From: Clostridia bacterium
Lineage (GTDB): Bacteria > Bacillota > Clostridia > Christensenellales > CAG-138
Assembly (NCBI GenBank): GCA_036677445.1
Contig: JAVBWI010000004.1
Location: forward strand, 342,786 to 406,785
Direction of reading: 5' to 3'
Length of the DNA: 64,000 nt
The position numbers were made by a program, and so were the translations under genes. The notes beneath the pieces were generated by a model, which ran no database searches, was not told where the DNA came from, and was given only the letters and a program-made list of their open reading frames with translations. How positions within the stretch are numbered: position 1 is the stretch's first letter; every line of letters starts with the position of its first letter. Below are positions 1 through 64,000 of this stretch, piece by piece.

Positions 1-1
1 A

Positions 2-712
2 GAAGATGAAATCGTCAGCCGCCTCCTAAAGCTTCCCGGCGGCACGCAAAAAGCCAAGAAGGCAAAAAAGATGATCAGCGTATTCCGCAACTTCGTCGGC
101 GCACGGGAATACCCGAAATATTTCTGGATCTGCCGCTACGCGATCTACAAACGGGCGCTTTTGAAGGAAGCCGAAAAGCTTGCGGCCGCGGGCGTTATCA
201 ATAGCGTAAGCGACGTATTTTATCTTTATTTTGACGAGTTCCGCGAAGCGGTCGGAACAGGCTATGCGGACCAAGCTCTGATTGAGCAGCGCAAAAAAGA
301 ATACGCCCGTTATGAAAAGCTGGCGCCGCCGCGCATAATCTTGTCAGACGGAGAAGTTCCCTCCGGAGAATATAGCGGCGACAACACCCCCGAAGGCGCG
401 CTTATCGGCGTTCCCGTGTCGCCGGGCGTAGTCGAGGGCCGCGCGCGGGTAGTCTCCCGGTTAGAGGACGCCCATGTTGAAAAAGGCGATATTCTTGTGA
501 CCTCTTTTACCGATCCAAGCTGGACGCCGGTCTTTGTCTCCATTGCGGGACTTGTCACCGAGGTGGGGGGCGAGATGTCGCATGGCGCGGTGATTACCCG
601 TGAATACGGCCTTCCGGCAATCGTCGGCGTGGAAAACGCGACAAAGCTGATCAAAGACGGGCAGAGGCTGCGTCTGAACGGCACGGACGGATATTTGGAA
701 ATGCTGGAGTAG
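2..712 (+). CDS. PEP-utilising enzyme family protein, C-terminal part (swivelling phosphohistidine domain); 5' end lies outside the window
   Basis: The frame is open from nt 2, with no stop before the first ATG at 71. The C-terminus carries the PEP-utilisers phosphohistidine signature GGEMSHGAVITREYGLPAIVGV seen in PpsA/rifampicin-phosphotransferase-like enzymes. The stop at 710-712 is followed by a hairpin terminator. Confidence 0.8.
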   Translation, partial: EDEIVSRLLKLPGGTQKAKKAKKMISVFRNFVGAREYPKYFWICRYAIYKRALLKEAEKLAAAGVINSVSDVFYLYFDEFREAVGTGYADQALIEQRKKEYARYEKLAPPRIILSDGEVPSGEYSGDNTPEGALIGVPVSPGVVEGRARVVSRLEDAHVEKGDILVTSFTDPSWTPVFVSIAGLVTEVGGEMSHGAVITREYGLPAIVGVENATKLIKDGQRLRLNGTDGYLEMLE

Positions 713-749
713 TTAATTACCGCATCTGTTCTGTGACTCACCAAGCGTC

Positions 750-782
750 AAAAAACGAGCCAAATCCAGGCTCGTTTTTTTG
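750..782. terminator. Bidirectional hairpin terminator between convergent genes
   Basis: An A-run, the stem ACGAGCC (755-761) paired with GGCTCGT (769-775), then a T-run. It sits between the PEP-enzyme gene (+) and comFB (-). Confidence 0.7.
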
Positions 783-819
783 CAGACCTTCTGTCAGCCC
801 TTTCCCCAAGGCCTATCTA

Positions 820-1128
820 TTACCGGTGGTGCAATAATTGATCCCCATGTTTTAACTTATGGCGAGGGTATTTGTCAACGACCGCGATTGCATTCAAAAT
901 CGTGGCTGTGATATCCGCCTGGCATTGGGCCTTCATGGCCTCATAACGCGCGTAGATATCGCCGCCTACGCTGACGATATATTTGGGCGGCAGGTTATTG
1001 AGCGACAGCGCCAATACGTCCGTGCGGCAGCGTTCGCAACAGCATACGTCTGCCTCCTGCATCAGTTCATCCAGTTTGCTGTCCACCAGTTTTTCCATCA
1101 GGTTATGAAGAATTACTTCGGAAGCCAA
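820..1128 (-). CDS. comFB: ComFB-family protein (late competence development protein ComFB fold; family members bind cyclic dinucleotides)
   Basis: 102 aa with the typical N-terminus (NLMEKLVDSKLDEL) and the Cys cluster CCCERCRTD. A TTG start follows AAGGAA by 9 nt; the alternative ATG is at 1098. Confidence 0.7.
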   Translation of the reverse strand: MASEVILHNLMEKLVDSKLDELMQEADVCCCERCRTDVLALSLNNLPPKYIVSVGGDIYARYEAMKAQCQADITATILNAIAVVDKYPRHKLKHGDQLLHHR

Positions 1129-1339
1129 GAAACATCATTCCTTTTCGTTTTATTCATGATTACCCATCGGCGGCTTTCACGCGGGAATAGTACAATACCC
1201 AAACGGCCATCATTCCTTTTATACATAGTTTATCATATTGCAAGAAACTATTCACTATATTTGCCGATTTATCCCAGCGGATAACAGATCCGGGAGCGGT
1301 GCGGGTTCTGATACGGAACGGCGCCGATTTTGACATGTG

Positions 1340-1368
1340 TTGATGCATTCTCCCGCCTGTGAGATAAT
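1340..1368 (+). promoter_or_regulatory. Candidate sigma-A promoter of dinB
   Basis: TTGATG (1340-1345), 17 nt spacer, GATAAT (1363-1368) with an upstream TG (TGaGATAAT), 34 nt before the ATG at 1402. Confidence 0.35.
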
Positions 1369-1401
1369 ATACCTGACCACGCAGCTGAGGAGAGACCTGC
1401 C

Positions 1402-2607
1402 ATGGACCGGGTCATTTTACATTGCGATTGCAACGGGTATTTTGCTTCGGTCGAATGCATCGACAGGCCGGAGCTAAAAACCGTGCCCATGGCAGTGTGC
1501 GGCGACCCCGACGGGCGGCACGGCATCATTCTCGCCAAGAATGAGCTTGCAAAGGCGTTTGGCGTCGTTACCGCAGAAACCGTCTGGCAGGCAAAGCGCA
1601 AGTGTCCTGCGCTGGTGCTGGTCGAACCGCATCATGACAAATATCAGTCATACTGCGAAAAGATCAACGGAATTTATGAGCAGTATACCGATCAGGTGGA
1701 AGCCTTCAGCGTGGATGAAAGCTGGCTGGATGTCACGGGCAGCCTGCATTTGTTCGGTTCGGGCCGCGAGATCGCGGATACGCTGCGGCGGCGCATACGC
1801 GAGGAGATCGGGCTGACCATCTCTGTCGGCGTATCATTCAACAAGACGTTCGCAAAGCTTGGCTCGGACTATCAAAAGCCCGACGCCACAACGGAGATCA
1901 CAAGAGAGAATTTTCAGCAGATCCTCTGGCCGCTTCCCGCGGGCAATATGCTGTTCGTTGGAAAGACCGCCGCGGATATACTCTATCGTCACGGCATCAA
2001 TACAATAGGCAATATCGCCGCCGCCGGAAAAGAGCTGCTTTGTCAGCTATTGGGGAGAACCGGCGAAACCGTTTGGGAATATGCCTGCGGCCGGGACGAC
2101 AGCCCCGTCAAGCGCATAGGCGAGACCGACCCTGTCAAAAGCGTCGGCAACAGCGTTACCTTCTGCCGGGATTTGGCAGGCATCGAGGACATTCGGGCCG
2201 GACTATTGATGCTCTGCGATCAGGTAGGCACACGCCTGCGCAGGCAGGGGCTATATTGCACCGTTTTGCAGGTGCAAATCAAGGACCCTTATCTTCGCGT
2301 CATCTCCCGGCAGCGAAAGCTTAATAACCCGACCCACCTCACAAAAGCATTGCTGCAGACCGCCTTGGAAATCACGGCGGCGGCATGGAATCCGCAATCC
2401 CCCATCCGCATGCTGATGGTAACGGCATCCGGACTCACTGCAGACGGAGGCGGGCAAACCAGCATTTTCGATGATGCCGAACGTCAGCAGCGAAGCGCCA
2501 AACTGGAGAACGCAGTGGATAAGATACGCAGCCGGTTCGGAAAAGACGCCGTGCAATACGGCACCGTGCTGCATACCGATATCGTAAGGAAGAAAAAACG
2601 GGAATAG
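1402..2607 (+). CDS. dinB: DNA polymerase IV (Y-family translesion polymerase)
   Basis: N-terminal ILHCDCNGYFASVE and the catalytic SVDESWLDVT motif; 401 aa, the usual DinB length. Confidence 0.9.
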   Translation: MDRVILHCDCNGYFASVECIDRPELKTVPMAVCGDPDGRHGIILAKNELAKAFGVVTAETVWQAKRKCPALVLVEPHHDKYQSYCEKINGIYEQYTDQVEAFSVDESWLDVTGSLHLFGSGREIADTLRRRIREEIGLTISVGVSFNKTFAKLGSDYQKPDATTEITRENFQQILWPLPAGNMLFVGKTAADILYRHGINTIGNIAAAGKELLCQLLGRTGETVWEYACGRDDSPVKRIGETDPVKSVGNSVTFCRDLAGIEDIRAGLLMLCDQVGTRLRRQGLYCTVLQVQIKDPYLRVISRQRKLNNPTHLTKALLQTALEITAAAWNPQSPIRMLMVTASGLTADGGGQTSIFDDAERQQRSAKLENAVDKIRSRFGKDAVQYGTVLHTDIVRKKKRE

Positions 2608-2619
2608 ACGGGGCACGAC

Positions 2620-3145
2620 AAAGGCGGCACAAGCATGCCGCCCCAGACTGTCGATAAGCCCCTTGGGGGATTCGGGGGCCGCAGCCCCCGGAGGCTTCCA
2701 ACCGCCGCCAGCGACATGTGCGGTGGCGGCGGAAAGCCTTGCGGCGCAAGGCTTTCCTTGACAGGAACAACCGCCCGTGCCGTAGGTACAGGTTGTTCCT
2801 GTAATCGTCGAAAAAGTGCCATAGCACTCGACACGCTGGGGCGGCATAAACGTGCCGCCCCAGCGTGCTGACAAACCTCCCCCTTGGGGGTCGTAGGGGA
2901 TCGCAAATAAGGTACTCGGGGTTCGAAAATCGATTCACAGGATCGATTTTTGGCTCTTATGAGCCAACGAACCGCTTCCCCACGGGAAGCCCCCACATTT
3001 AATCAAATCTGACGACATGCACATCAGATTTGCGGAAAAAGGTGCGTAAAAGCGCACTTTTAACCCACAGAAACTCGCTGATAAAGTCCGCAGACTTTGT
3101 CAGCGGCCTGAAAAGGCGGCACAAACGTGCCGCCCCCTGCTGTTC
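2620..3145. repeat. Mosaic multi-hairpin intergenic repeat array 1
   Basis: At least 10 consecutive inverted repeats in about 530 bp. Three are copies of GGCGGCA-N6-TGCCGCC (2623-2642, 2840-2859, 3115-3134). There is a 15-bp perfect stem at 2832-2846/2853-2867, plus GGAAAGCCTTGC-ggc-GCAAGGCTTTCC and CAGGAACAACC...GGTTGTTCCTG. Modules recur at 35250-35705 and 39245-39480. Confidence 0.85.
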
Positions 3146-3160
3146 GGAATTATTTCTTCG

Positions 3161-3628
3161 CTAGTTATTGCTGACACCCAACGCGCTCAGCGTGGCATTG
3201 ACGATTGTCAGACCGGGCGTAATGTCAATAATCGAGTTGGTGGACAGAACAACCGTATACGTATAGGTACCGGGTTCCAGGTTCGCGTCGAACAGCTGGA
3301 ACGTAAAGGATTCGGATTCCAGCACGTTTACCAGCGTTGCAAATGTATAGGTGGAGCCCACATTCACAGGCGCGCCATTATCCTTTACGCGCAGCACTTC
3401 AAAGTTCAAAGTAACGGAAATGCCCAGCGGGAGGCTTATGATCCCGGTGAAATTGAGCAAAATGGAGGGGTCGGATAAATGGTCGGCATCCAACGTAACG
3501 CTTACCACCGTAATCGGGTCAGAAAACAAGGTCGTGATAATGGGAAGCGGGCCGGCGCCGCCGGTGGCTGCATTTAATGCAACAGTATCTGTATTGCGTG
3601 GTATCGATGGCCTATAACAACCATTCAT
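3161..3628 (-). CDS. Hypothetical protein, Thr/Val/Leu-rich, predicted beta-rich, no TM segment (possibly a clostridial DUF4489-like protein)
   Basis: 155-aa ORF with a good RBS (GAAGGAGATAATCACC-ATG). The hairpin at 3115-3134 followed by TTTT on the minus strand acts as its terminator. The family assignment is from memory only. Confidence 0.6.
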   Translation of the reverse strand: MNGCYRPSIPRNTDTVALNAATGGAGPLPIITTLFSDPITVVSVTLDADHLSDPSILLNFTGIISLPLGISVTLNFEVLRVKDNGAPVNVGSTYTFATLVNVLESESFTFQLFDANLEPGTYTYTVVLSTNSIIDITPGLTIVNATLSALGVSNN

Positions 3629-3839
3629 GGTGATTATCTCCTTCTATTTTTTCAGCGAATTCCTCTGTCAAGAAATCGTCTGTGATAGTACATTCTATTC
3701 AAAGTAATTCTCTATTGTTAATGCATTCATATCGCAGTGATACCATGCTCCGTTCGCGGTACAAATATGCCGATGAAGTCGTTTGTGAGATTATGATATA
3801 CTCAATAAACGGTGGTCTACCATTCAATGCGAGGTAAAT

Positions 3840-4871
3840 ATGAGGAAAATATTTGCAGTCATTACGATATTTCTTGTTTTTGCGGCTTCCATCGCGCTTT
3901 ATTTGAGCGGCGTTACGCAAAGCCATCCGAAGGGCGAAGTAGACTTCATCGAGGAAGTGGAGCTTGGCGGCATGAAGCAATGGATTATGGCCAACGGCAG
4001 CAAAGAAAGCCTGCCTGTTCTGTTATGGCTCCACGGCGGGCCGGGTTCGTCTCAAATGCCGGTCGCGCGGTATTTCAACAGCTCCCTGGAAAACAATTTT
4101 ATCGTCGTGCATTGGGATCAACGGGGCGCCGGAAAATCCAACCCCAATCGGTTTGATGAAAGCACGATGACATTTGAGCAGTATGTCTGGGACACGCATG
4201 AATTGACTCTGTATTTAAAAGCACGCTTTCATCAGGAAAAGATCTATTTGCTGGGGCATTCGTGGGGATCCCAAATCGGTCTTATAGCCGCGAGCAAATA
4301 CCCCGGCGATTATATTGCATATATCGGAGTGGCGCAAATCATTGATTCCAACGCAGGCCAGCGTATCGCTGCCGAAGAATTGACGAAAAGAATGATCGGC
4401 GAAGATAGGACTGCGGATCTTACGAAATTGCATAGCCTCTATGGCCCGCCTTTTCGGAATCACGATGAATACGTGACTTTTGCGAAACTGCTTGATCGAT
4501 ATCATATGAACATGGATATCGGTATGGACAGGCTTGCGATGGCCGCGCTGGGCTCCGGCGTTTATAGCCTGAAAGATTTCTCGGCATGGCTTTCAGGCGC
4601 AACCCGCGGCAGCGGGCCTATGTGGGAAGAAATGCAAAGCTGGAATGCACCGGAGCGGGTGCCGCAGATCGATATCCCTGTGTTTTTTATTTCCGGCGAT
4701 CAGGACTACAATGCGCCGCTTGCCCTGGTGCAAGCTTATTGCGATACGCTTAAAGCGCCTTTGGGCAAAGAAGTCATTGTGTTCCCGGGTTCTGCGCATA
4801 CCCCTTTCTTTGCAGACGCCGTGTGTTTTAAAAAAGTGATGGACGACATCCAAATAAAAACGCTGCACTGA
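3840..4871 (+). CDS. Alpha/beta-fold hydrolase (proline iminopeptidase-like) with N-terminal membrane anchor
   Basis: N-terminal hydrophobic segment IFAVITIFLVFAASIALYL, HGGPG oxyanion motif, nucleophile elbow GHSWGS. Confidence 0.8.
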   Translation: MRKIFAVITIFLVFAASIALYLSGVTQSHPKGEVDFIEEVELGGMKQWIMANGSKESLPVLLWLHGGPGSSQMPVARYFNSSLENNFIVVHWDQRGAGKSNPNRFDESTMTFEQYVWDTHELTLYLKARFHQEKIYLLGHSWGSQIGLIAASKYPGDYIAYIGVAQIIDSNAGQRIAAEELTKRMIGEDRTADLTKLHSLYGPPFRNHDEYVTFAKLLDRYHMNMDIGMDRLAMAALGSGVYSLKDFSAWLSGATRGSGPMWEEMQSWNAPERVPQIDIPVFFISGDQDYNAPLALVQAYCDTLKAPLGKEVIVFPGSAHTPFFADAVCFKKVMDDIQIKTLH

Positions 4872-4958
4872 AAAACCTATCCAGCAATATCATACAAGAA
4901 GTTCTGTTGCGTTCATGCGACAATACTGCTAAGAGGAAATGAACACCCGGAGGCATCC

Positions 4959-5795
4959 ATGGCGAACGAAGTGCGGACAATCTGCTTTGACGCGCAGCTT
5001 AAGATAGAGGCGTGCCGTTTTAAAGGCATCCTGCAAAAATTCCCCAACCATTTTCACGACCATTATGTGATCGGCTTTATTGAAAACGGCCGGCGGCTGC
5101 TGTGCTGCAATCGCCAGGAATGCATGGTCTGCCGGGGGGATATCATGCTTTTTAACCCACACGACACCCACCGGTGCGAGCAGGCCGATAAAAACGCGCT
5201 GGATTACCGATGCATCCATATACAGCCGGATGTCATGCGCCAAACGGTATATGAAATCACGGGGCAAGACTACCTTCCCCGCTTTACGCCGCCGGTGCTT
5301 TTTCGAAGCGAGCTTGCCAGTTCGCTGCGCGAGCTGCATTTGATGATATTGCAGGAACGGATCACCTTTGAGAAGGAAGAGCTGTTCTTCTTCCTGATCG
5401 AACAGCTGATACGGGATTATTCCGAACCCGTTCCCGCGCAGGCGCCGGAAACCGGTGCGCCGGAAATTCAGGCTGCGTGCTCGTATTTGGAAGCACACTA
5501 TGCGGATGCAGTTTCTCTGGACGAGTTAAGCGCCGCCGCCGGTTTAAGCAAGTACCACTTTTTGCGCTTGTTCACGAAGGAAAAAGGCATTACGCCGTAC
5601 AGCTACCTGGAGGCAATCCGCATCGGCAACGCCAAAAGACTGTTGGAAGGCGGCATGCCGCCCGTCGAGGCCGCATTCCAAACGGGCTTTAGCGACCAGA
5701 GCCATTTTACAAACTTTTTTAAGCGGCTGACCGGACTCACTCCCCGCCAATACATGCGGATATTTGTATCCGAATCCATACAGCCCCTAGCATGA
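4959..5795 (+). CDS. AraC-family transcriptional regulator (cupin sensor plus HTH)
   Basis: C-terminal AraC HTH (LSAAAGLSKYHFLRLFTKEKGITPYSYLEAIRIGNAKRLL ... QSHFTNFFKRLTGLTPRQY); GGAGG RBS. Confidence 0.85.
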   Translation: MANEVRTICFDAQLKIEACRFKGILQKFPNHFHDHYVIGFIENGRRLLCCNRQECMVCRGDIMLFNPHDTHRCEQADKNALDYRCIHIQPDVMRQTVYEITGQDYLPRFTPPVLFRSELASSLRELHLMILQERITFEKEELFFFLIEQLIRDYSEPVPAQAPETGAPEIQAACSYLEAHYADAVSLDELSAAAGLSKYHFLRLFTKEKGITPYSYLEAIRIGNAKRLLEGGMPPVEAAFQTGFSDQSHFTNFFKRLTGLTPRQYMRIFVSESIQPLA

Positions 5796-5823
5796 TGCGT
5801 TTAAATCTATCAAGGAGAATGCC

Positions 5824-6243
5824 ATGACAGACCAAATGAAGTGCGTAATGATACTCGATGATGCGCTCCCCACAGGGGTTCTTGCGAATACCGCGGCGAT
5901 ACTGGGCATCAGCATGGGAAGCATTGCCCCGGAATATATCGGGCCGGATGTAAAGGACGCCTCCGGCCTGCCGCACAAGGGGATTATTACACTGCCCGTA
6001 CCCATCCTGAAGAGCAATAAAGAAGCGCTGTGCACTTTACGCGAAACTCTTTGTACACCCGCATACAGCGACGTCGTGGTCGTCGATTTTTCGGATGTCG
6101 CACAGGGCTGCAACATCTATGACGATTACATGCAAAAAGCCGCGGATACCCCTACCAACGAGCATACCTATATGGGGCTTGCATTGTGGGGCAGCAAGAA
6201 AACCATCAATAAACTGACAGGGAACATGCCGCTGCTCAGATAA
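5824..6243 (+). CDS. DUF2000-family protein
   Basis: 139 aa starting KCVMILDDALPTGVLANTAAILG and containing VVVDFSD, typical of DUF2000; AAGGAG RBS. Confidence 0.6.
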   Translation: MTDQMKCVMILDDALPTGVLANTAAILGISMGSIAPEYIGPDVKDASGLPHKGIITLPVPILKSNKEALCTLRETLCTPAYSDVVVVDFSDVAQGCNIYDDYMQKAADTPTNEHTYMGLALWGSKKTINKLTGNMPLLR

Positions 6244-6356
6244 TGTTCCCAACAGGAAGTGCGGGGCCTTCGGCATTGATTTTCATTCCGCTAAAACCAG
6301 CATATAAAGTGCAGCTTAAAATATCCTCCGCAAACATACAATGAAGGGCAAGCATA

Positions 6357-6938
6357 TTGAGGAGGATGACCGTTATGACGATGCAGACTGATAACGCGAA
6401 CATTCAACGCTTATTAAATCAGGTGGAATTGTCAAACACACTGCGCAGGCTATGGACCGAACATGTGATGTGGACAAGGGCGTTCATTATCAGCACGGCA
6501 TTTGACCTAAATGATTTAAAGGCGGTGACCGACCGGCTGCTGCACAACCCTGCGGACTTTGCAAACGTACTCAAGATATTTTACGGCGATCGGGACGCAA
6601 AAAAATTTGAGGAGCTTTTTTCCCAGCATCTTCTTATCGCGGCGCAGCTTGTGAACGCGGTTAAAACGGACGACCCGGCCGCCGAGGAGCTTCACAACAA
6701 ATGGTACGCGAACGCGGACGAGATTGCGGATTTTATGGCCGGCATCAATCGATATTGGGACAAAGCAGAATTGCAGACAATGCTCTACGACCATTTAAGT
6801 CTTACCGAACATGAAGCGATGCAAATACTTTCAGGCCAATATACCCAGAGTATCGCCCAGTATGATGCGATACAGGATCAGGCGCTAAAGATGGCGGATG
6901 ACATGACCTATGGGATTTTTAGGCAATTTCAAATTTAG
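6357..6938 (+). CDS. Hypothetical all-helical protein (conserved in spore-forming Firmicutes; function unknown)
   Basis: The ORF has a GAGGAGG RBS at 6360-6366. In-frame ATGs lie at 6366, 6375 and 6381, and 6375 has the best spacing. I recognised no catalytic motif. Confidence 0.55.
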   Translation: MRRMTVMTMQTDNANIQRLLNQVELSNTLRRLWTEHVMWTRAFIISTAFDLNDLKAVTDRLLHNPADFANVLKIFYGDRDAKKFEELFSQHLLIAAQLVNAVKTDDPAAEELHNKWYANADEIADFMAGINRYWDKAELQTMLYDHLSLTEHEAMQILSGQYTQSIAQYDAIQDQALKMADDMTYGIFRQFQI

Positions 6939-7021
6939 AATTGGGTATATTTCTCTCCGAAACGTGTTTTTGCGGGCGCCCATAGCCTGGCATCCAGATA
7001 ACACAAAAATCCAACTGTCAA

Positions 7022-7055
7022 AACGCCATATCCTGCTTCATGCGGATATGGCGTT
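7022..7055. terminator. Hairpin terminator between convergent genes
   Basis: 12-bp perfect stem AACGCCATATCC (7022-7033) / GGATATGGCGTT (7044-7055), followed by TTTT on the minus strand. Confidence 0.6.
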
Positions 7056-7092
7056 CATCTCTCTCGTTGTCTGTTTGGTTGGTAACAACGAA

Positions 7093-8082
7093 CTATTTCA
7101 GTGCATATTCGCGCAAAAGCTTCAGCAGAGCAGGCACATTGTTTTCCGCCTGCAATCTGTGTATCTCCTCTTTGGGCAACGACCTGGCAATACGCATAAT
7201 AGCGTTGGCATGCTCTACGAATGCTTTGGTCGCCTCGTACCCATCCATGCGTGCGGGCCAATTATCCATGACATACCAGCCGTCATAGCCGATATCGTCC
7301 AGCTTCCAGAAAAACTCCAGCGACTGCCACAGGCTGACGGTCCCGAAAATCAGGTCGTCGTCGGCGCGCCCGTAATTGTCGTTGAGATGAATCATGGACA
7401 GCCGGTCATATGCGTGCGCCAGCGCCACGCTTTCGGCGGGGTTTTCCATGCCGAAGAGCGCATGGCCGTAATCCACAATGATGCCCAGGTTGGGAAGCCC
7501 GATTTTCTCGCAAAGCAGCAGCACTTTGCCGGTATCCGACGCATACTGGTAGGTGAGCGGCTCATATTTTTTGTATTCGATGGTTACTTTGACGTCCGGC
7601 CGGTATGAGGCGACCTCCTGGATGCACTCCGTCATATACCCCCAGCGCAGCGCATAATCGTCTTCAAACGGATAGTCGTAACCATCGTGCGCCATCCAGA
7701 ACATGATGTCGATCGCGCCGCTCTCGGCGGCATAATCCATGGACTCCTTTCCAAGCCTGACGATCTCGCGCCGTACGGCCGGGTCCCTGGAAGTAAAGGT
7801 CCCGTGTTTCCATTTTGCATTGATATAATTGTCCGGCGCAATAGTCCCCACCCGCATGCCGTAACCGTTTACCAGTTTTTTCAGCACGCCGGGGTCCATC
7901 GCATGCTCGTCATACAAATAGCTCATTGCGCCCACGCCGCCGATTTTTGCGAACAGCTCGCACTGCTTTTCATACGGGACATCCGCCTCCGGGCCTTTGT
8001 ATCCGCTTGATACAAACCTGTCCCGCATGTTGGAGAACGCCGCACCCGAGCACTGCAGCTTTAACAGATGCTTTTCTTCCAT
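7093..8082 (-). CDS. Sugar phosphate isomerase/epimerase (xylose-isomerase-like TIM barrel)
   Basis: 329 aa with the AP-endonuclease-2/xylose-isomerase-like pattern (IMFWMAHDGYDYPFEDDY, IVDYGHALF, MIHLNDNYG). It lies directly upstream of rhaM. Confidence 0.7.
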   Translation of the reverse strand: MEEKHLLKLQCSGAAFSNMRDRFVSSGYKGPEADVPYEKQCELFAKIGGVGAMSYLYDEHAMDPGVLKKLVNGYGMRVGTIAPDNYINAKWKHGTFTSRDPAVRREIVRLGKESMDYAAESGAIDIMFWMAHDGYDYPFEDDYALRWGYMTECIQEVASYRPDVKVTIEYKKYEPLTYQYASDTGKVLLLCEKIGLPNLGIIVDYGHALFGMENPAESVALAHAYDRLSMIHLNDNYGRADDDLIFGTVSLWQSLEFFWKLDDIGYDGWYVMDNWPARMDGYEATKAFVEHANAIMRIARSLPKEEIHRLQAENNVPALLKLLREYALK

Positions 8083-8087
8083 TGCTC

Positions 8088-8399
8088 TTATTCCTTTCCG
8101 CTGAATTCAAACAGCAGGGTAAGCGGCGTCATACCGCCTTCTTCATTGAATACCAGAATATCGCGCATATAAGCGTCCCAGCGCTTTTTTACGTTGCTGC
8201 CGCTGAGCACCCGCCCGACGCGCTCGATATCGTCGGTTTCGAAATATTCTATCAGCCTGGTACCGGTATTCCAGATTGTATAATTGCGGATGCCCGCTTC
8301 CAGCATCAGCGCATATTGCTCCGGCCAGAGCGCATCGTGCCGCCGCTTGTATTCCTCCTGCGAACCGGGCTTTAAGGCAAATTCATGCATGAACTTCAT
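8088..8399 (-). CDS. rhaM: L-rhamnose mutarotase
   Basis: 103 aa; KPGSQEEYKRRHDALWPE...AGIRNYTIW... matches the RhaM/RhaU family. Confidence 0.85.
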   Translation of the reverse strand: MKFMHEFALKPGSQEEYKRRHDALWPEQYALMLEAGIRNYTIWNTGTRLIEYFETDDIERVGRVLSGSNVKKRWDAYMRDILVFNEEGGMTPLTLLFEFSGKE

Positions 8400-8400
8400 A

Positions 8401-9387
8401 TTACTTAAATCCGCCTCCGCGCATGGTATCGATGAGTACGGCCAACAGCAGCACCGCGCCGCGTACCAGCAGCTGATAATAGGACTGTATGGAAAGCAGC
8501 GTCATGCCGTTATTGATGATCATCAATATCATCATACCCAGAAAAACACCGGAAATATTGCCCTTGCCGCCCGCAAGTCCCAGGCCGCCAATCAATACGG
8601 AGGTCGTGATCTCGATTTCGGACCCGACGCCGGAAGCGGGGATGGATGTCATCACCTGGGCGGCGCCCAAAATGCCCGCAACGCCCGAAACAAAGGCGGC
8701 GATGATCATACCGATAAATCTTGTCCGGTTTACGTTGATGCCGGAAAGGAAAGCGGCCTTGGGATTGGCGCCCACCGCATATACCTTGCGCCCAAACGGC
8801 GTGTATTTCAGCACGAAACCGGCAATGATGAAGGAAATCAGCAGAATCCATACAGAGGTGGGAATACCGAACACACGGCCCTGCCCAATGAACCGGAGCG
8901 TTTCGTCCGTCAGCGGAAGGTTCTTTGCCCCGGTGAGCATGTAGGCGAAGCCCCTGTAAACGTTCATGGTGCCCAGCGTCACGATGATGGGCGGAATTTT
9001 GCCGACCGTCAAAAGAGTCGCGTTGATAGCGCCCAATACGAGGCTGGCCGTCATCACCGCAAGCATTGCAGGCCAAATGGACCAGCCCAACATATTCAAA
9101 AGCACGCCCAGCAGCGTCCCGCAGAACGCGGACGTGGCGTACTGGGAAAGCTCCAGCGCGCCCATGAGCATGTATATCGTCAGCCCTGCCGCCATCGTAC
9201 CCGATACGGACGCCGCAAGGCCGATGTTCAGGATATTGTTCACCGTAAAGAAATATGGGGATAATGCCGACATGATTGCGCACAGCACGATCAGGGCAAT
9301 CAAAAGACTGAAATTATAACTTTTCACAAAGTTCTTGAGCCAACCCCTGAGCCTGCTTTCTTTACCCAACGACAGGGTGTTATTCAT
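8401..9387 (-). CDS. Sugar ABC transporter permease (RbsC/AraH family)
   Basis: 328 aa with multiple TM segments. Its start overlaps the stop of the upstream ATPase gene by 8 nt. Confidence 0.85.
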   Translation of the reverse strand: MNNTLSLGKESRLRGWLKNFVKSYNFSLLIALIVLCAIMSALSPYFFTVNNILNIGLAASVSGTMAAGLTIYMLMGALELSQYATSAFCGTLLGVLLNMLGWSIWPAMLAVMTASLVLGAINATLLTVGKIPPIIVTLGTMNVYRGFAYMLTGAKNLPLTDETLRFIGQGRVFGIPTSVWILLISFIIAGFVLKYTPFGRKVYAVGANPKAAFLSGINVNRTRFIGMIIAAFVSGVAGILGAAQVMTSIPASGVGSEIEITTSVLIGGLGLAGGKGNISGVFLGMMILMIINNGMTLLSIQSYYQLLVRGAVLLLAVLIDTMRGGGFK

Positions 9388-10897
9388 CGTCTTCTCCTCC
9401 TATTGCCGTTTCCAGCAGTTTTTCCTGCGTAAATTCACATCTTTGCAGCTCGCCTTTCAATCGGCCCTCGTGCAGGACCACGATCCGGTCGGACATCGCA
9501 ATGACCTCAGGAAGCTCGGAGGAGACCATGATAAAGGCGATGCCCTGCCGGGAAAGATCGTTTATAAGGTTGTACAGCTCGCTCTTCGCGCCTACATCCA
9601 CGCCGCGGGTCGGTTCATTGAGTATGAGCACTTTGGGTTCGGCCGCCAGCCATTTGGCAACAACCACCTTCTGCTGGTTTCCGCCGGAGAGTGAATCCAC
9701 CGGCGTCTCCTTGCCAGGGGTCTTTATACCCAGGCGCTCTATCCATTGCGAAACCAGCCGGCTTTCCTTCTTAAAGTTCAGAAGCCTGATTCGGCTGCAT
9801 ATCTTTTGGATCACATTGGCGGAAATATTGACGCCTACCGAATGCAACAAAAACAATCCGGATCCCTTCCGGTCGGAGGGTACATAACCGATACCGTATT
9901 TTTTTGCATCTTTTGGGGAACGGATATCCGCAACCTGGCCGCAGATTTTAATAGTGCCGCTCTTGCGTTTCCTGGCGCCGAATATCATCTCCACCGTTTC
10001 CGTGCGCCCGGCGCCCATCAAGCCGAACAGGCCGACGATTTCGCCGCTGCGTACATGAAAGCTGATATCCTGCACATATTCCGACGAAAGCTTGTTCACT
10101 TCCAGAACGGTTTCGCCGATACATCTGCCATCGCGGCTGGGGTACATTTCCGTTATCTCCCGCCCGACCATCAGCGCAATAAGCTCCCGTTTGCAGGTCT
10201 CGACCGTACGCAGGGACTGGATGCTTTTGCCGTCGCGCATGACCTGCACTTTGTTGGATATTTCAAACACCTCGTCCAAACGGTGCGAGATATAAATAAT
10301 TGCGGTCCCTTCTTCTGCGAGCTGCTTGATGAGACTGAACAGTATGATGATTTCCTCCGCATTGAGCGCGGCGGTAGGCTCGTCCATCACGAGAATCTTC
10401 ATTTTTTTCGAGAGCGCTTTTGCGATCTCTACCATCTGCTTTTCCGCGATGGACAGCGACGATACCGGCGTAAAAGGATCATATCTGTTAAGGCCTACGC
10501 GCGCGAGCAAAACGGCCGTATTTTCCTTAAGTTTTTGGTAATCCACCAGTTTTCCGCCCGCTTTGTACGGCAGATTCCCCATGAAAATATTTTCCGCGAT
10601 GGTAAGGTGATCGGCGCTGTTCAGTTCCTGGTAGATTACGTTGACGCCCATGCGGATGGAATCCCGCGGGTCGGAAATAGAAACCTTTTTGCCTTCAAAA
10701 AAAATTTCGCCCTGATCCGCATGGTATGCGCCGGAAAGGATCTTGATCAGCGTGGATTTCCCCGCACCGTTTTCGCCCAGCAGCGCGAGTATATCTCCTT
10801 TTTCAAGTTCCAAATCAACATTCTGCAGCGCCTTTACCCCCGGAAACGATTTGTAGATTCCTTTCATCAGGAGCGCTTGCTCATTCGCCATGCTCAT
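9380..10897 (-). CDS. Sugar ABC transporter ATP-binding protein (duplicated ATPase, RbsA type)
   Basis: Two nucleotide-binding domains: Walker A GENGAGKST and GLMGAGRTE, signature LSGGNQQK, Walker B ILVMDEPT / VLILNEPT. Confidence 0.9.
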   Translation of the reverse strand: MSMANEQALLMKGIYKSFPGVKALQNVDLELEKGDILALLGENGAGKSTLIKILSGAYHADQGEIFFEGKKVSISDPRDSIRMGVNVIYQELNSADHLTIAENIFMGNLPYKAGGKLVDYQKLKENTAVLLARVGLNRYDPFTPVSSLSIAEKQMVEIAKALSKKMKILVMDEPTAALNAEEIIILFSLIKQLAEEGTAIIYISHRLDEVFEISNKVQVMRDGKSIQSLRTVETCKRELIALMVGREITEMYPSRDGRCIGETVLEVNKLSSEYVQDISFHVRSGEIVGLFGLMGAGRTETVEMIFGARKRKSGTIKICGQVADIRSPKDAKKYGIGYVPSDRKGSGLFLLHSVGVNISANVIQKICSRIRLLNFKKESRLVSQWIERLGIKTPGKETPVDSLSGGNQQKVVVAKWLAAEPKVLILNEPTRGVDVGAKSELYNLINDLSRQGIAFIMVSSELPEVIAMSDRIVVLHEGRLKGELQRCEFTQEKLLETAIGGEDDE

Positions 10898-11002
10898 TAT
10901 CCCGCCTTTCCTGAAAAGAACAAATAAGACTGTTCGCCGTACCGTAGGGGAATCGTGGTTCGTATGCGCAGTATTTGTGAAACTGCAAACGTTTTTTCAA
11001 TG

Positions 11003-11045
11003 GTACAGCACAGCATTCCGGTTTAAGTCAAATGCTGTGCTGTAC
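11003..11045 (-). promoter_or_regulatory. Intercistronic stem-loop between the binding-protein and ATPase genes
   Basis: 15-bp perfect stem GTACAGCACAGCATT (11003-11017) / AATGCTGTGCTGTAC (11031-11045). No T-run follows on the coding strand, so it is more likely an mRNA-stabilising or attenuating element than a full terminator. Confidence 0.5.
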
Positions 11046-11104
11046 AGTCTAACTTACCTTACGATACACGATAGTACCCATATCGTTCAATACGCATTGT
11101 GAAT

Positions 11105-12139
11105 TTAGCCGATATAATCCTTCACGTTGAAATGATCGATAACAAACGTTTGCGTGTTCAGCTCGTGCGGGATATTGTCGGTGCCGGTTTCGAGTATTTC
11201 CACCAGCGCGGGGATGGCGAGCGCGCCATAGCCTGCAAGGTTAAAGTTGACGGTACCCTTCCAGCAGCTGTCCGCCACCGTCGCGAGATGATCCAGCGCA
11301 AACGAATCGGCATTGTAGGAAACGATCACGCAATCGGCTTCACGGTCCATGGTCAGCGCCGCATTGTATGCGCCAAGGGCGCCCGCATCGTTGTTGGGAA
11401 GGATAAAGATTTTATGCGCGTCGGGATGCGCGGTCAGGAAATCGGTCACGATAGGCTTGGTATCGTCGGTCTGTCCGCTGTTGTCCTGCCAGATGATGTT
11501 GGCTTCTTCCGGCAGCAGCCCCTGTTCCTTCAGGTAATCCAGGCAACCGTCCAGCCTGGCCTTAACGCCTTCACCCGCAAAATACGGATACATGCAGAGG
11601 ATGTACTCGATTTCGCCGCCCCAGTTTTCCTTGACCCAATCGGTTACAAAAGCGCCGTTCACCTGGCCGGAGCCATAGTTATTGGCGCCTACGAGATGCG
11701 CGTAATCGTCGTACGCCACATCGCAGGTTACCAGCGGAATACCGCGCTCTTTGCATTGTGCAGAGGTGGTAAGGCCGACGTTGCCATCCCAGGTTGCGTC
11801 GATAATCGCATCCACTTCCTGTGTGAACATGTTCTGCAGCAGCGCGGCGGTCTTGGTGGCATCGCCGCCGTTTTCACCGATGACCAGTTCAATGCCGTTC
11901 TCTTCCGCAACCTTTTTCACGCCGTTCATGATCGTAATGGTTGCTTCGTCCACGCTCGAATACAGCATCAGGCCGAATTTGTAGGATTTCTCCGCCGGTG
12001 CTTCAGCCGCAGGGGCTTCGCTTTCGCCGGGCTGTTCGGCCGGCGTGCTTGCTGCAGGGCTGCTGGGAGCTGTGCAGGCTGTCATGGCGCTGATGGTCAA
12101 CAGTATTACAATCAACACACTCACAACGCGCTTCATCAT
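11105..12139 (-). CDS. Sugar ABC transporter substrate-binding lipoprotein (periplasmic-binding-protein type I)
   Basis: Signal peptide ending in a lipobox-like SAMTAC, then a Pro/Ala/Glu-rich linker and an RbsB-like body. Confidence 0.85.
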   Translation of the reverse strand: MMKRVVSVLIVILLTISAMTACTAPSSPAASTPAEQPGESEAPAAEAPAEKSYKFGLMLYSSVDEATITIMNGVKKVAEENGIELVIGENGGDATKTAALLQNMFTQEVDAIIDATWDGNVGLTTSAQCKERGIPLVTCDVAYDDYAHLVGANNYGSGQVNGAFVTDWVKENWGGEIEYILCMYPYFAGEGVKARLDGCLDYLKEQGLLPEEANIIWQDNSGQTDDTKPIVTDFLTAHPDAHKIFILPNNDAGALGAYNAALTMDREADCVIVSYNADSFALDHLATVADSCWKGTVNFNLAGYGALAIPALVEILETGTDNIPHELNTQTFVIDHFNVKDYIG

Positions 12140-12339
12140 GTACTTGTCCTCCTAATAATGTGTTTTATATTCGCCGGCCATCTGCCGGCAAATTGCATAC
12201 CATATTTTATAATAAACAGTAGTGTGAAGCCCTTTTGAACGCAATTATAAAACCCAGCACAACTATAAACACATATTAAACCATTAATAAGTAAATGTAA
12301 ATACTATTTATAGCATTTTATCGAAATAAATATAATGAA

Positions 12340-12377
12340 AAATAAATAAAAAAAGAAGCTCTCCATAGAGAAGCTTC
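12340..12377 (-). terminator. Intrinsic terminator of the DeoR regulator gene
   Basis: Minus strand reads GAAGCTTCTC-tatg-GAGAGCTTC followed by TTTTTTTTATTTATTTTT. Confidence 0.75.
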
Positions 12378-12406
12378 CGATACTTGCCACCTGTATTTAC
12401 AGGGTA

Positions 12407-13165
12407 TTATACCGTAACGACCTCAATAGGCACCGCACGCAAAGCGCTGATCTGCGCTTCATCCGCGGCGGAATCCGTGATGAGAAGATCCACATCCTTC
12501 GCGCTGCCCATCTGAATAAAGCTCACCATCCCTACCTTCGTATGATCGGCGACTACAATGACCTTCCTGGATTTGGACAGTATGGTCTGATTGATATCGC
12601 TCTCAAAGGGCGAGGAATTGGTAATGCCTTTTTGCGCATCGATACCGTCCACCGATAGAAAAAGCTTATCGATATTATACTCTTTGATTTGCTGAACCGC
12701 CTGCGCACCGTAAGTTGCGCCGATATTATGGCTGAACAGGCCACCTAAAAACAATATTTTTGCCTTGGGCAGACTGCGCAGCTCCTGCGCGATATAAATA
12801 GAGTTGGTAACCGCAATAAAGCTGATATCCGGGTCCACAAAGCGAGCGACCTGCTGCGTAGTGGTGCCCGCGTAGAACAGCACCGAATCGCCGGATTCTA
12901 TCAGGCCGGCGGCGTATTTGCCGATGCGTTCCTTCAGGTTGAGGTTCTTCTGATAATTATAGTTCAATTGAAAGCTGGAGTTTTCGCACTCGGCAACGAC
13001 CTTGCCGAACAACCGCCGGCATACGCCCTTGCGCTCAAGGTAAATCAAATCGTTGCGCAATGTTACGCTGGACACGTCAAAAAGCGAATTCAGCTCATTA
13101 ATGCTGATTTCGCGCCTTTCATTAATTAATTGCTGGAGCTTCGCCCTTCGCTGAGAAATATTCAT
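12407..13165 (-). CDS. DeoR/GlpR-family transcriptional regulator
   Basis: N-terminal winged HTH (RRAKLQQLINERREISINELNSLFDVSSVTLRNDLIYLE) plus a DeoR C-terminal sugar-phosphate sensor domain. I take the start at MNISQRR (13165) rather than the upstream in-frame ATG at 13213. Confidence 0.85.
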   Translation of the reverse strand: MNISQRRAKLQQLINERREISINELNSLFDVSSVTLRNDLIYLERKGVCRRLFGKVVAECENSSFQLNYNYQKNLNLKERIGKYAAGLIESGDSVLFYAGTTTQQVARFVDPDISFIAVTNSIYIAQELRSLPKAKILFLGGLFSHNIGATYGAQAVQQIKEYNIDKLFLSVDGIDAQKGITNSSPFESDINQTILSKSRKVIVVADHTKVGMVSFIQMGSAKDVDLLITDSAADEAQISALRAVPIEVVTV

Positions 13166-13316
13166 CTTCGCAGCCACACTTCCGGAGCGTCGGGTGGAGT
13201 TCCCCGCCCCCAAATAAATTCCTTATTTTATATAGTGCCATGACTGGCATGTAATGTCAATCCGGAATATTAAGAAATAACAAAATTGTAAGCGAAATAT
13301 AATGTCGCTCGAATCA

Positions 13317-13345
13317 TTGACATTGATAAAATCATGCTATAGAAT
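13317..13345 (+). promoter_or_regulatory. Candidate sigma-A promoter of the kinase operon
   Basis: TTGACA (13317-13322), 17 nt spacer, TAGAAT (13340-13345), inside an AT-rich divergent region. Confidence 0.45.
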
Positions 13346-13474
13346 ATAACCAAATTAATAAATAATAAATAACACATTCATAACATAAATATAATTTATA
13401 TGATGGTTGCAACATGGGCGCAATAGATATTTACCGGGAATTGCGCATGTGACCGGAAAAAGGAGGGAAAAGAA

Positions 13475-14872
13475 ATGGCGTCGATGGTATTGGCTTTGGA
13501 TATTGGCGCCAGCAACGGCCGCGGCATCGTGGGCCGGTATTCCGGCGGCATTCTGACTCTCGAAGAGATATATCGTTTTTCCAATAATTATACCCGTCTG
13601 CAAGGCGGCCTTTATTGGGACCACATGCATCTGTACCGGGAACTGCTCAATTGCCTTCGCGCGTGCAAAGAAAAGGGCTATACGCCGGACTGTATCGGCA
13701 TCGACGCCTGGTCGCAGGATTACGCGCTGGTCAATGCGGAAGGCCGGGTGATCGGGCAGCCCCGCTGTTATCACGACCCGGACGTAGCGGCGGACGCCGA
13801 CAGCGTGGATGCCATTCTGCCGCAGGATACGCTTTATTTCCACAACGGGCAGGCCAAGATATCCATTTCCACCTTGCGCCAATTGTATTACGATACCCGC
13901 CATAGCCGCGAAAGCTTGGCGCAAGCCAAATGGATGCTGTTCATTCCTTACCTTCTTTCCTATTTGTTATGCGGCGAAGCAGGGTATGATTTGACACTGC
14001 CCCCCATCGGCGAAGTCATGGATATCAACACCCGGCGTTTTAGCAAGCCCATCGCCGATCTGCTGGGCGTTGCGGATAAAATCCCCCCGTACCGCGAGTG
14101 CGGCAGCATTCTTGGATATACGGGCAGCTCCGTTTATGAAGAGACCGGTTACCGCGCGCTGCCCGTGGCCTGCGTAGGCGGGCACGACACCAGCTGCGCC
14201 GTCGGCGCAATCCCGCAGCCAAAAGACTTCCTGTTTGTCAGCAGCGGCACCTGGTCCATGTACGGCGCGGTGGTACAGCAGCCTGTTCTGACAGCGCAGG
14301 CACAGCGTTACCGACTGTGCAACAGCCCGCTGAGCGGGGGCAGGCTGTCCCTGCTTTCCGGAACGGTAGGAATGTTCGTGATACAGCAGTGCATGCTGGC
14401 GTGGCGGCGGGCAGGCACTCCGTTTACCTATGCGGATTTGACCGAATATGCGCTTACACATACGTCAAGCAGCAAATTCTCTTTTGACGATATCGATATG
14501 TCTTCGGCCGAAATGCCTTCGGAGGTAGCGCGTGCCCTGCAAAAAGCAGGTTTCCCCGCCCCCTCGACGCCGCAGGAGCTCTATGTCGCTTTTGCCAACA
14601 GTCTTGCTATGCGCACCGCAGAGGACCTGACCAATGCGGAACGCATCACCGGCAAAAGCTTCCCGGAAATTTACCTGGTCGGCGGAGGCTCGCAGGCTGC
14701 TGCGGTCAACAAGCGTATTGCGCAATACAGCGGAAAAGCGGTCGTGACAGGCCTCACCGAAGCGGCCGCAGCCGGGAACGCACTCTCGCAGCTGGTCGCC
14801 GTTGGCGCGGTAAAGGACTATGAAGAGGCTATGGAGGTAGCCGGACGGTCATTTCAGATGAAGCAGGTTTAA
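13475..14872 (+). CDS. FGGY-family carbohydrate kinase (rhamnulokinase-like)
   Basis: N-terminal LALDIGASNGRGIVG and C-terminal YLVGGGSQAAAVNKRIA motifs; the overall pattern resembles RhaB. Confidence 0.8.
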   Translation: MASMVLALDIGASNGRGIVGRYSGGILTLEEIYRFSNNYTRLQGGLYWDHMHLYRELLNCLRACKEKGYTPDCIGIDAWSQDYALVNAEGRVIGQPRCYHDPDVAADADSVDAILPQDTLYFHNGQAKISISTLRQLYYDTRHSRESLAQAKWMLFIPYLLSYLLCGEAGYDLTLPPIGEVMDINTRRFSKPIADLLGVADKIPPYRECGSILGYTGSSVYEETGYRALPVACVGGHDTSCAVGAIPQPKDFLFVSSGTWSMYGAVVQQPVLTAQAQRYRLCNSPLSGGRLSLLSGTVGMFVIQQCMLAWRRAGTPFTYADLTEYALTHTSSSKFSFDDIDMSSAEMPSEVARALQKAGFPAPSTPQELYVAFANSLAMRTAEDLTNAERITGKSFPEIYLVGGGSQAAAVNKRIAQYSGKAVVTGLTEAAAAGNALSQLVAVGAVKDYEEAMEVAGRSFQMKQV

Positions 14873-14964
14873 CAGCCACGGGTCTTGTCTTTGTGCTGGC
14901 AGGCAAAAGGCATGAGTGTAAGATATATGAACCAAAAATACGGCAAACCGGAGAGAAAAAAACG

Positions 14965-15774
14965 ATGAATTCAATTGCGTCAAAAATCGATTTCTACGAA
15001 AAGGCCATACAAAGCGCCGACGTATTTGACGTGGACGTTTGGTGGGACCCGGCGGCGAAGAGCGGCTTCCGGCTCTATCAAAGCTGGGCGGCGCAGTGGG
15101 AGGCATACCGGAAGTTCGGAATACGCAAAGGGCTCGTCACCAGCGGGACCGCCGCGCGTTACGACGCCTATGCGGGCAACGCCGCGCTTTCCGAACTGTT
15201 GGCGGGGCAGACTGATCTGCTTGGGTGCATGGTGCTCACGCCGGACATGTTCTTTTACGGCAAGGGAGAAAGGTACGTGGATGCGCTTGTCGCGCAGGGT
15301 TTTGCAGCGGCCAGGGTATTCCCTAAAAACTATATGCATTCCATGCAGCCTTTTGCCATAAACAGTCTGCTTTGTGTTCTGGAAGAAAGGCGCCTGCCGC
15401 TGCTGCTGTGGCACTCGCAGGTGGACTTTGCGGAAATGGACCGGATCTGCCGGGAGCACCCCGGGCTGAATATCGTCGTGGAAGGCCACGACATGAAGCT
15501 GCTCTACCATGCCCGGCAGTATACGGCGCTGCTGATGCAGCATCCGAATTTCTATATCGAAACGCATAATCTGGTACTGTTCCGGGAGCTGGAAACGCTT
15601 GCGGAACTGGCTGGCTGCGATAACCTGCTGTACGGATCCTATTTCCCTTACAACACGCCGCACCACTCGCTTTACCCTGTGACGACGGCCGGCATCACTC
15701 CCGAACAGCGCGAAGGCATATTGGGCGGCAACGCCCGCCGTATACTGCCCGGCGCGCGGAACGCTGCGAGGTAA
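14965..15774 (+). CDS. Amidohydrolase-2 family protein (metal-dependent TIM-barrel hydrolase)
   Basis: The start is taken at the ATG at 14965, after GGAGAG; the ORF track begins at an upstream GTG. The sequence is only weakly diagnostic (HSQVDF...EGHD...), so the family call is tentative. Confidence 0.55.
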   Translation: MNSIASKIDFYEKAIQSADVFDVDVWWDPAAKSGFRLYQSWAAQWEAYRKFGIRKGLVTSGTAARYDAYAGNAALSELLAGQTDLLGCMVLTPDMFFYGKGERYVDALVAQGFAAARVFPKNYMHSMQPFAINSLLCVLEERRLPLLLWHSQVDFAEMDRICREHPGLNIVVEGHDMKLLYHARQYTALLMQHPNFYIETHNLVLFRELETLAELAGCDNLLYGSYFPYNTPHHSLYPVTTAGITPEQREGILGGNARRILPGARNAAR

Positions 15775-15779
15775 CGAAC

Positions 15780-16571
15780 ATGATTATTGACACCCACATT
15801 CACCGGGGGCCCATGCCCAACCAATTTGTTTGCGATTACAGCCTGGAACGGCTGCTCAAAAGCATGGATGCGCTGGATATTTCCTTTGCCATAAGCTGCA
15901 ACACCTCCAGCCTGCTGCTGGAAGATTTTATTCTTGGCGCGGAACAGGCCGAAAGCGACTGCACGCAAAGCGGCGGCAGAATTAAAAGCTATTTCTATTA
16001 CCAACCCAAGTATGCGTCCGACTCCCTTGCCGTTATGAAAGCCTACCGGAACCACCCCGCTTTCTGCGGCATCAAAATCCACCCTTCCTGGGCATTTACT
16101 TCCGCAGACGACGAACTTTACCGCCCGGTTTGGGAATATGCAGAAGAGAATAATCTGCCCATCCTGTCCCATACGTGGGATGCCTCCAGCTATAACCCAA
16201 AGCAGATATTTTCCTTCCCTTCGCGGTTTGAGAAATATGTTCAGGAATATCCGGATGTGACGCTGATACTCGCGCACAGCGGCGGCCGCTACAACGGCAT
16301 TCTTGCGGCAGTAAAGCTTGGCGAGGCGTATCCGAATGTCTATTATGACACCGCCGGAGACATTTACGCCAACGGTTTTTTAGAGTATCTGGTGTCCCGT
16401 GTCGGTTCGCACCGGGTCATGTTCGGCAGCGACTATACCATGATGGACCAGCGCACCATGCTGGGCGTCGTGCTCGGCGCGGACCTTCCGGTTGCCGACA
16501 AGGAAAACATACTGTACAACACCGCGCAAAAAGTATTTGTAAATATTACACAGACAACAAGGGGGAAGTAA
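15780..16571 (+). CDS. Amidohydrolase-2 family protein (lactonase/decarboxylase-type TIM barrel)
   Basis: IIDTHIH at the N-terminus, ILAHSGG, and FGSDY near the C-terminus are typical amidohydrolase-2 ligand motifs. Confidence 0.75.
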   Translation: MIIDTHIHRGPMPNQFVCDYSLERLLKSMDALDISFAISCNTSSLLLEDFILGAEQAESDCTQSGGRIKSYFYYQPKYASDSLAVMKAYRNHPAFCGIKIHPSWAFTSADDELYRPVWEYAEENNLPILSHTWDASSYNPKQIFSFPSRFEKYVQEYPDVTLILAHSGGRYNGILAAVKLGEAYPNVYYDTAGDIYANGFLEYLVSRVGSHRVMFGSDYTMMDQRTMLGVVLGADLPVADKENILYNTAQKVFVNITQTTRGK

Positions 16572-16572
16572 T

Positions 16573-17706
16573 ATGTCCGGAACAGTCACGTTCGGAATCA
16601 TCGGCTGCGGTTTGATGGGCAAGGAATTTGCCGGAGCGGCGGGACGGTGGCCGCATTTGAACGACGCATGCCCAAGGCCCGAGATCATTGCCGTTTGCGA
16701 CGCCAGCCCTTCCGCGCTTACATGGTTTACGGATAGGGTGCAAAGCGTCAGGTATACCTATACCGATTACCAGGAATTGCTCAAAAACCCTGAAATCGAA
16801 GCAGTATACTGCGCTGTGCCCCACGCGCTGCACAAGCAGATCTACGTGGATATCATCGAATCCGGCAAGCACTTTATGGGCGAAAAGCCTTTTGGCATGG
16901 ACCAGGAGGCCAACACGGCGATACTTGCAGCCGCAGCGCGGCACCCGGAATCCGTGATCCGCTGCGCAAGCGAGTTCCCCTTTTACCCCGGTTGCCAAAT
17001 GCTGATTTCCCGGATCAAATCCGGTAAGCTCGGGCGAATCATGGAAGTCCGCGCAGGGCTCAACCACTCCAGCGACATGGACCCCGACAAGCCCATCAAC
17101 TGGAAGCGCGTGCTGCGCATGAATGGCGAGTACGGCTGTATGGGCGACCTTGGCCTGCACACCGAGCATGTGCCTTTCCGTATGGGCTGGATGCCTGAAA
17201 GCGTATGCGCCAAGCTTAGTAAATACATCGACCGACGTCCGGACGGAAAAGGCGGCTTCGCGCCCTGTGAAACCTGGGATAACGCCACGCTCGTCTGTGA
17301 CACAAGGGATGCGCAGGGCAATCTCTTCCCCATGTTTTTTGAAATGAAGCGAATGAAGCCGGGCGCCACCAACGAGTGGTATCTCGAGGCGCACGGCATG
17401 CAGTGCTCCGTCCGTTTCACTACCGACGACCCGAACAGCTTTTATTTTACGCAGACGCAGGGGGCCGAGCAGGCATGGTGCCGGCTGGCGGTCGGCAATA
17501 AGCCCCAATATTCCACGGTAACCGGGTCGATATTTGAATTTGGTTTTGCTGATTCCATCCTGCAGATGTGGGCTTCCTTCCTTAAGGAAATTGACGGGCA
17601 GGATCCCGGGTTCGGCTGTGTCCGCCCGGAAGAAACAGCCGTTTCCCACGCGCTGCATACAGCGGCATTACGCTCTCAAAAAGAACAGTCCGTCGTCAGG
17701 CTGTAG
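16573..17706 (+). CDS. Gfo/Idh/MocA-family NAD(P)-dependent oxidoreductase
   Basis: N-terminal Rossmann motif FGIIGCGLMGKEF, followed by the EKP motif (MGEKPF). Confidence 0.85.
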   Translation: MSGTVTFGIIGCGLMGKEFAGAAGRWPHLNDACPRPEIIAVCDASPSALTWFTDRVQSVRYTYTDYQELLKNPEIEAVYCAVPHALHKQIYVDIIESGKHFMGEKPFGMDQEANTAILAAAARHPESVIRCASEFPFYPGCQMLISRIKSGKLGRIMEVRAGLNHSSDMDPDKPINWKRVLRMNGEYGCMGDLGLHTEHVPFRMGWMPESVCAKLSKYIDRRPDGKGGFAPCETWDNATLVCDTRDAQGNLFPMFFEMKRMKPGATNEWYLEAHGMQCSVRFTTDDPNSFYFTQTQGAEQAWCRLAVGNKPQYSTVTGSIFEFGFADSILQMWASFLKEIDGQDPGFGCVRPEETAVSHALHTAALRSQKEQSVVRL

Positions 17707-17734
17707 ACGAATACGAACCACAAAGGAGTGTTTC

Positions 17735-18916
17735 ATGGATCCAAAGATTTCTATCGGAATAGACAATTGCTTTGCCATCAAGCGCTGGACCACGCCCGCC
17801 GAATGGACGCGCGTCATCAGGGATATGGGTCTTACGTACATCGAATGTGTGACGGATATCGACAACGAGCCTCTGTTGATGCCTGCGGAGTACATCCGGG
17901 ATTGGGCGGACGCCGTCAACGAAGCGCAGGCAAAGTACGGTACGCAGGTGGTCATGCTCTATTCCAATAATTCCACGTACGATACCACGGGTTTGGCGCA
18001 TCCGGATCCAAGGGTGCGCGCGCATATCATCCGGCATTGGTTCGGCAATTGCATGGATATGGCGGCCCAAATCGGCGCCAACCTCGGCTATTATGTGCAG
18101 GCGTTCCCCGAAGAAATTTTGTTTGACCGGCAGCGCTATGACATTGCCTCCGAACACATGCGCCAAAGCATGACGCTGATCAACAGCCTCGCGCAAGACA
18201 AAGGCATAGAAAAAGTAGCGCTCGAACAGATGTATACCCCGCATCAGATCCCCTTTTCCGTTACGGGCATGAAAGCCCTGATGGAGGATATTTTGCAGCA
18301 CAGCGGCAAGCCGCTGTATGTAACGGAGGATGTGGGCCACCACTGCCCTTATTATCTTGTGCCGACTGCCGCGCAGTTGCAAAGGGCATACGTGCGGTAC
18401 TGCGAGGATGGGTTTATTCCGGTCTGGCTGGGCAGCCGCGAGGCGCTCGCGCTGTTTACACGCGAACGGCGGCGGGACGGAAGGTTGGATACGGCTGACT
18501 TAAATGCGCTTATGGCGGATATTGCGCAAAACGGGCATCTGTTCAATGCGCCCGAGGACACCGACTGCTATTACTGGCTTGCACAGCTGGGCTGTTATTC
18601 GCCCGTTATCCACCTGCAGCAGACCGACGGCACCTATTCTTCTCACAAGGGGTTTACGCCGGAAAACAACGCGGCTGGTATCATCCACCCCGTTAAGGTG
18701 CTGCAGGCGCTGCAGAAAAGCTATGCCGCCCTGCCCGAAGCGGGCATGCCGCCGCGCTGTGAGCACCTGTATCTCATACTGGAGCTGTATATGAGCACGC
18801 GGGATATCGGCTACCAGGGGTTATACCAAATCGCGCAGAGCGTGGAATACCTGCGCCGGTTTATACCCAGAGACGGCATGCGGTTGAGCGAGCTGTTGAA
18901 ACTGAATCATTGTTGA
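17735..18916 (+). CDS. Xylose-isomerase-like TIM-barrel protein (sugar phosphate isomerase/epimerase family)
   Basis: The start is taken at the ATG at 17735, after AAGGAG; the upstream part of the 460-aa ORF overlaps the preceding gene. The N-terminus ISIGIDNCFAIKRW is typical of the family. Confidence 0.65.
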   Translation: MDPKISIGIDNCFAIKRWTTPAEWTRVIRDMGLTYIECVTDIDNEPLLMPAEYIRDWADAVNEAQAKYGTQVVMLYSNNSTYDTTGLAHPDPRVRAHIIRHWFGNCMDMAAQIGANLGYYVQAFPEEILFDRQRYDIASEHMRQSMTLINSLAQDKGIEKVALEQMYTPHQIPFSVTGMKALMEDILQHSGKPLYVTEDVGHHCPYYLVPTAAQLQRAYVRYCEDGFIPVWLGSREALALFTRERRRDGRLDTADLNALMADIAQNGHLFNAPEDTDCYYWLAQLGCYSPVIHLQQTDGTYSSHKGFTPENNAAGIIHPVKVLQALQKSYAALPEAGMPPRCEHLYLILELYMSTRDIGYQGLYQIAQSVEYLRRFIPRDGMRLSELLKLNHC

Positions 18917-18930
18917 CGGAGGTGTGTACC

Positions 18931-20469
18931 ATGCTGAAAAACATACAAAGATCATTGGAGGATTTGCTGGGCAAGCCTTACGTTGCGGCGGTTGAATCCG
19001 CCGCGGTTTCCATACTTGGCATACCCGCAAAGGAAGCGGATGCGCTGCTTCGGGAAAAGATCGATTTCTTCCCCGAAAGCTTTCAGGCGCGCTGCAGGAC
19101 GCTTGCAGAAAAGGTGGGCACGCAGGTTGTGCCCGCATTTGACGGCGCATTGGAAGGCGCACCCACCGAATCCTTCCGCCGGGCGACCCATAAGGATGCC
19201 GCGCCAATCAGCGGGTTGGGGTGCGTACGCATCGGGCAGGATGGCAGGGCCTATCTGGCCGCCAAAAGCGAGCATTACCACATTCCTCTTGGGCACAATT
19301 TCCCGGGCTATCGGCTCATTACCAAAGCGCGGCAGGCCGGCATACTCAACGCCACGCACAACAATACCCGCGGGTATATTACACGGCTGATGGAACAGCG
19401 CATTATCGCGGATATCAACGGGCTGGGCGATAATCCGGACGCGTTGTCAGAGGTGCTGGCCTCCCGCGAGCCAAAGGTGCTCAACAGGCTGATCAACCTG
19501 GAAACCGGCAGCCTGTCCGTGGAAGCCGCCCTGAAGATGATGCTCGCCCGCTTCTACCGCCTGGATAAAACCTTTGAAAAGCCCGAGTATGAGGGCAAGA
19601 TTCCCGTATTCCTGGTGATTGCGGATAACGACGGCGGCTGCGAGGCCAACTACCACGGCACCACCATACTTGCACAAACCCTGCGCGGCATGTGGCCCGC
19701 CTTCTACCGCCAGGCGGAAGAAAGCGGCCTGTACCGCGTGGTATCCGTAAAGCGCAACGATACGCAGGATTTTGCGCAAAAAATCGCAGCCTGTAACACA
19801 GGCTTGTTTAGGACTGCCGGCTTCCTGCACGAAATCGTGCTGATGAATTACGGCGGCATTTGCCTTACCCCCGCCTTCCTGCAGGAGGCTTACGTCCTGT
19901 GCAACGTCTACCATACACCGACGCTCGCCGATGAAATACAATCCTGCATGTGGTACGAAGGCCTGTTCCTGTTCCGGCAGTACGGTATCCGGCCAGATTT
20001 CGTGATCATAGGCAAGGGCTTCCCCGGCGGCGAATACCCGGCCAGCAAGGTGGTTACCACCTATGAAATGGACAGCCTGAACCAGTTTGGTGCGTTAGTC
20101 ACCAACGGGCAGGAAGAGCTGGCCAGCCTGGCTTACCTCATCACCATGGAGTTCGTACGGGAAAACGGCAAGGCTATCGCCTCCATGGGTGCTATCATAG
20201 AAGAAGGGCTGCAAGCGCTTGGCAGGGCAAATCCCGATAAAATCGAGCGGATCGAGGGCAAGGGGCATCTTTCCTCCATCCATTTTCAATCGGTAAAGAT
20301 GGCGGACGATTTCTCCCGTCACGTAAATGCAATGGGCATAGACGTAAGCGCACAGCTTTATAAGGCGAATTGCCCGCCCGCAGTGCTGCTCAAGCTGCCG
20401 TTGTTAATAGACGAAGCGGCGTTTGCTTTCCTGCTGGAGCGTTTTGAAACCGCGCTGCGCATGCTGTAA
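18931..20469 (+). CDS. Class-III (PLP) aminotransferase-like protein, unusually long
   Basis: ADEIQSCMWYEG (compare DEVQTG) and IIGKGFPGG (the Schiff-base Lys context). The start is taken at the ATG at 18931, after GGAGG. The product is 512 aa against about 430-460 aa for typical members. Confidence 0.6.
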   Translation: MLKNIQRSLEDLLGKPYVAAVESAAVSILGIPAKEADALLREKIDFFPESFQARCRTLAEKVGTQVVPAFDGALEGAPTESFRRATHKDAAPISGLGCVRIGQDGRAYLAAKSEHYHIPLGHNFPGYRLITKARQAGILNATHNNTRGYITRLMEQRIIADINGLGDNPDALSEVLASREPKVLNRLINLETGSLSVEAALKMMLARFYRLDKTFEKPEYEGKIPVFLVIADNDGGCEANYHGTTILAQTLRGMWPAFYRQAEESGLYRVVSVKRNDTQDFAQKIAACNTGLFRTAGFLHEIVLMNYGGICLTPAFLQEAYVLCNVYHTPTLADEIQSCMWYEGLFLFRQYGIRPDFVIIGKGFPGGEYPASKVVTTYEMDSLNQFGALVTNGQEELASLAYLITMEFVRENGKAIASMGAIIEEGLQALGRANPDKIERIEGKGHLSSIHFQSVKMADDFSRHVNAMGIDVSAQLYKANCPPAVLLKLPLLIDEAAFAFLLERFETALRML

Positions 20470-20543
20470 TACAACCGCACGCAGGAGAAACGGAACCGCT
20501 GTATTTCTGTTTCTCCTGCTATTTCAGATGGGAGGGAACGTAT

Positions 20544-21482
20544 ATGATCAATGAGCGTATGTATTTTCGCAAGGACGAACCGGAGGTACACCTCGATACC
20601 TACGTACTGCATCATTCCGATCAAATTCACACGGACAGGCGCAGGCCGGCGGTAATCATTTGCCCCGGAGGCGCGTATCTTCGCATCTCCGATCAGGAGG
20701 CGGAAGCCGTCGCCCTGCGTTTTGCCGCCAGCGGCTTCCATGCGTTCGTACTGAATTATTCCGTGGGCGAAGCTGCGCGGATGCCGCGCCCCATGCAGGA
20801 AATAGGCTGGGCGATATCCACCATTCGGGATTATGCAGCAAAGTGGTATATTGATCCTGATAAAGTCGCGGTATGCGGATTTTCCGCAGGCGGCCATCTC
20901 TGCGCCACCGCCAGCACCAAATGGCGGGAGATCGGCGAGCAGCTGGGCATTCCGCCCACGCTGGTACGGCCGGATGCGGCTTTACTTTGCTACCCGAGCA
21001 CGGATTTGAGCGAAGCCCTTCCGCTTTTGCCGCTCTCCATGTTTTCGGAAGGCGAAATCGACCCAAAACACCCGGAGCGGGCGGTGCTGGATTGCTTCAA
21101 GCCCGGCATCGTAGGGGTTGAGGGGCAAAAATGGCTGGACCTGGGTCTGCCCATGAACGCAATGCTATTGGGTACATACTCCCCGACGCAGGCACAGTTG
21201 GATGAGCACAGCCCGTATTTGCATGTGACCGGGCAAACGCCGCCTGCCTTCGTCTGGACGACCGCGAATGACGATCTGCTGCCGCCCGTAAACGCCATGA
21301 AATATGTGCAGGCGCTGATGGCGCATGACGTTTCCGTGGAGTTCCATATGTTTGGAAACGGCCATCACGGGCTTTCCCTTGCCGACCATACGACCGCACC
21401 AAATGAAGAGTTCATCAACCCGGCTTGCGCCGCCTGGTTCCCCATGGCCATTACATGGCTGCAGGGGTTGTGGGGTGTTTGA
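20544..21482 (+). CDS. Alpha/beta hydrolase (esterase/lipase, acetyl-esterase-like)
   Basis: HGGG-type oxyanion region (ICPGGAY) and nucleophile elbow GFSAGGH. Confidence 0.8.
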   Translation: MINERMYFRKDEPEVHLDTYVLHHSDQIHTDRRRPAVIICPGGAYLRISDQEAEAVALRFAASGFHAFVLNYSVGEAARMPRPMQEIGWAISTIRDYAAKWYIDPDKVAVCGFSAGGHLCATASTKWREIGEQLGIPPTLVRPDAALLCYPSTDLSEALPLLPLSMFSEGEIDPKHPERAVLDCFKPGIVGVEGQKWLDLGLPMNAMLLGTYSPTQAQLDEHSPYLHVTGQTPPAFVWTTANDDLLPPVNAMKYVQALMAHDVSVEFHMFGNGHHGLSLADHTTAPNEEFINPACAAWFPMAITWLQGLWGV

Positions 21483-21514
21483 GATACGCGCCGAATATAC
21501 GTTTCATAAAAGCG

Positions 21515-21691
21515 TCAGCTCTTTTTTCGCCGCATCTCTACAATTGCCCCTATCACCACGCCAATCGCCGCGCCGCCCAAGAGCCAAATGATCAGATTGC
21601 CCAGTATTGCTCCCAGGAGTATGCCAATGGCCGAACAAAAGCCTATTACCGTTCCCATTCCGATATAGTCGGCTAGTTTGCGTTGCTTCAT
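21515..21691 (-). CDS. Small glycine-zipper membrane protein
   Basis: The 58-aa product starts at the ATG at 21691, directly after GGAGGG; the ORF-track TTG start lies inside that RBS. It has two Gly/Ala/Ile-rich TM segments and a basic tail RRKKS. Confidence 0.5.
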   Translation of the reverse strand: MKQRKLADYIGMGTVIGFCSAIGILLGAILGNLIIWLLGGAAIGVVIGAIVEMRRKKS

Positions 21692-21948
21692 ATTTCCCTC
21701 CAAAAAATCCGCATGTTTTTTATCGATCCCAAGCCATTCCCATAAACTGAGAATACACTGCGCTCCACTATTATGTCAATCCGGTCCAAGTTATCACGGC
21801 CGGCTTTCTGAAAAATCCAGCGGAAAAACAAGGACCTGCGTCAGGCCTGCACTGTTCCTTCAAAATAGCAATGGAAATATATGACGTATTATAGTATTCT
21901 TAAAATACGGCTGTTTTACGACTTGCATATAACGGAGGAGGGCATCCG

Positions 21949-23202
21949 ATGACAACCTTTATCGAGCTATATAACCGGCTGGTAAAAGCCTCTTTGGAAA
22001 ATAACCTGACGGAGGAAGTCGATAAGCTGCGGCAGGAGAAATTTGATCCCCATCATTTGGACTGCCTGCTGAATCCTCACCGGCACCCGCCCGTCATCAG
22101 AATAGGAGACTGCACCTGCTCTGAAAGCGAAAAAGCCGCCTGTGCGGGCAAATGTCTGTTTGAGGCACTTTATCAGGATGAGAAGGGTAATATTTCCGTT
22201 AATAAGGATCTGTGTGTCGGATGCGCGGAGTGTATCCAAAATTGCCATGCAAAAAAGCTTACGGACAGCAAGGATATCCTGCCGGCGCTCGCCGCTGTCC
22301 ATCACGCCACAGCGCCGGTGTATGCGATGATCGCTCCGGCCTTTATTAACCAATTCACCAGCGACGTGACCCCGGGCAAGCTGCGTACGGCATTCAAAAA
22401 GATCGGATTTACCGGAATGTTGGAGGTTGCCCTGTTTGCGGATATACTGACATTGAAGGAAGCGCTTGAATTTGATAAGAATATTGTAAACGAGGAGGAT
22501 TTCCAGCTCACAAGCTGCTGCTGCCCGATGTGGATCGCCATGATTCGCAGAATTTACCACGAGCTCATACCGTACGTTCCCGGTGCTGTCTCCCCCATGG
22601 TTGCCTGCGGGCGGTCCATCAAGGCGCTGTATCCGGATGCGCTGACCGTATTCATAGGACCGTGTATCGCAAAAAAGGCGGAAGCGCGGGAAAAGGATGT
22701 CGCGGCTTCCACCGACTTTGTGCTGACATTTCACGAAATGCGGGATATTTTCGAGTTCGCGGGAATTCATCCCGCCGATATGCCGGAGGACGAGCGCGAC
22801 CATTCCTCACGCACCGGCCGCATTTACGCAACCACAGGCGGTGTGAGCGAAGCTGTGCAGGGTACGGTAAACCGACTGAATCCGAACCGCAAAATAACGG
22901 TGCGCGCTGCGCAGGCAGACGGCACCCCGGCCTGTAAAGCAATGCTGAATACTATACTCAGCAGGAAGATCACGGCGAATTTTATTGAAGGCATGGGCTG
23001 TGTCGGCGGTTGTGTCGGCGGACCCAAGGTGTTGATCCCCAAGGAAGAAGGGCGTAAAAACGTATACAAATACGGCAATGACGCGGTATACCAAACCCCG
23101 ATTGAAAATCCGTATGTGGTTGAGCTGCTGCGCCGTCTCGGGTTCGATACGGTCGAAAGCCTGCTCGAGCACAGCGATATTTTTACGCGCGACTTCTCTT
23201 AA
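21949..23202 (+). CDS. [FeFe]-hydrogenase-like protein (H-cluster domain plus N-terminal ferredoxin-like Cys motifs)
   Basis: H-cluster-type motifs TSCCCPMW (L1), GPCIAKKAE (L2) and EGMGCVGGCVGGP (L3), plus CVGCAECIQNC. Confidence 0.7.
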   Translation: MTTFIELYNRLVKASLENNLTEEVDKLRQEKFDPHHLDCLLNPHRHPPVIRIGDCTCSESEKAACAGKCLFEALYQDEKGNISVNKDLCVGCAECIQNCHAKKLTDSKDILPALAAVHHATAPVYAMIAPAFINQFTSDVTPGKLRTAFKKIGFTGMLEVALFADILTLKEALEFDKNIVNEEDFQLTSCCCPMWIAMIRRIYHELIPYVPGAVSPMVACGRSIKALYPDALTVFIGPCIAKKAEAREKDVAASTDFVLTFHEMRDIFEFAGIHPADMPEDERDHSSRTGRIYATTGGVSEAVQGTVNRLNPNRKITVRAAQADGTPACKAMLNTILSRKITANFIEGMGCVGGCVGGPKVLIPKEEGRKNVYKYGNDAVYQTPIENPYVVELLRRLGFDTVESLLEHSDIFTRDFS

Positions 23203-23335
23203 AGAATCCGGCATCGCATTTTATTCTGCATTTCAAAACACATTCGATTTAACGGCGCTTATTCTTTTCGAACAATGAAGAATAAGCGCCACTTGTGTTG
23301 CAGAGAATATGAATAACAAAACAGGAGGTGATATC

Positions 23336-23953
23336 TTGAAAAAAATAGTAGGTTTCATTTTGGTACTACTGATTCTTTGCCTGACCATGCAGCCCGCATT
23401 GGCGCAAGGAACGACCTATACGGTGGTCAAGGGCGACACGTTGTGGAAAATTGCAGTAAGATATGAAATCGGCATATCTGAACTGATACAAGCCAATCCG
23501 CAATTCAAAAATCCCGATTTGATTTATGTGGGTCAAAAAGTAAATATCCCGGAAGCCAGCTCTTTGCAGTCCTTCGAACAAGAAGTGATTCGGCTGGTCA
23601 ATCTCGAGCGTACAAATCGAGGGATACCTGCGCTCACAACCCATTGGGAGCTTTCCCGTGTGGCAAGATACAAGTCGCAGGATATGATAGTGAAAAACTA
23701 TTTTTCCCATACTTCCCCGACTTATGGATCGCCGTTCACAATGATGCAAAGCTTCGGGCTGAAGTTTTCCGCCGCTGCTGAAAACATCGCTTACGGTCAA
23801 CGGTCCGCGCAGGAAGTTGTAACAGCCTGGATGGGCTCCCCTGGCCACAGGGCAAATATCCTGTCCAATTCCTATACGCATACCGGCGTAGGCGCGGCAA
23901 AAACAGCCAGCGGCACGCTGTATTGGACGCAGATGTTCATGAAACCCTATTGA
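23336..23953 (+). CDS. Secreted LysM-domain / CAP (SCP, YkwD-like) domain protein
   Basis: A TTG start at 23336 lies 8 nt after AGGAGG and gives the signal peptide MKKIVGFILVLLILCLTMQPALA. LysM motif YTVVKGDTLWKIAVRY; CAP motif GSPGHRANIL. Confidence 0.8.
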   Translation: MKKIVGFILVLLILCLTMQPALAQGTTYTVVKGDTLWKIAVRYEIGISELIQANPQFKNPDLIYVGQKVNIPEASSLQSFEQEVIRLVNLERTNRGIPALTTHWELSRVARYKSQDMIVKNYFSHTSPTYGSPFTMMQSFGLKFSAAAENIAYGQRSAQEVVTAWMGSPGHRANILSNSYTHTGVGAAKTASGTLYWTQMFMKPY

Positions 23954-23989
23954 TCCCGTGAAATTGGTTTTTGCGGCACCAATAAATAA

Positions 23990-24160
23990 GGACTGTTGCG
24001 CTAAGTGCATACGCCGAATAATTATTCAGGCACTTAGCGCGACAGCCCGGGTTCCTACTCCAAGCGGGGCACAATCGAGCCGGCGAATCGTTTTAGAACT
24101 TTGTTTCCTCTCGCATTATGCATTGAAAATGCTTAATGCGACACCCTATTTTTTGTTTTG
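23990..24160. repeat. Multi-hairpin intergenic repeat array 2 (ends in a terminator hairpin)
   Basis: The long stem CTGTTGCGCTAAGTGC...GCACTTAGCGCGACAG, and a terminal hairpin TCGCATTATGCA-ttgaaaa-TGCTTAATGCGA (24111-24141) followed by a T-rich run. Both are shared with 62050-62270. Confidence 0.8.
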
Positions 24161-24173
24161 GGTAATACCATGC

Positions 24174-25529
24174 CTATTGAAAATTTCTCCCCACCAGATG
24201 CTGTACGTTGACCGGCAAATCATTAAGAACCTCTACGCGCTTACCGTATTTGCCCAAAGTCTTCTCTACAAGAACGTAATCCATACCCGGTATGATGACA
24301 TCGTTCCAGTGGTTCGCATAGCCTCTGACGGCAACATCCAGCATGGTAACGATCTGCTGGCCCAAAGGTTCGCAGCTGTCCAGCGTGATTGCGCCGTAAA
24401 ATTCCTGGCATTCCGTATACCCGGCATTGTGCGTGCCGGTATAGGGCTTCAGTTTGGACATATCGACAGATTTGCCGATCCGGGCCGATACCTCGGCGGA
24501 GCGGCTCTTAAAATACTCCACCAGCGCCTGCTCCTGCAGCCTTGCCGGTAAGCCGTTTTCTGCAACGTTCCGGTACGCCTGCAGGCCGATGCGGTAAGCC
24601 TCTTCCACGAAATCGAACCAATATTTCTGGTCCTGCGTCAGCTTGGAAGGGTGATTCACGCATACGACAGAGACCCGTTCGCACGCGGTCAGCCCGTCGC
24701 GCTTGGGGCCGACGCCAAGCATGACGTAATCACCCTCGTTGATCCTTTTATTCAGTGCCCGGCCGATCATCGTCCTATTCGATTCATTCGCGCACACCAT
24801 AACATCAAAGCCGTGCAGCTCAACGCCCAGCTCGGATGCGATGCAATACCCCCATTGCGCGACCTGCGTCTCATACATACCCGGCCGCATGACGGACAGC
24901 ATGCCTTCGAGCATCACGTCGCATATTTTCGAGGCCTCGCTGATCATACGCATTTCATTGGACGATTTGATATACTTCACTTTACACAAAACGTCGCGCG
25001 CGTCGACGATGTGCTCCTCTCCCCCCAGATACTCCCGAAAGAACTTAAAAAAGCTGATGGGGATGATCTGTGTCGGCGTCAGCAGGCCGATATTTTCCGG
25101 CTTGCCGCCGCAGGCCTCTTCAAAAACATCCTCGATTTTAACCGCTTCCACGGGATAATTTTCATCCGCCAGCTTCAGCATCTCGACCTTGCGTATTTTG
25201 CATCCCGAACGCGGCGCCAGCTGCTCGGCGCAGTATCCGCCTTCCAGCCCGGCCAAGAGAAAGAACCCGTTCCTGCCGACAATGCCCGCCACAGGCTCTA
25301 TGCTGATGTTCGTGTTGCCTGCAAAATACGGCACGTCGCCGCAATAATGCTCGTCGCTGTATACAAAGCCGGCGTCGATACCCGCCTTCTCCATCGCTTC
25401 ATATACTTTTTTGGCGCGCGCTTTGAATTCGGATTCGGGGATTCGGTACTCCTTATCAAAGCTGGGCGCACGTTTTAATACATCGGCGACGATTTCGGCT
25501 TCCTTCTTCCATTGCACGCCGTCAAACAC
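24174..25529 (-). CDS. M24-family (pita-bread fold) hydrolase with creatinase/prolidase N-terminal domain
   Basis: 451 aa with the overall Xaa-Pro peptidase/creatinase layout. The canonical metal-ligand Asp positions appear substituted (see findings). Confidence 0.7.
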   Translation of the reverse strand: MFDGVQWKKEAEIVADVLKRAPSFDKEYRIPESEFKARAKKVYEAMEKAGIDAGFVYSDEHYCGDVPYFAGNTNISIEPVAGIVGRNGFFLLAGLEGGYCAEQLAPRSGCKIRKVEMLKLADENYPVEAVKIEDVFEEACGGKPENIGLLTPTQIIPISFFKFFREYLGGEEHIVDARDVLCKVKYIKSSNEMRMISEASKICDVMLEGMLSVMRPGMYETQVAQWGYCIASELGVELHGFDVMVCANESNRTMIGRALNKRINEGDYVMLGVGPKRDGLTACERVSVVCVNHPSKLTQDQKYWFDFVEEAYRIGLQAYRNVAENGLPARLQEQALVEYFKSRSAEVSARIGKSVDMSKLKPYTGTHNAGYTECQEFYGAITLDSCEPLGQQIVTMLDVAVRGYANHWNDVIIPGMDYVLVEKTLGKYGKRVEVLNDLPVNVQHLVGRNFQ

Positions 25530-25531
25530 GG

Positions 25532-26464
25532 CTACTCCTCCCCCTTCTGTCCGCTTCTTCTGTTTTGTGTGGCCATTGCCTGTTCGGCCAGCCGCTTATA
25601 AGGTAAAAAATCCAGTTTGGGCCGCGGGTCGAAGCGCAGATATACTTCAATATATCTGCCATCGGCTATGCGTCTTTCCTTGCGGGCGCGGATCAAGCCG
25701 TCAATGATCTTTGCCTGCGAAGCGTAGTGCGCAATGCTTTGACAGACCTGCATTTCCACCTCTTCCGGCGCCACCAGAACGCAGTTGGCGCGAATATCCT
25801 CCGGCCGCCCGTGCAAAAGCGCGTCCTCCGGGTCGAGATCGGCCCAAACGGAATATTCTGCGACGCTTTTTACCGGGCTTGGATCTGCCCAATCCACCGC
25901 GCACGGATCCCCGCACTGCGGGGCATCGTATGCGGCCATCATGCTGGCCGCAACATGGTCGATATGCTCATGGTAGTGATTGGGCACAAGTACACGCGTG
26001 ATTTTCCTTGTCCGAAGCTCGGTAATCGCTTTTTTAAAGTGTCCTTCCTGGTCAAGGGCCACATTCCAGCCGATTTTGCTCAGGGCGCTAAAATCTGAAA
26101 TGTTAAAGAACACAATGTTACCTTCAGGGATGCCCAACGATTTGTAGCAGGCAAGCGTCTCCCCTTTTCGGGTCTCTACGATGGTATCGCGGTCCGCGAT
26201 GTTGCTGTAGCCCGCATTGCCGTTGCAAATAATAAAAATATGCACGCTCGCGCCGTCCTCCAGCGCGGCTTTGATTGCGTAACCTGCGCCGATGACCGCA
26301 TCGTCGTCATGCGGGCCGTACACGCAAACATTCTCGCTCGCGCCTGCCCAGCCCGGAAACAATGTTGTTAAGCCCGCGCTGATCTCGTGTGTATCGGTAT
26401 TTATACAGCTGTATTTACTCACCCTGCAACCTCCGACAATAGTATTGTGACATGCACCAGACAA
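25532..26464 (-). CDS. PIG-L/LmbE-family N-acetyl deacetylase
   Basis: VYGPHDDDAVIGAG (the PxHxDD zinc motif) and HYHEHIDH. Confidence 0.8.
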   Translation of the reverse strand: MSGACHNTIVGGCRVSKYSCINTDTHEISAGLTTLFPGWAGASENVCVYGPHDDDAVIGAGYAIKAALEDGASVHIFIICNGNAGYSNIADRDTIVETRKGETLACYKSLGIPEGNIVFFNISDFSALSKIGWNVALDQEGHFKKAITELRTRKITRVLVPNHYHEHIDHVAASMMAAYDAPQCGDPCAVDWADPSPVKSVAEYSVWADLDPEDALLHGRPEDIRANCVLVAPEEVEMQVCQSIAHYASQAKIIDGLIRARKERRIADGRYIEVYLRFDPRPKLDFLPYKRLAEQAMATQNRRSGQKGEE

Positions 26465-26590
26465 TAGACAAACGCAGCGAAATCAATTCGGCCACTGGAC
26501 TTAATAATTACAGTTCATTATTGCATTTCTTTCACCGCTTGTCAATTGTACGCACAAAGCCGGCTGTAAATGCTGTGTGCAATTTCCGTC

Positions 26591-26622
26591 GACAAAAAAG
26601 ACGCCCCAAAGGACGTCTTTTC
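26591..26622 (-). terminator. Hairpin with T-run downstream of the aminotransferase gene
   Basis: Minus strand reads AAGACGTCC-tttg-GGGCGTCTT followed by TTTTTGTC. Confidence 0.6.
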
Positions 26623-26632
26623 GGATCTATAT

Positions 26633-27940
26633 TTACAGCTTCTTATCGCATTCAGTAAAGAGGTCGTCGAATATATTGAGCACCCTGTCCAGCTCTTCAT
26701 AGGTGATGATCGCAGGCGGCTTGATTTTTACCACATTGCCCAGACCCAGATATTTACTGCCGCCGATGAGCAGGCCCCTGTTCATCGCTTCATCCACCAT
26801 ATACTTTTCAGCCGCGTAATTGGGCTCCTTCGTCTCCTGATCCTTGACCAACTCGATGCCGATCATCAGACCCGGGCCGCGGACATCCCCCATCACCCTG
26901 TGACGCTGCTGCATTTCCTTGAGCGCTCTCGTTACATACGCGCCCTTTTCACGGAACTGGCCGCAGATATCCTCTTCCTCCATAACGTCCAGCGTCGCGT
27001 TGCACGCCGCCATGCTGATGGGGAAGTGCGCGAATGTAAAGCTGTGGTCGCCGGGCGAGAGCGGCGCAAGATCGTCCCGCGCCAGCATGCCCGCAATGGG
27101 ATAGCCGCCGCCAAGCGCTTTGCCAAACACCAAAATGTCGGGAACCACGCCATACCGTTCGCTGGAGAAGTAAGTGCCCGGGCGGCCGAAGCCTGTCTGT
27201 ATTTCGTCCCAAATCAGCAGGATATCCTGCCGGTCGCAAATTTCCCGGACAGCCTTATAAAACTCCACCGGATACTCGATCATGCCGCCGTTGCCCTGAA
27301 TAGGCTCCATAATCAGTGCACAGGCGCCGCCATCCACCGCGTTCTTCACGGCGCCTTCCAGGAAGTTTGCACACTCCAGCCCGCATTCAGGGTACTTCCG
27401 GCGGAAGGGGCAGCGATAGCAATAAGCCTGCGGCACGCGCACCGCGTTATTCATGTAACTGAGGAAACCGTTATTGGGATGCGGCCAACAAACATTCATA
27501 CTTGCGAATGTCCGGCCATGGTATGCATCATAAAAAGATATGAATTTAGGTTTGCCGGGGCGGTTACGCATGGCCAGCTTTAACGCGCCTTCGACGGCGG
27601 TTGCGCCATGCAGGCAAAAGTTGACCTTGTTCAGGTTGCCCGGCGCCATTTCCGCAAGCCGCTTTGCCAGTAAAAGCTTGGGTACGGTATCGAAGGAGGT
27701 ACGGATGTGGGAATACAACGCCGCCTGTTCCTGAACGGCCTTTATCACCTTGGGATGGCTAAAGCCGATATTCATGCTCCATGCCTGCGACGTGCAATCC
27801 AAATACTCGCGGCCGTCATCCGCAACGATGGTGGATCCATGCGCCTCTTTCACGACCAGGTCAAAGCTTCCTCCGACATTGCCGCCCATGAGCGCGGCCC
27901 GGCCCGCCGCCAGCTCTTCCGGCGTAGCGTGTTCATACAT
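26633..27940 (-). CDS. Class-III pyridoxal-phosphate aminotransferase (GABA/diaminobutyrate/ornithine aminotransferase type)
   Basis: DEIQTGFGRPG and VFGKALGGGYPIAG motifs; 435 aa. Confidence 0.85.
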   Translation of the reverse strand: MYEHATPEELAAGRAALMGGNVGGSFDLVVKEAHGSTIVADDGREYLDCTSQAWSMNIGFSHPKVIKAVQEQAALYSHIRTSFDTVPKLLLAKRLAEMAPGNLNKVNFCLHGATAVEGALKLAMRNRPGKPKFISFYDAYHGRTFASMNVCWPHPNNGFLSYMNNAVRVPQAYCYRCPFRRKYPECGLECANFLEGAVKNAVDGGACALIMEPIQGNGGMIEYPVEFYKAVREICDRQDILLIWDEIQTGFGRPGTYFSSERYGVVPDILVFGKALGGGYPIAGMLARDDLAPLSPGDHSFTFAHFPISMAACNATLDVMEEEDICGQFREKGAYVTRALKEMQQRHRVMGDVRGPGLMIGIELVKDQETKEPNYAAEKYMVDEAMNRGLLIGGSKYLGLGNVVKIKPPAIITYEELDRVLNIFDDLFTECDKKL

Positions 27941-28073
27941 ATATGGTATTCTCCTTTCCTGTTCTTGAGCCCTACACTAGCACACGTTATGAACTATTTC
28001 AATATTAAAATGATTGATAATGGTCATATTTTAATAAATAGTTGCTTTGTTCAGCCATTTTGATGGATTGATA

Positions 28074-28103
28074 TTGAAACAAGCAGTTGTACCATGCTAT
28101 AAT
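28074..28103 (+). promoter_or_regulatory. Candidate sigma-A promoter of the DeoR regulator gene
   Basis: TTGAAA (28074-28079), 18 nt spacer, TGcTATAAT with the hexamer at 28098-28103. Confidence 0.5.
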
Positions 28104-28157
28104 CACAGGTAATTGATCGTAAACGTTCAAATACGCGCATTATGAAGGAGGCCTCCG

Positions 28158-28907
28158 ATGGTAGACCGTAACAGCGTACTGAAATTTATCAAGAAGAACG
28201 ATTTTACTACAACACAGCAGCTATGCGCTGAATTTGGCATCAGCGAAAGCACGGCAAGGCGGGTATTGGATCAGCTGGACTCTCTGGGGCAGATCACCCG
28301 CTTGCACGGGGGGGCGATGCCCGTTTCCGTAACCGGGCAGGCTACGGAGTTTCAAATGCGCAATAGCCTGTTCAAGCAACAGAAGATCGCCATCGCAAAA
28401 ATGGCCGCCGGAATCATCGAGGACTATTCCACAGTGATACTATTGGGCGGCACCACAGTATGCGAACTGTGTCCTTTTATAGAGAACCGTACTATCACCG
28501 TCATTACAAACTCTATTTTAGTGCTCAACGGGCTCAAATACTCGCGCAATGTACGGCTCATACTGCTGGGTGGGCTTTATAATTATCAGGAAGAGGAAGT
28601 GGGCGGTTTGCTGGCCAACAAGGGGCTGAGCACGGTACGCGCCGACCATCTTTTTATGGGCGCTTCGGGTTTTGACGAGCGCTACGGTTTTTCCACCACC
28701 AACGCAGCGGTGGATTTGTATATGAACTGTATTGAAACCAGCGTCACTACATCCGTGCTGGCCGACAGTTCAAAATATATGAAGGGCGGAGCCGCCGTCA
28801 CCGCTTCGTTGGAACAGGTGCAATACCTTTTTACAGACAGCGGGTTGGACCTCAGGGCGCGCAAAGCCATGGAGGAAAAAAACATTTCCGTCATGATCGC
28901 GGACTGA
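28158..28907 (+). CDS. DeoR-family transcriptional regulator
   Basis: N-terminal HTH (TTQQLCAEFGISESTARRVLDQLDSLGQI) plus a DeoR C-terminal domain. Confidence 0.85.
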   Translation: MVDRNSVLKFIKKNDFTTTQQLCAEFGISESTARRVLDQLDSLGQITRLHGGAMPVSVTGQATEFQMRNSLFKQQKIAIAKMAAGIIEDYSTVILLGGTTVCELCPFIENRTITVITNSILVLNGLKYSRNVRLILLGGLYNYQEEEVGGLLANKGLSTVRADHLFMGASGFDERYGFSTTNAAVDLYMNCIETSVTTSVLADSSKYMKGGAAVTASLEQVQYLFTDSGLDLRARKAMEEKNISVMIAD

Positions 28908-28910
28908 ACT

Positions 28911-30191
28911 CTACCTCCGCCTGTCGCGCGATGCGGGGATACCCAGCGCATTTCGGCAGTTCGTGACAGTCCGCTTTGTAACTCGCACGCCTTCCAAGGC
29001 AAGCAGACGGGCAAGCTCTCCGTCGCTGTAAGGCGCCAGCTTGTTTTCCGCAGCAACGATCTGGCCAATCCGCCGGCGAAGCTGGTGGGAGGACAAATGG
29101 GCATCCCCGGAAACGACGGAGGAAAACAGGCTCTTTAAGGCCAGCGTTCCCCGGGGCGTTTCCATATATTTGCCGTTTACGGCCCTGCTTACGGTGGATA
29201 CATGTATGGAAAGCGCGGCCGCCGCATCCGCCATTCTGACGGGCGAAAGGGCATCGCTGCGTTTGAGCAGGTAGTCGCGCTGGGCCGTGCAGAGATACTG
29301 CGCCACGCGCTGCACGGTTTCATGGCGCTTGCGCATGTTGCTGATAAGCTGCTTCGCCCGCAAAAGGCTCCTCCTTAAAAAAGCACATGCTTCCTCGTCC
29401 TGAGGGGAAACGGTCTTTAGATAGGCATAGGATATCTGCGGTTCCCGGTAAATGGCGTTTTGCATGGCGGCAACAGCGTTTCCGTCCTCTTCCACGCACA
29501 GCTTGAGCTCAGGTATAATATACGCGCTCTGCTTGGGCACGTAAAATTCGCTGCCGGGTTTCGGATTCATGGATTTGATGCATGCAATCAGCCCGGTTAC
29601 TTCCGCGCTGTCAATATGAAGCGCCGCCGCAATGAGGCCGATGCGGTTGAACGCCAGATCCACCAGATGATATTTTATCAGCCGATATAAACACATACGC
29701 CGTTCCTCCTGCCGCAGGGCCTGCAGCAGGAGGCACTGCGCAAGATCGCAGGCGCCTATGCCCGGCGGATCCATCCCGCGAAGCACCCGGCGCATAGCCG
29801 CCAATTCGCTTGCCGACGCGCCGGTTTCGGCCGCCGCCGACACAAAGTCGAGCTTTAAATATCCGTTATCGTCCACGCAGGAGATGAGAAATTTCAGTAT
29901 GCCGCGCTGCCGGGGTGAAAGCGCCAGCGCGCCGAGCTGATAGCGCAAATAGTCCTGCAAACCCATTTCGTCGGCCGCGGGACTGTCCGCATATGATAGC
30001 GCGTCGCCGTCGGATAAAAAAGCGGCGCCGTCATTGGGAAACTCCAGCAGGGGATTGGAATAGCACTCGTTTTTTATTGCCTCCAGAAATGCTTCCGTCG
30101 ACAGCTGCAAAACCGCAGCCGACTGTTGCTGCGCGAAACAAAACCGGGATTTCGGTACAGGCTGCTGGGTATTGGAGAGCGTTGGATTCAT
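28911..30191 (-). CDS. rpoN: RNA polymerase sigma-54 factor
   Basis: Gln-rich region I (AQQQSAAVLQLSTEAFLEAI...NPLLE), a PPGIGACDLAQCLLLQ core-binding motif, NPKPG, the HTH IHVSTVSRAVNGKYMETPRGTLALKSLF, and a divergent RpoN box VTKRTVTNCRNALGI. The start is taken at MNPTLS (30191). Confidence 0.85.
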   Translation of the reverse strand: MNPTLSNTQQPVPKSRFCFAQQQSAAVLQLSTEAFLEAIKNECYSNPLLEFPNDGAAFLSDGDALSYADSPAADEMGLQDYLRYQLGALALSPRQRGILKFLISCVDDNGYLKLDFVSAAAETGASASELAAMRRVLRGMDPPGIGACDLAQCLLLQALRQEERRMCLYRLIKYHLVDLAFNRIGLIAAALHIDSAEVTGLIACIKSMNPKPGSEFYVPKQSAYIIPELKLCVEEDGNAVAAMQNAIYREPQISYAYLKTVSPQDEEACAFLRRSLLRAKQLISNMRKRHETVQRVAQYLCTAQRDYLLKRSDALSPVRMADAAAALSIHVSTVSRAVNGKYMETPRGTLALKSLFSSVVSGDAHLSSHQLRRRIGQIVAAENKLAPYSDGELARLLALEGVRVTKRTVTNCRNALGIPASRDRRR

Positions 30192-30383
30192 AGCGATTCC
30201 CCCGCAATGTGTTTTATCACAGCATACCACACTAATTGCATTTACGATATCCAGCAGCGGAAATACCTCATTTCCACACAATCGCTTCTCTTTGTGTGGT
30301 GTTTACGCCCCATTTGTGCCCTTCACAGAAGTGGGAAATATATTTGCTGTATATGAAAATAGATAGGAATTGGAGGTCAACCC

Positions 30384-31037
30384 ATGGAAAACAACGACCG
30401 TACCCAAACCACACAGGCGCAGGCTTTGGTGTTTGATGTGGCAAATGCGGGCAGCACAGCCTGGTACGCCGCATTAGCGCCCCTGGGCGTGCTGCTATGC
30501 AGCGCCGTGGTAGCGTACCTTTGCTGGTATATGATATCCGACCTGAGCATCGTTTCCAAAATCATCGGCGGCCTGCTCGGACTTTTCTTCGTTGGCTACG
30601 TGACCTACTATTACCTTATGTTTTTTCAGAGCAGAAAACACAGCACCGGCCGCGTCGTGATGACAGATACGTACATAGAGTCCGTTACGCAGGAAGGTAC
30701 CAGGCGCTTCATGCTGTCCGACATCGTGTTCAGCATGAGCTACTCCAGTTCCACCAACCTTTGTATGATTGTGGCTACCGATACCGAATACATGACCATG
30801 GATTGCTCCTGCTGCTACCTGTTCACAAAAAAGGGCGTCCTGGCGCTTAAGCCCTTCTATGCCATCAATAAAAGGCTGATGGCATTCAATGAGAAACACA
30901 TCAACTACGTAAAGAGCAAAAAGTACCGCAAGAAGAATCCGTTCGAGATTGCACATTTCATTTTCGAGATCGAGTATTATACGCCCCGCGTGCAGGCACT
31001 GGTGGACCGGCTGCGCAGGGAATACCGGTTTCGATGA
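30384..31037 (+). CDS. Hypothetical membrane protein (two TM segments plus a cytoplasmic domain)
   Basis: 217-aa ORF with a GGAGG RBS and two hydrophobic segments (WYAALAPLGVLLCSAVVAYLCWY; IIGGLLGLFFVGYVTYYYLMFF). I recognised no family. Confidence 0.55.
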   Translation: MENNDRTQTTQAQALVFDVANAGSTAWYAALAPLGVLLCSAVVAYLCWYMISDLSIVSKIIGGLLGLFFVGYVTYYYLMFFQSRKHSTGRVVMTDTYIESVTQEGTRRFMLSDIVFSMSYSSSTNLCMIVATDTEYMTMDCSCCYLFTKKGVLALKPFYAINKRLMAFNEKHINYVKSKKYRKKNPFEIAHFIFEIEYYTPRVQALVDRLRREYRFR

Positions 31038-31139
31038 GGATAAAAATGGAATGTGATTGACATAAAAGGCAGAAGGGGGAATGTGGGGACATATCAGCGT
31101 TGCAATGCCATGATGATTTGACGGAGAAAGGAGGAGGTT

Positions 31140-31508
31140 ATGAAAGATCTGATTTATTCAACAACGGTTGTTAAAATCGGAGCCAGCGCACTGATGTTCC
31201 TCAGTGAGAAAATGCTGATTTTCTTTAATAAAAGAGCGCATTCCGACCTTGCGGAATATTCGGTGCTCATCGACGATGGCGAGGGCGGTTTTAACATTGA
31301 AACAGGGGATTATCTGGTTTTAGGAAACGCGCAATACCGCATCACGGCAATAGGTGATGTGGCTACCCGCAATTTCGAAATGCTCGGCCATGTCGTTGTA
31401 AGGTTCGACGGCAAGGATGTGGCCGCGCTGCCTGGCAATTTCCATGTGGAAAACAAAGAGATTGCCCCAATCACCGAAAACATGACCATATCGTTTGTAA
31501 AAAAATAG
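31140..31508 (+). CDS. srlB: PTS glucitol/sorbitol-family EIIA component
   Basis: 122 aa; the pattern VVKIG..A......MLIFF........L.E.S ... GDYLVLGNAQYRITAIGDVA...LGH is typical of SrlB/GutB. Strong RBS AGGAGGAGG. Confidence 0.8.
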   Translation: MKDLIYSTTVVKIGASALMFLSEKMLIFFNKRAHSDLAEYSVLIDDGEGGFNIETGDYLVLGNAQYRITAIGDVATRNFEMLGHVVVRFDGKDVAALPGNFHVENKEIAPITENMTISFVKK

Positions 31509-31535
31509 CGTACAAACATAAGGAGGTATTCATTC

Positions 31536-32060
31536 ATGGTAACTTTCGTTGAAAACTTTCAGGCAATATTTATCGCCTGCGGGGAAACCTTTTTAAGCCT
31601 GGTGGGCGGCATCGTTCCCATGGTGCTGGTGCTGCTCACTGTGTTCAACGCCATTTCCGCCTTGATCGGCGCCGAGCGCCTGGAGAAGTTCTCCAGGTTC
31701 CTCGCTAAAAACAGGGTCCTCTCTTACACCGTACTGCCCTTCGTCTCCTGGTTCTTCCTGTGCAACCCCATGGTATACAGTGCGGCGAAATTCCTGCCCC
31801 AAAGGCAGCGCGCCAGCTTTATCGACGTTGTTGCCACCACCAACGGCCCCATGCTTTCCATATTCCCGCACGTCAATCCCGCAGAGCTGTTCATTTGGCT
31901 GGGTATTGCGCAGGGTGTTGAAGCATTGGGGCTGCCCATCAGCGGCCTGGCGATCCGCTTCTTTATCGCAGGCTGGGTATTGGCGCTTCTGCGCGGCTTC
32001 ATCACCGAGTGGATTTGGGTATTCCTTGCAAAACGCGAGGGCGTTTCCATTGACGGTTAA
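31536..32060 (+). CDS. srlA: PTS glucitol/sorbitol-family EIIC component (SrlA type)
   Basis: 174 aa, hydrophobic; the N-terminus FVENFQAIFIACGETFLSLVGGIVP resembles the SrlA family. Confidence 0.8.
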   Translation: MVTFVENFQAIFIACGETFLSLVGGIVPMVLVLLTVFNAISALIGAERLEKFSRFLAKNRVLSYTVLPFVSWFFLCNPMVYSAAKFLPQRQRASFIDVVATTNGPMLSIFPHVNPAELFIWLGIAQGVEALGLPISGLAIRFFIAGWVLALLRGFITEWIWVFLAKREGVSIDG

Positions 32061-32075
32061 GGAGGTAAAGAAAAA

Positions 32076-33071
32076 ATGGCGAACTATAGAAGCGTTAAAA
32101 TAGGCAAAGGCGCCAACGGCTGGGGCAAGTACCTTATCGTCACCCCGACCGAGAAAAAGAATAAAGTCGTTTCCATCACGGGCGGCGGTATTCACCCCCT
32201 CGCCGAACGGATAGCAGAACTATCCGGCGGCGTCGCCGTAGATGGCTTTAAAAACCCCGTTTCCAACGACGAGGTATTCTGCGCGGTGGTGGACTGCGGG
32301 GGTACGCTCCGGACCGGCCTCTTCCCCAAGCAGGGCATCCCCACGGTAAATATTCTCGATGGCGGCCCTTCCGGCCCCATGGCGGATTACTGCACCGAGA
32401 ATAACTATGTTTCAGGCACAAAAATAAACAACATTGAGCCTACGGATGAGGCTGCATCCGTAGTGGCGGAGGCTGCAATGGAAAAGAAAGCGTACACCAC
32501 AAGCAAGGAAGAGGCAAAAGGCCAAAACAAATTCCTCAACGCCATCACAAAAGTCATGACCGTTGTTGGCCGGTTCATCGGCAAAATCGTCAACGTGTTC
32601 TTCGGCGGCGCAAGGCAGGCCGTAGACATGATGATCCGCAACGTGATTCCGTTCATGGTATTTATTTCCTTCCTCATCGGTCTTATGACCACCACCGGAT
32701 TTGGCAACTGGATTGCCGGCGGGCTTACCCCCTTTACCGGCACTGTGGGCGGGCTGATCATATTCGCATTGATTATCGGCATCCCCGTGCTCTCCCCCCT
32801 GCTGGCTCCCGGCGCCGTTGTGCAGTCCGTACTGGGCACCATGATCGGTACCCTGATCGCCACCGGCCAGGTATCCCCCTCCCTGGCGCTTCCGGCCCTG
32901 TTTGCCATCAGCGTGGTAGACGCCTGCGACTTCATTCCCGTTGCAGCCGCGCTGGGCGAAGCCGCGCCGGAGACTTCCAGAATAGCGGTTCCCGCTATGC
33001 TCTTCTCCCGGTTTATCACCGCCCCCATTGCAGTGCTGGTCGGCTTTGTGGCGGGCATCGGCTTATTCTAA
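32076..33071 (+). CDS. srlE: PTS glucitol/sorbitol-family EIIBC component (SrlE type)
   Basis: N-terminal soluble IIB part (KGANGWGKYLIVTPTEKKNKVVSITGGGIHPLA) followed by a membrane domain. Confidence 0.8.
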   Translation: MANYRSVKIGKGANGWGKYLIVTPTEKKNKVVSITGGGIHPLAERIAELSGGVAVDGFKNPVSNDEVFCAVVDCGGTLRTGLFPKQGIPTVNILDGGPSGPMADYCTENNYVSGTKINNIEPTDEAASVVAEAAMEKKAYTTSKEEAKGQNKFLNAITKVMTVVGRFIGKIVNVFFGGARQAVDMMIRNVIPFMVFISFLIGLMTTTGFGNWIAGGLTPFTGTVGGLIIFALIIGIPVLSPLLAPGAVVQSVLGTMIGTLIATGQVSPSLALPALFAISVVDACDFIPVAAALGEAAPETSRIAVPAMLFSRFITAPIAVLVGFVAGIGLF

Positions 33072-33179
33072 TACGTATTAACCCGTTTTTTTCAAAGAGA
33101 GAGTTTTTCGTCTGCCAACGTCTAACCAGCCGGTGCGGCGAAAAATTCTCTCCTGCGAAAAACAACGTGATTTATTTTG

Positions 33180-33208
33180 TTGAATAGCCGATCCATTGGC
33201 AATATACT
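33180..33208 (+). promoter_or_regulatory. Candidate internal promoter ahead of ptsH (sigma-A reading; overlaps a sigma-54-like TGGCA-N7-TTGT)
   Basis: TTGAAT (33180-33185), 17 nt spacer, TATACT (33203-33208). The same DNA also reads TGGCAATATACTTGT (33197-33211). Confidence 0.4.
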
Positions 33209-33247
33209 TGTAAATAAATGCTTTTTTGACACTATAACGGAGGATAT

Positions 33248-33505
33248 ATGACACAACGCTTTGAGGTCAAGGGTACCTGCGGGCTGCACGCACGCCCTGC
33301 GCTCCAATTTGTAGAGCTTGCGAAGCGCTTCGAAAGCAATATAACCATCGACAATTCCGGAAAACCCATCGATGCGAAAAGCCTGCTGGCGGTACTGTCC
33401 GCAGGCATCAGCGGCGGCACCGTCATTTCGATTACCGTAGAAGGCAGCGACGAAGCGGCCGCGATGAAAGCACTGGGGGAATATTTGAGTGTCCCTTTGC
33501 AGTGA
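33248..33505 (+). CDS. ptsH: Phosphocarrier protein HPr
   Basis: 85 aa with the His15 motif GLHARPA and the Ser46 context DAKSLLAVLSAG. Confidence 0.9.
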   Translation: MTQRFEVKGTCGLHARPALQFVELAKRFESNITIDNSGKPIDAKSLLAVLSAGISGGTVISITVEGSDEAAAMKALGEYLSVPLQ

Positions 33506-33548
33506 AACAACAGGCAATCCACATCACACACAAGGCAGGAGATCATAC

Positions 33549-35243
33549 ATGAAGGGTACTGCGGTCGTCCCCGGCTATGCCATTGGAAGGGCAGTGGTGC
33601 GTAAAAAATGCGAAAAAGAGATGCCCTTAGCGCTTGACGGCGATATGGCGGTATTGGCGGAGCTGGAACGCTTTGAAACGGCGCTCATAACGTCCATGCG
33701 CAAGCTGGACACATCCTACAAGACCGCCCGGGAGACGTTATCCGGCGAGGAAGCGGAGATATTCGCCGTACACAGGGCGTTATTGGACGACCCGACCCTG
33801 ATTGACGCGATACGCGGACGCATACGTACAGACAAACTGCCCGCTTCGCGCGCAATCGCTTCCGTTATTGACGAATATACCGCTCTGTTTGACAAAATGG
33901 ACGACGAGTATCTGAAGGCGCGCAAGTATGACTTGTTGGAGATCGGCTCCTACCTTACGCAGGCGCTGCATTTTGGCGACGCGGATTGCGCAGCCGGCGG
34001 CGAGGAGCCTTTTTTGTTGGTTACCGCCGAGCTTCTTGCGGGCGATCTTCTCGGCAAGGACGCCAAGCGGATTCTCGGCGTGATCGCCGAACGGGGCAAC
34101 CTTACCGCGCACGCGAGCATTGTCTGCAAAAGCCTGGGGATTCCCTTTGTGATCGGTATAGAGGGCATTACTGAGCTTGCCGCGCAAGGCGTCACGGCGG
34201 TGCTGGACGGCTTTACGGGGACTGTTTTCCTGGAGCCGGATGAAGAGACCTGCCGCAGTTACAGGCAGAAGATTGCGGAGCACAAAGCGCATACGGCGCA
34301 TTTGCAGCAGCTCGTTGGCATACAGGCAGCGACGGCGGACGGCGTGGAAATTCAGCTTTACGGCAATGCGGCTGGTGTTGTCGATGTAAAAGCCGCAGCG
34401 GAAAACGGGGCCGCGGGTATCGGGCTCTTTAGAACCGAGTTCTTATTTATGGACCGGCCGGATGTGCCGGACGAAGAGGAGCAGTTTTGCCTGTACCGGG
34501 ACGCCGCTGTCGCCATGAACGGGCGCTGCCTCACTATCCGCACGATGGATGTGGGCGGCGACAAGGAGATTGCCTCGCTGCAAATGCAAAAGGAGGAAAA
34601 TTCCTTCCTTGGCGTACGGGGGGTGCGTCTGAGCCTGATGCGGCCGGCGTTGTTCCGCACACAGCTTAGGGCGATTTTACGGGCCAGCGCTTACGGCTGC
34701 ATACGTTTGATGTTCCCCATGGTATGTTCAATAGATGAAATTCGGCAAATAAAGGGCATTGTCTTTGATGTGCAGCGGGAGCTGACGCAGCAAGGCATAT
34801 CCTTCGACAACGGCATGCATTTGGGCGTGATGGTGGAAATACCCTCCCTTGCCATAATGGCCGATCTGTTGTTCAACGAGGTGGATTTTGTAAGCATAGG
34901 CACCAACGATCTTACCCAGTACCTGCTTGCCGCCGACAGAACGAACTATGCGCTGCACGGTATCACGTCGGTGTGCCACCCAGCGCTGGTCCGCCTCCTG
35001 CAGAATGTGATCCGTTGCGGCGCCGCGGCGGGCAAGGAAGTTGGCGTATGCGGCGAAATGGCGGGCATGCCCCAATATGTGCCGTTGCTTTTAGGGATAG
35101 GCTTACGGGAATTCAGCGTAAGCCCTCCGCTTGTATCCACCGTAAAGAAAAGTATTCTGGATGCGGTCAGCACCGACTGCGCTGCGCTTGCGGCTTCCGT
35201 ACTAAAGTGTGCTACAGCCGAAGAGGCGGAGATTTTACTGTAA
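33549..35243 (+). CDS. ptsI: Phosphoenolpyruvate-protein phosphotransferase (PTS Enzyme I)
   Basis: Active-site His context GNLTAHASIVCKSLGIPFV, GLFRTEFLF, and the PEP-binding IGTNDLTQY. The start is taken at the ATG at 33549, after AGGAG. Confidence 0.9.
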   Translation: MKGTAVVPGYAIGRAVVRKKCEKEMPLALDGDMAVLAELERFETALITSMRKLDTSYKTARETLSGEEAEIFAVHRALLDDPTLIDAIRGRIRTDKLPASRAIASVIDEYTALFDKMDDEYLKARKYDLLEIGSYLTQALHFGDADCAAGGEEPFLLVTAELLAGDLLGKDAKRILGVIAERGNLTAHASIVCKSLGIPFVIGIEGITELAAQGVTAVLDGFTGTVFLEPDEETCRSYRQKIAEHKAHTAHLQQLVGIQAATADGVEIQLYGNAAGVVDVKAAAENGAAGIGLFRTEFLFMDRPDVPDEEEQFCLYRDAAVAMNGRCLTIRTMDVGGDKEIASLQMQKEENSFLGVRGVRLSLMRPALFRTQLRAILRASAYGCIRLMFPMVCSIDEIRQIKGIVFDVQRELTQQGISFDNGMHLGVMVEIPSLAIMADLLFNEVDFVSIGTNDLTQYLLAADRTNYALHGITSVCHPALVRLLQNVIRCGAAAGKEVGVCGEMAGMPQYVPLLLGIGLREFSVSPPLVSTVKKSILDAVSTDCAALAASVLKCATAEEAEILL

Positions 35244-35249
35244 AGTACC

Positions 35250-35705
35250 GACAAACCCTCCATGGGGGTGTGGGGGAGTAGAAGTGATGTACTCGGGGTT
35301 CTAAAATCGATTCACAGGATCGATTTTTGGCTCTCACGAGCCAACGAACCCGCTTCCCTACGGGAAGCCCCCCACTTAAATCCAATTTAACGACATGAGC
35401 GACATTTTCAGGCTGTCGATAAACCCCTTGGGGATTCGGGGACCGCTTTACAGTTCGCAATGGTCGCACCATTCTCATACGAGTGGTGCTCCCTTGCTCA
35501 CTGGCCTTCCGCCTCGCTTCATCTGCCACCGGCAGCACTCGGCTCCGGCTCCCGGAGGCTTAAGAACCGCCGCCAGCGACATGCGCGGTGGCGGCGGAAA
35601 GCCTTGCGACGCAAGGCTTTCCTTGCAGGAACAACCGCCCGTGCTGTAGGCACAGGTTGTTCCTGTAATCCTCGAAAAAGTGCCGTAAGGTACTTTTTCG
35701 ACAAG
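35250..35705. repeat. Mosaic multi-hairpin intergenic repeat array 3
   Basis: Contains near-copies of array-1 modules: 35290-35376 matches 2913-2997, 35552-35700 matches 2688-2822, and 35413-35440 matches 2650-2677. The module order is permuted. Confidence 0.85.
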
Positions 35706-35707
35706 CC

Positions 35708-38443
35708 TTAAAGCATGTCGGTATTTCGTTCGAACACCATCTTGCCCAGCAGCATCCGTTCGGAAACGGGGATGGATATACGAAAAGCCTTCTCAATGGT
35801 ATAGCTGATGTTTTCAACCAGCTTTCGCGTGCGCTCGTCCAGATTGAATGCACTGGATACAGTAAAGCAGTGGCCGCTGATCACGCGTTCGAGCATGAAC
35901 GTCATGTATACGTAGAGCCGCGTGCGCTCAAATCCTGTGATTTTATAAGAGAGGCTGCGGTCCAGCCAGACCACGCAGCGGCTGAAGGCTTCCTGTACCC
36001 TGCCGATATCGATGAAGGATACGTAGCGGCGGATGCTTTGCGCAAGCTCCTCTTCCGACATGAAGGATATGTCCGAGGAGCGTTCCCGTCCGAAATCATG
36101 GGTAATGCCGCGTTTACCGAGGATGGAGGCAAAGTCGATCAGGTTGGTATGCTTCAGAAACACCTCAAAGGGTACTACGCCCATCGCGGAATGGCTGTAG
36201 GAGAAGTTCACCATATCCACCACATAGCCGACGTTATCGGTTTCCATCATTTCCGACAGCCTGCGGTCGATCTCGCCATAGCTCCCGCACTGGTTAAAGC
36301 TTATGGTACGGATGCTGCTGCGGCGGTTACCCGAAAGATTAAGAAGGTTGCCGAGCATTTCCTTGATCTTTGTGCAGCAGGGCTCGTTCTCGCTGCATAC
36401 CACCAGCGCCACCGAGACCGCGCGCAAATCGATTGCGGCTTGGTTGCTCACCGGAATCAGGCTCTCCATAACGCGGGCATGGTCCCATTCGTTCTGTATG
36501 ATCTTGCTGGTCAGCACCACGATATTGGTCGTGGAAATATCATGAAACAGTACGCGGACCGGCATGTTCATGCGCTCGGAGAGGGTATGCGAAAGTATCA
36601 GCGCAGCGGTATCCTGTTCCATCACCACAAAGTTGGTTCCGCCCTGCGCGGCGCCGCCATCCTGCTCGCTCCCGCTGCCTGCCATCGGAGCCGCATCCAA
36701 CGGTTCAATATTGGTAATATCCAGCAATTTGTTCACGGTATGCGCAATTACGCGGTTGCTGTTGCCGTCGGAGGAAAGCAGATAGATTTTGTTTTCCGCC
36801 AGCTCTTTGTTGCGCACCACCAGGCGCATCCAGCAAAGCAGCGTGGCGGCATGGGAAGGCGATATGGAATAACGCCGAAGCAGCGGCTCTATAGGGTGCA
36901 GCGCCGCCGCGGTAGGCTCCAGTAACTCACTGGCCGCTGCCATCTTATGCATTGCGGCAAATATGCGCGAAGGCATCTGCTCGCCGTCCACGGCAGCTTT
37001 TATGGCATAATAGATGCCATACTGCAATTCACCAAGACTGTTCTTATCCTCCTGCAGGCTGTGCAGCGCCCTGCCAAGCTGCGCAAATATCTCCGCATCC
37101 GGACAAGCTTCGTCCGGAGGCATATAGCAGAACTGCTTTAAATAGATTTCGGTGGCACGGGTCATCGCCTGCGCCGAAGGCTCGGCGTTATCCTTGAGCT
37201 CAAACTTAAAAATACGGGACAGACAAAGGGGTGCGTTGGTATCGTCACTGTCGCCCGCGGGATATATGCAAAGCTCGGTTTCATAGGCTGTTTCGGCCGC
37301 GCGGTTGCTGATCGAATACATGGCCTGCAAAATAATATCATCGGAGAGCTGGCCCACGCCCACCCGAAGCGGCGGCAATGTGCAATCCAGGTACGCCTGT
37401 GAGCAGATGCTTTTGATATCGGCCATCAACTGCCCGGTGTTGCCGGGGCATTCATAGCGCATGAGGATGCTTACCACCTCTTTGCTCACAATGATGCGCT
37501 TCTGAATGTTGGTGCTTTCCTGTGTAAACGCGCGTTTTATCAAGCTGAAGCGCTCAGCCTGGCTGCGCTTTGAAAGCGGCGGCAGCTCGATGGTAATGGG
37601 GATACGGCGAAGGAGCGTGGGAATGAGCGCCTCCCGTGGGTTATAATTGGTAGCAAGCAGCAGCAGCACGTTGGCCGAGCGCTCCCGGTTTGTTTCCCCC
37701 ATCCGGCGGTATGTGCCCTTATCGATGATGGAGAACAGCATTTCCTGCCCTTGCGGAGGCAGGGAATGCACCTCATCCAGGAAGAGTATGCCGCCCTCGG
37801 CAAGCTCCACCAGGCCGCGTTTTTCATTTTTCGCATCCGTGTATGCGCCGGCTTCATGGCCAAAGAGCTGGGAAAGCAAAAGCTGCGGGTTATTGGCATA
37901 ATCCGAGCAGTTGAAACGAATGAACGGGTTGGCCTTGGAATAACGGCCGGTTTCTATTCCATACTGATACATCACATCCACAAGGAACGTTTTCCCGCAG
38001 CCCGTAGGACCGACAATCAGCGCGGGGAGGCCTTTGGGCGGATAGCTTATGGATGCCTTGGCGCTGTTGATAATTTTTACCGGAAAATATTTGGGGTCAT
38101 AGTACTTGTCAAAAACGGAAGGCTTGTCCTCCGCTATCGTTTCGCCCCGGAGCGCTTGCATCAGTTCCTCTGGCGCATAGCTTTCTCTCGCGGGAATAGC
38201 CTTTAATATGTTTTGGCACACCCCCGCGTGAAGATACCGGACAGGCCTGCCGCTGAGCTTAACGGCTTGCGACTCCTCCGCGAGACGGTTGAGCAGCCGG
38301 CTGGCATCACTTCGATGAATGTCCAGAGAATCCGCAATGGAGGAAGCGTCAAGCCCCATTCTGAGGTTGGGTTGCTCCAGCGCCTGCTTCGTACATTGTT
38401 CCAGGAGCGCCAATATGTCGTCAAGCCTGCTGCTCATGGGCAT
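35708..38443 (-). CDS. Sigma-54-dependent transcriptional activator with PRD/PTS-regulation domains (LevR type)
   Basis: N-terminal HTH; an AAA+ sigma-54 interaction module (Walker A GPTGCGKT, GHEAGAYTDA loop, Walker B GGILFLDEVH); and a long C-terminal region of PRD/EII-like length, 911 aa in total. The start is ATG 38443 or ATG 38437; the latter has better RBS spacing. Confidence 0.8.
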   Translation of the reverse strand: MPMSSRLDDILALLEQCTKQALEQPNLRMGLDASSIADSLDIHRSDASRLLNRLAEESQAVKLSGRPVRYLHAGVCQNILKAIPARESYAPEELMQALRGETIAEDKPSVFDKYYDPKYFPVKIINSAKASISYPPKGLPALIVGPTGCGKTFLVDVMYQYGIETGRYSKANPFIRFNCSDYANNPQLLLSQLFGHEAGAYTDAKNEKRGLVELAEGGILFLDEVHSLPPQGQEMLFSIIDKGTYRRMGETNRERSANVLLLLATNYNPREALIPTLLRRIPITIELPPLSKRSQAERFSLIKRAFTQESTNIQKRIIVSKEVVSILMRYECPGNTGQLMADIKSICSQAYLDCTLPPLRVGVGQLSDDIILQAMYSISNRAAETAYETELCIYPAGDSDDTNAPLCLSRIFKFELKDNAEPSAQAMTRATEIYLKQFCYMPPDEACPDAEIFAQLGRALHSLQEDKNSLGELQYGIYYAIKAAVDGEQMPSRIFAAMHKMAAASELLEPTAAALHPIEPLLRRYSISPSHAATLLCWMRLVVRNKELAENKIYLLSSDGNSNRVIAHTVNKLLDITNIEPLDAAPMAGSGSEQDGGAAQGGTNFVVMEQDTAALILSHTLSERMNMPVRVLFHDISTTNIVVLTSKIIQNEWDHARVMESLIPVSNQAAIDLRAVSVALVVCSENEPCCTKIKEMLGNLLNLSGNRRSSIRTISFNQCGSYGEIDRRLSEMMETDNVGYVVDMVNFSYSHSAMGVVPFEVFLKHTNLIDFASILGKRGITHDFGRERSSDISFMSEEELAQSIRRYVSFIDIGRVQEAFSRCVVWLDRSLSYKITGFERTRLYVYMTFMLERVISGHCFTVSSAFNLDERTRKLVENISYTIEKAFRISIPVSERMLLGKMVFERNTDML

Positions 38444-38515
38444 GTTACCTCCAATATTTCACCAACGCATATGGTATAGTATATCATAGGAACATGGCCA
38501 TCCGCCATTTTACCC

Positions 38516-38589
38516 TGGAAAGAACCCAAGCGGACAGCTTGAAAAGACCCAAGCGGACAACAATTGAAAAAGAACCCAGGCGGGCAACC
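38516..38589 (+). repeat. Three tandem direct repeats of about 23 bp in the divergent regulator/SIS intergenic region
   Basis: TGGAAAGAACCCAAGCGGACAGC / TTGAAAAGACCCAAGCGGACAAC / (aa)TTGAAAAAGAACCCAGGCGGGCAACC. The last repeat ends about 22 nt before the GGAGG RBS of the SIS gene. Confidence 0.8.
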
Positions 38590-38625
38590 GCGGAAGTAAG
38601 ATTTATCAATACGGAGGAATTTAAC

Positions 38626-39228
38626 ATGAAAACCGAAGCACTCTTAAGGGCAAAAGCGTCTTTTGGCATTGAAGCCAAGGCAATATCCGACACCTTCGCC
38701 CACATGGACTTTGCGGCATTCGGCAAAGCGGTGGACGCTTTAAGCCATTGTGCGCGCATCGGCGTGACAGCATGCGGCCATTCCGGCATCGCCTGCATGC
38801 ACTTTGCACATTCCATGTGCTGCATAGAACGCCCGTCCCGGTTTCTCTCCCCTTCGGAGGCGGTGCATGGCGCGCTCGGCTTCATTCAAAAGGATGATGT
38901 AATCGTTTGGGCTTCCCGCGGCGGAAAAACATCCGAACTGATCCCCATATTGGATATCTGTATACAAAAGCAGGCAATTATAATGGGCATTACCGAAAAT
39001 CCGGAGTCAATATTGGCAAAGAAATCCCACATACTCCTGCCCATGAAAGTAGAATGCGAAAGCGACAAATACAACAGCCAGTCCACCGCCAGCTTCATCG
39101 CGCTGAGTTCTGTGCTGGATGCATTGCAAACAGCCGTGCTGGAGGAAACGGATTATAAAAATGAAAGTTTTGCCCTGATACACCCCGGCGGCGCCGTAGG
39201 CGAGCGGCTCAATAAACGCAGCTTATAG
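38626..39228 (+). CDS. SIS-domain sugar-phosphate isomerase (GutQ/KpsF-like SIS domain without CBS domains)
   Basis: The start is taken at the ATG at 38626, after GGAGG. SIS motifs GVTACGHSGIACMHFAHS and ASRGGKTSE. Confidence 0.75.
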   Translation: MKTEALLRAKASFGIEAKAISDTFAHMDFAAFGKAVDALSHCARIGVTACGHSGIACMHFAHSMCCIERPSRFLSPSEAVHGALGFIQKDDVIVWASRGGKTSELIPILDICIQKQAIIMGITENPESILAKKSHILLPMKVECESDKYNSQSTASFIALSSVLDALQTAVLEETDYKNESFALIHPGGAVGERLNKRSL

Positions 39229-39244
39229 GAAACTGCGTTTGAGG

Positions 39245-39480
39245 ATGTCAAAAAAGTGACTGCGTCACTTTTTTGATCTTCACAGGAACCGCCTGCATCT
39301 TTGATGCGGTCGGCGGTTCCTGAAGGGAAAGCCTTGCGATGCAAGGCTTTTCCCTCGCGCCGCACATGTCGTCGCTCGCGAATAAAGCCTAATGTAGCAG
39401 TCATTTGCAGCCATCAAATACAAAGTCCGTAGGACTTTGTCGATGGACTGAACCCTCCATCCTTGTCGGGCTGGAGGGTT
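39245..39480. repeat. Multi-hairpin intergenic repeat array 4 (first hairpin is the SIS-gene terminator)
   Basis: AAAAAAGTGAC-tgc-GTCACTTTTTT (39250-39274); GGAACCGCC...GGCGGTTCC; GGGAAAGCCTTGC-gat-GCAAGGCTTTTCCC, which shares a core with arrays 1 and 3; CAAAGTCC-gta-GGACTTTG, related to 3075-3104; AACCCTCCA...TGGAGGGTT. Confidence 0.8.
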
Positions 39481-39842
39481 ATTTGCATTCCATCCCCTAA
39501 TTCTTTGTTCCGAATCAAAAAACACCGGTTCATCCAAATAGTGGAGTATCCAGTCAAACGTTAGCATAAGCGCAAAATAAGCATGTAATAAGTGAATAAC
39601 AAGTACAGCACGGCAGGATTTTATGTGTTTATGTACACGAATTCCGTATTTTTCATAAGTATCCATTACAATATACTTTCAAAAAACCACAAATAATAAC
39701 AATATGTGACCATCATACGAACATTCCATGTCATGCTTATGTTACATATCACAGCACGTCCCAAAGGCATGTATAGCGGCGTATGGGCCCTGTGCCGCAA
39801 ACGTTCTTTGGGACAGGCTGGAGCAAAAAGGAGAATAGGGGT

Positions 39843-41384
39843 ATGAAAAAGAAGCCGGCCGCAGTTGTCGCGGGAGTTCTGGTATGGTGCATGCTGTCCA
39901 CTACGGCGCTCGCAGTGGTGGATATAGACGATGTGGAAAAGACCGTCTATGCCAACGGGCATGCAATCGTCATCAAGGAAGACAGTGAAGACGCTGAAAA
40001 AACCATTGTGACTTCAGAAGAAAAAGACGCCGTGCGGGAAAGTGACGCGGGCAAGAACATCAAAAACTATACCGTATATGGCGGAAGCAAGCAAAAAGAT
40101 ATTACCGGAGATACGTCCGTTACCGTGGAAAGCGGGACGGTGAAGGACGTGTATGGCGGCAGCGGCGCAGGTACGGTTAGAGATTCCGCCGACATTACAG
40201 GAAGCACATCCGTAACCATCACGGGCGGTACGGTGACCGGTTCCGTCTATGGCGGCAGCGAGGGCAGGCTGCTCAATGACGCGGATATTTCCGGCAGCAC
40301 CGAGGTCGTCATTTCCGGCGGCACGGTAAACGGTTCCGTTTACGGCGGCAGCAAGAACGGCGGCGTAGGCGGCGATTCTTCCGTTGCCATAGAGAATGCA
40401 ACGGTCGGCGGCACAGTATACGGCGGCAGCGAGAACGGCAATATCGAGGGCGACACTTCCGTTTCTCTTGCGGACAGCACCGCAAAGGAGGTCTACGGCG
40501 GCAGTGAAAAGGGTAATGTACAGAGCACAGATGTGACGGTGGACAACAGCGCAACCGGAAATGTGTACGGCGGCAGCAAGACCGGCAATGTCACCGGGGA
40601 TGCCGGCACATCCGTCTCCATCATAAACGGCGCAAAGACCGGCAAGGTATACGGCGGCGGCAAGACCGGCAGCGCGAAAAAGACGCAGATTACCGTGGGA
40701 GGGGAAGACACCTCTGTGAATACCGTGTTTGCGGGCAGCGAAAAGGCAGGCATTACCATGAGCGCCGAAATCACGCTCGAAGGCGGGAATGTGACCTCCA
40801 AAAAGGTGTTCGGTTGGGGCGGCAACGATCTTTTAGCACCCGTCGGCCCGGTCAATGTGAACATATTCACGGAAAATGGCGCCGAAAACACCTATTACCT
40901 CTCACGTTTGTCCACCATCACCGTTGGCGATGCAATGATGGCATATAAGCTGATCGGTGAGGATGGGTACTACATCTATGCGCCGTTCACGTTTGCCGCG
41001 CGCGCCACGCGCGCCATCCCTGTAAAAACAGTCTATCAGGATAAAGCGGGCAACGTGCTCTTTACGATGGAGGAAAGCGTTACGCTGATGGAAGGCTATA
41101 CCACATCCCTCTCTTATCAATCCTGGAATGGCGCGTACGCAAACGCAAATAAGTATAAGCTGACCGGTACGCCGGCGGACGTTGCAATTGCCTTTGAGGA
41201 TGAAACAGACGCCTATACGTTCACTGTTGTGGCGGAGGCAATTTCCTCTGACGAACCCGATCCGGATCTCCCGTTGGGCATACCCCAGACCGGTGACGGC
41301 CCGTTTGCAGGCTACGTGATAGCCGCGCTTGCGCTCATGTCCCTGGCGGCGGCGCCGACACTGAAAAAGCGCCTGGCAAAGTAA
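39843..41384 (+). CDS. Cell-wall-anchored surface protein with about 10 VYGGS-type repeats and a PQTG sortase signal
   Basis: Signal peptide MKKKPAAVVAGVLVWCMLSTTALA. Repeats of about 20-24 aa (G-x-V-YGGS...GDTSVxI.GGTV). C-terminal IPQTGD, then a hydrophobic segment and KKRLAK. Confidence 0.8.
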   Translation: MKKKPAAVVAGVLVWCMLSTTALAVVDIDDVEKTVYANGHAIVIKEDSEDAEKTIVTSEEKDAVRESDAGKNIKNYTVYGGSKQKDITGDTSVTVESGTVKDVYGGSGAGTVRDSADITGSTSVTITGGTVTGSVYGGSEGRLLNDADISGSTEVVISGGTVNGSVYGGSKNGGVGGDSSVAIENATVGGTVYGGSENGNIEGDTSVSLADSTAKEVYGGSEKGNVQSTDVTVDNSATGNVYGGSKTGNVTGDAGTSVSIINGAKTGKVYGGGKTGSAKKTQITVGGEDTSVNTVFAGSEKAGITMSAEITLEGGNVTSKKVFGWGGNDLLAPVGPVNVNIFTENGAENTYYLSRLSTITVGDAMMAYKLIGEDGYYIYAPFTFAARATRAIPVKTVYQDKAGNVLFTMEESVTLMEGYTTSLSYQSWNGAYANANKYKLTGTPADVAIAFEDETDAYTFTVVAEAISSDEPDPDLPLGIPQTGDGPFAGYVIAALALMSLAAAPTLKKRLAK

Positions 41385-41400
41385 TCACATTAGTATTCTT

Positions 41401-41433
41401 ACGCCCCGCATGCACGTCTTGCGGGGCGTTTTG
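41401..41433 (+). terminator. Intrinsic terminator of the surface-protein gene
   Basis: ACGCCCCGCA-tgcacgtct-TGCGGGGCGT followed by TTTT. Confidence 0.8.
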
Positions 41434-41550
41434 CTGTTCCAAGAGGATGCCAGCGGCAGCCCCGCAAGCGTGAAACCCCGTACGCCCCGGATATATTTGC
41501 GGGAGCATGCAAACTGCAGACCGATTTTTGCAAACGCAAGGAAAAGGTAT

Positions 41551-42024
41551 TTATATCCGGGGAAATATGGATTGGACCGCACTGCGAATCTCCTGGTAGC
41601 TTGTACACCGGCACAGGTTGGATTGCAGCCATTCCTCTATTACATATTCTTCCGGCTGCCGGGGATATTGACAGTATAGCGCCTGGCATACCATTAAGAA
41701 CCCCGGCGTGCAATAGCCGCACTGAAACGCGTTATGCTCCACAAATGCCGTTTGAACGGGGGCCTTGCCATTGAGCCCCTCCACTGTCAGCAGTTCATGC
41801 CCAACGGCTTCCACGGCCAGCACGAGGCAGGATTTTACGGGCCAGCCGTCCATCATGACCGTGCATGCGCCGCAATCCCCATTTTTGCATCCCGGTTTTG
41901 CGCCGGTCAACCCAAGCTGCCCGCGCAGGACATCCAGCAAAATATCCGAAGGGCGCACCGCAACGCTGCGTATTTCCCCGTTTACCGTTAATTCTATGAC
42001 GACTTTCCCAGCATACCAAATCAT
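41551..42024 (-). CDS. Xanthine-dehydrogenase-family [2Fe-2S] small subunit
   Basis: CKNGDCGACTV and CGYCTPG cluster motifs. ATGA start/stop overlap with the upstream FAD subunit. Confidence 0.9.
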   Translation of the reverse strand: MIWYAGKVVIELTVNGEIRSVAVRPSDILLDVLRGQLGLTGAKPGCKNGDCGACTVMMDGWPVKSCLVLAVEAVGHELLTVEGLNGKAPVQTAFVEHNAFQCGYCTPGFLMVCQALYCQYPRQPEEYVIEEWLQSNLCRCTSYQEIRSAVQSIFPRI

Positions 42025-42875
42025 CCGCTCATGCCTCCAAGGGAATTATGCTCCCAGGTTTCAAGCAAATGCAGAATTGTATTTTTCAGCACGAATAGCC
42101 GGTAGACGCCCGACCCTTCCACATCGGTGTGTACCTTTCCTTTGAGCAGTGCAGCGGCCGCATCTGCCCGTGTTTGAGGCGGGGCGGCAGTATCGTTCAA
42201 TATGTTTTCCACTTCTTCGCTGCGGAAAGGAAACGCGCAAAGCCCCGAAAACGCGGCCCGCAGCTTGCTTTCCCGGCACAGGGCGGTAACGTTTACCAGC
42301 GGATAATCAATTCTTTCCTGTGTGGTTTTCTTGATATGCGCATAGGGGGCATGCAAAGCCCATACGGGAATATGCACCTGCGCCACAAATTCACCCGGCT
42401 TAAGGCACATACGCTGATGAAAAACGCGATGGATGCCCTCCGTGCGCATGCCATCCGGGCCATAGAGCAGCAGTTCCGCATCCGACAGCAGCAACGGCAG
42501 GCTGGCCTCCCGGTAAATGATCGTGCCACAGATATTGCCGCCGAGCGTAATGCGGCATTGGTTGGTATGATCGGCGACCCGGCCGCATGCAGTTCCCAGC
42601 AGCGGAAACAGTTTCGATTCCTTTATGCGGTTGAGCGTATTGGCGGCGCCGATGACAAGTTTCTCTCCGTCGAGCTCCAGCACCAGGCATTCGGGGATGT
42701 TTTTGATATCGATCACCGCGCCCGGCCGGATACTGCCCGCGCGGGACATGGTAATGATTTCGCTGCCGCCGCCGTAATAGAGGGCCGGCTCTTCGGCTTT
42801 ATGCAATTGCGTATACGCTGCCGCCGCTTCCTGAAGGGAATCCGGTTTGCAATAGATGAAATCATACGGTATCAT
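42021..42875 (-). CDS. Xanthine-dehydrogenase-family FAD-binding medium subunit
   Basis: FAD-binding PCMH-type pattern (YYGGGSEII...). The start is taken at MIPYDF (42875), which forms an ATGA overlap with the stop of the large subunit and follows GGAGGTG. Confidence 0.8.
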   Translation of the reverse strand: MIPYDFIYCKPDSLQEAAAAYTQLHKAEEPALYYGGGSEIITMSRAGSIRPGAVIDIKNIPECLVLELDGEKLVIGAANTLNRIKESKLFPLLGTACGRVADHTNQCRITLGGNICGTIIYREASLPLLLSDAELLLYGPDGMRTEGIHRVFHQRMCLKPGEFVAQVHIPVWALHAPYAHIKKTTQERIDYPLVNVTALCRESKLRAAFSGLCAFPFRSEEVENILNDTAAPPQTRADAAAALLKGKVHTDVEGSGVYRLFVLKNTILHLLETWEHNSLGGMSG

Positions 42876-45202
42876 GTGTTCACCTCCGCGGCGAGGGCCC
42901 ATAGCTTTTCAGGCAGCAGCGGCAATTCGGAAATCTCCAGTCCCAACGCCGCGGAAAGCGCATTGGCAAGCGCTGCGGGTATGCCGATGATGCCGTGTTC
43001 CGAATACTTACGAACGCCATACGGCGAATCTTCCTCCGGCGTCTCCACGAAACCGATACGATAATCCGGTTCCTGGCCGGTATGCAGTAGCTTATACGTG
43101 CGCAAAGTAGGCGCTTGCAGCACGCCGTTTACATCATAGGTGAATGCCTCCCGGCTTGCCATGCTGACGCCCATCGCCATGCCGCCCGCCACCATTGCCC
43201 GCATGGCCTCCGGGTTGATGACAGAACCCACATCCATCACCGTGGACGCGGAAAGAATACGATAAGTAAACTCTTTTGTATCCACCTCAACCTCCACGAC
43301 CTGCGCGCCTACCGTCCAGGATGGTCCGGGTTGCCCTTTTCCAGTCAGGGGGTCGAGCATCGATAAACCCTTGAGCATGAACCCCCCACGGCCCAATACC
43401 GGCCCGCCTATGGAAACGCCGTCCTTTGTCTGGTATCCGTTGACAATATCCTTGAATTCGATAAACGCTCTCGGATTGCCGCGCATAGAAACCCGTCCAT
43501 GCGCAACCTCGATTTCATCAGGGGAGCAGCCAAGCGCCAACGCGCCGTTATTGCGCAGCTGGGCGATGATATCGTCCGCGGCACGCAGCACCGCATTCCC
43601 CGCCATATAGGCCGTCATGCTTGCTACCGTTTTCCAATGTTCGGGGCTCACCCTTGTATCCACCGGCATGACGACATGCACTTGGCTTGCATCCATTTTC
43701 AGCTTTTCCGCCAGTATTTGAGCCAGTTGCGTCTGACCGCCCGAGCCCATTTCCACCACGCCGGTATTCAGGTTAAGGCTTCCGTCGGGGTTAAACGTAG
43801 CCAACGCGCCGGATATCGCGTTGGTAGGTGGGTTTTCATTTTTCCACAGGCAGGCAGCGCCCTTTGCCCGTACGGTGTTTTCTTCCACCGAAACCACGGC
43901 GCCGCCATTCCATTTCGATAACAGTTTGACCTTTTGCAGGCATTGCGGAAGGTCGCCCAGATTGCTGCGCGTACACAGCACCTGCGATGGGGTCAAATGG
44001 CCCGAACGAATGGCGTTGCGAATGCGCAGCTCCAGCGGGTCGATGCCACATTTTCGGGCAAGCATATCCAGCGTGCGTTCTATGCAAAATGTATAGGATT
44101 CATGCGCGAAGCTGCGGTAGGAGGTCGCGAAGGTATGGTTTGTATAGACGCACAAGGCCTCGCATTTAAGGTTTTCGATATTGTACGGGCCGGTACAGTC
44201 CACAGCGATGGCTTTGGTCATATACGGAGAAATATCGGCATACGCGCCGCAATCCAGCCAATAGGTGATTTCCGCAGCCCGCAGCAGCCCGTCCCGGTCC
44301 GCGCCCAAACGAATATCAGCCTCCAGACCTATTCGGCAGGGCGCCAAAGCCATATCCTGTTCGCGCGGGATGATTACGCGCACCGGCTGCCCGTTGACGC
44401 TGCGGGATGCGATATATGCCAATATCTCCAGTAACACCGGCGCTTTCCCGCCGAATCCGCCGCCCACAAAGGGCACCCGCACCTGAATTTGGCCCGGCGG
44501 GATCTGAAAAGCTTCGGCAATTTGCGTACGCACCGCGTAGGGGGATTGGGAGGAAGCAGTGATGAGCACGGTGCCATCCGCGGCGATTTCCGCTTGCGCC
44601 GTGCGTGCCTCCATTGCCAAATGATCCGACGGCGGCAAAGAAAAGCGCTGCTGTACAACCATGTCGCTGTGCAAAAGGCATTCCGGTGCATCCCCTTTAT
44701 GTATGCGGTAGCGGCTGGCAATGTTGCTGTTTGGTTCCGGGTAAATATCCTGCCGAGTCTTTTTATAGCCGTTTGCCTGCGGGTGAAGAACAGGCGCGCC
44801 GGGCAGCAGCGCATCCGAAGGCGAAAGTACAGGCTGCAGCGCCTCGTATTCTATTTGAATAGACCGCACCGCCTGTTCAGCCGTCCATTCATCCCGTGCG
44901 ACCACCATGGCTACGGGTTCCCCTGCATAACGGACCTTATCCCCTGCCAGCGCAGGCCGATCCTGCAACAATGCCCCAAAAAGCATGGGACAATTTTCAT
45001 TAAGAACAATCGCTTTTACGCCATCCACTGCCCAGGCTTTCGAAGTATCGACGTGAAGAATGCGGGCGTGTGCATGAGGGCTTGTCAAAAGGCGCGCTGT
45101 CAGCACGCCCGTAAGCGGCATGTCGTCAGCATATTTGGCACGCCCGGTCACTTTATCCCATGCTTCTTTACGACGAACACTCTGACCAATCGCAGTATTC
45201 AT
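42872..45202 (-). CDS. Xanthine-dehydrogenase-family molybdopterin-binding large subunit
   Basis: 776 aa with an N-terminus typical of aldehyde oxidase/xanthine dehydrogenase a/b hammerhead proteins (GQSVRRKEAWDKVTGRAKYADD). Confidence 0.85.
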   Translation of the reverse strand: MNTAIGQSVRRKEAWDKVTGRAKYADDMPLTGVLTARLLTSPHAHARILHVDTSKAWAVDGVKAIVLNENCPMLFGALLQDRPALAGDKVRYAGEPVAMVVARDEWTAEQAVRSIQIEYEALQPVLSPSDALLPGAPVLHPQANGYKKTRQDIYPEPNSNIASRYRIHKGDAPECLLHSDMVVQQRFSLPPSDHLAMEARTAQAEIAADGTVLITASSQSPYAVRTQIAEAFQIPPGQIQVRVPFVGGGFGGKAPVLLEILAYIASRSVNGQPVRVIIPREQDMALAPCRIGLEADIRLGADRDGLLRAAEITYWLDCGAYADISPYMTKAIAVDCTGPYNIENLKCEALCVYTNHTFATSYRSFAHESYTFCIERTLDMLARKCGIDPLELRIRNAIRSGHLTPSQVLCTRSNLGDLPQCLQKVKLLSKWNGGAVVSVEENTVRAKGAACLWKNENPPTNAISGALATFNPDGSLNLNTGVVEMGSGGQTQLAQILAEKLKMDASQVHVVMPVDTRVSPEHWKTVASMTAYMAGNAVLRAADDIIAQLRNNGALALGCSPDEIEVAHGRVSMRGNPRAFIEFKDIVNGYQTKDGVSIGGPVLGRGGFMLKGLSMLDPLTGKGQPGPSWTVGAQVVEVEVDTKEFTYRILSASTVMDVGSVINPEAMRAMVAGGMAMGVSMASREAFTYDVNGVLQAPTLRTYKLLHTGQEPDYRIGFVETPEEDSPYGVRKYSEHGIIGIPAALANALSAALGLEISELPLLPEKLWALAAEVNT

Positions 45203-45365
45203 AGCCCTGCTCCCTGCGGATTTGTACCATATGCGCGCACTTAGCCCGCATAGCAGTTTCCTCTAACCTGCTTTTAGAATACACCAATTTCTGTTATGTA
45301 TTCACCGTGCACAATCATAAACTTAGCGGAAATGTCCAAACTATAAGAAACAGAAGGAGAGCGGC

Positions 45366-46481
45366 ATGTTCACCATTTTAAGCGGCATAGATTGTTATTG
45401 TCCGGAACATATCGGATGTAAAGATATTCTGATGGTTGGCGATAAAATCGTTAAAATTGCAGAACCCGGAACACTGCAACTGCTATATGACTTCGGTCAG
45501 GTGATCGATTGCAACGGGCTCTATGCGTTCCCGGGTCTTATCGACCAGCATATCCATTTGATCGGCGGCGGCGGCGAAAACGGCCCGGCAAGCCGAATTG
45601 AAGAAATCGGCCTGAATGAGATACTGCTTGCGGGCGTAACGACAGTGGTCGGCGTGCTTGGCTTTGACAGTTATACCAAGAGCCTGAAAAGTTTGTTGGC
45701 AAAAGCAAACACGCTGGAAGCCAAGGGCCTGACGGCCTACATTTATACCGGCAGCTATGCTATTCCCACCGTAACGATAACCGGCACCATTGCGGAAGAC
45801 CTGATATTGATTGATAAAATCATAGGCACGGGTGAAATCGCGATCGCTGATTACCGGTCCTCCCAGCCCACGTTTCACGCGTTCGCACAGCTTTCGGCCC
45901 AAACCAATACCGCCGGGCTGATCAGCGGCAAGGCCGGCGTCGTACATATCCACGTGGGGGATGGCAAAGAAGGCTTATCGCCGCTGGTCAAGCTGTTGGA
46001 AAATACCGATCTGCCCAAAGGAATATTTGTCCCAACGCATATGAACCGGAACCCCGTTCTGTTTTCGCAGGCTGTGGACTATTGCGCCGGCGGCGGAAAT
46101 ATCGATTTGACAGCGGGCGAAACCGAGGGCTTGCCGGTACCGCGCGCTGTTAAGCTCCTTATAGAAAGGCAGATAGACCTTTCAACGGTGACCATCAGTT
46201 CGGACGCCAACGGCAGCGCCGGGCAGGCGGTTGCAAAAATCCAAGCATTATATGAGGATATCGTCAACGGTATCGTGCGGGAGCAAATTCCCCCAAGCCA
46301 GATGTTCCGGTTTGTCACTGAAAATGTCGCAAAAGTTTTGAAACTGTACCCGACGAAGGGTGTGCTGCGCGATGGCAGCGACGCGGATATACTGATTACC
46401 GATCACGAATATCACATACAAAAACTATTCTGCAGAGGACGGCTCATTGTGGACGACTGTCAGGTTATAAAGGATGCGTGA
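45366..46481 (+). CDS. iadA: Isoaspartyl dipeptidase
   Basis: Close by-eye colinearity with E. coli IadA (PGLIDQHIHLIGGGGENGP, VVGVLGFDS, THMNRN). Confidence 0.85.
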   Translation: MFTILSGIDCYCPEHIGCKDILMVGDKIVKIAEPGTLQLLYDFGQVIDCNGLYAFPGLIDQHIHLIGGGGENGPASRIEEIGLNEILLAGVTTVVGVLGFDSYTKSLKSLLAKANTLEAKGLTAYIYTGSYAIPTVTITGTIAEDLILIDKIIGTGEIAIADYRSSQPTFHAFAQLSAQTNTAGLISGKAGVVHIHVGDGKEGLSPLVKLLENTDLPKGIFVPTHMNRNPVLFSQAVDYCAGGGNIDLTAGETEGLPVPRAVKLLIERQIDLSTVTISSDANGSAGQAVAKIQALYEDIVNGIVREQIPPSQMFRFVTENVAKVLKLYPTKGVLRDGSDADILITDHEYHIQKLFCRGRLIVDDCQVIKDA

Positions 46482-47313
46482 AAATATGTTAAATGGATAT
46501 CTGATGATCATCGGGGGCGCCGAAGATAAGCAGGGCGAACGTTCGATTTTAAGCCATGCGGCGGATATGGTGGCGCGCGATGAAATACTCACCGTGGTTA
46601 CGACTGCCACAAAATACCCCGAAGAGGTCGGAAACGAATATAAGGATGTTTTTTACAGGCTCGGCGTGGATAACGTGGATATCCTCAATATAGACTCACG
46701 CGATGACGCCAATAATGCGGACGTTTGCGAGATCATCCGCAAATCCAAGTGCATCTTTTTTACCGGCGGCGACCAGCTGCGTATCACCAGTATATTAGGC
46801 GGTACGAAGGTGAATAATGAACTCCAGAATCTATATAAAGAAGGCGGCGTCATTATGGGTACCAGCGCAGGCGCATCGGCAATGAGTTCAACAATGATCG
46901 TCCAGGGCAACGACAATGAGCCCGCACGCAAATGCACGCTGAAAATGGCGCCTGGGCTTGGTTTGATCAGCAACTGCATCATCGACCAGCATTTTGACCA
47001 GCGGGGAAGATTCGGACGGCTCCTTTGCGGTATAGCCGAAAACCCGGATGTACTGGGCATAGGCATCGATGAGAATACCGCGATCAAAGTGTTTCCGGAT
47101 ACGCATTTTGAAGTGATCGGCGCAAACTCTGTCACCGTCATAGACGGAAGCACGATACAGAGTTCAAACGTTGCCGAGCTGGAGCCAAATGAACTCCTTG
47201 CGATCATTGGCGTAACGGTACATATTCTTCCCTTTGGATACGGATTCGATATGCAAAACAGAAAAGTCATCAGGCTGAAAAAAGTTTCCGGAGACCAAGA
47301 TGAAGATAATTGA
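46474..47313 (+). CDS. cphB: Cyanophycinase (intracellular type, no signal peptide)
   Basis: IIGGAEDK N-terminus and the catalytic Ser motif GTSAGA. The start overlaps the iadA stop; the alternative ATG is at 46486. Confidence 0.85.
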   Translation: MRENMLNGYLMIIGGAEDKQGERSILSHAADMVARDEILTVVTTATKYPEEVGNEYKDVFYRLGVDNVDILNIDSRDDANNADVCEIIRKSKCIFFTGGDQLRITSILGGTKVNNELQNLYKEGGVIMGTSAGASAMSSTMIVQGNDNEPARKCTLKMAPGLGLISNCIIDQHFDQRGRFGRLLCGIAENPDVLGIGIDENTAIKVFPDTHFEVIGANSVTVIDGSTIQSSNVAELEPNELLAIIGVTVHILPFGYGFDMQNRKVIRLKKVSGDQDEDN

Positions 47314-49888
47314 CGTTTCGATTTTCAAAGGAAGAAATATATACAGCCATTATCCGGTAATCAAGATGATTCTCGATGCTGAAAAGCTCAGCATGACTCC
47401 CACCAAGCAGATCAAGGGATTCAACGAGTGGGTTCTTCAGGAATTTCCGGGCTTAAAAACCAACCACTGCGGTCTCGGGTATGAAGGCGGCTTTTTAGAA
47501 AAGCTCGAAGCCGGAACCTACCTCGCGCATGTCATAGAGCATGTGATACTCGAAATGCAGTATATGGCGGGATATAATGTGGCATTTGGCAAGACCCGCG
47601 TTTTGGACGAGCCTTCAAAATCCTATATCGTGTATGAATACATCAATGAAGTATGCGGCCTGGAATGCGGCAAGGCCGCCATACATATCATAAACTGTTT
47701 TTTAAAGAACAAAAAAGCGAATGTAAAGGACATTCTTGCTTATATTCAGCAGGTTTCAAAAGACGCCGAACTCGGGCCGAGTACCGCCGCGATCTATCAC
47801 GAAGCGCAGCGGCGCGGCATACCCGTCTGCCGAATAGGCCATGAGAGTTTAATTCAGCTTGGATACGGAAAATACCGGCGGATGCAGCAGGCAACGCTGA
47901 CGGATGCTACCTCCTGTATTGCCGTAGATATATCCTCCAATAAGCAATTTACAAAAATGCTGCTGCGTGACAATGGTATCCCCGTGCCGGACGGCAAGCT
48001 TGTATTCAGCGAGATTTCCGCTCTGCTTGCCGCAAAGCAAATCGGTACGCCGGTGGCAATCAAACCCCATAACGGCAACCAGGGCAAGGGCGTGCATCTG
48101 AATCTCAAAAGCCAGCGCGAAATCAAGGCTGCGTTTAAAGACGCATGTTCCCACAGCAATTCTGTGATTGTCGAAAAATTCGTCAGCGGCAAGGATTTTC
48201 GCGTTCTGGTGGTAGGCGACAAGGTCAGCGCTGTTTCAGAGCGCCGCCCCGCCTGTGTCACCGGCGACGGCGTGCATACCATCAGCGAGTTGGTTGACAT
48301 CATCAACCAGGATGAAAATCGCGGAGACCACCACGAAAAACCGCTGACCAAGATTAAGCTTGACACCATTGCGCTCAAGCTGCTAAAACGTGACAAGCTT
48401 ACCCCGGCCTTTGTTCCCGGCAAGGGCGAGATCGTAAAGCTTAGGGAAAACGGCAATTTGAGCACGGGCGGGACCGCGACGGACCGCACGGACGAGATAC
48501 ATCCCGAAAACGCGGAGCTGGCCGTGCGGGCGGCCTCCGTCCTTGGGATCGATATCGCGGGCATTGACTTTGTTACCGAGGATATATCCGCCCCCATCCG
48601 TGAAACAGGCGGGGTGATCGTTGAAGTCAATACCGCGCCGGGCATACGGATGCATTTGTACCCAAGCGAAGGAACGCCCAGAGACGTTGCGAAGGATATC
48701 GTGGAATATCTTTATCCCGGCAATGACGCATTAAATTTCCCTATCGTATCCGTAACGGGCACGAACGGAAAGACAACCACAACAAGGTTGATCGCGCATG
48801 CGCTCGCCTGCTATGGCAAGTCCGTAGGCATGACCAGCACATCCGGCACTTATATCAACGGAAAATGCATTCATAAGGGCGACGATACGGGTGCATTGAG
48901 CGCGAAGGCCGTGCTGGCCGATAAATCGGTCGACGCGGCGGTGCTTGAAACGGCGCGCGGCGGGCTTATCCGCGCCGGCCTGGGGTATGATCTCGCGGAT
49001 GTCGGCGTGATCACAAATATCGCGGACGATCACCTGGGGCTGAACGATATCAATACGCTGGAGGATCTGGCGTTTATCAAATCTCTGGTAGCGGAGGCCG
49101 TGAAGGACACCGGGTACGCGGTTTTAAACGCGGATGACCCGATGACCGGCTATATTCTAAAACGGGTAAAGGCAAACGTGATTCTTTTTGCAAAAGAGTA
49201 TGCAAAAGCAAGAAGCCTATACAGGGATTTTGCGCTTGTATATGTATCCGAAGGCATGATCATGATAGAACATGACAGCGTTACTACATCGATTATCCAT
49301 GTGGATCATATACCCATCACCAAGCACGGCAATATTCCATGCAACGTTGAAAACAGCCTGGCCGCGGTCGCAGCGCTGTACGCGCTTCGTATTCCTGCCG
49401 AAACCATTGCGTTGGGGCTGTCAAGCTTTGCCGATAATGCCGGACGATTTCAACTCCATCGCTTAGGCAATTGCTCCGTACTGCTTGATTATGGGCACAA
49501 CGCCCCCGGATACAAGGCGGTCATCGACGCTTTGCCTTCTTATCAGTCCAAGCGTTTAATCGGCGTCATCGGTATGCCCGGAGACAGGCAGGACTCGGCA
49601 ATGCAAGCCGTAGGCGAACTGTGCGCAAACGCATTCCATAAAATTTATATTAAGGAAGACGCCAATTTGCGCGGCAGAGAGAAGGGCGAAGTCACCGCGC
49701 TCCTATACGCCGCCTTGACAAGCCGCGGTTTCCCCAAGGAAAACATCATGGTATTGGCAGATGAGCTGGACGCATTGAAGCTGGCGGTCAGCGACGCCCA
49801 AAATGGCGATTTGATCGTTGTATTCTATGAAAAGCTGCATCCGCTCACCGAGTATATGCAGCAGTTAGCGGGACAAAACCATCCCTGA
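47300..49888 (+). CDS. cphA: Cyanophycin synthetase
   Basis: 862 aa: an N-terminal CphA domain, an ATP-grasp module, and a Mur-ligase-like module with GTNGKTTT. The start overlaps the cphB stop by 14 nt. Confidence 0.9.
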   Translation: MKIIDVSIFKGRNIYSHYPVIKMILDAEKLSMTPTKQIKGFNEWVLQEFPGLKTNHCGLGYEGGFLEKLEAGTYLAHVIEHVILEMQYMAGYNVAFGKTRVLDEPSKSYIVYEYINEVCGLECGKAAIHIINCFLKNKKANVKDILAYIQQVSKDAELGPSTAAIYHEAQRRGIPVCRIGHESLIQLGYGKYRRMQQATLTDATSCIAVDISSNKQFTKMLLRDNGIPVPDGKLVFSEISALLAAKQIGTPVAIKPHNGNQGKGVHLNLKSQREIKAAFKDACSHSNSVIVEKFVSGKDFRVLVVGDKVSAVSERRPACVTGDGVHTISELVDIINQDENRGDHHEKPLTKIKLDTIALKLLKRDKLTPAFVPGKGEIVKLRENGNLSTGGTATDRTDEIHPENAELAVRAASVLGIDIAGIDFVTEDISAPIRETGGVIVEVNTAPGIRMHLYPSEGTPRDVAKDIVEYLYPGNDALNFPIVSVTGTNGKTTTTRLIAHALACYGKSVGMTSTSGTYINGKCIHKGDDTGALSAKAVLADKSVDAAVLETARGGLIRAGLGYDLADVGVITNIADDHLGLNDINTLEDLAFIKSLVAEAVKDTGYAVLNADDPMTGYILKRVKANVILFAKEYAKARSLYRDFALVYVSEGMIMIEHDSVTTSIIHVDHIPITKHGNIPCNVENSLAAVAALYALRIPAETIALGLSSFADNAGRFQLHRLGNCSVLLDYGHNAPGYKAVIDALPSYQSKRLIGVIGMPGDRQDSAMQAVGELCANAFHKIYIKEDANLRGREKGEVTALLYAALTSRGFPKENIMVLADELDALKLAVSDAQNGDLIVVFYEKLHPLTEYMQQLAGQNHP

Positions 49889-50007
49889 TGGAAAACCGCA
49901 TGGGTACCACACTCTCTTATCTTATCTACGTATGCGATCAGGTCGCCTACGCCATAGCCGTTGGCGGCCACCTGCCGCATGTTGCCGCCAAAACGGCAGG
50001 CCTTCAA

Positions 50008-50031
50008 AGTCCGGAGTACCCGGACTTTTTC
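50008..50031 (+). terminator. Intrinsic terminator after cphA
   Basis: AGTCCGG-agtac-CCGGACT followed by TTTTTCTTT. Confidence 0.65.
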
Positions 50032-50085
50032 TTTGCGGCTCTGAATTAGGAAAAATCGTATCCGCATTAAAATGCGAAGTACGGT

Positions 50086-52206
50086 TTATTGACCGGCCGG
50101 CATGATTCTTTGCAGTTCGCGAACGATATCTTCAATTCGATAGGGTTTTTGTACAGCGCCGCTAAAACCGTATGCATGATAATTGGACAATACGGGATTA
50201 TTGGAATAACCGCTCGCAACAATAGCAACAACATCGGGATTCATATCTTTCATGCATTTCATTGCCTCTTTACCGCCCATACCCCCCGGAATTGTGAGGT
50301 CTAATATAACGGCATCATAAGGTTTCCCCATCTTCATGGAATTTCTGTAAAGATCAAGCCCGTCAGCCCCGTCATGAACGGCATCCGCCATATAGCCATA
50401 CATTTTTAACAAATCAGCCAAGGAATCGGCTATGGATTCCTGATCCTCAATCAGTAATATCCGTCCATTACCCGGCTGAATTTCTTTTCCATTTGTTTGG
50501 ACTTCAGTTTTTTTACGAGATGCCGGAAGATAAATATGAAAAGCCGTGCCCTTTTCCTCTTCCGACTCAACCGTAATATAACCGCCATGCTTTTTTATAA
50601 TGGAATACGAAGTTGCAAGCCCAAGTCCGCTTCCTTTTTCTTTTGTGGTGAAATAGGGATCGAATATTTTGCTTAAGTTCTCGTTTGGGATTCCAATCCC
50701 CTGATCGATAACGGATAATTTTACATAACTTCCATGACTTATAGGCAGATTGTCGTTTGAGCCGGCAAAAAAATTATCAGCCGATATCCTTATAACGCCG
50801 CCGTTGGGCATAGCCTGATCAGCGTTAATAACCATATTGTTTATAACCTGGCTTATTTGCCCCTGGTCTATTTCCACAACATAGAGATCAGGGGCAAAAG
50901 AAAATTCGCACTTTACTTTGGAGCCCCGGAGGGCAAACCCGGCCGTATCCGATATCAGATCCGGCAATAAGGATGCTTTTTTTACCGGGCTTCCGCCTTT
51001 TGAAAAGGTAAGCAGTTGCCGCGTGAGCGATTCAGCGTTATGGCAGGTCTTTTCCACCATGTTCAGATATGGATAAACGCTTTCGTCGAGTTTGTATTTC
51101 TTTCTTATTAACTGCATGACGTTTAGTATCACTGTCAATTCATTATTGAAATCATGCGCAATTCCTCCGGCCAGAACTCCCAGGGATTCAAGCTTCTGCA
51201 CCTTTAATAATTCCATGTTGGCGCGTTCAAGTTCCGCGGTGCGCCTCGCAACAAGCTCCTCAAGATACTCCCCGCTTTTTTTCATTTGTTCCAGCAACAA
51301 AATATTCTCATAGGCTATCGCGGCCTGCATGCCCAATGTCATGGTTATCTCCTCATCCACATCGGAGAACCGCATACAATCCAGTTTATCCTTCAGGCAA
51401 ATCCAGCCGTAAACGCAAGTGGGAGAGGTAAACGGAACCGCCATGAGCGATTCCACTGATATGCCAGTTTCGCAGGTAAAAGAAGACGCCGACGGCCATC
51501 GGTACGGCAAGCGCCGGGTAACCACGCGATGTAGGATTTCTTCCGGGGGAAGCAAACCATCCGGACCGGAAGCAGCAGGCTCACCCTGGGCGTGGCTGAT
51601 AAAATACTCTTTTCCGCCATCCCTTTCAATCATCAGTACGGAATGCCTGCAATTGAAAAATTCGAGCAGGATTCGGGGAATACAGCACAGGAGTTTTTGC
51701 GGATCACGCTGTGCTACCATACTGTAGCTCAGATCCATCAGCACAGAAAGCTGAAGTCCTCCGATCTGCGAAAAAGACGATTCTGCTGGATTTTGACGGG
51801 GCACGTCCGTCACAGTCTGCAGATCTGTTAAGGCAGACGGAGCTCCCAGCAGCTCACTGACCGTCTTCAGAATAAACTCCGGATCGGAAGGCTTTGGAAT
51901 AACACGGCAGGTTCCATATGTTTCGTCCAAACGGATACTTTCCGGATAACGGCAGGAAGCGGTATAAAAAATGACGGGCGTCTTCTTCAGCGTCGATTCC
52001 AACCGCAGCTTGCGGACAAATTCCAGTCCGTCAATGGAAGGCAAAAGTATATCGCTTATAATAAGATCCGGCCGCTCATTGTATGCAAGCGTCAACGCCC
52101 CGGTACCCTCAACCGCCTCTAGTACATGATGTCCCGCGTAACTAAGCAGGCTAGCAAGCATTTGCCGGCTCATTGCGTGGTCTTCGACAATAAGGATAGT
52201 TGCCAT
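50086..52206 (-). CDS. Hybrid sensor histidine kinase (REC-GAF-HisKA-HATPase-REC)
   Basis: N-terminal receiver (DLIISDILLPSIDG), H-box GIAHDFNNELT, ATPase G-boxes (DQGIGIP, GSGLGLA), C-terminal receiver (AVILDLTIPGGMGG). Confidence 0.85.
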   Translation of the reverse strand: MATILIVEDHAMSRQMLASLLSYAGHHVLEAVEGTGALTLAYNERPDLIISDILLPSIDGLEFVRKLRLESTLKKTPVIFYTASCRYPESIRLDETYGTCRVIPKPSDPEFILKTVSELLGAPSALTDLQTVTDVPRQNPAESSFSQIGGLQLSVLMDLSYSMVAQRDPQKLLCCIPRILLEFFNCRHSVLMIERDGGKEYFISHAQGEPAASGPDGLLPPEEILHRVVTRRLPYRWPSASSFTCETGISVESLMAVPFTSPTCVYGWICLKDKLDCMRFSDVDEEITMTLGMQAAIAYENILLLEQMKKSGEYLEELVARRTAELERANMELLKVQKLESLGVLAGGIAHDFNNELTVILNVMQLIRKKYKLDESVYPYLNMVEKTCHNAESLTRQLLTFSKGGSPVKKASLLPDLISDTAGFALRGSKVKCEFSFAPDLYVVEIDQGQISQVINNMVINADQAMPNGGVIRISADNFFAGSNDNLPISHGSYVKLSVIDQGIGIPNENLSKIFDPYFTTKEKGSGLGLATSYSIIKKHGGYITVESEEEKGTAFHIYLPASRKKTEVQTNGKEIQPGNGRILLIEDQESIADSLADLLKMYGYMADAVHDGADGLDLYRNSMKMGKPYDAVILDLTIPGGMGGKEAMKCMKDMNPDVVAIVASGYSNNPVLSNYHAYGFSGAVQKPYRIEDIVRELQRIMPAGQ

Positions 52207-52212
52207 TGCATC

Positions 52213-52596
52213 CTACTCTTTTCTTCTGTTTGTTTGAATAAACGATTCAATCTGCCTGACGAATACTTCGGGTATAATCGGCTTGCTGATGTAATTATCA
52301 AATCCTGCGGCAAGTACCTTTTCCCTGTCTCCTACCATTGCGAGAGCGGTAACGGCAATAAGCGGGATATTTTTGAGTTGAGGATCATTTTTTATATAAC
52401 GCGCCACCCCGTAGCCATCCACCCTGGGAAGATGTATATCGCAAATGATCAGATCGGCCCTTTCCTGATGCGCCAGCCGTATTCCCTCTTCCCCATCCGC
52501 CGCCATAAGGACTGTATAGTTGAAAACCTGCAGCAGATAGGTAATGAGCTCAAGGTTGATGGAGTTATCCTCTATAACCAATATTCGTTCATGCAA
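52213..52596 (-). CDS. Single-domain response regulator (receiver only)
   Basis: 127 aa; [31 protein letters not shown]. All conserved receiver residues are present. Confidence 0.9.
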
Positions 52597-54229
52597 TATT
52601 TGTCAGCTCCTTATCTTTTCCCAGTACCAGCTGAAAGACGCTACCTTTGCCGAACTCGCTTTGAAATTCAATATGCCCGCCAAGCAATTCCGCCAGTTTT
52701 TTGCTTAGATGAAGGCCTAATCCCGTACCTTCATGCCGTCGGGCGCTGCTTGAATCCACTTGCGTAAAAGCCTGAAAAAGCTTGTCCTGATCCTCGGGTT
52801 TAATGCCTATTCCGGTATCCGATACGCTGAATTGCACCTGTGCCAGGCTATCGTCACACCGTAACTCTAACCGGACTTCTCCCTTTTCGGTAAACTTGAT
52901 CGCATTGTTGGCGAGATTGATCAGGATCTGGCTTACAGCCCGGCGGTCTGTATGCAGGATGATATCCTCATCCGGCATATTGCAGATTAATTTGAGGTAT
53001 TTATCATCCGCAATCGGACGAAGCGTATCGGCAATATCCTTTAGAACGCTTTTGCAGGATACCGGCTCCGGGTTTACCTCAACCTTGCCGGATTCTATCT
53101 TGGAAAGATCCAGAAGGTCGTTGATAAGCAAAAGCAAATGCTTGGCGCTTGCAGATATATTCTGGAGCTGCTTTTCCTGTTCGGCGTTAAGCGGTCCGGG
53201 CAGTTTCATCAAAAGCGTTCCGGTAAAGCCGATAATGGCATTGAGCGGCGTGCGCAATTCATGACTCATATTGGCAAGGAATCTGTCTTTGGCCAGCAAT
53301 GCATTTTCCAACTCGACATTTTTTTCCTGCAGCCTGTCCTCAGCCAGTTTCCGCTGCTCAATCTCCTGTTTCAGCTGTTTATTGGTTGCCTCCAAATCGG
53401 CCGTTCGTTCCGCCACCCTCTTCTCCATCTCGCCGTATGCCCTGTGCAGTTTTACCTCCGCCATATCACGCTCCGTCACATCGCGGAAAACTAAAATTAC
53501 GCCTATAATTTTTCCCCGGTCATCCTGAATAGGCGCGGCGCTGTCATCGATAGGAATTTCCCTTCCGTTCTTGGCAAGAAGCAATGTATGGTTGGCCAGG
53601 CCGACAACCGCCCCTTCCTGCATGACTCTTTCCGCAGGATTTTCAACGGTCAGGCGCGTATTCTTGTTTATAATCCTGAATACATCCGTCAGCTTCTCAT
53701 GCTGTGCCTCCTCTATCTTCCATCCCGTCAGTTCCTCTGCAACCATATTCATGAAGGTAACCCGGCCTTTGTCATCCGTAGCGATGACGGCGTCCCCGAT
53801 ACTTCTGAGTGTTGTCGAAAACCATTCTTCACTTTCTTTCAGCTTTTTTTCCATCTTGTGCTTATACAATGCCATGTCGATGGAGATATCCAGTTCGCGC
53901 TCCTTAAAGGGCTTGACGATATATCCATAAGGATCGGTTATTTTGGCGCGCTGCACCGTATCTTCATCCGCATAAGCGGTCAGATAAATCACAGGGATTC
54001 CATAGCTGGACATGATTTGCTTTGCAGCCCAAACCCCGTCGACCTCTCCGTGAAGCATGATGTCCATAAGCACCAGGTCAAAACTTATCTCCTCCGTCAG
54101 CTTGATCGCTTCTTCCCCGGATAATGCGATAACAGGGCAGGAATATCCTAAATTCATCAGCCTATGCTGAATATCCAGCGCCTCAATGCCTTCATCCTCA
54201 ACAATTAATATCTTGGCGTCAGTCATCAT
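52589..54229 (-). CDS. Hybrid sensor histidine kinase (REC-PAS-HisKA-HATPase)
   Basis: Receiver ([14 protein letters not shown]), a PAS region, H-box [11 protein letters not shown], ATPase motifs (DTGIGI, GTGLGL). Confidence 0.85.
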
Positions 54230-54240
54230 ACCGTCTCCTT

Positions 54241-57200
54241 TTATTTCATCGCTTCAAATAAAATGGTAAATCGGGTTCCGTTGTTTCTATCGATATAAAT
54301 TTCACCCTTGAGCTGCCTTACCAATATATTGACTATTTTAAGCCCCAGCGAATTGCTGTTTTGTATGATAAAATCGTCCGGCAGACCTATGCCGTTGTCA
54401 CCCACAACCAGCTTATACCTGTTTCCCGCGCCATGACGCAGATCGATTTGTATTTCTTTCTTCCGGTCAGGGCATCCGCCGGAAGCGGAAAAAGCGTATT
54501 TTAAGGCATTTGAAACAAGCTCGTTCATAATCAGAGCGCAGGGGATTATCGTATCGATGTTTAGCGTAATATCGTCTACGTATATTTTAGGGCTTATACT
54601 CCTCTCGCTAATACCATAAGACAAAAACAGATTGGCGATTAGGTTTTGAATATATTCAGGCAGATTGATCCTCGCCAGCGATTCGGACTGATACAGTTTT
54701 TCATGAATAAGCGCCATCGTGAAAATCCGGTTCTTGCTCTCCTTTAGTAACCCGATAACCAGTTCATCCGTAGTATAAAGCGATTGAAGGTTCAGCATGC
54801 TGTGAATGATCTGGAGATTGTTTTTTACGCGGTGATGGATTTCCTTAAGAAGCACCTCTTTTTCATGCAGGGCTGAACGCAAATGCGCCTCGCTGTCGTA
54901 TAGCTCCTCATTGGCAGCCGCAAGCTCGGCCGTCCGTTTCATCACGCGCTGTTCGAGTTCCCGGTTGAGCTTTTGTATTTCCGCCTCGGCCTTGTTGCGG
55001 TCGGTAATATCGATGCCCATCTCCAGAATAAGATTGGAGCCATCCGCGTCTACAAACGGGAAATCAAAAACGTCATAATCGCGGCCGTCCGGCCCGGTCC
55101 ATTTCCAGCTGCAGGGGGATTTTGTTTCCAAAACGCCGTAGGTTTGGCAATTCTCACATGGCTTATCGTGACCAAACAGGAATTCGAAGCAGCGCTTCCC
55201 ATGCGCTTCGCCAAAGCGCTCCCGAAATACGCGGTTGGCAAAGGGCGCGTGATAATCCGGGGTTAAGAGAACCACATATACCGGGAGTATCTCTAAAATT
55301 TCATTGAACCGCCGCTGTTCGACTATTACCTGCTCCTCGGCCTGCTTGCGGCGGGTAATATCTTCCTCCAATAGCTGATTGGTTCTGGCCAGTTCCGCAG
55401 TTCTTTCCAGAACCCGCATCTCCAGCTCCGCCTTTGCGCCCCGCAGCGCCTCCTCCGCCCGTTTCATCTCGTCCACCAACCGGGAATTTTCAAGAGAAAT
55501 TGCCGCCTGTGATGTCAGCAATTCCGTTAATTGCGTCTTTTCCGATGTAAAAACGGCGTCCGACAGACGGTTTTCCAGGTATAACACGCCTATCTTCTTG
55601 GACTGTTTGATAACCGGCAGGCAAAGAACAGATTTTAGCCGCATATGCCGGACCTCCGGATTATCCTTAAATATTCCCTCCTGCGCGGCGTTATTCAGTA
55701 CCAGCCGCTCTCCCGTCCTGTAAACGTAACGGGCAATGGCTTTGCAGATATCCCGCGTATCTTCCAGTTTTCTGTTGACCGTCCGTATGATTTGCTTTTT
55801 TACGACATGGCTTTCCGCATAGACAAACAGGCCATCGTTTTCCTGTATCAACAAATATCCGTGCTGTGCGCCGGAACTCTCGATCACCACATTCATAATC
55901 TTTTTTAACAGAGTATCCTGCTCTATTTCGGCGGCAATCGCAATAGACGATTTCATCAGATAATCAATATCCAGCGGAGGAAGGATATTGGGTGCGGCCG
56001 TCTCCAATTCCAATTGCGGAACGACCGCTTTCTCTTCCTTGAAATATTCAGGATATTTATTGATAAGATTTGATTCCTTGCGTTCCGCCCCACACGCCCG
56101 GTATAACCTGGCTGCCTCGGCAAAGTAAACCCTCTGCGTGCATTGGCCGGACTTCAACAGCAGTTCTCCAAGGCACTCATTGAGATGCCCTTCCAGAAAC
56201 GTATATTTTTGTTCATGTGCGATATTGATCGCGTCAAGATATAAGCTTCTGGCCTCTTTGAAGCTGCCAGCCACCCTTTCCCGTTCTGCGTATAAAAAGG
56301 CAAGGTAAGGTTTCAATAAGGGGCCTAAAGCCGCCCAGGTTTCAATTTTTTCAACAACAGGCCGGATTTCTGCTATAAGCTCATCAAAAGCACCGCCGGA
56401 TTCCTGTTCGAACAATTTCAGCTTGTTTAAAACCAAAAAGACATGCCATTGCCTTTTTAGAACGTTATCGGTAAGGCCGGATAAATATCGCTTTACCTCC
56501 TCGAGATACCGCCCCGCTTCTTCATATTCTCCAAAATAGTAATGGGATATCGCCATATGGACGCAGTAGCTGCCGGCCGAAGCAATATGATTATCCTTTT
56601 CCCACAAACGAAGCTTTTCATCCATTGATACATGGACGCAGTTCTTTTTCATGTGCCCGACCCAGCCGGCTTGCATCGCCTCGGCAAGTCTGGCTGAAAA
56701 TGCTAAATTGAATCGGTTCGAAAATTGAAGGCACTCGTTTGCATAGTCTTCAATTGCGGACATATCGGCGCCCTGCACCTGGAGATTCCACATTAACGGT
56801 CCGTAAGAAAGCCCCGCATTATACAGGTCGCCGCAGTTTTTCCCGCATTGGATCGACTTTAAGCAATACTCCACAATCTGCTTCGGATGGCTTCTTGAGT
56901 GCATATTGCACCATACGATACCGTTCATGCCCCTGGTTGCGCCAAAAGTATTCGGATATTTTGCGGAGAGATCGCGCGCAAGGTCCTCAAACCTGAATGC
57001 CTGTTCAAAGTCCCCCTGCTCTCCCAATAGAAGCCCCATGATGCTGAAGGAATATATGACCGATTCATCCATACCACCCGAGAGGCAATGCTGGGTAGAC
57101 TGCGCAGCGGAAAGATAAAGCTGCGGTACAAGGCCGGACATATACAGGTCGGGTATCAGCTCACTGTAGAAGGCAAGCTCAATTTTGCTCTTCCGTTCAT

Positions 57201-59856
57201 TTGTAAAAGGCATATTCAGGATCGCCTCATAAATATCGAAATCCTTTGCGAATATGTCGGATATCAGTCTCTCCCTTTTTCTTTGCGCTTTAACTGGGTC
57301 TTCCGGGATAGTCTTTCCAAAAATGCTGAGTCCTTTGTTGGCAGTCTCGATTGCTTTTATAAAATTGCCGATGGAAGACAACGAGGTCGTTTGTTCCGCC
57401 AGGCATTCTCCCTTGTCCAGGTCGGTTATTGCTTGATCCAACAACAGATTGAGCAACCTTTCGGAATTTGTGTAGTTCCCGCACATGAGCTCGGTTTTTG
57501 CCGCTTTTTTCAATATACTGAAGGTGCGCTGATAATGGGTTCCATTCCAGCAATCGTCCGGCAACAGCGATCTGCTGATTTGGAAATACTCATTTGCCGC
57601 TTCTGTAGCAAGCGTGTCAAGCGCCTTGTTGCCGGCATAGTAGTTTAAGTCCGACAGAAAATAGGCTTGCTGCCCGATTACTTTTTCTTCTTTCCCCATA
57701 TTAAGGTGTGAAACGATCGCAAAGAGGTTTTCTGCTTTTTCCAGCTCCATATCCGCCGGAATCGTTGTGAGGAGATAGTTTCCTACTTTTCGGTGTATCT
57801 GCCGCCGGTCCTCTGCCGGAATTAAGGATAATACCGCTTCCTGCACTCGATCATGTATGAATTGCAGCTGGCCCTTGTTCTCTATCAGCAGTCCCTGGCT
57901 TAGAACTGGTTTTAGCAGCTCATACAGCTCAAATAGAGACATTCCATTGATAGCGGAAATATCATTGGGTGAAAACGAATTCCCCATACACGCGCAATAT
58001 TTGAGCAAACCTGTCAAGCCCGGTGCGAGCTTCTGAATTTTAGCGCTAAAAAGCGCAACTACCGTAGTCGGCATATGCGATTGATTAACTTTGCCAACGT
58101 CCCAGCACCATTGCCTTTTTTCATCGAAAAAAAGCAGGCCTTCGTTGTAGAGATACGAGAGGCTTTCACTGACAAAAAGCGGGTTGCCTTCGCTTAGGGT
58201 GCTGATAAAATCCGACAATGTTTTGGTTTTTGAGCGGGGTGAATCGAGGATATAGGAAACCATCTCATGACAATGATGCGGTTTCAAAGATTCTAACCTG
58301 ATTTCCGTTAAAGGCCAGCCGCTGATCTTTGCATTTGTGATAAGCTTTGAGAGTGGGTGACTTGAATCAACCTCGTTATGACGGTATGCTCCCAGCAGGA
58401 AAAAGTAGGGATGATCCCTGTAATTGGCCATTATATTTGATAAAAAGTCAAAGGAGGCCATGTCGCACCATTGAAGATCGTCTATAAACAACGTCAATGG
58501 GTTTTCTTCACTGGCCAGACAAGTCAGAAACCGGTCAAAAAGATCATGATACCGGTTCAATGCCTCGACCGGCGGAAGCGCTTTTACATCGGGCTGCGGG
58601 CCAATCAGTATTTCCAATTCCGGGATAGCGTCAGTCAATACCCTGGCATTATTTCCTACTGATTGTAAGATTCTTTTTTTCCAGTTTGCAGCCCGCTCAT
58701 TGCTTTCGGTCAGAAAAGTTCTGATCAAGTTTTTAAGAGCCTGTATCAAGGAGCTATAGGGAATATTTTTTTGATAGATATCGAACTTTCCAGATGTAAA
58801 ATAGCCCTTATGCTTGACAATAGGATTTTGCAACTCCTGTATCAGGCGGGTCTTTCCTATGCCGGACAACCCGGATATCAGCAGCGAACGGAATTCACCC
58901 TTGACCACCTGCTCGTATTCCTGAAGTATAGTCCCGGCCTCTTTATCCCGGCCTACCATTTTGGAAACAAAGGGTATTTTTTGAATGCTTACGCATTTTT
59001 CTAAAAGAAATTCGCGTATTGCCCCGGTTTTTGCGTACTCAGCCTGGCATCGCATTAGGTCGGTTAAGAGCCCGCCGGCGCTTTGATAGCGTTTTTCCGG
59101 CTGCTTTATGATTAGTTTCGCAATGATTTTGCTTAATGCAACGGGGATATCCGGGTTGTGTATATGAACCTGAGGGGCTTCTTTTGCAAGATGTGAATGA
59201 ATCAATTCCAGCGGATCATCCGAATAAAACGGCAATTCGCCTGTCAATATCTCATAAAACACAATGCCCAGTGAATATAGGTCGGAAGAGAAAACAACCC
59301 GATGATTGATGCGTCCCGTTTGCTCCGGGGATGTATATGATAACGTATTTCTGATAAAGGAACGATCATAGATAAAATGGCTGACATCCCTGACATCCAC
59401 GGTGCTGATAAAATCTATTAATCTGATATCCGATATATTTGAACCGACAAGGATATTGTGCGGTTTAATTCCGCCATGGATGATTCCGGCTTCATGAATT
59501 TTCTCTAAAGCCTGTGTGAGTCTGTAAGCTAAAATAAAAAAATCGCTTAACGGTAATTGAGGATGCTCCTTTATAAATACATCAAGCGAAATCCCATTAA
59601 AATACTCCTGCGTTATAAAGCACATGCCATCTTTTACTTCAAAGGAATCCGGTGTAATCAGCAGTGGGTTTTTTATAACCTTAAGGTGCTCAATCTTCTG
59701 ATCAAACTGGGCTTTTTTATATCCGGAAAAATTTATTGATTTTAATACTTTAAGAACAAGTGTCTGATTCGGATTTGCTTGATGATATACCTTGAAGACG
59801 GCAGTGTGTGGAACCTCGGCTACCTTTTCTACTATTTCATAATTTAATATTTTCAT
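54241..59856 (-). CDS. 1871-aa multidomain signalling protein: degenerate Ser/Thr-kinase-like domain, AAA (AAA_16/STAND-like) ATPase, TPR-like region, GAF, PAS, HisKA_2-type histidine kinase
   Basis: Kinase-like N-terminus ([30 protein letters not shown]); Walker A GLSGIGKT and Walker [11 protein letters not shown]; GAF ([20 protein letters not shown]); PAS with CENCQ; H-box [13 protein letters not shown]; ATPase [20 protein letters not shown]. Confidence 0.85.
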
Positions 59857-59947
59857 GGATTTCTCTTTCCAGCCTTCAGTTAAGTATGAAATATATTAAA
59901 TTTTAATCTGAATAGGCGGTCATAGTACCGCCATCAGGTCTGCGTAT

Positions 59948-60742
59948 CTATGCGACACCTTCCGGAAAACTGGCCATTTCGCGGCCATGTTTCATTAACA
60001 GCCTGTCCGCCACAAGCGCTATGAATTCTCCATTGGTGGGTTTATCGTACTTTGAATAGATTTTGCAGTCAAAGAATTGGTTAATATTTTCAATCTTGCC
60101 GCGTTCCCATGCAACCTCTATTGCATGGCGGATGCCTCGCTCTACTTTACTTGACGTTGTTGAGAACTGTTTCGCGATACAGGGGTATAGCTCTTTCGTC
60201 AGGTGGTTAATGAGTTCGGGGTTATTGAATACCATTCGAATTCCTTCCCGGAGATAATGATACCCTTTAATATGTGCCGGGATTCCGGTAGCGAGAAAAA
60301 TGAGCGTGATTTCTTCGCTAAGCGTTTTCGGCGGCTGAGGCGAGGCAGACTTACTTGTCTCCGGCTGCGCCGTTGTAAGCATATCCAGCATCCTCTTGTA
60401 CAGCGTTTCCGGCTCTATAGGTTTCGCCATGTAATATCTGGCGCCTAGTGTGAACGCGTAACGGATCATACTCTCGTTGCGGATAGCGGAGACCACGATC
60501 ACCGCCGGCTGTTCGCCCCCAATCCTTCTGAGATTCTCAAGTATGCCCAGCCCATCCAGCTTCGGCAAAATTAGACCCATCAGCAGGGCGTCGTACCGCT
60601 TTAAACGCATTTTCTCAAGGGCTTGACGTCCATCCGTAGCAATATCCACCAACTGTACTTTTTCCTGCGCAGAAAGGTACTTGTATACGAAATCACGGTA
60701 CTGCGGATCGTCATCCACGAGCAGAACAGCATACTTAGACAT
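59948..60742 (-). CDS. Spo0A-family transcription factor with an atypical receiver (Gly at the phospho-acceptor position)
   Basis: The C-terminal domain is near-canonical Spo0A (GIPAHIKGYHYLREGI, SKVERGIRHAIEVAW, KPTNGEFIALVADRL). The receiver aligns gap-free with B. subtilis Spo0A but reads LLMGLILPKLDG where Spo0A has LVLDIIMPHLDG. The start is taken at the ATG at 60742, after AAGGAG. Confidence 0.85.
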   Translation of the reverse strand: MSKYAVLLVDDDPQYRDFVYKYLSAQEKVQLVDIATDGRQALEKMRLKRYDALLMGLILPKLDGLGILENLRRIGGEQPAVIVVSAIRNESMIRYAFTLGARYYMAKPIEPETLYKRMLDMLTTAQPETSKSASPQPPKTLSEEITLIFLATGIPAHIKGYHYLREGIRMVFNNPELINHLTKELYPCIAKQFSTTSSKVERGIRHAIEVAWERGKIENINQFFDCKIYSKYDKPTNGEFIALVADRLLMKHGREMASFPEGVA

Positions 60743-60796
60743 TTGATTCTCCTTGTCCCCTGCTATTTCATTTATAATCTTAACCGATGGCCGAAA

Positions 60797-60917
60797 TTCG
60801 TCACGAAAACCGAAAAAATAATAATTCAATTTGTCAGTATATAATAGTATAATAGCATGGTAAAATTACCGTTACAAGTTAGAATGTGTCAGGTAATTTG
60901 TCGAAAAATAGGTCGAA
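60797..60917. promoter_or_regulatory. 0A-box-like heptamers in the divergent promoter region
   Basis: TGACGAA on the minus strand (60797-60803), TGTCGAA (60899-60905) and GGTCGAA (60911-60917) on the plus strand. The consensus 0A box is TGNCGAA. Confidence 0.4.
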
Positions 60918-61071
60918 TGAGGCGTACCAAATCGTACCGGGACATGTAGCGTAAAGTAAAAACCTTATCAAATTATCGGATAATATGCTGCGCGACGGTA
61001 TACTTATAAGACCGTTGCAAATATGTTTACAAAACATCATGCCTACAAGCTAAGAGAGTTGTGGAAAACAT

Positions 61072-61584
61072 ATGAAAGAAAAAACCTGCTGTTTTGCCGC
61101 ACAAAACCGGCGGATTATATCCGACGAAGATAATCCCGGTTGCATTAGGCTTATTCTTAAAATTACTCTGGAGATCGAGTTAATGATAAAAAAAGGATGC
61201 AATACATTCATAACCGGAATGGATTGGAGGTCGGAGCTTTGGTTCGCAGAAGCAGTACTTGATTTGAAACGTGCTTATCCACAAAAAAGTATTAATCTTA
61301 TCGTCGTTCAGTATGCGGGGCAAGCCTCACGATGGAACAAATATTATCTGGATCGTTATAAACGCGTACTCTTGCACGCCGATGATAAGGTAACATTAGG
61401 GGCAGACTATTATAACGGTTATATGCAGCAGTTAAATCAATATATGATAAGGCATTCGGCTCACATGATAGCTTTATTTGCCGGCAGGAAGGAACCTGTT
61501 ATAGCTTCCGATCCGGATACAGTGATTATAAACCCAAACGACTTTTTCGTGAAAAAGCCGCGCATTTTTTCAATCGTAAAATAG
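61072..61584 (+). CDS. DUF1273 / SLOG-family protein (YpsA-like)
   Basis: 170 aa; KTCCF..., CNTFITGMDWRSELWFAEAVLDLKRAYP and LNQYMIRHSAHMIALF resemble the YpsA/DUF1273 family. The usual TGHR-type N-terminal motif reads FAAQNRR here. Confidence 0.6.
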   Translation: MKEKTCCFAAQNRRIISDEDNPGCIRLILKITLEIELMIKKGCNTFITGMDWRSELWFAEAVLDLKRAYPQKSINLIVVQYAGQASRWNKYYLDRYKRVLLHADDKVTLGADYYNGYMQQLNQYMIRHSAHMIALFAGRKEPVIASDPDTVIINPNDFFVKKPRIFSIVK

Positions 61585-61629
61585 CGGGTTAGCTTAGCAT
61601 CTAAACCATTAAGGAAGCAGGAATAATAA

Positions 61630-62013
61630 GTGTCACATCGAATTTTGATTGCCGATGATAACAAGGACTTTACCAGTATTTTTAAAGACTACATTTCCTT
61701 ATATAATGATATCGAACTTGTTGGAATAGCGGAAAATGGCTGCAAGACATATGAAATGCTGTTGCAGGAAAAGCCTGACCTGTTAATTTTGGATCTTGTT
61801 ATGCCTGATATGGATGGAATCGAAGTCCTTCGCCGGATTCGTGACATGGACGGCGTCAAACCCGCAATATTCGTGATTTCCGCGCTTAGCAACGATGCTA
61901 TCACCCGTGAGGCTCTGACGCTGGGAGCTTGTGCTTATTTCATTAAGCCAATCAACCTTGAATCTATCGTCTCTCGAATACGCGCAGTTATGCAAACCAC
62001 GTCACAAGTTTGA
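61630..62013 (+). CDS. Stand-alone Spo0A-type receiver domain protein (no DNA-binding domain)
   Basis: GTG start. The 127-aa product aligns gap-free with the Spo0A receiver (ILIADDNKDF, ELVGIAENG, PDLLILDLVMPDMDGIEVL, ISALS, YFIKP) and stops right after the receiver. Confidence 0.8.
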   Translation: MSHRILIADDNKDFTSIFKDYISLYNDIELVGIAENGCKTYEMLLQEKPDLLILDLVMPDMDGIEVLRRIRDMDGVKPAIFVISALSNDAITREALTLGACAYFIKPINLESIVSRIRAVMQTTSQV

Positions 62014-62049
62014 GATGAAGTCTTGCTCCGGATTAAACTCATAGCCTGC

Positions 62050-62270
62050 TGACAGGCCTCTTAGGGGGTGTGGGGGATCAAAATCCCCACACCTATTCAA
62101 AGTGGTTTTTCGAACAATAAAAAGGGGCTGTCGCGCTAAATGTTCAGGCACTTAGCACGACAGTCCGGGTTCGTGCCCAAACAGGGCAAAATCGGTCCGA
62201 CGGGCCGATTTTAGAACCCCTTTACCTTTCGCATTATGCACTGAAAATGCTTAATGCGGCAACCCCTTTT
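62050..62270. repeat. Multi-hairpin intergenic repeat array 5
   Basis: GGTGTGGGGA-tcaaaa-TCCCCACACC; CTGTCGCGCTAA...TTAGCACGACAG; AAAATCGG...CCGATTTT; and the terminal hairpin TCGCATTATGCA-ctgaaaa-TGCTTAATGCGG (62229-62258) followed by CCCCTTTTT. It shares modules with array 2, and GGGGGTGTGGGGGA with array 3. Confidence 0.8.
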
Positions 62271-62353
62271 TATCGATCTTACAGCATCTACCATACCTTC
62301 GCCGCTACGCTTTTGCAGCAATGCAGGGACAGCACCGGCACTCCTTAATCTGT

Positions 62354-62641
62354 CTATTTATATACCGTAGTATAACCTTCCATAGAATGGCGATGGCCAT
62401 CGTTATAAGTGGTTAACCCTCTGTAATGGTGATCATGCCCGCCATTTACATTTTCCTCGGGCCCGGTAGTAAATTCAAACCCGTGTAAATGGTTATCATT
62501 AATTGTAGTACGCCCATTGATGCGATGCGTATGTCCTTTTATATTCGGGCTGGCGCTCGTCTCACCGTCATAATAGTGAATATGGCCGTCATTTAAGGTT
62601 GTTTGGCCTGTAAATCTATGCGTATGCAGTCTCATCGACAT
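62354..62641 (-). CDS. ymaF: YmaF-family His-rich repeat protein
   Basis: The start is taken at the ATG at 62641, after GAGGTG. Four repeats of H-x-H...G-x-T...D/N-x-H-x-H/Y (HTHRFTGQTTLNDGHIHY, HTHRINGRTTINDNHLHG, HDHHYRGLTTYNDGHRHS). Confidence 0.75.
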   Translation of the reverse strand: MSMRLHTHRFTGQTTLNDGHIHYYDGETSASPNIKGHTHRINGRTTINDNHLHGFEFTTGPEENVNGGHDHHYRGLTTYNDGHRHSMEGYTTVYK

Positions 62642-62877
62642 AAGAATCACCTCTTATTGACCATTTTATGTAAACGCTTTTTTTGTGTGCCTGAACGTGC
62701 ATTGCATATAAGAATATTAAGCGTGTCTTTTATACAATATCTTGTGGTGTGAGGATTCGGAAAAATTTAGAAAAAACGCCCACTTCGCGTTAATGTGGCA
62801 AAAGGCGGGCATTTTACTTATATAAGTAATACTGTTTTCACAGATTCAGTTTATATGAAAGCGAGCCTCGATTCTAC

Positions 62878-63190
62878 TGTGAAACTGCACCCAAAAGATA
62901 GACAGTGTGGTACACTGAATAATGGAAGGGGGGCAGTTTCATGCCCAGAGGGAAGCCCAACAAAGAGTATACAGGAGAGTTCAAGCAATTTGAGATTCCA
63001 AATCACGAGCGGGTGCGGCAATGGGAACGTATTTATCTGGAGGAAGGCTCTGCGGGGCTATATGTGGAACGGCGAGGCCATGGCGGAAAGGGGCGTCCGC
63101 CAAGCTGGACAAGCAGGTAGAAGAAGATCTGACAGCTGAAAATCAGCGGCCTCGGGCTGAGAATGCGTACCTAAAAAACTTGCAAAGCTT
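62878..63190 (+). pseudogene. IS3-family (IS150-group-like) insertion-sequence remnant: left end plus decayed orfA, no orfB
   Basis: A TG-initiated candidate terminal repeat TGTGAAACTGCACCCAAAAGATAGACAG at 62878. The reading frame from ATG 62941 gives MPRGKPNKEYTGEFKQ / FEIPNHERVRQWERIYLEEGSAGLYVERRG and then needs a frameshift near 63100 to continue as KLDKQVEEDLTAENQRPRAENAYLKNLQSL, an IS3 OrfA leucine-zipper-type tail. No DDE transposase follows. Confidence 0.6.
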
Positions 63191-63191
63191 A

Positions 63192-63228
63192 AGGGCTTGC
63201 CGCCCGCTCTTCACAGGCGGCAAGCCCT
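63192..63228 (-). terminator. Terminator-like hairpin downstream of the flavoprotein gene
   Basis: 13-bp perfect stem AGGGCTTGCCGCC (63192-63204) / GGCGGCAAGCCCT (63216-63228). On the minus strand the T-run begins about 14 nt after the stem. Confidence 0.5.
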
Positions 63229-63260
63229 CTCGGCTGCCCATGACGCCCGGGCAGATGCTG

Positions 63261-64000
63261 TTACTTCACGTAGGAGGCGGCCTCCCGACCGGCGATACGG
63301 CCGCTGCCAAAGGCGTACATCATAGTGGTGCCGCAGATGTCGTAGTAAGGCTTGTGGTACATGCTGCCGCCATCCTGACCCGCCACATAGAGGCCAGGGA
63401 TCGGCTTGTTGGATGAATCGAGCGCCTGCAGCTTTTCGTTCACCTTCACGCCACCCAGCGTACCAAAGCAACCAGGGAGGAATTTCACTGCATAGAACGG
63501 CCCCTCCGCAATAGGGATCAGGTATACGTCGCGCTTTAAGAGATCCGTATCTTCGCCTGCGGCGACCAACTCGTTGTAGCGTGCCACGGTGGTGGAAAGA
63601 TCCGCAAGGCCGGTTTCGTCTTGGAGCGTCTTGATGCTGTTCGCCTTCCAAACGAAGCCGTTTTCAATGCCGAATCCCATCTCGCGCGGGAGCTCGCTCA
63701 ACGGCGAATTTGCCCCAGCGAACATGGGCGGCACGCCGGAGGTGGAGCCGTAGAAGCTCAGCCGCTCCAACTGCGGGGCCTGCTTTTCCGCCTCGTCTGC
63801 GGGCAGTAACTCCTTGAGGCCGCCCGCTACCAGCATATCGTATGTCTTCTGATCGAAAATGACATAGTACGCTCCCATGGAGGAAGCGGCTGCGCCGCCC
63901 TGATTGAGCGGCTGCTCGCGGAACAGGGCCTCGTTGAAGTAGCGATCTCCGTTGGAGTTGACCATCAGTAGCGCTGCTACCGAGAGCAGGTTGATATGGA
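63261..64000 (-). CDS. FAD-dependent oxidoreductase (fumarate-reductase/flavocytochrome-c flavoprotein family), C-terminal part; 5' end outside the window
   Basis: The frame stays open to the window edge. The C-terminal motif GLYVAGQDGGSMYH...GSGRIAGREAA is typical of this family. Confidence 0.75.
   Translation of the reverse strand, partial: HINLLSVAALLMVNSNGDRYFNEALFREQPLNQGGAAASSMGAYYVIFDQKTYDMLVAGGLKELLPADEAEKQAPQLERLSFYGSTSGVPPMFAGANSPLSELPREMGFGIENGFVWKANSIKTLQDETGLADLSTTVARYNELVAAGEDTDLLKRDVYLIPIAEGPFYAVKFLPGCFGTLGGVKVNEKLQALDSSNKPIPGLYVAGQDGGSMYHKPYYDICGTTMMYAFGSGRIAGREAASYVK

Follow-up and report, generated by a model that had tools for sequence, protein, structure and literature searches.

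Repeat arrays at the ends of convergent genes

The window, that is, the whole 64,000-nucleotide stretch of DNA from a Clostridia bacterium analyzed here, has a G+C content of 52% and belongs to an organism whose cyanophycin synthetase shows approximately 60-63% identity to its nearest named relatives, from Caproiciproducens and Caproicibacter. Two intergenic regions of the window carry arrays of hairpin-rich repeats. Array 1 (2608-3160) is flanked by dinB, which encodes a DinB-type polymerase (plus strand, 1402-2607; Pfam IMS), and by a DUF4489 gene on the minus strand (3161-3628); array 2 (35244-35707) separates the stop codon of ptsI, the gene for PTS enzyme I (33549-35243, plus strand; Pfam PEP-utilizers), from that of a gene for a sigma-54 activator on the minus strand (35708-38443). 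Both sites are the tails of convergent genes. A scan for tRNA and tmRNA genes detected none.

Comparison of each intergenic array with the window using blastn revealed three matches between the two arrays, all on the same strand: 2684-2823 with 35548-35687 (92% identity, E 1e-52), 2870-3019 with 35250-35397 (83%, E 1e-38) and 2644-2682 with 35409-35446 (90%, E 3e-8). A preliminary description of this DNA had reported that three modules of array 1 recur in array 2 in the same orientation and in permuted order, and had concluded that these are independent units rather than parts of a segmental duplication. The recurrence (83-92% identity, far above chance), the shared orientation and the permuted order are all evident in the matches, and the independence of the units is supported as well. 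However, the matches run longer than had been described, and the number of units is two, not three: the 28-nt segment that had been counted as a module of its own is the 5' head of one of these units, module B. The loop differences between the arrays (GGCTC-ttat/tcac-GAGCC, GCTTCCC-cac/tac-GGGAAGC and GCCTTGC-ggc/gac-GCAAGGC) had been recorded exactly, as had the inner-stem difference between GTGCC..GGTAC and GTGCT..GGCAC, the interpretation of which is considered below.

Anatomy of module B

Module B is a discrete element of approximately 193 bp that contains five hairpins and is bounded by imperfect terminal inverted repeats. Alignment of the copies gives the order, from 5' to 3', of a head, hairpins H1, H2, H3, H4 and H5, and a tail; the head starts with cAGyCTGTC(G)AAAAAG-CCCCTTGGGGG and the tail ends with CTTTTTCGACAAGC. 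The 5' inverted repeat has the consensus AGyCTGTC-AAAAAAG, and in the copies at four loci (L003, L004, L007 and L014) the 5' sequence AGTCTGTCAAAAAAG and the 3' complement AGCTTGTCGAAAAAG are identical in 12 of 15 positions. The only open reading frames within the element are spurious, overlapping ones with low GC3.

In array 2, module B is present in a long form (35409-35706, plus strand; covariance model score of 171.8 bits) whose end lies 2 nt away from the stop codon of the gene for the sigma-54 activator and which consists of the head (35409-35446), an insert of approximately 103 nt (35447-35549) and the body (35550-35706). The long form recurs as a single unit, with 35413-35696 matching positions 980-700 of locus L013 at 89% identity. 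In the body, H2 (35567-35597, plus strand) is formed by the arms CCGCCGCCA and TGGCGGCGG around the loop gcgacatgcgcgg, a loop that is conserved among the copies (GCGACATGTGCGG); H3 (35596-35622, plus strand) is a perfect 12-bp palindrome, GGAAAGCCTTGC-gac-GCAAGGCTTTCC; and H4 (35626-35665, plus strand) combines the outer stem CAGGAACAACC/GGTTGTTCCTG with the inner stem GTGCT/GGCAC, there being 10 covarying pairs in helices 3 and 4. H5 (35672-35701, plus strand), with a 5-bp GC core flanked by an A-run and a T-run (here, GTGCC-gtaa-GGTAC), resembles a bidirectional terminator and forms the 3' inverted repeat; a simple terminator scan flagged it in array 1 only, on the minus strand.

Array 1 contains a short form of module B (2645-2834, plus strand; 146.8 bits) from which the T-run of H5 is deleted. 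A third copy in the window (39245-39390, minus strand; 133.6 bits) is diverged, lacks the 5' head and is antisense to the upstream gene for a SIS-domain protein; it shows compensatory changes in H2, H4 and H5. The conservation of loops and linkers in module B exceeds the needs of a passive hitch-hiker and could reflect binding of a protein or a role at the RNA level.

Composite organization of the A-type elements

The A-type element of array 2 (35248-35408, plus strand), which corresponds to 2870-3019 in array 1, starts 5 nt after the ptsI stop codon with the head CCGACAAACCC..GGGGG, and its 3' part is cut off at the start of module B. Its core is a three-way junction (35295-35351, plus strand) in which GGGGTTC and GAACCC enclose the hairpins AAAATCGAT..ATCGATTTT and GGCTC..GAGCC; a third hairpin, GCTTCCC-tac-GGGAAGC, follows at 35352-35368 (plus strand). 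The A-type element of array 1 (2866-3108, plus strand) has the ends GCTGACAAA and TTTGTCAGC and comprises a junction core (2918-2973), the adjoining hairpin (2974-2990) and a terminal hairpin, D (3077-3106). The closed multi-branch fold that had been proposed for 2913-2997 is recovered as both the MFE and the centroid structure in both copies, with z of -5.3 in array 1 and -5.9 in array 2 and none of 200 shuffled sequences folding as well.

The same three-way junction is embedded in a different backbone in the A2-type element (62137-62271, minus strand), which has the inverted repeats GGGGyTGyCGCryTAA. A decaying copy of this element, with a 79% match to it, is located at 24019-24153 (minus strand) and has an ortholog in locus L028. 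Junctions with other helix sequences were identified at 62166-62221 (minus strand) and in loci L028 and L025; the helices are kept with different sequences in four contexts, changing in a compensatory manner (for example, ATCGAT/ATCGAT, ATCGCG/CGCGAT and ATCGATCC/GGATCGAT). A search of metagenome contigs with the module A pattern yielded a single distinct match, in a human-gut contig, which is limited to the three-way junction; the junction core is found in at least three contexts, namely, the A backbone, the A2 backbone and the human-gut contig. Conversely, positions 200-430 of locus L003 carry the A backbone (the head, GATCGCAA, CCCCCRCAYTT..AATCTGACGA..TCAGATT and terminal hairpin D) with a different 65-nt insert instead of the junction core. 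The module A unit is a composite, that is, a backbone with inverted ends and a nested module of approximately 85 nt consisting of the junction and a hairpin. In locus L001, where the direct repeats are spaced by 244 nt, hairpin D follows module B and is located within them, indicating that these elements nest and recombine. The nested junction (GGGGUUC..GAACCC at the RNA level) could be a functional protein-binding or RNA-binding module that moves between backbones.

Distribution of module B among genomes

The copies of module B outside the window were identified by scanning a genome collection with the H3 palindrome as bait, and the sample is biased accordingly. The scan detected 24 loci, 15 of which are full copies of module B (78-95% identity); the remaining nine come from unrelated organisms and share only the 27-nt hairpin, and we treated these as convergent terminators. 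Together with the three copies in the window, the family comprises 18 members, those outside the window being distributed among five distantly related MAGs of uncultured Bacillota/Eubacteriales. With a covariance model derived from these 18 members, the scores are 118-183 bits on one strand and no more than 34 bits on the other (218 kb), and a search of the same 218 kb with this model detected no additional copies.

The copies of module B in different genomes are 85-95% identical; for orthologous proteins, identity is 59-74% when the window is compared with one of the MAGs, and 52-78% between MAGs. Furthermore, the copies do not cluster by genome, the mean identity being 84% within and 81% between genomes. 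Most of them differ from the consensus by 4-12%, the most diverged being copies W3 (31%) and L010 (22%). Searches of viral contigs with two patterns, and of plasmids, produced no match to the repeats. Module B occurs across distant genomes, and its pattern of similarity suggests horizontal spread among them.

Direct repeats flanking module B

Direct repeats abut module B in 10 of the 16 copies that could be tested (z of 4.7-23; shuffle maxima of 8-11.5). Each of these repeats is a locus-specific, GC-rich, terminator-like hairpin of 13-41 nt, different at every locus; it spans the entire stem-loop along with a few adjacent bases, and its length tracks that of the hairpin. In locus L003, the repeat aatgcccgcggcgcagccgcgggcga is identical on both sides of module B; in L019, a 29-nt repeat is exact; and in L014, a 32-nt repeat shows two differences. 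The size of the unit is constant, with a spacing of 191-198 nt between the two repeat copies in seven of nine loci, and in silico deletion of the unit together with one repeat copy restores an ordinary intrinsic terminator. Direct repeats are absent in six of the 16 copies (array 2, 39245-39390, L010, L012, L013 and L021). The divergence of the direct repeats and that of the elements show no significant correlation (rho 0.35, p 0.36, n = 9).

In array 1, the local hairpin GGCGGCA..TGCCGCC is present three times, all on the plus strand and all belonging to repeat family D7: T1 (2620-2647) is the left direct repeat of module B (z = 10.7 in the direct-repeat test), T2 (2837-2864) lies between module B and the A-type element, and T3 (3112-3139) is located to the right of the latter. 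The resulting order, T1-B-T2-A-T3, explains the swapped order of modules between the arrays: two independent insertions into one terminator would yield it without any recombination of modules.

An empty site, with one hairpin and no element, was sought through the flanking proteins in related contigs and strains, and none was recovered; the interpretation of the direct repeats as target duplications accordingly rests on reconstruction. Among the candidates considered, a relative of the DUF4489 gene proved to mark a paralogous locus, and the syntenic loci of the MAGs (L014 compared with the window, and L004 compared with L023) diverge exactly at the sites under study. In approximately 330 kb of sequence, we found neither an autonomous partner, searched for as a pair of module B ends 0.7-3 kb apart (a weak negative, given this amount of sequence), nor a transposase gene with matching ends.

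Differences between strains and decay of resident copies

Short-read contigs from the same species (Logan) end inside the repeats. A sister strain with 95-97% nucleotide identity to the window also possesses the copy of module B at 39245-39390, within which its contig breaks, and differs from the window in its repeat content at other sites. After ptsI, the sister strain has a small hairpin (GGTGCCtttGGCAC) followed by an A2-type element, in place of module A. At the dinB locus, 91 unrelated bases replace a 1.18-kb segment that includes array 1 and the DUF4489 gene; this locus does not qualify as a clean empty site given that the entire segment is absent.

The A2-type element at 24019-24153 is orthologous in both strains and differs between them at approximately 10% of positions, compared to 3.4% in the flanks. 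In the window copy, the 55-nt junction has accumulated seven stem-breaking differences relative to the intact junction of the sister strain, where a different hairpin has been lost. This divergence, together with the stem-breaking changes, indicates neutral decay rather than purifying selection acting on each copy.

Conservation of stems, strand asymmetry and orientation

As proposed in the preliminary description, the stems are retained where the copies differ. In the alignment of module B, 97% of the cells are paired, and 16 of the 51 pairs show double changes, compared to 3.9 +/- 1.5 in shuffled alignments; none of 500 shuffles reached the observed count, and controls with slid partners gave 2-4. 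H3, which is invariant across the copies, also served as the search bait. The asymmetry between the strands is weak. The raw count of 40 G.U cells versus 10 A.C cells includes 12 cells at one doubtful pair and several more from two rows with a rearranged H4; when doubtful pairs and misaligned rows are removed, a hand count gives approximately 12 versus 6 distinct events. In 12 of the 18 copies the plus strand is the more stable one; the mean difference is 1.7 kcal/mol out of about 82. The inner-stem difference between the arrays, which had been interpreted as the exchange of one G-U pair for another, has a different origin: the consensus of the 18 copies is GTGCC/GGCAC, and the variants represent two independent C>T changes in opposite arms, neither of them compensatory. 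Moreover, G.T wobbles are also tolerated in hairpins of single-stranded DNA, so that wobbles do not point to RNA alone.

The orientation of module B relative to the flanking genes, which were represented by open reading frames chosen by length and third-position G+C, is mixed. In co-directional contexts, three copies are sense (L001, L014a and L019) and six are antisense (39245-39390 in the window, L003, L007, L009, L012 and L021). At least five copies are located between convergent genes, no copy lies between divergent ones, and every copy that could be placed adjoins the 3' end of at least one gene.

These observations bear directly on the earlier suggestion that the repeats form a cis-acting RNA structure, specific to the plus strand, within the dinB and ptsI 3' UTRs. 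In such a position, the repeats might serve, for example, as stabilizers, terminators or protein-binding sites. The co-orientation of both arrays with the upstream gene, the strong folds with covarying stems, the raw G.U excess and the frequently greater stability of the plus strand would all fit such a role. Nevertheless, the presence of module B in both orientations relative to transcription, including the antisense copy in the window, the reduction of the G.U excess to about 2:1 when events are counted, and the derivation of the inner-stem swap from a Watson-Crick consensus make it very unlikely. Mixed orientation is an outcome that the preliminary description had itself named as refuting its proposal. 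A search of the window against Rfam returned no matches at the gathering score, and only chance-level ones at E<=10 in three of the repeat regions. Furthermore, in the sister strain ptsI is followed by other elements and dinB by none, and one A-like copy that has an ortholog in that strain is in decay. The copies bracketed by duplicated terminator hairpins would be shielded from read-through, and location between terminators argues further against a role in read-through RNA. Should the units instead be independently transcribed, multi-copy sRNA genes that end in the H5 terminator and spread by duplication, their discrete size, the terminal hairpin followed by a T-run, the conservation of loops as well as stems, and the high conservation between distant genomes would be accounted for. 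This is highly improbable, however: no sigma-70-like promoter was detected within or just upstream of the units when the arrays were scanned, the sequence 5' of the unit is a different local hairpin at each locus, the A- and T-runs on the two sides of H5 would stop transcription from either direction, and the inverted and flanking direct repeats are features of transposons.

Mosaic arrays of hairpins in gene tails also resemble BIMEs, and a strand bias in hairpin conservation would fit the recognition of single-stranded DNA, as in REP/BIME-type repeats moved by a RAYT (an IS200-like HUH enzyme), with the local hairpins as the REPs and the modules as linkers. We regard this as highly unlikely because the flanking hairpins are locus-specific and lack a conserved REP consensus; the conserved unit is a 193-bp sequence with inverted repeats rather than a palindrome of 20-40 nt that has a conserved 5' tetranucleotide; target duplications are not produced by HUH transposition; and no RAYT gene was seen in approximately 330 kb. 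It is very unlikely, too, that the stems are under no selection and were maintained by intrastrand template switching (quasi-palindrome correction) combined with a recent burst of copying. This possibility is in keeping with the near-perfect inverted repeats of all helices, their equal folding on both strands and the 4-12% divergence of most copies; however, the two most diverged copies keep every helix through multiple double changes, which points to selection in an active lineage, and, as the decaying A2-type copy demonstrates, broken stems at a resident site are not repaired by such correction. We also considered integron attC sites, group II intron fragments, TnpB/IscB guide RNAs, retron ncRNA and CRISPR, and set them aside because no Rfam model matched, because the flanking repeats are locus-specific or because inverted repeats are present.

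Proposed mode of insertion

We consider it probable that each array consists of two non-coding, hairpin-rich, MITE-like mobile elements that target terminators and have settled side by side in a gene tail. Since each array would have been built by separate insertions, the order of the elements would be arbitrary. The small size, inverted repeats, dispersed non-orthologous copies and content that differs between strains are MITE features of module B; the direct repeats, which may be target-site duplications, are atypical for a MITE in that an entire hairpin of 13-41 nt is repeated. Under this model of terminator-targeting elements, module B would insert at stem-loops resembling intrinsic terminators, and insertion would usually duplicate the entire stem-loop as the target-site duplication. 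The direct repeats might be produced by a DDE transposase that acts in trans and transfers strands in a staggered fashion at the feet of an extruded hairpin or cruciform, as in the structure-dependent route proposed for IS1272 of the IS1182 family. The copies without direct repeats may have arisen by a route that replaces the stem-loop, or may have decayed. With the stem-loop duplicated, both neighboring genes would keep a terminator and the element would occupy an insulated, harmless niche. The hairpins of the element itself may be retained for the needs of the mobile lineage rather than for an RNA function of each copy.

Relation to known systems

IS1272, a member of the IS1182 family, targets stem-loops of variable sequence and size that are usually located just downstream of genes (Wan et al. 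2017, PMC5678879). In the model proposed for this element, joining at the 5' feet of a cruciform duplicates the whole stem-loop, and another route replaces it; IS1272 is autonomous, with its own transposase (tnp), and the new insertions reported for it replaced the stem-loop without duplication (PMC5678879). Module B is similarly found at stem-loops in gene tails, with the 10 of 16 copies that have direct repeats fitting the duplication route and the six without them possibly fitting the replacement route or being old. Unlike IS1272, module B is a 193-bp sequence with no open reading frame, and no IS1182-type transposase or matching ends were found in the approximately 330 kb searched, so that any link to IS1182/IS1272 would be one of behavior only. 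According to ISfinder, the direct repeats of the IS1182 family range from 0 to 60 bp.

Small, dispersed, structured repeats are otherwise well known in bacteria. The bcr1 repeats of the Bacillus cereus group and other MITEs of Firmicutes are dispersed intergenic repeats of approximately 150 bp in which a predicted fold is conserved through compensatory changes, and are sometimes transcribed; bcr1 makes a short target duplication of fixed length and is not known to target terminators, and the present repeats have no sequence similarity to it. The REP/BIME sequences of Enterobacteria resemble the arrays described here in forming mosaics of palindromes and linkers in gene tails and in potentially affecting termination and the stability of mRNA. 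However, REPs are short palindromes that recur genome-wide, whereas in the present arrays it is the long linkers that are conserved and mobile, the short hairpins being specific to each locus. When Cas1-Cas2 integrates a CRISPR spacer, joining at the two borders of a palindromic repeat leads to duplication of the entire repeat, and the hairpin-unit-hairpin-unit-hairpin layout of array 1 is reminiscent of this process. The likeness is an analogy only and implies no membership: cas genes are absent, the hairpins are terminators of the ordinary kind, and the inserted units are 190-250-bp elements that carry inverted repeats.

Croucher et al. 2011 (PMC3049150) describe the BOX, RUP and SPRITE repeats as small (<300 bp), non-coding, highly base-paired and modular or mosaic (boxA/B/C). 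These repeats are enriched between convergent genes and near 3' ends, form clusters and insert into each other. According to the same study, SPRITE resembles a terminator and has A/T-run ends, and no target-site duplication could be defined for it, whereas BOX and RUP are reported to make such duplications (PMC3049150). The present repeats resemble these pneumococcal elements in size, absence of coding capacity, base pairing, mosaic structure, location between convergent genes and at 3' ends, and nesting. In contrast to them, our repeats are GC-rich rather than AT-rich, occur in uncultured Clostridia near Caproiciproducens, show a duplication that encompasses a whole terminator hairpin, and share no sequence similarity with BOX, RUP or SPRITE.

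Implications

Repeats of this kind are ordinary for bacterial genomes; the duplication of whole terminators and the conservation across genera are unusual. It is possible, although we advance this only tentatively, that these elements represent a natural, multi-genome case of "structure-measured" transposition that is self-insulating and has spread horizontally among genera of Clostridia and, separately, that the three-way junction is a mobile functional module. If the direct repeats are true target duplications, about ten independent loci would provide comparative evidence for a route that has only been modeled for IS1272, and DNA structure rather than a fixed stagger would set the length of the duplication. 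Such a mechanism would likewise account for the ability of small parasites to accumulate in gene tails while termination is left intact. In practical terms, short-read assemblies of this gut- or fermenter-type lineage of Clostridia break at the repeats, and a motif screen could easily take their covarying hairpins for new regulatory RNAs.

Exact copies of the H3 palindrome outside module B

The genome-collection scan for copies of module B, the MITE-like, hairpin-rich repeat of about 193 bp, used the palindrome of its hairpin H3 as bait and detected several loci (L002, L005, L006, L011, L016, L020 and L022) that contain the exact 27-nt palindrome GGAAAGCCTTGCnnnGCAAGGCTTTCC without the remainder of the module. 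These loci belong to Burkholderia-type, cyanobacterial, Bacteroidetes and actinobacterial genomes, and are probably convergent terminator hairpins.

Variable intergenic regions and neighboring genes

Several regions differ between the window and a sister strain. A 1.18-kb segment (window 2608-3790), which encompasses the repeat array in the dinB tail, a DUF4489 gene and the region upstream of that gene, is absent from the sister strain, where its place is taken by 91 unrelated bases (L033, 4207-4297); the tail of dinB is a hotspot of variation. Where the cyanophycin synthetase gene converges tail to tail with the gene for a hybrid histidine kinase, a hairpin-rich stretch of about 172 nt in the window (49905-50076) corresponds to about 12 nt in the sister strain (L031, 10656-10667); this stretch is not a member of any of the repeat families studied here. 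Conversely, an AT-rich insertion of 107 nt in a divergent promoter region of the sister strain (L031, 5953-6059) is missing from the window at 45308/45309.

Immediately 3' of the ptsI stop codon, the sister strain (96.6% nucleotide identity to the window; L028, 11696-11762) carries the small hairpin GGTGCCtttGGCAC, with an element of the A2 type behind it; this type of element has the three-way junction of the composite repeat A in a different backbone. In the window (35244-35260), an A-type element begins 5 nt past the ptsI stop, without the hairpin, and could be an insertion that replaced the stem-loop. This ptsI is an operon-specific paralog, with the next relative just 50% identical; the region 28911-38443 comprises the glucitol-type PTS operon (EIIA, EIIC, EIIBC, HPr and EI) together with rpoN, which encodes sigma-54, and a sigma-54 activator.

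Among the other genes of the window, one encodes a secreted or anchored 533-aa protein, without a match in Pfam, that includes degenerate periodic repeats (40059-40671; period 78-93 nt; families D1 and D2) coding for a V/I-YGGS-rich motif. Another, on the minus strand (54241-59856), encodes a giant 1871-aa sensor protein that combines Ser/Thr kinase, AAA_16, GAF and HisKA_2-HATPase domains identified by Pfam.

Insert and shared motif of the repeat elements

The insert of the long form of module B, which stands in place of hairpin H1, is graded in length, from about 103 nt in the window (35447-35549) and L013 to about 45 nt in L021 (5660-5720). The motif CGACATG, or TGTCG/CGACA, is repeated at window positions 2707-2713, 3008-3014, 35388-35394 and 35577-35583 and at element ends: module B has it in the H2 loop, module A in its 3' part, and both B and A2 in their inverted ends. 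This motif may be a recognition site common to these elements.

Follow-up and report, generated by a model that had tools for sequence, protein, structure and literature searches.

Canonical Spo0A, as known from B. subtilis, G. stearothermophilus and C. difficile (1LQ1, 1FC3, 1DZ3/1QMP), joins a receiver (REC) to a Spo0A_C domain, and its gene is usually found in the order argR-recN-spoIVB-spo0A, a synteny that is typical but not strictly defining. Spo0A paralogues are already known, including in Clostridia, and were reported in 11 of 118 Spo0A-positive genomes (Galperin 2022, 10.1101/2022.02.25.481979). In the Spo0 phosphorelay, the order of components is Kin-Spo0F-Spo0B-Spo0A, and relays have also been described in Clostridia (Davidson 2018, PMC6136694), so that the premise of the initial annotation of this DNA, that Clostridia lack them, is outdated. 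Receiver folds that have no phosphorylatable Asp and are joined to a DNA-binding domain occur in ChxR, HP1043, WhiI with BldM, and CmrT (PMC4395418, PMC12632262, PMC4125116). In addition, HWE/HisKA_2 networks (PhyK, LovK) and the Myxococcus cascades (EspA/EspC, RedCDEF) contain transmitters feeding receivers that control further kinases, as well as single-domain receivers.

We analyzed a signalling block of approximately 12.5 kb within a 64-kb stretch of Clostridia DNA (the window), taking exact gene positions from the ORF listing and domain calls from Pfam and NCBIfam profiles run over the block ORFs. The block contains seven genes, five on the minus strand and two divergent ones on the plus strand (Table 1), and is most likely a mobile kinase-cascade cassette located together with a Spo0A-family regulator that does not depend on phosphorylation. 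As the initial annotation had described, the five minus-strand genes are tightly packed, with gaps of 6, 11 and 91 nt and one 8-nt overlap (between the start of the 127-aa receiver gene at 52213-52596 and the last bases of the kinase gene upstream of it), and the divergent pair consists of a DUF1273/SLOG gene and a Spo0A-type receiver-only gene; ORF coordinates and domain profiles agree on both points. Its domain assignments were likewise recovered by both profile sets, except for a PAS domain in the 1871-aa protein, which was undetected at E<=0.01. Its count of five receivers that retain the acceptor Asp, three transmitters and no Hpt is also correct by domain profiles and residue alignment: all three H-boxes are intact, and neither an Hpt nor a Spo0B domain was found by Pfam or NCBIfam in any block ORF. 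What it did not mention is a sixth receiver, that of the Spo0A-like protein, which carries Gly at the acceptor site.

Table 1. Positions of the features in and next to the signalling block.
Feature	Position	Strand	Evidence
Hybrid kinase, 706 aa, REC-GAF-HisKA-HATPase-REC	50086..52206	-	ORF, Pfam, NCBIfam
Single-domain receiver, 127 aa, Asp intact	52213..52596	-	ORF, Pfam, alignment
REC-PAS-HisKA-HATPase kinase, 546 aa, H-box SHELRTPLN	52589..54229	-	ORF, Pfam
Giant kinase, 1871 aa, Pkinase-AAA_16-(weak TPR)-GAF-HisKA_2-HATPase	54241..59856	-	Pfam, NCBIfam
GC-rich 6-bp hairpin without proper U-tract, 16 nt past the Spo0A-like stop	59915..59932	-	Folding
Spo0A-family regulator, 264 aa, pseudo-receiver + Spo0A_C	59948..60742	-	Pfam, NCBIfam, alignment
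Divergent promoter region	60743..61071	.	Two 0A-box matches and a promoter-like site
YpsA/SLOG (DUF1273) protein, 170 aa	61072..61584	+	PF06908, E=4e-14
Stand-alone Spo0A-type receiver, 127 aa, Asp intact	61630..62013	+	NCBIfam, alignment
Strong terminator, 15-bp stem, between the convergent receiver and YmaF genes	62128..62163	-	Terminator/inverted-repeat search
YmaF-family protein, 98 aa	62354..62650	-	G+C low as in block; kept in strain L084
IS3-family OrfA fragment, frameshifted, without OrfB	~62941..63200	+	tblastn E=1e-15 to IS3 transposases

The Spo0A-like gene starts with ATG, preceded by a strong AAGGAG 7 nt upstream, and its product has the REC plus Spo0A_C architecture of the TIGR02875 Spo0A equivalog, which it matches above the cutoff (255 bits, cutoff 200; PF00072, E=4e-21; PF08769, E=1.4e-38). 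Overall, the protein shares only 42% identity with B. subtilis Spo0A. Its effector domain gives a match to the Spo0A-DNA complex 1LQ1 (E=5e-37), and the recognition helix (TTSSKVERGIRHAIEVAW vs TTASRVERAIRHAIEVAW of B. subtilis Spo0A) and the 'PAHIKGY' motif are almost the same. The receiver retains the acidic pocket (DDD), the Ser/Thr (Ser at the T84 position) and Lys106. In contrast, alignment against the solved Spo0A receivers 1DZ3/1QMP places Gly56 (codon GGT at 60575-60577, checked at the DNA level) in the acceptor column, which holds Asp56 in B. subtilis and Asp55 in G. stearothermophilus. Gly56 is common to the window and to strain L084, the only further strain, of the same species, in which the block arrangement was found. 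Between these two strains, the gene differs by one nonsynonymous and six synonymous changes (dN/dS 0.048), a strong conservation which argues that it is functional. Because the acceptor Asp is lost, the predicted protein cannot serve the block kinases as their ordinary phospho-acceptor output, and, as judged from the aligned residues, it is excluded as the place where a phosphorelay would canonically end. In B. subtilis, the effector domain of Spo0A is inhibited by the unphosphorylated receiver; by analogy, the Asp-less protein could be locked off unless otherwise activated, rather than constitutively active.

The protein falls into a large clade of Spo0A proteins from uncultured Clostridia; in 14-22% of the clade members, E, G or A replaces the acceptor Asp. 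Among the 120 nearest relatives of the protein, Asp was lost in 17, in at least seven events, and this recurrence shows that the lineage tolerates phosphorylation-independent states. No description of an Asp-less Spo0A-family state was found in the literature searched. With the Asp-less regulators listed above, the protein shares a receiver fold lacking the phosphorylatable Asp and joined to a DNA-binding domain, with E and G substitutions turning up repeatedly among relatives; it differs in that its gene stands beside an Asp-bearing Spo0A-type receiver and a kinase cascade. The usual synteny is also missing: the gene is located upstream of the kinase cassette, away from spoIVB, recN and argR. 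There is no spoIVB in the window or adjoining any of the 81 clade members examined, whereas 53 of the 76 other Spo0A loci have it at position -1, and there are no sporulation genes within the 64-kb window. In their own genomes, the closest relatives seem to be the resident spo0A, which leaves the earlier label of 'paralogue' unproven.

Next to this regulator, the giant kinase combines Pkinase-like, AAA_16, GAF, HisKA_2 and HATPase domains in one chain and is thus a member of a family of more than 7,700 proteins (60-73% identity) spread across phyla, including archaea. Relatives of the same architecture, labelled 'AAA family ATPase' and uncharacterised, occur in Chloroflexota, Desulfotomaculum, Pelotomaculum, Methanoperedens and others, and share its HGG/DFI motifs. 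The Ser/Thr-kinase-like domain, with HGG in place of HRD, DFI and no Gly loop, is predicted to be catalytically dead; only a few of the 120 nearest relatives lack HGG. The P-loop of the AAA_16 STAND NTPase (GLSGIGKT) and the HisKA_2 H-box (HHRVKNNLQ) are intact. The best NCBIfam match of this transmitter is PhyK (128 bits, with all scores far below equivalog cutoffs), but PhyK/LovK and the Myxococcus cascades have nothing corresponding to the giant N-terminal pseudokinase-STAND-GAF sensor part. A receiver-fronted gene directly follows the giant kinase in all four loci sampled (window, L084, L085 and L086). The 546-aa kinase is 49% identical to the gene in this position in L085; in L086, where a REC-STAS gene takes this position, identity over the REC is 57%, so the receiver is conserved at 49-57% even where the output differs (PAS-HK vs STAS). 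Sequence comparison identifies this N-terminal receiver of the 546-aa kinase as the conserved partner found immediately after giant-kinase genes in other genomes.

We infer that the giant STAND/pseudokinase/GAF/HisKA_2 kinase and the receiver-fronted gene after it form a widespread, horizontally promiscuous sensor cassette, which would have been expanded in this block into a kinase-to-kinase cascade. From the His~P of the giant kinase, the phosphoryl group would move to the receiver at the N-terminus of the 546-aa PAS kinase. This kinase may in turn phosphorylate the 127-aa receiver, to which it is translationally coupled, and/or the 706-aa GAF hybrid kinase (H-box AHDFNNEL) at its two receivers, both of which keep the acceptor Asp. 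Like the Spo0 relays, including the clostridial ones, the block clusters kinases, single-domain receivers and a Spo0A-type output; however, there is no Spo0B/Hpt between receivers, and since the block kinases are receiver-fronted hybrids, a kinase cascade is indicated rather than a His-Asp-His-Asp relay. Every block gene is under purifying selection between the window and L084 (for example, dN/dS of 0.23 for the 706-aa hybrid kinase, 0.07 for the receiver at 52213-52596 and 0.125 for the SLOG gene, which is 98% conserved).

The regulator gene would be the first of a transcription unit with the kinase genes. No terminator was called on the minus strand in the 91-nt gap between them, and judging by this layout they are probably co-transcribed. 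The gap hairpin, which is contained in a 121-nt segment with z = -3.5, is a possible attenuator or processing site and could terminate part of the transcripts. Upstream of the regulator, the divergent promoter region holds the 0A-box matches TGACGAA (60797-60803, minus strand) and TGTCGAA (60899-60905, plus strand), together with a promoter-like site (60877-60849, minus strand). On the basis of these putative boxes, the regulator may control its own gene and the kinase genes. As the window as a whole shows no enrichment of 0A boxes (35 found vs 42 expected), the upstream matches are suggestive only, and two of them in 330 bp appear weak as regulatory evidence. Taken with the Gly56 pseudo-receiver and the shared unit, they point to a regulator-kinase link that would be transcriptional or made by protein contacts, not by Asp phosphotransfer. 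We consider it about an even chance that the locus is such a composite, in which a promiscuous sensor cassette is linked in one of these two ways to an Asp-less Spo0A regulator that keeps the 0A-box recognition helix of its spoIVB-unlinked clade.

Because the arrangement is known in only two strains of one species, the adjacency could also be accidental, the cassette having landed or been assembled beside a Spo0A-family gene, with kinase outputs elsewhere and an independent Spo0A-like protein. We regard this as unlikely, but as an explanation to be taken seriously. The cassette occurs in other genomes with different downstream modules and without Spo0A; a multi-kinase set adjoining a Spo0A-family gene is rare, being found at none of the 160 other Spo0A loci examined and at neither of the two other giant-kinase loci (L085 and L086), and the hairpin after the Spo0A-like stop codon fits separate units. 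Against mere chance, the regulator and kinase genes share one orientation only 91 nt apart, the Spo0A-like, SLOG and stand-alone receiver genes match the low GC3 of the kinase genes, and selection maintains all of them. Moreover, the stand-alone receiver belongs to a rare family of eight clusters, and in L177 a relative is co-located with a PAS kinase and a divergent Spo0A paralogue, a second and independent association.

The best NCBIfam match of this receiver (61630-62013) is the Spo0A N-terminus (130 bits). It is conceivable, though decidedly improbable, that once phosphorylated by the kinase cascade it pairs with the Asp-less receiver and frees the DNA-binding domain, giving a 'split' Spo0A. 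If so, phosphorylation would exert its control in trans, by way of a heterodimer of receivers much as in BldM-WhiI, and a whole Clostridia Spo0A clade would have repeatedly escaped direct phosphorylation control. We hold it still more doubtful that the protein is a non-activatable paralogue competing with a canonical Spo0A for 0A boxes or kinases and damping entry into sporulation. Its conserved recognition helix, non-phosphorylatable receiver and long branch relative to the nearest relatives would suit such a decoy, and clostridial paralogues have precedents; however, no other clade-type Spo0A bearing the source signature of the window's genome is among the 120 nearest relatives, a list outside which a copy of ~40% identity would fall. 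The relay first proposed, a dedicated multi-step one ending on a Spo0A paralogue and controlling sporulation-type genes, has very little probability left, since the three intact transmitters and five intact receivers adjoining a Spo0A_C output, and the pocket residues kept there, are set against Gly in place of the acceptor Asp in both strains, the missing Hpt/Spo0B domain and a cassette that works without Spo0A elsewhere.

The lower G+C of the block is real (0.458 vs 0.532 in the rest of the 64-kb window, which served as the reference for composition), but the drop is smaller than the spot counts of the initial annotation suggested. None of 151 other 12.5-kb segments had a G+C below 0.513; GC3 is 0.41-0.56 in the block vs 0.56-0.76 for nearly all other genes, and tetranucleotide distances are 20-29 vs 10-17, a deviant composition as in genomic islands relative to this reference. 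The strain comparison does not support a recent horizontal acquisition: the block is present in both available strains at the same divergence as its flanks (97.0% identity for the block, 96.5% for the flank, with similar dS), and neither integrase or transposase genes (Pfam/NCBIfam, inside the block) nor a tRNA target or meaningful flanking repeats were found. No host relative more distant than L084 came up for this comparison. With purifying selection on its genes, any transfer would be old, and an ancient transfer of the kinase cassette is likely, given the composition and the promiscuous distribution of the family.

As for the borders, the block starts after the cphA terminator, found at 50006-50028. 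The 'hairpin array' described at its other end does contain hairpins, which are ordinary terminators and inverted repeats. The IS3 remnant reported there is genuine: Pfam alone gave weak HTH matches only, whereas tblastn identified the frameshifted OrfA fragment. It sits in a 3.6-kb segment (IS fragment, flavoprotein and TetR) missing from strain L084 and belongs to this neighbouring strain-specific indel, separate from the block.

Spo0A is the textbook case of a master regulator gated by phosphorylation. In the Spo0A-like protein encoded in the signalling block (50086-62650), the receiver reads LLMGLILPKLDG at the site where Spo0A proteins have LxLDIIMPxLDG. The acceptor codon, read directly on the DNA, is GGT (Gly56) at 60575-60577, and alignment places this Gly opposite the phosphorylated Asp of the G. 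stearothermophilus Spo0A receiver (1DZ3/1QMP). The same Gly is found in L084, the second strain of the species that carries the block. The acidic pair and Lys106 are kept, as is a Ser where Thr84 would be; judged from its sequence, with Gly in place of Asp, the protein is not phosphorylatable at the canonical site. Its effector domain matches the Spo0A-DNA complex 1LQ1 with E=5e-37, the recognition helix is almost unchanged (TTSSKVERGIRHAIEVAW), and the protein probably still reads 0A-box-like DNA. Two 0A-box matches (60797-60803 and 60899-60905) lie in the 330-bp region upstream of the gene (60743-61071), through which the regulator may control its own expression; the motif showed no enrichment across the window. 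In comparison with L084, this gene is the most conserved of the block (one nonsynonymous and six synonymous changes, dN/dS 0.048), which argues that its product is functional.

A close relative of the Spo0A-like protein was found neither among GTDB genomes, scanned at one per species, nor in JGI metagenomes (best identities 65% and 60%, respectively). The homologues fell into two clean groups by identity and spoIVB linkage. Among the loci at ≤46% identity, spoIVB occupied position -1 in 53 of 76, with recN and argR farther upstream, whereas none of the 81 loci at ≥47% identity had spoIVB nearby and they shared no conserved neighbour. In a neighbor-joining (NJ) tree, the window protein was placed on a long terminal branch within a clade of roughly 79 leaves, all without spoIVB linkage, whose members (Clostridia, Eubacteriales and Christensenellaceae MAGs) are named 'sporulation transcription factor Spo0A' by the NCBI pipeline. 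The nearest Asp-containing relatives (65-69% identity) occur in core-genome settings, either in the order HD-domain gene/spo0A/PNPOx gene or near pth/mfd, tRNA synthetases or dnaA, and one of them adjoins a SipL-domain sporulation gene. Judging by these settings, the clade seems to be the resident Spo0A in a lineage that lost its spoIVB linkage. Of 98 clade sequences taken from loci, 22 have an acceptor residue other than Asp (Glu in 19, Gly in two, Ala in one), compared with one of 49 spoIVB-linked proteins. In the set of the 120 nearest database proteins, the residue differs from Asp in 17 (Glu in 10, Gly in six, Ala in one), representing at least seven changes on the NJ tree; depending on the sample, non-Asp members make up 14-22%. 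A Glu variant of this clade (P0251) was found on 894 contigs, one of them of 2.6 Mb. A single MAG, Firmicutes bacterium ADurb.Bin248 (MWBW01; L021, L024), contains two clade members, which share 61% and 57% identity with the window protein and reflect either true paralogy or strain mixture within the bin.

All seven ORFs proposed in the initial annotation were recovered at the same coordinates (see table), and the spacing it described (an 8-nt overlap and gaps of 6, 11 and 91 nt) was borne out. Its domain calls were reproduced by Pfam and NCBIfam, except that the PAS domain of the 1871-aa protein was not detected at E≤0.01. Five receivers retain the acceptor Asp, as had been counted, and the Spo0A-like protein adds a sixth, with Gly. 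Profile searches of the block detected no Hpt domain, in agreement with that annotation, and no Spo0B domain either; Rfam elements were likewise absent from it. The Spo0A-like gene begins with an ATG at 60742, preceded by AAGGAG 7 nt upstream, the same start being chosen by gene callers, and no terminator was called in the 91-nt gap (59857-59947) that follows it.

Features of the signalling block and of the loci and protein sets compared with it
Feature	Position or members	Strand	Basis or content
REC-GAF-HisKA-HATPase-REC	50086-52206	-	Pfam + NCBIfam
REC, 127 aa	52213-52596	-	Pfam + NCBIfam
REC-PAS-HisKA-HATPase, 546 aa	52589-54229	-	Pfam + NCBIfam
Pkinase-like, AAA_16, weak TPR, GAF, HisKA_2, HATPase; 1871 aa	54241-59856	-	Pfam + NCBIfam
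GC-rich hairpin without U-tract, inside the 91-nt gap	59915-59932		
REC + Spo0A_C	59948-60742	-	TIGR02875, 255 bits (cutoff 200)
YpsA/SLOG	61072-61584	+	Pfam + NCBIfam
Lone receiver, 127 aa	61630-62013	+	Top NCBIfam match Spo0A N-terminus, 130 bits
YmaF-family gene, low G+C as in block	62354-62650	-	Pfam + NCBIfam
Strain-specific segment	62690-64000 and L001:4463-8053		
Giant-kinase comparison set	54241-59856; P0001-P0120		
spoIVB-unlinked Spo0A clade	L002-L038, L087-L134; P0137-P0255		Uncultured gut/rumen Clostridia and Christensenellaceae-type MAGs
Receiver, kinase and Spo0A_C cluster	L177:3104-6969		
Giant-kinase and partner-switching locus	L086:2950-14146		Desulfotomaculum sp. 1211_IL3151

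The G+C content of the block is 0.458 versus 0.532 for the rest of the window, and all 151 12.5-kb windows elsewhere have at least 0.513. Genes of the block have a GC3 of 0.41-0.56, as opposed to 0.56-0.76 in almost all other genes, and tetranucleotide distances from the non-block profile are 20-29 versus 10-17, the compositional reference being 64 kb of the genome only. Thus, the low G+C reported initially is real, although the deviation is smaller than the single-line counts had implied. In L084 (Logan SRR27176488), the same block lies between cphA and a BcrAD/DUF2229 gene. Nucleotide identity between the two strains is 97.0% in the block and 96.5% in the cphA flank, dS is 0.03-0.12 and 0.06-0.16, respectively, and dN/dS is 0.05-0.23 throughout. 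This flank-like divergence and the low dN/dS indicate that the block already existed before the two strains diverged and has been kept by selection. Given the broad distribution of the giant-kinase family, ancient transfer is the simplest explanation for the composition of the cassette. This preserves part of the horizontal acquisition suggested earlier, but no tRNA or integrase was found around the block, flanking direct repeats did not exceed chance-level 15-mers, and the block predates the strain split. The IS3 remnant reported at its edge does exist: a 59-aa ORF (62941-63120), continuing in another frame, matches an annotated IS3-family OrfA (E=1e-15), having been missed by Pfam at standard thresholds and recovered by stitching two frames and by tblastn. 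However, it belongs to a strain-specific segment of 3.6 kb, together with an FMN/FAD flavoprotein (G+C 0.59) and TetR, which is missing from L084, where the YmaF gene abuts the BcrAD/DUF2229 gene. The fragment is a mark of this indel and not of the acquisition of the signalling block.

The family of the 1871-aa giant kinase is very large, 7,791 of the 8,000 candidates scored having E≤1e-20, and its members stay 60-73% identical across 79-100% of the length (about 1,700 aa). They occur in Chloroflexota, Desulfotomaculum and Pelotomaculum (Firmicutes), Nitrospiraceae (Nitrospirota), Desulfobacteraceae (Desulfobacterota), and the archaea Methanoperedens and Methanosarcina. At the level of sequence, such unusually strong conservation implies extensive inter-domain transfer; no functional study of the family was found in the literature searched. 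The Ser/Thr-kinase-like domain reads IHGGIKPHN for HRDLKPxN and DFI for DFG and has no Gly-rich loop, and since these substitutions are common to nearly all of the 120 nearest relatives, it is a conserved pseudokinase. Ser/Thr phosphorylation of the Spo0A-like protein by this domain was considered and rejected, as the domain has, throughout the family, neither the catalytic Asp nor the Gly of DFG nor a Gly loop. The giant kinase retains an intact P-loop (GLSGIGKT), HisKA_2 H-box (HHRVKNNLQ) and set of ATP-binding boxes, and the H-boxes of the other two block kinases are intact as well. In both other genomes inspected, a receiver-fronted gene lies a few bases downstream of the giant gene: a REC-PAS-HK-REC gene 49% identical to the 546-aa kinase in L085, and a REC-STAS gene with a partner-switching set in L086 (57% identity over the receiver). 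The same order in these two loci, both of which lack Spo0A, indicates that the giant kinase and the downstream receiver form a conserved unit, and this receiver is very probably the cognate acceptor of the kinase. The 127-aa receiver gene (52213-52596) shares 8 nt with the end of the gene for the 546-aa kinase, an overlap that points to translational coupling and to a second cognate pair. The block is thus most logically read as a cascade from kinase to kinase rather than as a His-Asp-His-Asp relay. The L086 locus comprises the giant kinase, REC-STAS, STAS, two HATPase_c_2 proteins and more kinases; in this other Firmicute, the same sensor thus seems to feed an anti-sigma-type output.

The divergent Spo0A-type receiver represents a rare family (eight clusters, every one single-domain), and the member at L175/L176 has unrelated neighbours. 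In a second and independent case, this family lies together with a Spo0A-family gene and a kinase: on a metagenomic contig of 36% G+C (L177), a compact cluster contains a 55%-identical receiver, a PAS-PAS histidine kinase, a very divergent Spo0A_C regulator and a second lone receiver. This regulator has an intact Asp, is 31% identical to that of B. subtilis and has an altered recognition helix; the first receiver is a near-copy of its own receiver. Among the loci examined, the SLOG gene adjoins such genes only in the window species.

The reading that we prefer, with about an even chance of being correct, is that a mobile kinase-cascade cassette is co-located, and probably co-transcribed, with a phosphorylation-independent regulator of the Spo0A family; transcription would read through from the Spo0A-like gene across the 91-nt gap into the kinase genes. 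That the two are adjacent merely by accident is rather unlikely, though a serious possibility. We regard it as less probable that the Asp-bearing Spo0A-type receiver, phosphorylated by the cascade, would activate the Asp-less regulator in trans via a receiver heterodimer, as in BldM-WhiI (PMC4125116; discussed for pseudo-receivers in PMC12632262). L177 offers the only comparative hint that the lone receiver and the regulator might work together. Quite improbable is an Asp-less decoy opposing a canonical Spo0A encoded elsewhere in the genome; no second clade-type Spo0A bearing this genome's source signature was present among the 120 nearest proteins, a set outside which a copy of ~40% identity would fall. 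The phosphorelay ending on a Spo0A paralogue, as initially proposed, is very hard to sustain, being contradicted by the Gly at the acceptor residue, established at codon level and in both strains. Its premise that Clostridia lack relays is outdated, given that many Clostridia are predicted to have Spo0F/Spo0B relays and that the relay of Desulfotomaculum acetoxidans has been verified (Davidson 2018, PMC6136694). Overall, the initial observation was confirmed and its interpretation is supported in part only.

Among 118 Spo0A-positive Firmicutes, 10 genomes have two Spo0A copies and one has three, and non-spore-formers commonly have Spo0A (Galperin 2022, 10.1101/2022.02.25.481979). Aspartate-less receivers are a recognised class (PMC4395418); within the literature searched, none is described for the Spo0A family. 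The block combines known kinds of components, namely a pseudo-receiver regulator and a multi-kinase cassette, and its main value lies in the Spo0A clade with its Asp-less members and in the uncharacterised family of giant kinases rather than in a new clostridial phosphorelay. An Asp-less protein under purifying selection, in a clade with at least seven Asp losses, suggests that some Clostridia control Spo0A-type factors without direct phosphorylation. If true, genome-based prediction of sporulation ability would be affected where pipelines assign the label 'Spo0A-positive'. For the giant pseudokinase-STAND-histidine-kinase family, there is now a clear candidate cognate receiver that is directly testable.

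Besides the block, the window contains a cyanophycin gene set of overlapping genes (45366-49888), consisting of an amidohydrolase, possibly an isoaspartyl dipeptidase, a Peptidase_S51 cyanophycinase and the cyanophycin synthetase CphA (TIGR02068, 1147 bits). Two ORFs of host-typical composition, 39783-41384 (533 aa) and 11099-12238 (379 aa), had no Pfam match at the thresholds used. PTS enzyme I (33489-35243) is encoded between a sigma-54 gene (28911-30281) and a 911-aa sigma-54 activator (35708-38443), which are separated by a few kb, and this region is a second regulatory hub of the window, unrelated to the block.

What the first reader, a model, noticed from the sequence alone, without database searches (positions are those of the whole stretch)
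54241..59856. The N-terminal protein-kinase domain of the 1871-aa sensor looks catalytically dead (HRD is HGG, no glycine-rich loop, DFG is DFI)
The first 270 aa or so have a clear Hanks-kinase layout: LVLKVLK for [14 protein letters not shown] for the APE region. However, the catalytic loop reads [12 protein letters not shown]. The codons CAT GGC GGA at 59478-59470 on the minus strand were verified in the sequence. Both the Arg and the catalytic Asp of HRD are therefore Gly. The glycine-rich loop position reads [12 protein letters not shown], with no Gly, and the Mg-binding motif is DFI. The downstream AAA Walker A/B motifs, the GAF and PAS domains and the HisKA_2 transmitter look intact. A pseudokinase fused to a STAND-like ATPase and a functional histidine kinase suggests the kinase fold has become a scaffold or ligand sensor. 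Kinase-AAA-GAF-HK multi-kinases are known, for example in cyanobacteria. I am not aware of this degenerate variant or of a link to Spo0A-like regulators.
Basis: partly seen in the sequence, partly recalled or inferred. Interest (0 to 1): 0.6.

Follow-up and report, generated by a model that had tools for sequence, protein, structure and literature searches.

The report
Conserved dead-kinase domain on sensor kinase
The first 290 residues of this 1871-residue bacterial sensor protein are a protein-kinase fold that has lost its catalytic aspartate; the loss is shared by a large, strongly conserved family found in many anaerobic bacteria and archaea, so the domain is a working pseudokinase of a kind catalogued in 2025, not a one-off defect.

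Summary
The ORF at 54241..59856(-) encodes 1871 aa. Codons CAT GGC GGA at 59478-59470 give [12 protein letters not shown]. Alignment to M. tuberculosis PknB fixes the register: HGG = HRD and DFI = DFG. The beta1-beta2 turn (VAEVPH) has no glycine.

HGG is not private to this strain. About 110 of 116 close homologues carry it, in Chloroflexi, Desulfobacterota, Nitrospirota, Firmicutes, methanogens and Bathyarchaeia. The beta3 Lys, alphaC Glu, catalytic-loop Asn and DFG Asp stay near-invariant. dN/dS against a 97% twin is 0.12.

The domain heads a conserved core of about 1480 aa: pseudokinase, STAND NTPase, helical array, GAF. The histidine-kinase output varies, and a receiver or hybrid-kinase gene usually follows.

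Related proteins that keep H[KR]D and DFG, including cyanobacterial HstK-type dual kinases, also lack the Gly loop. The Asp-less clade is a derived branch.

Pseudokinases fused to COG3899 ATPases with GAF/PAS domains are already described as the CP1 family (2025). I call this a new member of a known kind, with moderate interest.

The Spo0A adjacency is private to this species, and that Spo0A-like protein lacks its phospho-acceptor Asp (G56).

No biochemistry exists. Nucleotide binding without phosphotransfer is an inference.

The parts
54241..59856 (-). Whole gene: 1871-aa cytoplasmic sensor, in the order pseudokinase, STAND NTPase, helical array, GAF, PAS-like, HisKA_2, HATPase_c
   Evidence: ORF list and translation. 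Pfam domains. No TM segment, max KD19 1.44.
58987..59856 (-). Pseudokinase domain, aa 1-290 (Hanks fold)
   Evidence: Pkinase 90.9 bits. AF2 pLDDT 86.5, pTM 0.88. Foldseek best match is PknB, E 8.5e-19, TM 0.73-0.85.
59806..59823 (-). Position of the Gly-rich loop, aa 12-17 VAEVPH, with no glycine
   Evidence: Translation. Beta1-beta2 turn in the model. The family consensus [AG]E[SGA]PQ[AS] is not GxGxxG. The same loss is seen in H[KR]D/DFG relatives.
59749..59751 (-). K36, beta3 (VAIK) lysine, retained
   Evidence: K in 111/116 homologues.
59689..59691 (-). E56, alphaC glutamate, retained
   Evidence: E in 113/116. Aligns with the PknB alphaC Glu.
59449..59484 (-). Catalytic loop aa 125-136 [15 protein letters not shown] (59470-59478) replaces HRD. 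N134 (59455-59457) is retained.
   Evidence: DNA read. PknB alignment. H127 116/116, G128 113/116, G129 112/116. N134 invariant.
59407..59415 (-). DFI, aa 148-150, in place of DFG. The metal-binding Asp is kept and the Gly is lost.
   Evidence: D 113/116, F 114/116, I 102/116. PknB alignment.
59323..59406 (-). Activation segment through the APE-equivalent SPE, aa 151-178, the best-conserved part of the domain
   Evidence: Residues 151-200 are 84% identical to the query over 115 homologues. [12 protein letters not shown] is near-invariant. Predicted short helices at 155-161 and 165-170.
57757..58971 (-). STAND-type NTPase (AAA_16) with helical/winged-helix part, aa 296-700. Walker A at 58849-58872, Walker B at 58468-58491.
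   Evidence: AAA_16 116 bits. Motifs located and conserved. Foldseek best match 6mfv STAND-TPR, then Cdc6/ORC, CED-4 and NLRs.
55987..57756 (-). All-helical TPR-like array, aa 701-1290. Residues 901-1050 are the most conserved stretch of the protein.
   Evidence: AF2 model is all-helical with pLDDT mostly above 85. 85-89% identity over 115 homologues. No Pfam domain except a weak TPR_12 hit. No PDB sequence relative.
55492..55917 (-). GAF domain, aa 1314-1455, the end of the conserved core
   Evidence: Pfam GAF, E 1.3e-13. Present in all complete family members.
54922..55359 (-). PAS-like insert, aa 1500-1645, with conserved C-x10-C-x2-C. Found only in some family members.
   Evidence: phmmer finds the same module in 26 other members. 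C1556, C1567 and C1570 are kept in 26/27.
54256..54843 (-). Histidine-kinase transmitter: HisKA_2 (aa 1672-1747, H-box HHRVKNN) plus HATPase_c (aa 1775-1867, N-box and G1)
   Evidence: Pfam 93.7 and 43.2 bits. Motifs.
50086..54229 (-). Three downstream two-component genes on the same strand: REC-PAS-HisKA-HATPase (52589..54229), REC (52213..52596), REC-GAF-HisKA-HATPase-REC (50086..52206)
   Evidence: Pfam. The same order is seen in the twin contig. A REC/HK gene follows within 500 bp in 42 of 51 complete family loci.
59948..60742 (-). Upstream Spo0A-family gene (264 aa from the ATG), 91 nt from the sensor gene. The receiver acceptor Asp is Gly (G56, 60575-60577).
   Evidence: TIGR02875 255 bits against a cutoff of 200. 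Alignment with CheY, Spo0A and other receivers. The twin carries the same GGT codon. The adjacency is not seen in relatives.

Best explanation
The N-terminal 290 residues are a genuine, selectively maintained pseudokinase. It is a PknB-like Hanks fold in which the catalytic base and its arginine (HRD) are Gly-Gly and the DFG glycine is Ile. The beta3 Lys, alphaC Glu, catalytic-loop Asn, DFG Asp, the spine residues His127 and Phe149, and the activation/P+1 segment are all kept.

The domain is the first module of a conserved cytoplasmic sensor core of about 1480 residues: pseudokinase, STAND NTPase (AAA_16), TPR-like helical array, GAF. This core is coupled to interchangeable histidine-kinase transmitters, here HisKA_2 after a Cys-rich PAS-like insert. 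The transmitter normally feeds a receiver or hybrid receiver-kinase encoded immediately downstream.

The most likely mechanism is inferred, not shown. The pseudokinase does not phosphorylate anything. It still binds a nucleotide, probably with a metal. Its conformation or dimerisation acts as an allosteric input to the STAND ATPase switch. That switch, together with the GAF and PAS modules, sets the autophosphorylation of the C-terminal histidine kinase and so the flux into the downstream multi-step phosphorelay.

In evolutionary terms the protein belongs to the Gly-loop-less, AAA_16-linked kinase family that includes cyanobacterial HstK-type dual kinases. The Asp-less HGG clade is a derived branch that has spread widely among anaerobic Bacteria and Archaea.
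For: Shown:
- The register against PknB is fixed.
- The kinase fold is predicted with pLDDT 86.5, and the best Foldseek match is PknB.
- HGG is present in about 110 of 116-120 homologues at 57-97% identity.
- K36 is kept in 111/116, E56 in 113/116 and D148 in 113/116; N134 is invariant.
- dN/dS is 0.12 in the pseudokinase domain against 0.116 for the whole gene, measured against a 97% twin.
- 231 relatives were found among GTDB species representatives. The top 80 span at least a dozen bacterial and archaeal phyla at 53-69% identity in this domain.
- The KIN-AAA-MID-GAF core is constant. Among 51 complete genes the output is 23 HisKA_2, 23 HisKA and 5 none.
- 42 of those 51 are followed within 500 bp by a REC and/or HK gene.
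- The STAND assignment rests on Pfam AAA_16, conserved Walker A/B motifs and the 6mfv Foldseek match.
- Relatives at 35-42% identity also lack the Gly loop but carry H[KR]D plus DFG/DFS. An NJ tree places the Asp-less sequences as one subclade.
- The HKD+DFS+Gln representatives are from Nostoc and Coleofasciculaceae and match the published cbSTKIII signature (PMC2176072).

From the literature:
- CP1 pseudokinases are all linked to COG3899, often with GAF/PAS (PMC12599244; bioRxiv 10.1101/2025.01.12.632604).
- Asp166 is the catalytic base but is not needed for ATP binding. Pseudokinases with altered HRD motifs, such as MLKL (HGK) and JAK JH2, bind nucleotide (PMC4718504).
Against: There are no biochemical data for any member of this clade; none was found in three literature searches.

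Retention of K36/E56/N134/D148 could be purely structural. The Gly-rich loop that normally clamps the phosphates is absent and carries a near-invariant Glu (E14), which could oppose triphosphate binding.

I could not inspect model coordinates, so pocket openness and the K36-E56 salt bridge are untested.

The coupling from pseudokinase to STAND to histidine kinase is inferred only from the fixed domain order.

Some pseudokinases that lack the catalytic Asp retain weak activity (JAK2 JH2, PMC4718504), so 'no phosphotransfer' is not certain.
Confidence: 0.68

Rival explanations
1. The domain is still a phosphotransferase that works without the canonical base. This could be slow autophosphorylation, as in JAK2 JH2, possibly with another residue (invariant D154 in the activation segment, or H133 before N134) or the substrate itself taking the proton.
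For: The ATP- and metal-binding residues K36, E56, N134 and D148 are kept at 96-100%. The activation segment, rich in Ser/Thr/Tyr (SYTS), is near-invariant. D154 is invariant. JAK2 JH2 is a pseudokinase with low autophosphorylation activity (PMC4718504).
Against: Both the Arg and the Asp of HRD are Gly across the clade. There is no Gly-rich loop. The DFG Gly is replaced by a branched hydrophobic residue. H133 is not invariant (H 102, N 8, R 4 of 116). The [10 protein letters not shown] segment is equally conserved in H[KR]D-bearing relatives, so it is not a compensating feature of this clade.
Confidence: 0.15
2. The kinase fold has been repurposed for different chemistry, such as AMPylation as in SelO or glutamylation as in SidJ, or it binds a non-nucleotide ligand.
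For: SelO-family proteins have HG at the HRD position (Hgvmntdn, Table 1 of PMC12599244). The pocket residues here are strongly conserved. The Gly-Gly pair opens extra space at the catalytic loop.
Against: SelO carries an Asp just before the catalytic-loop Asn. The equivalent position here is a non-invariant His. Sequence and fold are closest to PknB-type kinases, not to SelO or SidJ. Nothing in the neighbourhood suggests a modification substrate.
Confidence: 0.07
3. The domain binds nothing and serves only as a rigid dimerisation or docking scaffold for the STAND module or for partner proteins.
For: The Gly-rich loop is lost and carries a conserved Glu. The DFG Gly is replaced, which may lock one conformation. 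Many bacterial pseudokinases, including part of CP1, are thought not to bind ATP (PMC12599244). The activation segment is predicted to be ordered and helical.
Against: K36, E56, N134 and D148 are kept far better than in the families described as non-binding. In those families all three catalytic motifs diverge (bioRxiv 10.1101/2025.01.12.632604).
Confidence: 0.1

Closest known systems
CP1 family of bacterial Ser/Thr (pseudo)kinases (O'Boyle, Kannan et al. 2025; bioRxiv 10.1101/2025.01.12.632604; review PMC12599244)
   Same: Cytosolic kinase or pseudokinase domain with no transmembrane region. It is physically linked to a COG3899/AAA_16 predicted ATPase and often to GAF/FhlA or PAS domains. A large fraction of members lack the HRD Asp (37%). 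Function is unknown.
   Different: CP1 is described as mainly cyanobacterial and proteobacterial, with heterogeneous motif decay: 34% lack the Lys and 17% lack the DFG Asp. The clade here is uniform (HGG + DF[ILV], with K/E/N/D kept) and very strongly conserved. It occurs in Firmicutes, Chloroflexi, Nitrospirota, Desulfobacterota and many Archaea, which that atlas did not cover. Formal membership by the atlas's constraint patterns could not be tested.
Cyanobacterial dual protein kinases, HstK / cbSTKIII (Phalip et al. 2001; PMC2176072; PMC1262709)
   Same: N-terminal Hanks-type kinase domain, GAF in the middle and a C-terminal histidine kinase in one polypeptide. The Gly-rich loop is missing, the LxYxSPEQTGR segment is shared, and the kinase domains are 37-42% identical.
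   Different: cbSTKIII keeps HKD (the catalytic Asp) and has DFS and Gln at the alphaC position. The protein here has HGG, DFI and Glu. It is a separate, Asp-less branch in the NJ tree.
Eukaryotic pseudokinase domains that regulate a catalytic domain in the same polypeptide (JAK JH2, receptor guanylate cyclases, RNase L, MLKL; PMC4718504)
   Same: Same logic of the proposed mechanism: a kinase fold without full catalytic motifs that can still bind nucleotide and acts allosterically. The HRD position is altered, as in HGK of human MLKL.
   Different: No specific homology beyond the kinase superfamily. The outputs differ (tyrosine kinase, cyclase, RNase, pore). Nucleotide binding is untested here.
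STAND NTPases with TPR sensor arms (crystal structure 6mfv; MalT/AfsR/PknK-type architecture)
   Same: AAA_16 P-loop NTPase followed by helical/winged-helix domains and a long TPR-like superhelix. 6mfv is the best Foldseek match at E 3e-11.
   Different: Only 13% identity and TM 0.35-0.48. No PDB relative at the sequence level. The protein here has a pseudokinase in front and GAF plus a histidine kinase behind, instead of a DNA-binding output.
Fungal group X hybrid histidine kinases (S/TKr-GAF-HK-REC; PMC6324907, PMC4965123)
   Same: An N-terminal 'Ser/Thr-kinase-related' domain plus GAF in front of a histidine kinase. Intracellular sensors, implicated in oxidant adaptation.
   Different: The fungal proteins carry a fused receiver. 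Homology of their kinase-related domain to this clade was not tested here.

Membership tests
Hanks-type protein kinase fold (Pfam PF00069) | Significant match to the Pkinase profile and a bilobal fold | tested here: met
   90.9 bits against a gathering score of 31.7. AF2 pLDDT 86.5. Foldseek best match is PknB at TM 0.73-0.85.
Hanks-type protein kinase, catalytically competent | Catalytic Asp of HRD present | tested here: not met
   HGG aligns with the HRD of PknB. G129 is present in 112/116 homologues.
Hanks-type protein kinase, catalytically competent | GxGxxG glycine-rich loop | tested here: not met
   VAEVPH lies at the beta1-beta2 turn. The loop is also absent in H[KR]D-bearing relatives.
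Pseudokinase (sequence definition: lacks at least one of VAIK-Lys, HRD-Asp, DFG-Asp) | At least one of the three residues missing | tested here: met
   The HRD Asp is missing. K36 and D148 are present.
Pseudokinase (functional definition) | No phosphotransfer activity | not testable with these tools
   Needs an enzyme assay.
CP1 bacterial STK family | Kinase domain linked to a COG3899-type ATPase | tested here: met
   AAA_16 at residues 300-480 directly after the kinase domain. STAND fold.
CP1 bacterial STK family | No transmembrane region; GAF/FhlA or PAS frequently present | tested here: met
   Max KD19 is 1.44. GAF at 1314-1455 and a PAS-like insert.
CP1 bacterial STK family | Family-specific residue constraint pattern of the atlas | not testable with these tools
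   The atlas profiles and data files are not held.
cbSTKIII / HstK dual kinases | STK domain, GAF and a C-terminal His kinase in one protein | tested here: met
   Pfam architecture.
cbSTKIII / HstK dual kinases | Signature DFS, Gln in subdomain III, catalytic Asp kept (PMC2176072) | tested here: not met
   DFI, E56 and HGG here. The signature is seen instead in the Nostoc and Coleofasciculaceae representatives P0217 and P0237.
STAND NTPase | P-loop NTPase with Walker A/B followed by helical and repeat sensor domains | tested here: met
   GLSGIGKT and LFIDDLQW are conserved. All-helical array. 6mfv is the best match.
HisKA_2 histidine kinase | H-box His, N-box and G-boxes | tested here: met
   HisKA_2 93.7 bits, HATPase_c 43.2 bits. 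HHRVKNN, NELVSNA and DNGIG located. Activity not testable.
Spo0A (neighbouring gene) | NCBIfam TIGR02875 score above cutoff | tested here: met
   255 bits against 200.
Spo0A (neighbouring gene) | Phospho-acceptor Asp in the receiver | tested here: not met
   Gly at the column of CheY D57 / Spo0A D56. The twin has the same residue.
Fungal group X histidine kinases | S/TKr + GAF + HK + fused REC; homology of the kinase-related domain | not tested
   No fungal sequence was compared. No fused REC here.

The most novel reading that the evidence does not exclude
The HGG pseudokinase, STAND NTPase, helical array and GAF core is one ultra-conserved sensor. It is about 65-75% identical over roughly 1480 residues between Firmicutes, Chloroflexi, Desulfobacterota, Nitrospirota and methanogenic and other Archaea, and appears to move horizontally. 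In this reading the dead kinase pocket has become a dedicated small-molecule (nucleotide or other metabolite) receptor that gates STAND switching. It would be a prokaryotic counterpart of pseudokinase-controlled switches such as RNase L, JAK JH2 or receptor guanylate cyclases, sensing a signal common to anaerobic life. Its many invariant cysteines and the C-x10-C-x2-C PAS insert would point to redox or metal input.
Probability: 0.25. Interest if true: 0.65.

Novelty: new member of a known kind. Interest (0 to 1): 0.38.

Why it matters
Bacterial pseudokinases are almost unstudied experimentally. This clade is a good entry point: it is large (thousands of database proteins), unusually well conserved for a signalling protein, soluble, and keeps every nucleotide-binding residue except the catalytic base. 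A clean test is therefore possible of whether a prokaryotic pseudokinase acts as a nucleotide-dependent allosteric switch on a STAND ATPase and a histidine kinase. It also shows that the 'dual kinase' label (Ser/Thr kinase plus His kinase), which public sources attach to some of these homologues, is misleading for this branch, because only the histidine kinase half can be expected to transfer phosphate. For this genome the practical message is that the locus is a multi-step His-Asp relay with a non-catalytic kinase-fold input. It is not a Ser/Thr kinase pathway, and the neighbouring Spo0A-like protein cannot be its ordinary phospho-acceptor.

Tried and rejected
1. Register error: rejected by the PknB alignment and the fold model.

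2. Strain-private mutation or sequencing error: rejected. HGG is clade-wide and present in the 97% twin.

3. Decaying relic: rejected by near-invariance of many residues and dN/dS 0.12.

4. Gly-loop loss as part of the 'death' of the domain: rejected. The loss is family-wide and includes H[KR]D/DFG members.

5. Family members that naturally lack the pseudokinase (P0058, P0061, P0114): these are N-terminally truncated gene calls that start inside the kinase or NTPase domain, so they are not evidence of dispensability.

6. A conserved Spo0A link: rejected from both sides.

7. Defence-system kinase readings (MADS6 and BREX PglW hits in NCBIfam): these are partial kinase-domain matches far below the cutoffs (93.8 bits against 460; 30.6 against 990). 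The neighbourhood holds only two-component genes.

8. The TOMM kinase/cyclase hit (141 bits against 705): it reflects the shared AAA_16 region only.

9. Searches that gave nothing:
- The literature search for pseudokinase + histidine kinase + AAA + GAF returned one irrelevant paper.
- 'signal transduction multi-kinase' returned no characterisation.
- HstK paper PMC1222267 is not held.
- The atlas supplements are not held.
- The afdb50 fold library is unavailable.
- There is no PDB sequence relative of residues 296-1300.

10. The promoter/terminator scan gave counts no higher than shuffles, so operon structure is only suggested by the short same-strand gaps.

Full report
**1. The observation**

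The window holds an uninterrupted ORF at 54241..59856 on the minus strand, 1871 aa with an ATG start. Read on the minus strand, the DNA at 59484-59449 is atc atc CAT GGC GGA att aaa ccg cac aat atc ctt.

Pfam places a protein-kinase domain at residues 19-258 (90.9 bits, cutoff 31.7). It also finds AAA_16 at 300-480, GAF at 1314-1455, HisKA_2 at 1672-1747 and HATPase_c at 1775-1867.

A phmmer search of solved structures puts M. tuberculosis PknB first (E 6e-28). The printed alignment lays '[16 protein letters not shown]' over 'hqngiihrdvkpanil', 'lidfi' over 'vvdfg', and 'tlsytspeq' over 'taqylspeq'. The register is therefore right: HGG is the HRD position, DFI is DFG and SPE is APE.

An AlphaFold2 model of residues 1-300, built on 57 sequences, has pLDDT 86.5 and pTM 0.88. 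Strands 6-15 and 18-25 flank a turn at VAEVPH, the place of the Gly-rich loop, and this turn contains no glycine. Foldseek against the PDB returns PknB, S. aureus Stk1 and PknA as best matches (E down to 8.5e-19, TM 0.73-0.85).

**2. Private or clade-wide?**

The full-length protein has 7807 database relatives at E <= 1e-10 among the 8000 candidates scored. The best 120 are 57-97% identical. Of these, about 110 read HGG[IVLMF]KPxN at the catalytic loop.

In an alignment of 116 N-terminal domains the counts are as follows:

| Position | Residue kept |
|---|---|
| H127 | 116/116 |
| G128 | 113/116 |
| G129 | 112/116 |
| K131, P132 | 116/116 |
| D148 | 113/116 |
| F149 | 114/116 |
| I150 | 102/116 |
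| K36 (beta3 Lys) | 111/116 |
| E56 (alphaC Glu) | 113/116 |

N134 is invariant. The Gly-loop position reads [AG]-E-[SGA]-P-Q-[AS], with E14 in 109/116.

The activation/P+1 segment [12 protein letters not shown] is essentially invariant. Residues 151-200 are the best-conserved part of the domain, at 84% identity to the query over 115 homologues.

Against a 97%-identical twin found in a Logan assembly (L081), the pseudokinase domain shows 11 synonymous and 5 non-synonymous differences. This gives dN/dS 0.12, the same as the whole gene at 0.116. The counts are small but agree with the deep conservation.

The domain is therefore maintained by selection. It is not an accident of this strain and not a decaying remnant.

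**3. Distribution and architecture**

A scan of one genome per GTDB species found 231 relatives of the 300-residue domain. The best 80 are 53-69% identical. They come from:
- Bacteria: Desulfobacterota, Geobacteraceae, Nitrospirota, Chloroflexi, Peptococcaceae and other Firmicutes, Methylomirabilis, Acidobacteriota, Omnitrophota, Bacteroidales, Methylomonas and Methylobacter.
- Archaea: Methanosarcina, Methanobacterium, Methanoculleus, Methanoregulaceae, Methanomassiliicoccus and Bathyarchaeia.

Hits on very long contigs, such as Methanoperedens at 3.3 Mb and a complete Methylomonas chromosome, argue against bin contamination.

Dissecting the 80 loci with phmmer shows a constant core: kinase domain, AAA_16 region, middle region, GAF, about 1480 residues in all. 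The C-terminus varies. Among 51 complete genes with at least 1.5 kb of downstream sequence, 23 end in a HisKA_2-type kinase, 23 in a HisKA-type kinase and 5 have no transmitter. Of these 51, 42 are followed within 500 bp on the same strand by a two-component gene: 20 receiver-kinase hybrids, 16 receivers and 6 kinases.

The window follows this rule. The sensor is followed by REC-PAS-HisKA-HATPase (52589..54229), REC (52213..52596) and REC-GAF-HisKA-HATPase-REC (50086..52206), all on the minus strand with short gaps or overlaps.

The AlphaFold2 model of residues 296-1300 (pLDDT 83.3) is a P-loop alpha/beta domain followed by an all-helical array. Its best PDB match is the STAND protein with TPR repeats, 6mfv (E 3e-11). 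Cdc6/ORC, CED-4 and plant NLR resistosomes follow. No PDB relative exists at the sequence level.

Walker A (GLSGIGKT, 329-336) and Walker B (LFIDDLQW, 456-463) are conserved. The protein has no hydrophobic segment compatible with a membrane helix.

**4. Where the Asp-less clade sits**

An exhaustive phmmer search of 1.84 billion cluster representatives with the 300-residue domain returned 4577 proteins at E <= 1e-30. I aligned the 93 representatives whose match lies at the N-terminus. Three layers appear:
- Ordinary kinases with GxGxxG, HRD and DFG, about 30% identical.
- Long AAA_16-linked proteins, 35-42% identical, that already lack the Gly loop (E[ST]xxSx[VI]YR). These mostly keep H[KR]D and DFG or DFS, and share LxYxSPEQTGR[MI].
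- Asp-less sequences. One group is the present one (HGG + DF[ILV]). A more heterogeneous group has HGG/HKG/HRG/HSG with DLV or DDV.

A neighbour-joining tree, which is rough and has no support values, puts all Gly-loop-less sequences in one clade. It places the Asp-less ones as a single subclade, sister to the H[KR]D/DFG group.

Representatives with HKD + DFS + Gln at the alphaC position are from Nostoc and Coleofasciculaceae. This matches the published signature of cyanobacterial family III 'dual protein kinases' such as HstK: Gly to Ser in DFG and Glu to Gln in subdomain III (PMC2176072).

Two conclusions follow. First, the missing Gly loop is an old family trait and not part of the loss of catalysis. 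Second, the HRD-to-HGG change is a later, fixed event in one branch.

**5. What is already known**

The 2025 atlas of bacterial Ser/Thr kinases defines a family CP1 in which 37% of members lack the HRD Asp, 34% lack the Lys and 17% lack the DFG Asp (bioRxiv 10.1101/2025.01.12.632604). The accompanying review states that all CP1 pseudokinases are linked to a COG3899 predicted ATPase. It adds that they often carry GAF/FhlA or PAS domains, have no membrane segment, and have unknown functions (PMC12599244).

'Dual' Ser/Thr-His kinases with GAF have been known in cyanobacteria since 2001 (PMC2176072, PMC1262709). Fungal group X histidine kinases have a 'Ser/Thr-kinase-related' domain plus GAF (PMC6324907).

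I found no experimental work on the HGG clade itself. The architecture and the idea of a degenerate kinase in front of a COG3899 ATPase are therefore known. Three things are not spelled out in the texts I could read: the uniform HGG/DF[ILV] branch, its retention of the nucleotide-binding residues, and its spread into Archaea. Formal CP1 membership by the atlas's residue patterns could not be tested, because the supplements are not held.

**6. Mechanism**

Shown:
- The catalytic base is absent.
- The fold, both spine anchor residues (H127, F149), the Lys-Glu pair, the metal ligands N134 and D148, the alphaF Asp (D192) and the subdomain XI Arg (R256) are conserved.
- The domain is always followed by the STAND NTPase.
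- The transmitter is intact.

Established knowledge: Asp166 is the base for phosphoryl transfer but is not required for ATP binding. Pseudokinases with altered HRD motifs, such as human MLKL (HGK) and JAK JH2, bind nucleotide and act allosterically (PMC4718504).

Inference: the domain most likely binds nucleotide without transferring phosphate, and works as a conformational or dimerisation input to the STAND switch. That switch, with the GAF and the Cys-rich PAS-like module, controls histidine-kinase autophosphorylation and the downstream multi-step relay. I give about 0.68 to the reading 'selected, non-catalytic regulatory pseudokinase of this sensor core'. The nucleotide-binding step alone I rate at roughly even odds.

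Rivals:
- Residual or non-canonical phosphotransfer (0.15).
- Pure scaffold with no ligand (0.10).
- Different chemistry or a non-nucleotide ligand (0.07).

The conserved Glu in the former Gly loop and the loss of the DFG glycine are the main reasons for caution about ATP binding.

**7. The Spo0A link**

The gene 91 nt upstream (59948..60742, 264 aa from the ATG) passes the NCBIfam Spo0A equivalog model at 255 bits against a cutoff of 200. The adjacency is not a family feature:
- No Spo0A_C domain lies within 10 kb of any of the 80 related loci.
- None lies near the close homologues P0009 and P0016.
- The nearest Spo0A relatives P0273, P0276 and P0288 are not next to such a sensor.
- Only the 97% twin shares the arrangement.

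This Spo0A-like protein also has Gly at the phospho-acceptor position (LLMGLILPKLDG against LVLDIIMPHLDG in B. subtilis Spo0A as recalled from memory, and VISDWNMPNMDG in CheY). The same GGT codon is present in the twin. Its closest relatives, at 66-69% identity, all have Asp. Among the 121 aligned proteins the column reads D 103, E 10, G 7, A 1. It therefore cannot be an ordinary phospho-acceptor of the neighbouring kinases.

**8. Verdict**

The finding is a new member, within a coherent and under-described branch, of a known kind. Interest is moderate. The value lies in offering a clean, soluble, highly conserved model for bacterial and archaeal pseudokinase function, not in a surprise.

Noticed in passing
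window 59948-60742 (-), codon 60575-60577: The Spo0A-family protein next to the sensor passes TIGR02875 at 255 bits against a cutoff of 200. It has Gly instead of the receiver's phospho-acceptor Asp (G56), so it is a pseudo-receiver. The 97% twin strain carries the same GGT codon. The closest relatives (66-69% identity) have Asp. Among the 121 aligned Spo0A-family proteins the column is D 103, E 10, G 7, A 1, so non-phosphorylatable and Glu variants recur.
   Followed up: partly
window 61630-62013 (+) and 61072-61584 (+): A stand-alone receiver whose best NCBIfam match is the receiver half of Spo0A (129.9 bits). It keeps the acceptor Asp. It sits next to a YpsA/SLOG-family gene and is divergent from the Spo0A-like gene. 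The two may be a split or paralogous Spo0A module.
   Followed up: no
window 54922-55359 (-), aa 1500-1645 of the sensor: A PAS-like insert missed by Pfam at E < 0.01. It carries three cysteines (C1556, C1567, C1570; C-x10-C-x2-C) that are kept in 26 of 27 homologous copies. This is a possible metal, Fe-S or redox site.
   Followed up: partly
window 56707-57156 (-), aa 901-1050 of the sensor: The most conserved stretch of the whole protein: 85-89% identical to the query over 115 homologues from many phyla. It has no Pfam domain and no PDB sequence relative. It contains invariant Cys924, Cys1008, Cys1042, His923 and His986 and motifs such as [20 protein letters not shown] and [20 protein letters not shown]. 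It is a likely ligand or partner site of the STAND sensor arm.
   Followed up: partly
loci L001-L080 and proteins P0012-P0120: The roughly 1480-residue core is 64-76% identical between this Firmicute protein and proteins of Chloroflexi, Desulfobacterota, Nitrospirota, Methanosarcina and Methanoperedens. The ranking of hits does not follow taxonomy, which suggests extensive horizontal transfer across the two domains. Some genomes carry several copies: L007 and L035 are from the same Chloroflexi MAG.
   Followed up: partly
loci L001, L004, L005, L006, L012, L036: In these loci, most of which carry a family member that ends after GAF with no transmitter (L012 does carry a HisKA_2 transmitter), a 1560-1930-aa histidine kinase lies upstream on the same strand. 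In L001, L004, L005, L006 and L036 one or two receiver genes follow downstream. This suggests the sensor core can also work in trans.
   Followed up: no
locus L083 (context of P0016, Desulfotomaculum sp.): In this locus the sensor is followed by REC-STAS, STAS and two HATPase_c_2 (anti-sigma-kinase-like) genes. This is a partner-switching module instead of the usual receiver-kinase hybrid.
   Followed up: no
window 45366-49888 (+): Cyanophycin synthetase (862 aa, 47300-49888) lies convergent to the signalling cluster. The twin contig has Peptidase_S51 (cyanophycinase-like) and amidohydrolase genes in the equivalent positions. A bidirectional terminator-like hairpin at 50006-50078 separates the two units.
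   Followed up: no
window 28911-30281 (-) and 35708-38443 (-): A sigma-54 gene (rpoN) and a 911-aa sigma-54 activator-type AAA+ protein lie in the same window, along with PTS enzyme I (33489-35243) and a molybdopterin xanthine-dehydrogenase-family subunit (42872-45202). This is ordinary chromosomal context.
   Followed up: no

Follow-up and report, generated by a model that had tools for sequence, protein, structure and literature searches.

Spo0A is the textbook example of a developmental master regulator that is activated by phosphorylation, and annotation pipelines and genome-based sporulation predictors take any Spo0A match as a functional switch. Among its laboratory mutants, D56A and D56N are inactive and sad67, a deletion of the receiver, is constitutively active. 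According to a recent study, all Spo0A proteins studied to date are regulated by phosphorylation, and C. difficile Spo0A with the D56A substitution is no longer phosphorylated, dimerises less and supports sporulation at a level more than 1000-fold lower (bioRxiv 10.1101/2022.02.07.479450). The presence of Spo0A in non-spore-formers has also been documented (bioRxiv 10.1101/2022.02.25.481979; PMC3533761), as have paralogous spo0A genes in Clostridiales, where 10 genomes carry two copies and Anaerostipes hadrus three (bioRxiv 10.1101/2022.02.25.481979). Outside this family, receivers that lack the phosphorylatable Asp (Asp-less receivers, ALRs) are represented by RitR, ChxR, HP1043, GlnR and FrzS (PMC4395418, PMC12632262), and a loss of Asp of this type implies control by means other than Asp phosphorylation. 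Glu is the commonest substitution in ALRs, at 26% (PMC4395418), several of the residues involved in switching are often degraded in pseudo-receivers, and the control of these proteins is an open question (PMC12632262). Neither review mentions in its text an ALR with a Spo0A_C output domain attached; Spo0A features in PMC4395418 in the form of laboratory mutants only, and PMC12632262 does not mention it. The spo0A section of bioRxiv 10.1101/2022.02.25.481979 does not report loss of the phospho-acceptor, and a literature search of incomplete coverage returned no description of a natural Asp-less Spo0A, which is absence of evidence only. Asp-less receivers or pseudo-receivers, Spo0A paralogues and Spo0A in non-spore-formers are all, then, known already; recurrent loss of the phospho-acceptor (to Gly, Ala, Glu or Asn) in the Spo0A of uncultured Clostridia is apparently an undescribed pattern.

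Here, we have analysed a gene of this kind that lies in a 64-kb stretch of DNA, referred to throughout as the window. The gene and the codon that sets it apart are placed as follows:

59948 to 60742, minus strand: gene for an Asp-less Spo0A-family regulator of 264 aa (receiver 6–117, linker about 126–138, Spo0A_C 146–248)
60575 to 60577, minus strand: codon 56, GGT (plus strand ACC), which puts Gly where the phospho-acceptor Asp would be; the nearest Asp-bearing relatives have GAT

The original prediction had assigned this reading frame to the Spo0A family, and the assignment is borne out by a score of 255.5 bits against the NCBIfam model TIGR02875, 'sporulation transcription factor Spo0A', for which the equivalog cut-off is 200. 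The protein has the two-domain architecture of canonical Spo0A (TIGR02875; PF00072 with PF08769; receiver structures 1dz3 and 1qmp, DNA-binding structures 1fc3 and 1lq1), with Pfam matches to Response_reg (PF00072) at residues 6–117 (3.1e-21) and to Spo0A_C (PF08769) at 146–248 (1.4e-38, covering the whole length of the profile), the latter domain also matching structures 1lq1 and 1fc3 at E about 1e-37. The motif strings quoted in the prediction (GIPAHIKGYHYLREGI, SKVERGIRHAIEVAW, KPTNGEFIALVAD and LLMGLILPKLDG) are all present in the translation, and the C-domain keeps its HTH and the recognition-helix residues E-R-x-I-R-H. The start codon is the ATG at 60742, with AAGGAG just 5' of it, and the stop is at 59948 (minus strand); a longer, TTG-initiated alternative frame extends to 60829 but probably does not hold the true start. 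The AlphaFold2 model (mean pLDDT 88.3) gives the receiver a normal (beta/alpha)5 fold at pLDDT above 90, with G56 directly after strand 52–55, and shows a disordered linker at 126–138 and a helical C-domain. By sequence the protein is a member of the Spo0A family; it is not, we would predict, the functional equivalent of the phosphorylation-activated Spo0A.

Residues 6–119 of the receiver align without a gap (HMMER) to the structure of the G. stearothermophilus Spo0A receiver, 1dz3, and place G56 directly opposite the phospho-acceptor Asp (allmGlilpkldgl in the window protein against illlDiimphldgl in 1dz3). The Gly and its codon stand as first described, and so does the retention of the acidic pocket, the Ser and the Lys, which are found in VDDD (V9, D10, D11, D12), VVSAI (S85) and MAKP (K107); D10, D11, S85 and K107 are also present in the relatives that make up its subfamily (see below). 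The acidic pair, the Ser/Thr and the Lys of the receiver are shared with canonical Spo0A, as is a 0A box upstream of the protein's own gene, whereas the Gly in place of Asp56, the lack of linkage to spoIVB/recN and an unusually diverged C-domain are not. With the ALRs the window protein has in common a PF00072 receiver without a phosphorylatable Asp, but whilst many pseudo-receivers lose the Pro at D+4, the Gly at D+8 and the small residue at T+1, this receiver keeps every other hallmark, including A86 (T+1), Y104 (K-3), P60 (D+4) and G64 (D+8) at the switch positions defined as in PMC12632262. Full retention of the other phosphorylation-related residues would be unexpected in a receiver that had long gone without use in phosphorylation; either each lineage lost its Asp not very long ago, or a conformational switch may still be driven by a non-covalent input. 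Since Gly at residue 56 leaves no acceptor for a phosphoryl group at the canonical site, the route from histidine kinase or phosphorelay through Asp56~P to dimerisation and DNA binding would be inoperable. G56 can be regarded as the natural equivalent of a laboratory D56 substitution, with no receiver deletion of the sad67 type, and, given the defects of C. difficile D56A, a natural Asp-less form would need some other control, be it constitutive, partner-activated or negative-acting. The natural protein, by contrast with D56A, is conserved under selection, and it must therefore have either compensating features or a different role.

The relatives with which the protein was compared were drawn from the best 120 database matches and from 80 loci in species-representative (GTDB) genomes. 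Its clade consists of Spo0A proteins at 54–69% identity from uncultured MAGs labelled Oscillospiraceae, Christensenellaceae, Eubacteriales or Clostridia, and a metagenome scan for nearer relatives returned none above 60% identity. Searching with P0023, the nearest sister of the window protein (P0001), recovered two further relatives, P0358 and P0359, and these four form a subfamily with 100% support in an NJ bootstrap of 500 replicates, the three other lineages being 54–61% identical to the window protein. Asp is absent from all four, with Gly in the window protein and Glu, the commonest ALR residue, in its three relatives. The subfamily is placed as sister of an Asp-bearing core group (P0002–P0013 and P0017) in 93–96% of replicates. 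The comparison of Gly with Asp among related strains and relatives, for which the original prediction had called, gives Gly in a second strain, Glu in the rest of the subfamily and Asp in the core group. At codon 56 the core group has GAT, the window GGT and P0023 GAA, each of the latter being one step from GAT, and the earlier remark that GGT is a single transition from GAT holds for the codon that the close relatives use. A separate group with Gly or Ala (G/A) at this position comprises P0014, P0015, P0018 and P0021 in the bootstrap set, with P0022 beside them in an earlier NJ tree, and P0024. A single origin of all Gly forms was considered and rejected, as the window subfamily and the G/A group were joined in only 0–4% of bootstrap replicates. 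By this tree there were at least three independent losses of Asp within the clade, and the separate G/A group and the Glu groups attest to its repeated loss.

The DNA-binding half of the protein had been described as almost canonical, which is true of its core and recognition-helix motifs but does not extend to the rest of the domain. The window protein differs at 13 residues where at least 93% of relatives agree; the corresponding number is 0–4 in most of the members compared, 9 in P0024 and 28 in P0023. Its C-domain shares only 76% identity with that of the Asp-bearing core, a comparison in which the rest of the clade reaches 85–93%, members with far more distant receivers included. Among its C-domain changes, the recognition helix carries A203G and the helix after it G225D/Y226C. 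Derived residues common to the subfamily are C97F, K144E, I181L, A203G/D (recognition helix), Y226C, N232Y, K247R and E251K, all at positions that are nearly invariant elsewhere, and those in the C-domain reach into the region used for sigma-A contact in B. subtilis Spo0A. A long branch and changes in a near-invariant DNA-binding domain could in part be caused by relaxed constraint. Because many of the changes are shared, and have been kept across lineages that are 54–61% identical, the pattern looks like a shift in constraint and not like decay. The subfamily is small and fast-evolving, and its shared derived C-domain substitutions point to a function that may have been changed rather than lost.

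Two elements upstream of the gene bear on how it is likely to be expressed:

60849 to 60877, minus strand: promoter-like site of the Spo0A-like gene (TTGTAA, 17 nt, TG-TATTAT), sigma-70-like with an extended -10, by consensus match only
60899 to 60917, plus strand: 0A box TGTCGAA at 60899–60905 (TTCGACA in gene orientation), then the one-mismatch GGTCGAA at 60911–60917

The promoter-like site aligns with the extended -10 of the relatives (ATGnTAnAAT), and the -10 region ACCATGnTATTATACTATTATA is common to the window and to the P0023 locus, whose promoter is homologous. The 0A box sits 21 nt upstream of the -35. D-type relatives (L087, L089 and L094) and the G-type L084 have an identical box, and its distance from a comparable -35 and extended -10 is unchanged. 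In 86 loci, the 300 nt preceding spo0A genes show a 16-fold enrichment in strict 0A boxes. Across the window TGTCGAA is not enriched, with 6 found against 6.6 expected, and with the count at chance it is only the position of the box that carries weight. From this arrangement we infer that the Spo0A-like gene still uses the ancestral spo0A promoter, which is probably autoregulated. With its recognition-helix residues retained and a 0A box at the conserved promoter position, the window protein would most likely still bind 0A-box DNA and autoregulate.

The genes on either side are arranged as follows:

54241 to 59856, minus strand: 1871-aa protein with a protein-kinase-like domain, AAA_16, TPR, GAF and a HisKA_2/HATPase histidine kinase, 92 bp downstream of the Spo0A-like gene
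50086 to 54229, minus strand: three tightly packed genes for a receiver-PAS-HisKA-HATPase protein (546 aa), a receiver (127 aa) and a receiver-HisKA-HATPase-receiver protein (706 aa)
61072 to 61584, plus strand: YpsA/SLOG-family gene that precedes RR127 in the same orientation and diverges from the Spo0A-like gene, an arrangement kept in the second strain
61630 to 62013, plus strand: RR127, a stand-alone 127-aa receiver with its Asp intact (LLILDLVMPDMDG), a candidate partner

The 92-bp gap below the Spo0A-like gene contains no terminator-like site that we could find, and the histidine-kinase/receiver cascade beyond it, which comprises four closely spaced genes, is probably co-transcribed with the gene. 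All receivers encoded by the three packed genes have their Asp intact, and the Asp-less Spo0A is the sole DNA-binding protein of the apparent operon. This kinase cluster is found beside the Spo0A-like gene in this species only and adjoins it in no relative, so it was rejected as a conserved partner. The kinase-like domain of the 1871-aa protein is predicted to be a pseudokinase because it has HGG for HRD and DFI for DFG; a switch worked by Ser/Thr phosphorylation from this adjacent domain was considered and downgraded on account of the same motifs, and neither Gly56 nor the neighbouring Met55 could be phosphorylated. A kinase cluster where spoIVB/recN might be expected had been taken in the original prediction to favour a paralogue. 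No spoIVB-type gene lies upstream of any clade member at 54–69% identity, however, whether Asp-bearing or not, and it is the distant canonical loci (37–44% identity) that mostly have the recN-spoIVB-spo0A arrangement. The absence of spoIVB/recN is therefore a property of the clade and no evidence of paralogy. No sporulation genes were recognised among the scanned genes of the window. The neighbouring Asp-bearing stand-alone receiver, the divergence of the DNA-binding domain and the repeated loss of Asp in relatives had all been passed over in the original prediction.

How the Gly came to be there can be judged largely from the comparison of strains and lineages. A sequencing or assembly error at 60576, with GAT as the true codon, had been offered as an option, and a single-base difference would suffice for it. 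The identical protein is, however, on record in both NCBI and Logan assemblies, and G56 recurs in an F18L variant, 99% identical, that comes from the separate runs SRR27176488 and SRR27176485 and lies in the same gene neighbourhood, the two strains being about 96% identical in nucleotide sequence across 12 kb. Since G56 is shared by a second strain and by assemblies made independently from different runs, the error is excluded and this option effectively refuted. It might also be supposed that this is the sole spo0A of a lineage that no longer sporulates and is decaying, with Asp-to-Gly as one of several degenerative changes on the way to a pseudogene. The codon one transition from the GAT of relatives and the 13 substitutions at otherwise conserved positions would fit such a history, and Christensenella-like relatives have been described as non-spore-forming. 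Spo0A is, moreover, common among non-spore-formers (bioRxiv 10.1101/2022.02.25.481979). Both this supposition and the recent inactivating mutation suggested in the original prediction run against an intact reading frame and against the differences between the two strains, which amount to 6 synonymous codons and 1 non-synonymous; set against a neutral expectation of about 3:1 non-synonymous, a binomial estimate gives p about 0.002 from these seven differences only, a small sample but one that is consistent with purifying selection on the gene. They also run against the lack of Asp in four out of four subfamily lineages, the derived substitutions kept over those lineages despite only 54–61% identity to the window protein, the conserved promoter and 0A box, and the retention of all other active-site and fold-critical residues, and we consider decay very improbable. 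Judged from these comparisons G56 is stably inherited and is explained neither by an error nor by a fresh lesion. The remaining option in the original prediction, a genuine atypical protein of the Spo0A family that works without phosphorylation at the canonical site, is the one supported, and our preferred reading, at a probability of about 0.7, is of a genuine, probably expressed and selectively maintained Spo0A-family transcription factor with an Asp-less (pseudo-)receiver that would be phosphorylation-independent at residue 56. The normal phosphorelay switch would be blocked at Gly56, whilst the protein would still bind 0A-box DNA and autoregulate its own promoter, and how active it is would probably depend on the amount of the protein and on partner proteins, not on its own phosphorylation. 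Candidates for such partners are encoded alongside, namely the stand-alone Spo0A-type receiver with its Asp and the histidine-kinase/receiver cascade.

Two other accounts accept the protein as genuine and differ in what it would do. It may be a paralogue that acts as an antagonist beside a canonical spo0A, competing for 0A boxes, forming dead heterodimers with Spo0A~P or titrating kinases, with the Spo0A programmes damped or delayed as a result. Paralogues of spo0A are found in 11 of 118 Spo0A-positive genomes (bioRxiv 10.1101/2022.02.25.481979), and those of Clostridiales are, like the gene studied here, Spo0A-family genes of Clostridia outside the canonical context. A long branch on which the DNA-binding/activation surface has changed fast and the receiver has stayed near the Asp-bearing core is a typical duplicate pattern, and the neighbours are unlike the conserved upstream 182-aa/HD-domain gene of the nearest relatives. 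Yet tblastn gave receiver-level matches only and no second Spo0A_C or spo0A in the 64-kb window, the closest Asp-bearing proteins (P0002, P0003, P0004, P0005 and P0008) all come from other samples and are uninformative on co-resident paralogues, and the retained ancestral promoter fits orthology equally well; we hold an antagonist to be unlikely. The other account is of a response regulator split in two, in which RR127~P, phosphorylated by the co-encoded kinases, would pair with the Asp-less receiver and activate it in trans, the input having moved to a separate polypeptide. Heterodimers of atypical regulators have a precedent in BldM-WhiI of Streptomyces. RR127 is closer to canonical Spo0A receivers than the Asp-less receiver is, matching 1dz3 at 97 bits against 66 bits, and the Asp-less receiver retains its allosteric switch residues; the RR127 and Spo0A-like genes are divergent neighbours in both strains. 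RR127 belongs to a small family of stand-alone receivers (P0122–P0129), and its homologue at L092 adjoins a PAS histidine kinase and another, divergent Spo0A-like gene, although the Spo0A-like protein there has its own Asp. A further homologue, P0125, may share a contig with P0358, since both are recorded from Logan on 2 contigs of which the longest has 4317 bp, but this co-location is circumstantial, and another, P0129, has no Spo0A-like gene within 8 kb. On balance we regard a split regulator as rather doubtful.

The preferred reading of a maintained Asp-less factor gains interest from how often the phospho-acceptor has been lost in the wider family, and for specialists it is this recurrent, conserved loss in an archetypal phosphorylation-switch family, more than any single gene, that is the main surprise. 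In the scan of GTDB species Asp is absent at 10 of 80 loci, nine of which belong to the clade of the window protein, where they make up 9 of 32 (eight Glu, one Ala); one canonical spoIVB-linked locus has Asn at the phospho-site. Should the Asp-less proteins prove active, they would represent a phosphorylation-independent branch of Spo0A signalling and natural material for studying pseudo-receiver control; should they prove inactive or antagonistic, a 'spo0A' gene in genomes of this kind would be no sign of sporulation competence. A bolder proposition starts from a split regulator made up of the Asp-less Spo0A and RR127, with activation by receiver-receiver heterodimerisation, and extends it to uncultured gut Clostridia at large, where a sizeable share of the Spo0A proteins, those with Gly, Ala, Glu or Asn at the phospho-site, would work without direct phosphorylation. 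We give it little chance of being right, but were it true, Spo0A proteins could no longer all be assumed to be phosphorylation switches. Glu occupies the phospho-site in 11 of 44 clade loci on metagenome contigs, several of them from human-gut assemblies, and the Glu forms frequent in human-gut metagenomes belong to the same wider pattern of Asp loss. Asp is likewise missing from 22 of the 145 receiver-bearing Spo0A-family cluster representatives (8 Glu, 7 Asn, 4 Gly, 2 Ser and 1 Gln) that were drawn from the best 150 representatives of 50%-identity clusters in a library of 1.8 billion proteins, and several of these Asp-less clusters have tens to hundreds of members and lie on long contigs.

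Amongst the relatives of the Asp-less Spo0A-family protein, nearly all of those that carry Glu in place of the phospho-acceptor Asp show Thr directly before the Glu (..ITELIMP..) (for example at loci L015, L022, L024 and L028, and in the database proteins P0071 and P0116). In addition, the main Glu group carries a change at the second residue of the acidic pocket (ADSN/ADGN). The protein P0116 is on record in 894 contigs, one of 2.6 Mb, and similar Glu forms are often carried by human-gut metagenome contigs (L113-L119, L127, L128). Asn also replaces the phospho-acceptor, at a canonical spo0A locus that is linked to spoIVB and comes from a Clostridiales MAG (L073, ~10001-10744; PDVLILNSLLPHLDG). 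One MAG, ADurb.Bin248 (MWBW01), contains two Spo0A genes of the clade type (L021 and L024), one an Asp copy on a 1.2-kb contig and the other a Glu copy, the pair being true paralogues or else the product of a mixed bin.

Upstream of the Asp-bearing close relative P0008, and adjoining dnaA, lies a gene for a 500-aa protein (L178, 2203-3705) with a weak match to SipL, the SpoIVA-interacting protein of clostridial sporulation, which hints that some close relatives at least come from spore-formers. Four further proteins of 394-454 aa (P0163, P0168, P0174 and P0180) match the Spo0A profile in three to four separate stretches, all corresponding to the C-domain, and appear to be tandem Spo0A_C repeats; no receiver alignment was found in any of the three checked (P0163, P0174 and P0180).

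Features of the window and of compared contigs
Window 54241-59856 (-): multidomain histidine kinase, 1871 aa, with a protein-kinase-like domain in the N-terminal ~270 aa
Contig L092 (ENA metagenome), 3104-6969: RR127 homologue, PAS-PAS-HisKA kinase, 248-aa Spo0A-like protein and a further receiver
Window 63261-64000 (-) and beyond; L001 4776-7482: TetR regulator and FMN_bind/FAD_binding_2 flavoprotein
Window 62354-62650 (-): YmaF-family ORF, 98 aa
Window 47300-49888 (+): cyanophycin-synthetase-like gene, 862 aa (Pfam families of the identical L082 gene)

The kinase-like domain of the 1871-aa protein reads HGGIKPHN where PknB has HRDVKPAN, and its DFG motif is replaced by DFI; from these motifs we predict a pseudokinase. 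This domain is the operon's second instance of a catalytic or acceptor Asp changed to Gly.

RR127, the 127-aa stand-alone receiver (61630-62013, +), is ~40% identical to Peptococcaceae-type Spo0A and scores 97 bits against the Spo0A receiver structure 1dz3, whereas its identity to the adjoining Asp-less protein is 33%, below its match to canonical Spo0A receivers. The family of stand-alone receivers to which it belongs is small (P0122-P0129). The Spo0A-like protein of L092 retains its Asp and has a strongly diverged C-domain (IPNYIQGFSFLREI..., AIRYAIQVAY), representing another side family accompanied by a small receiver of the RR127 kind.

In the window strain the TetR and flavoprotein genes sit between a BcrAD/BadFG-type gene and the small receiver, and the second strain lacks them at the corresponding position (L001 vs L082); the segment is a strain-specific insertion or deletion of ~3.6 kb. 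The YmaF-family ORF, left uncalled by the gene caller in the corresponding Logan contig, bears repeated His-rich motifs (GHIH, GHTH, NHLH, GHDHH, GHRH), and the cyanophycin-synthetase-like gene lies immediately past the kinase cluster.
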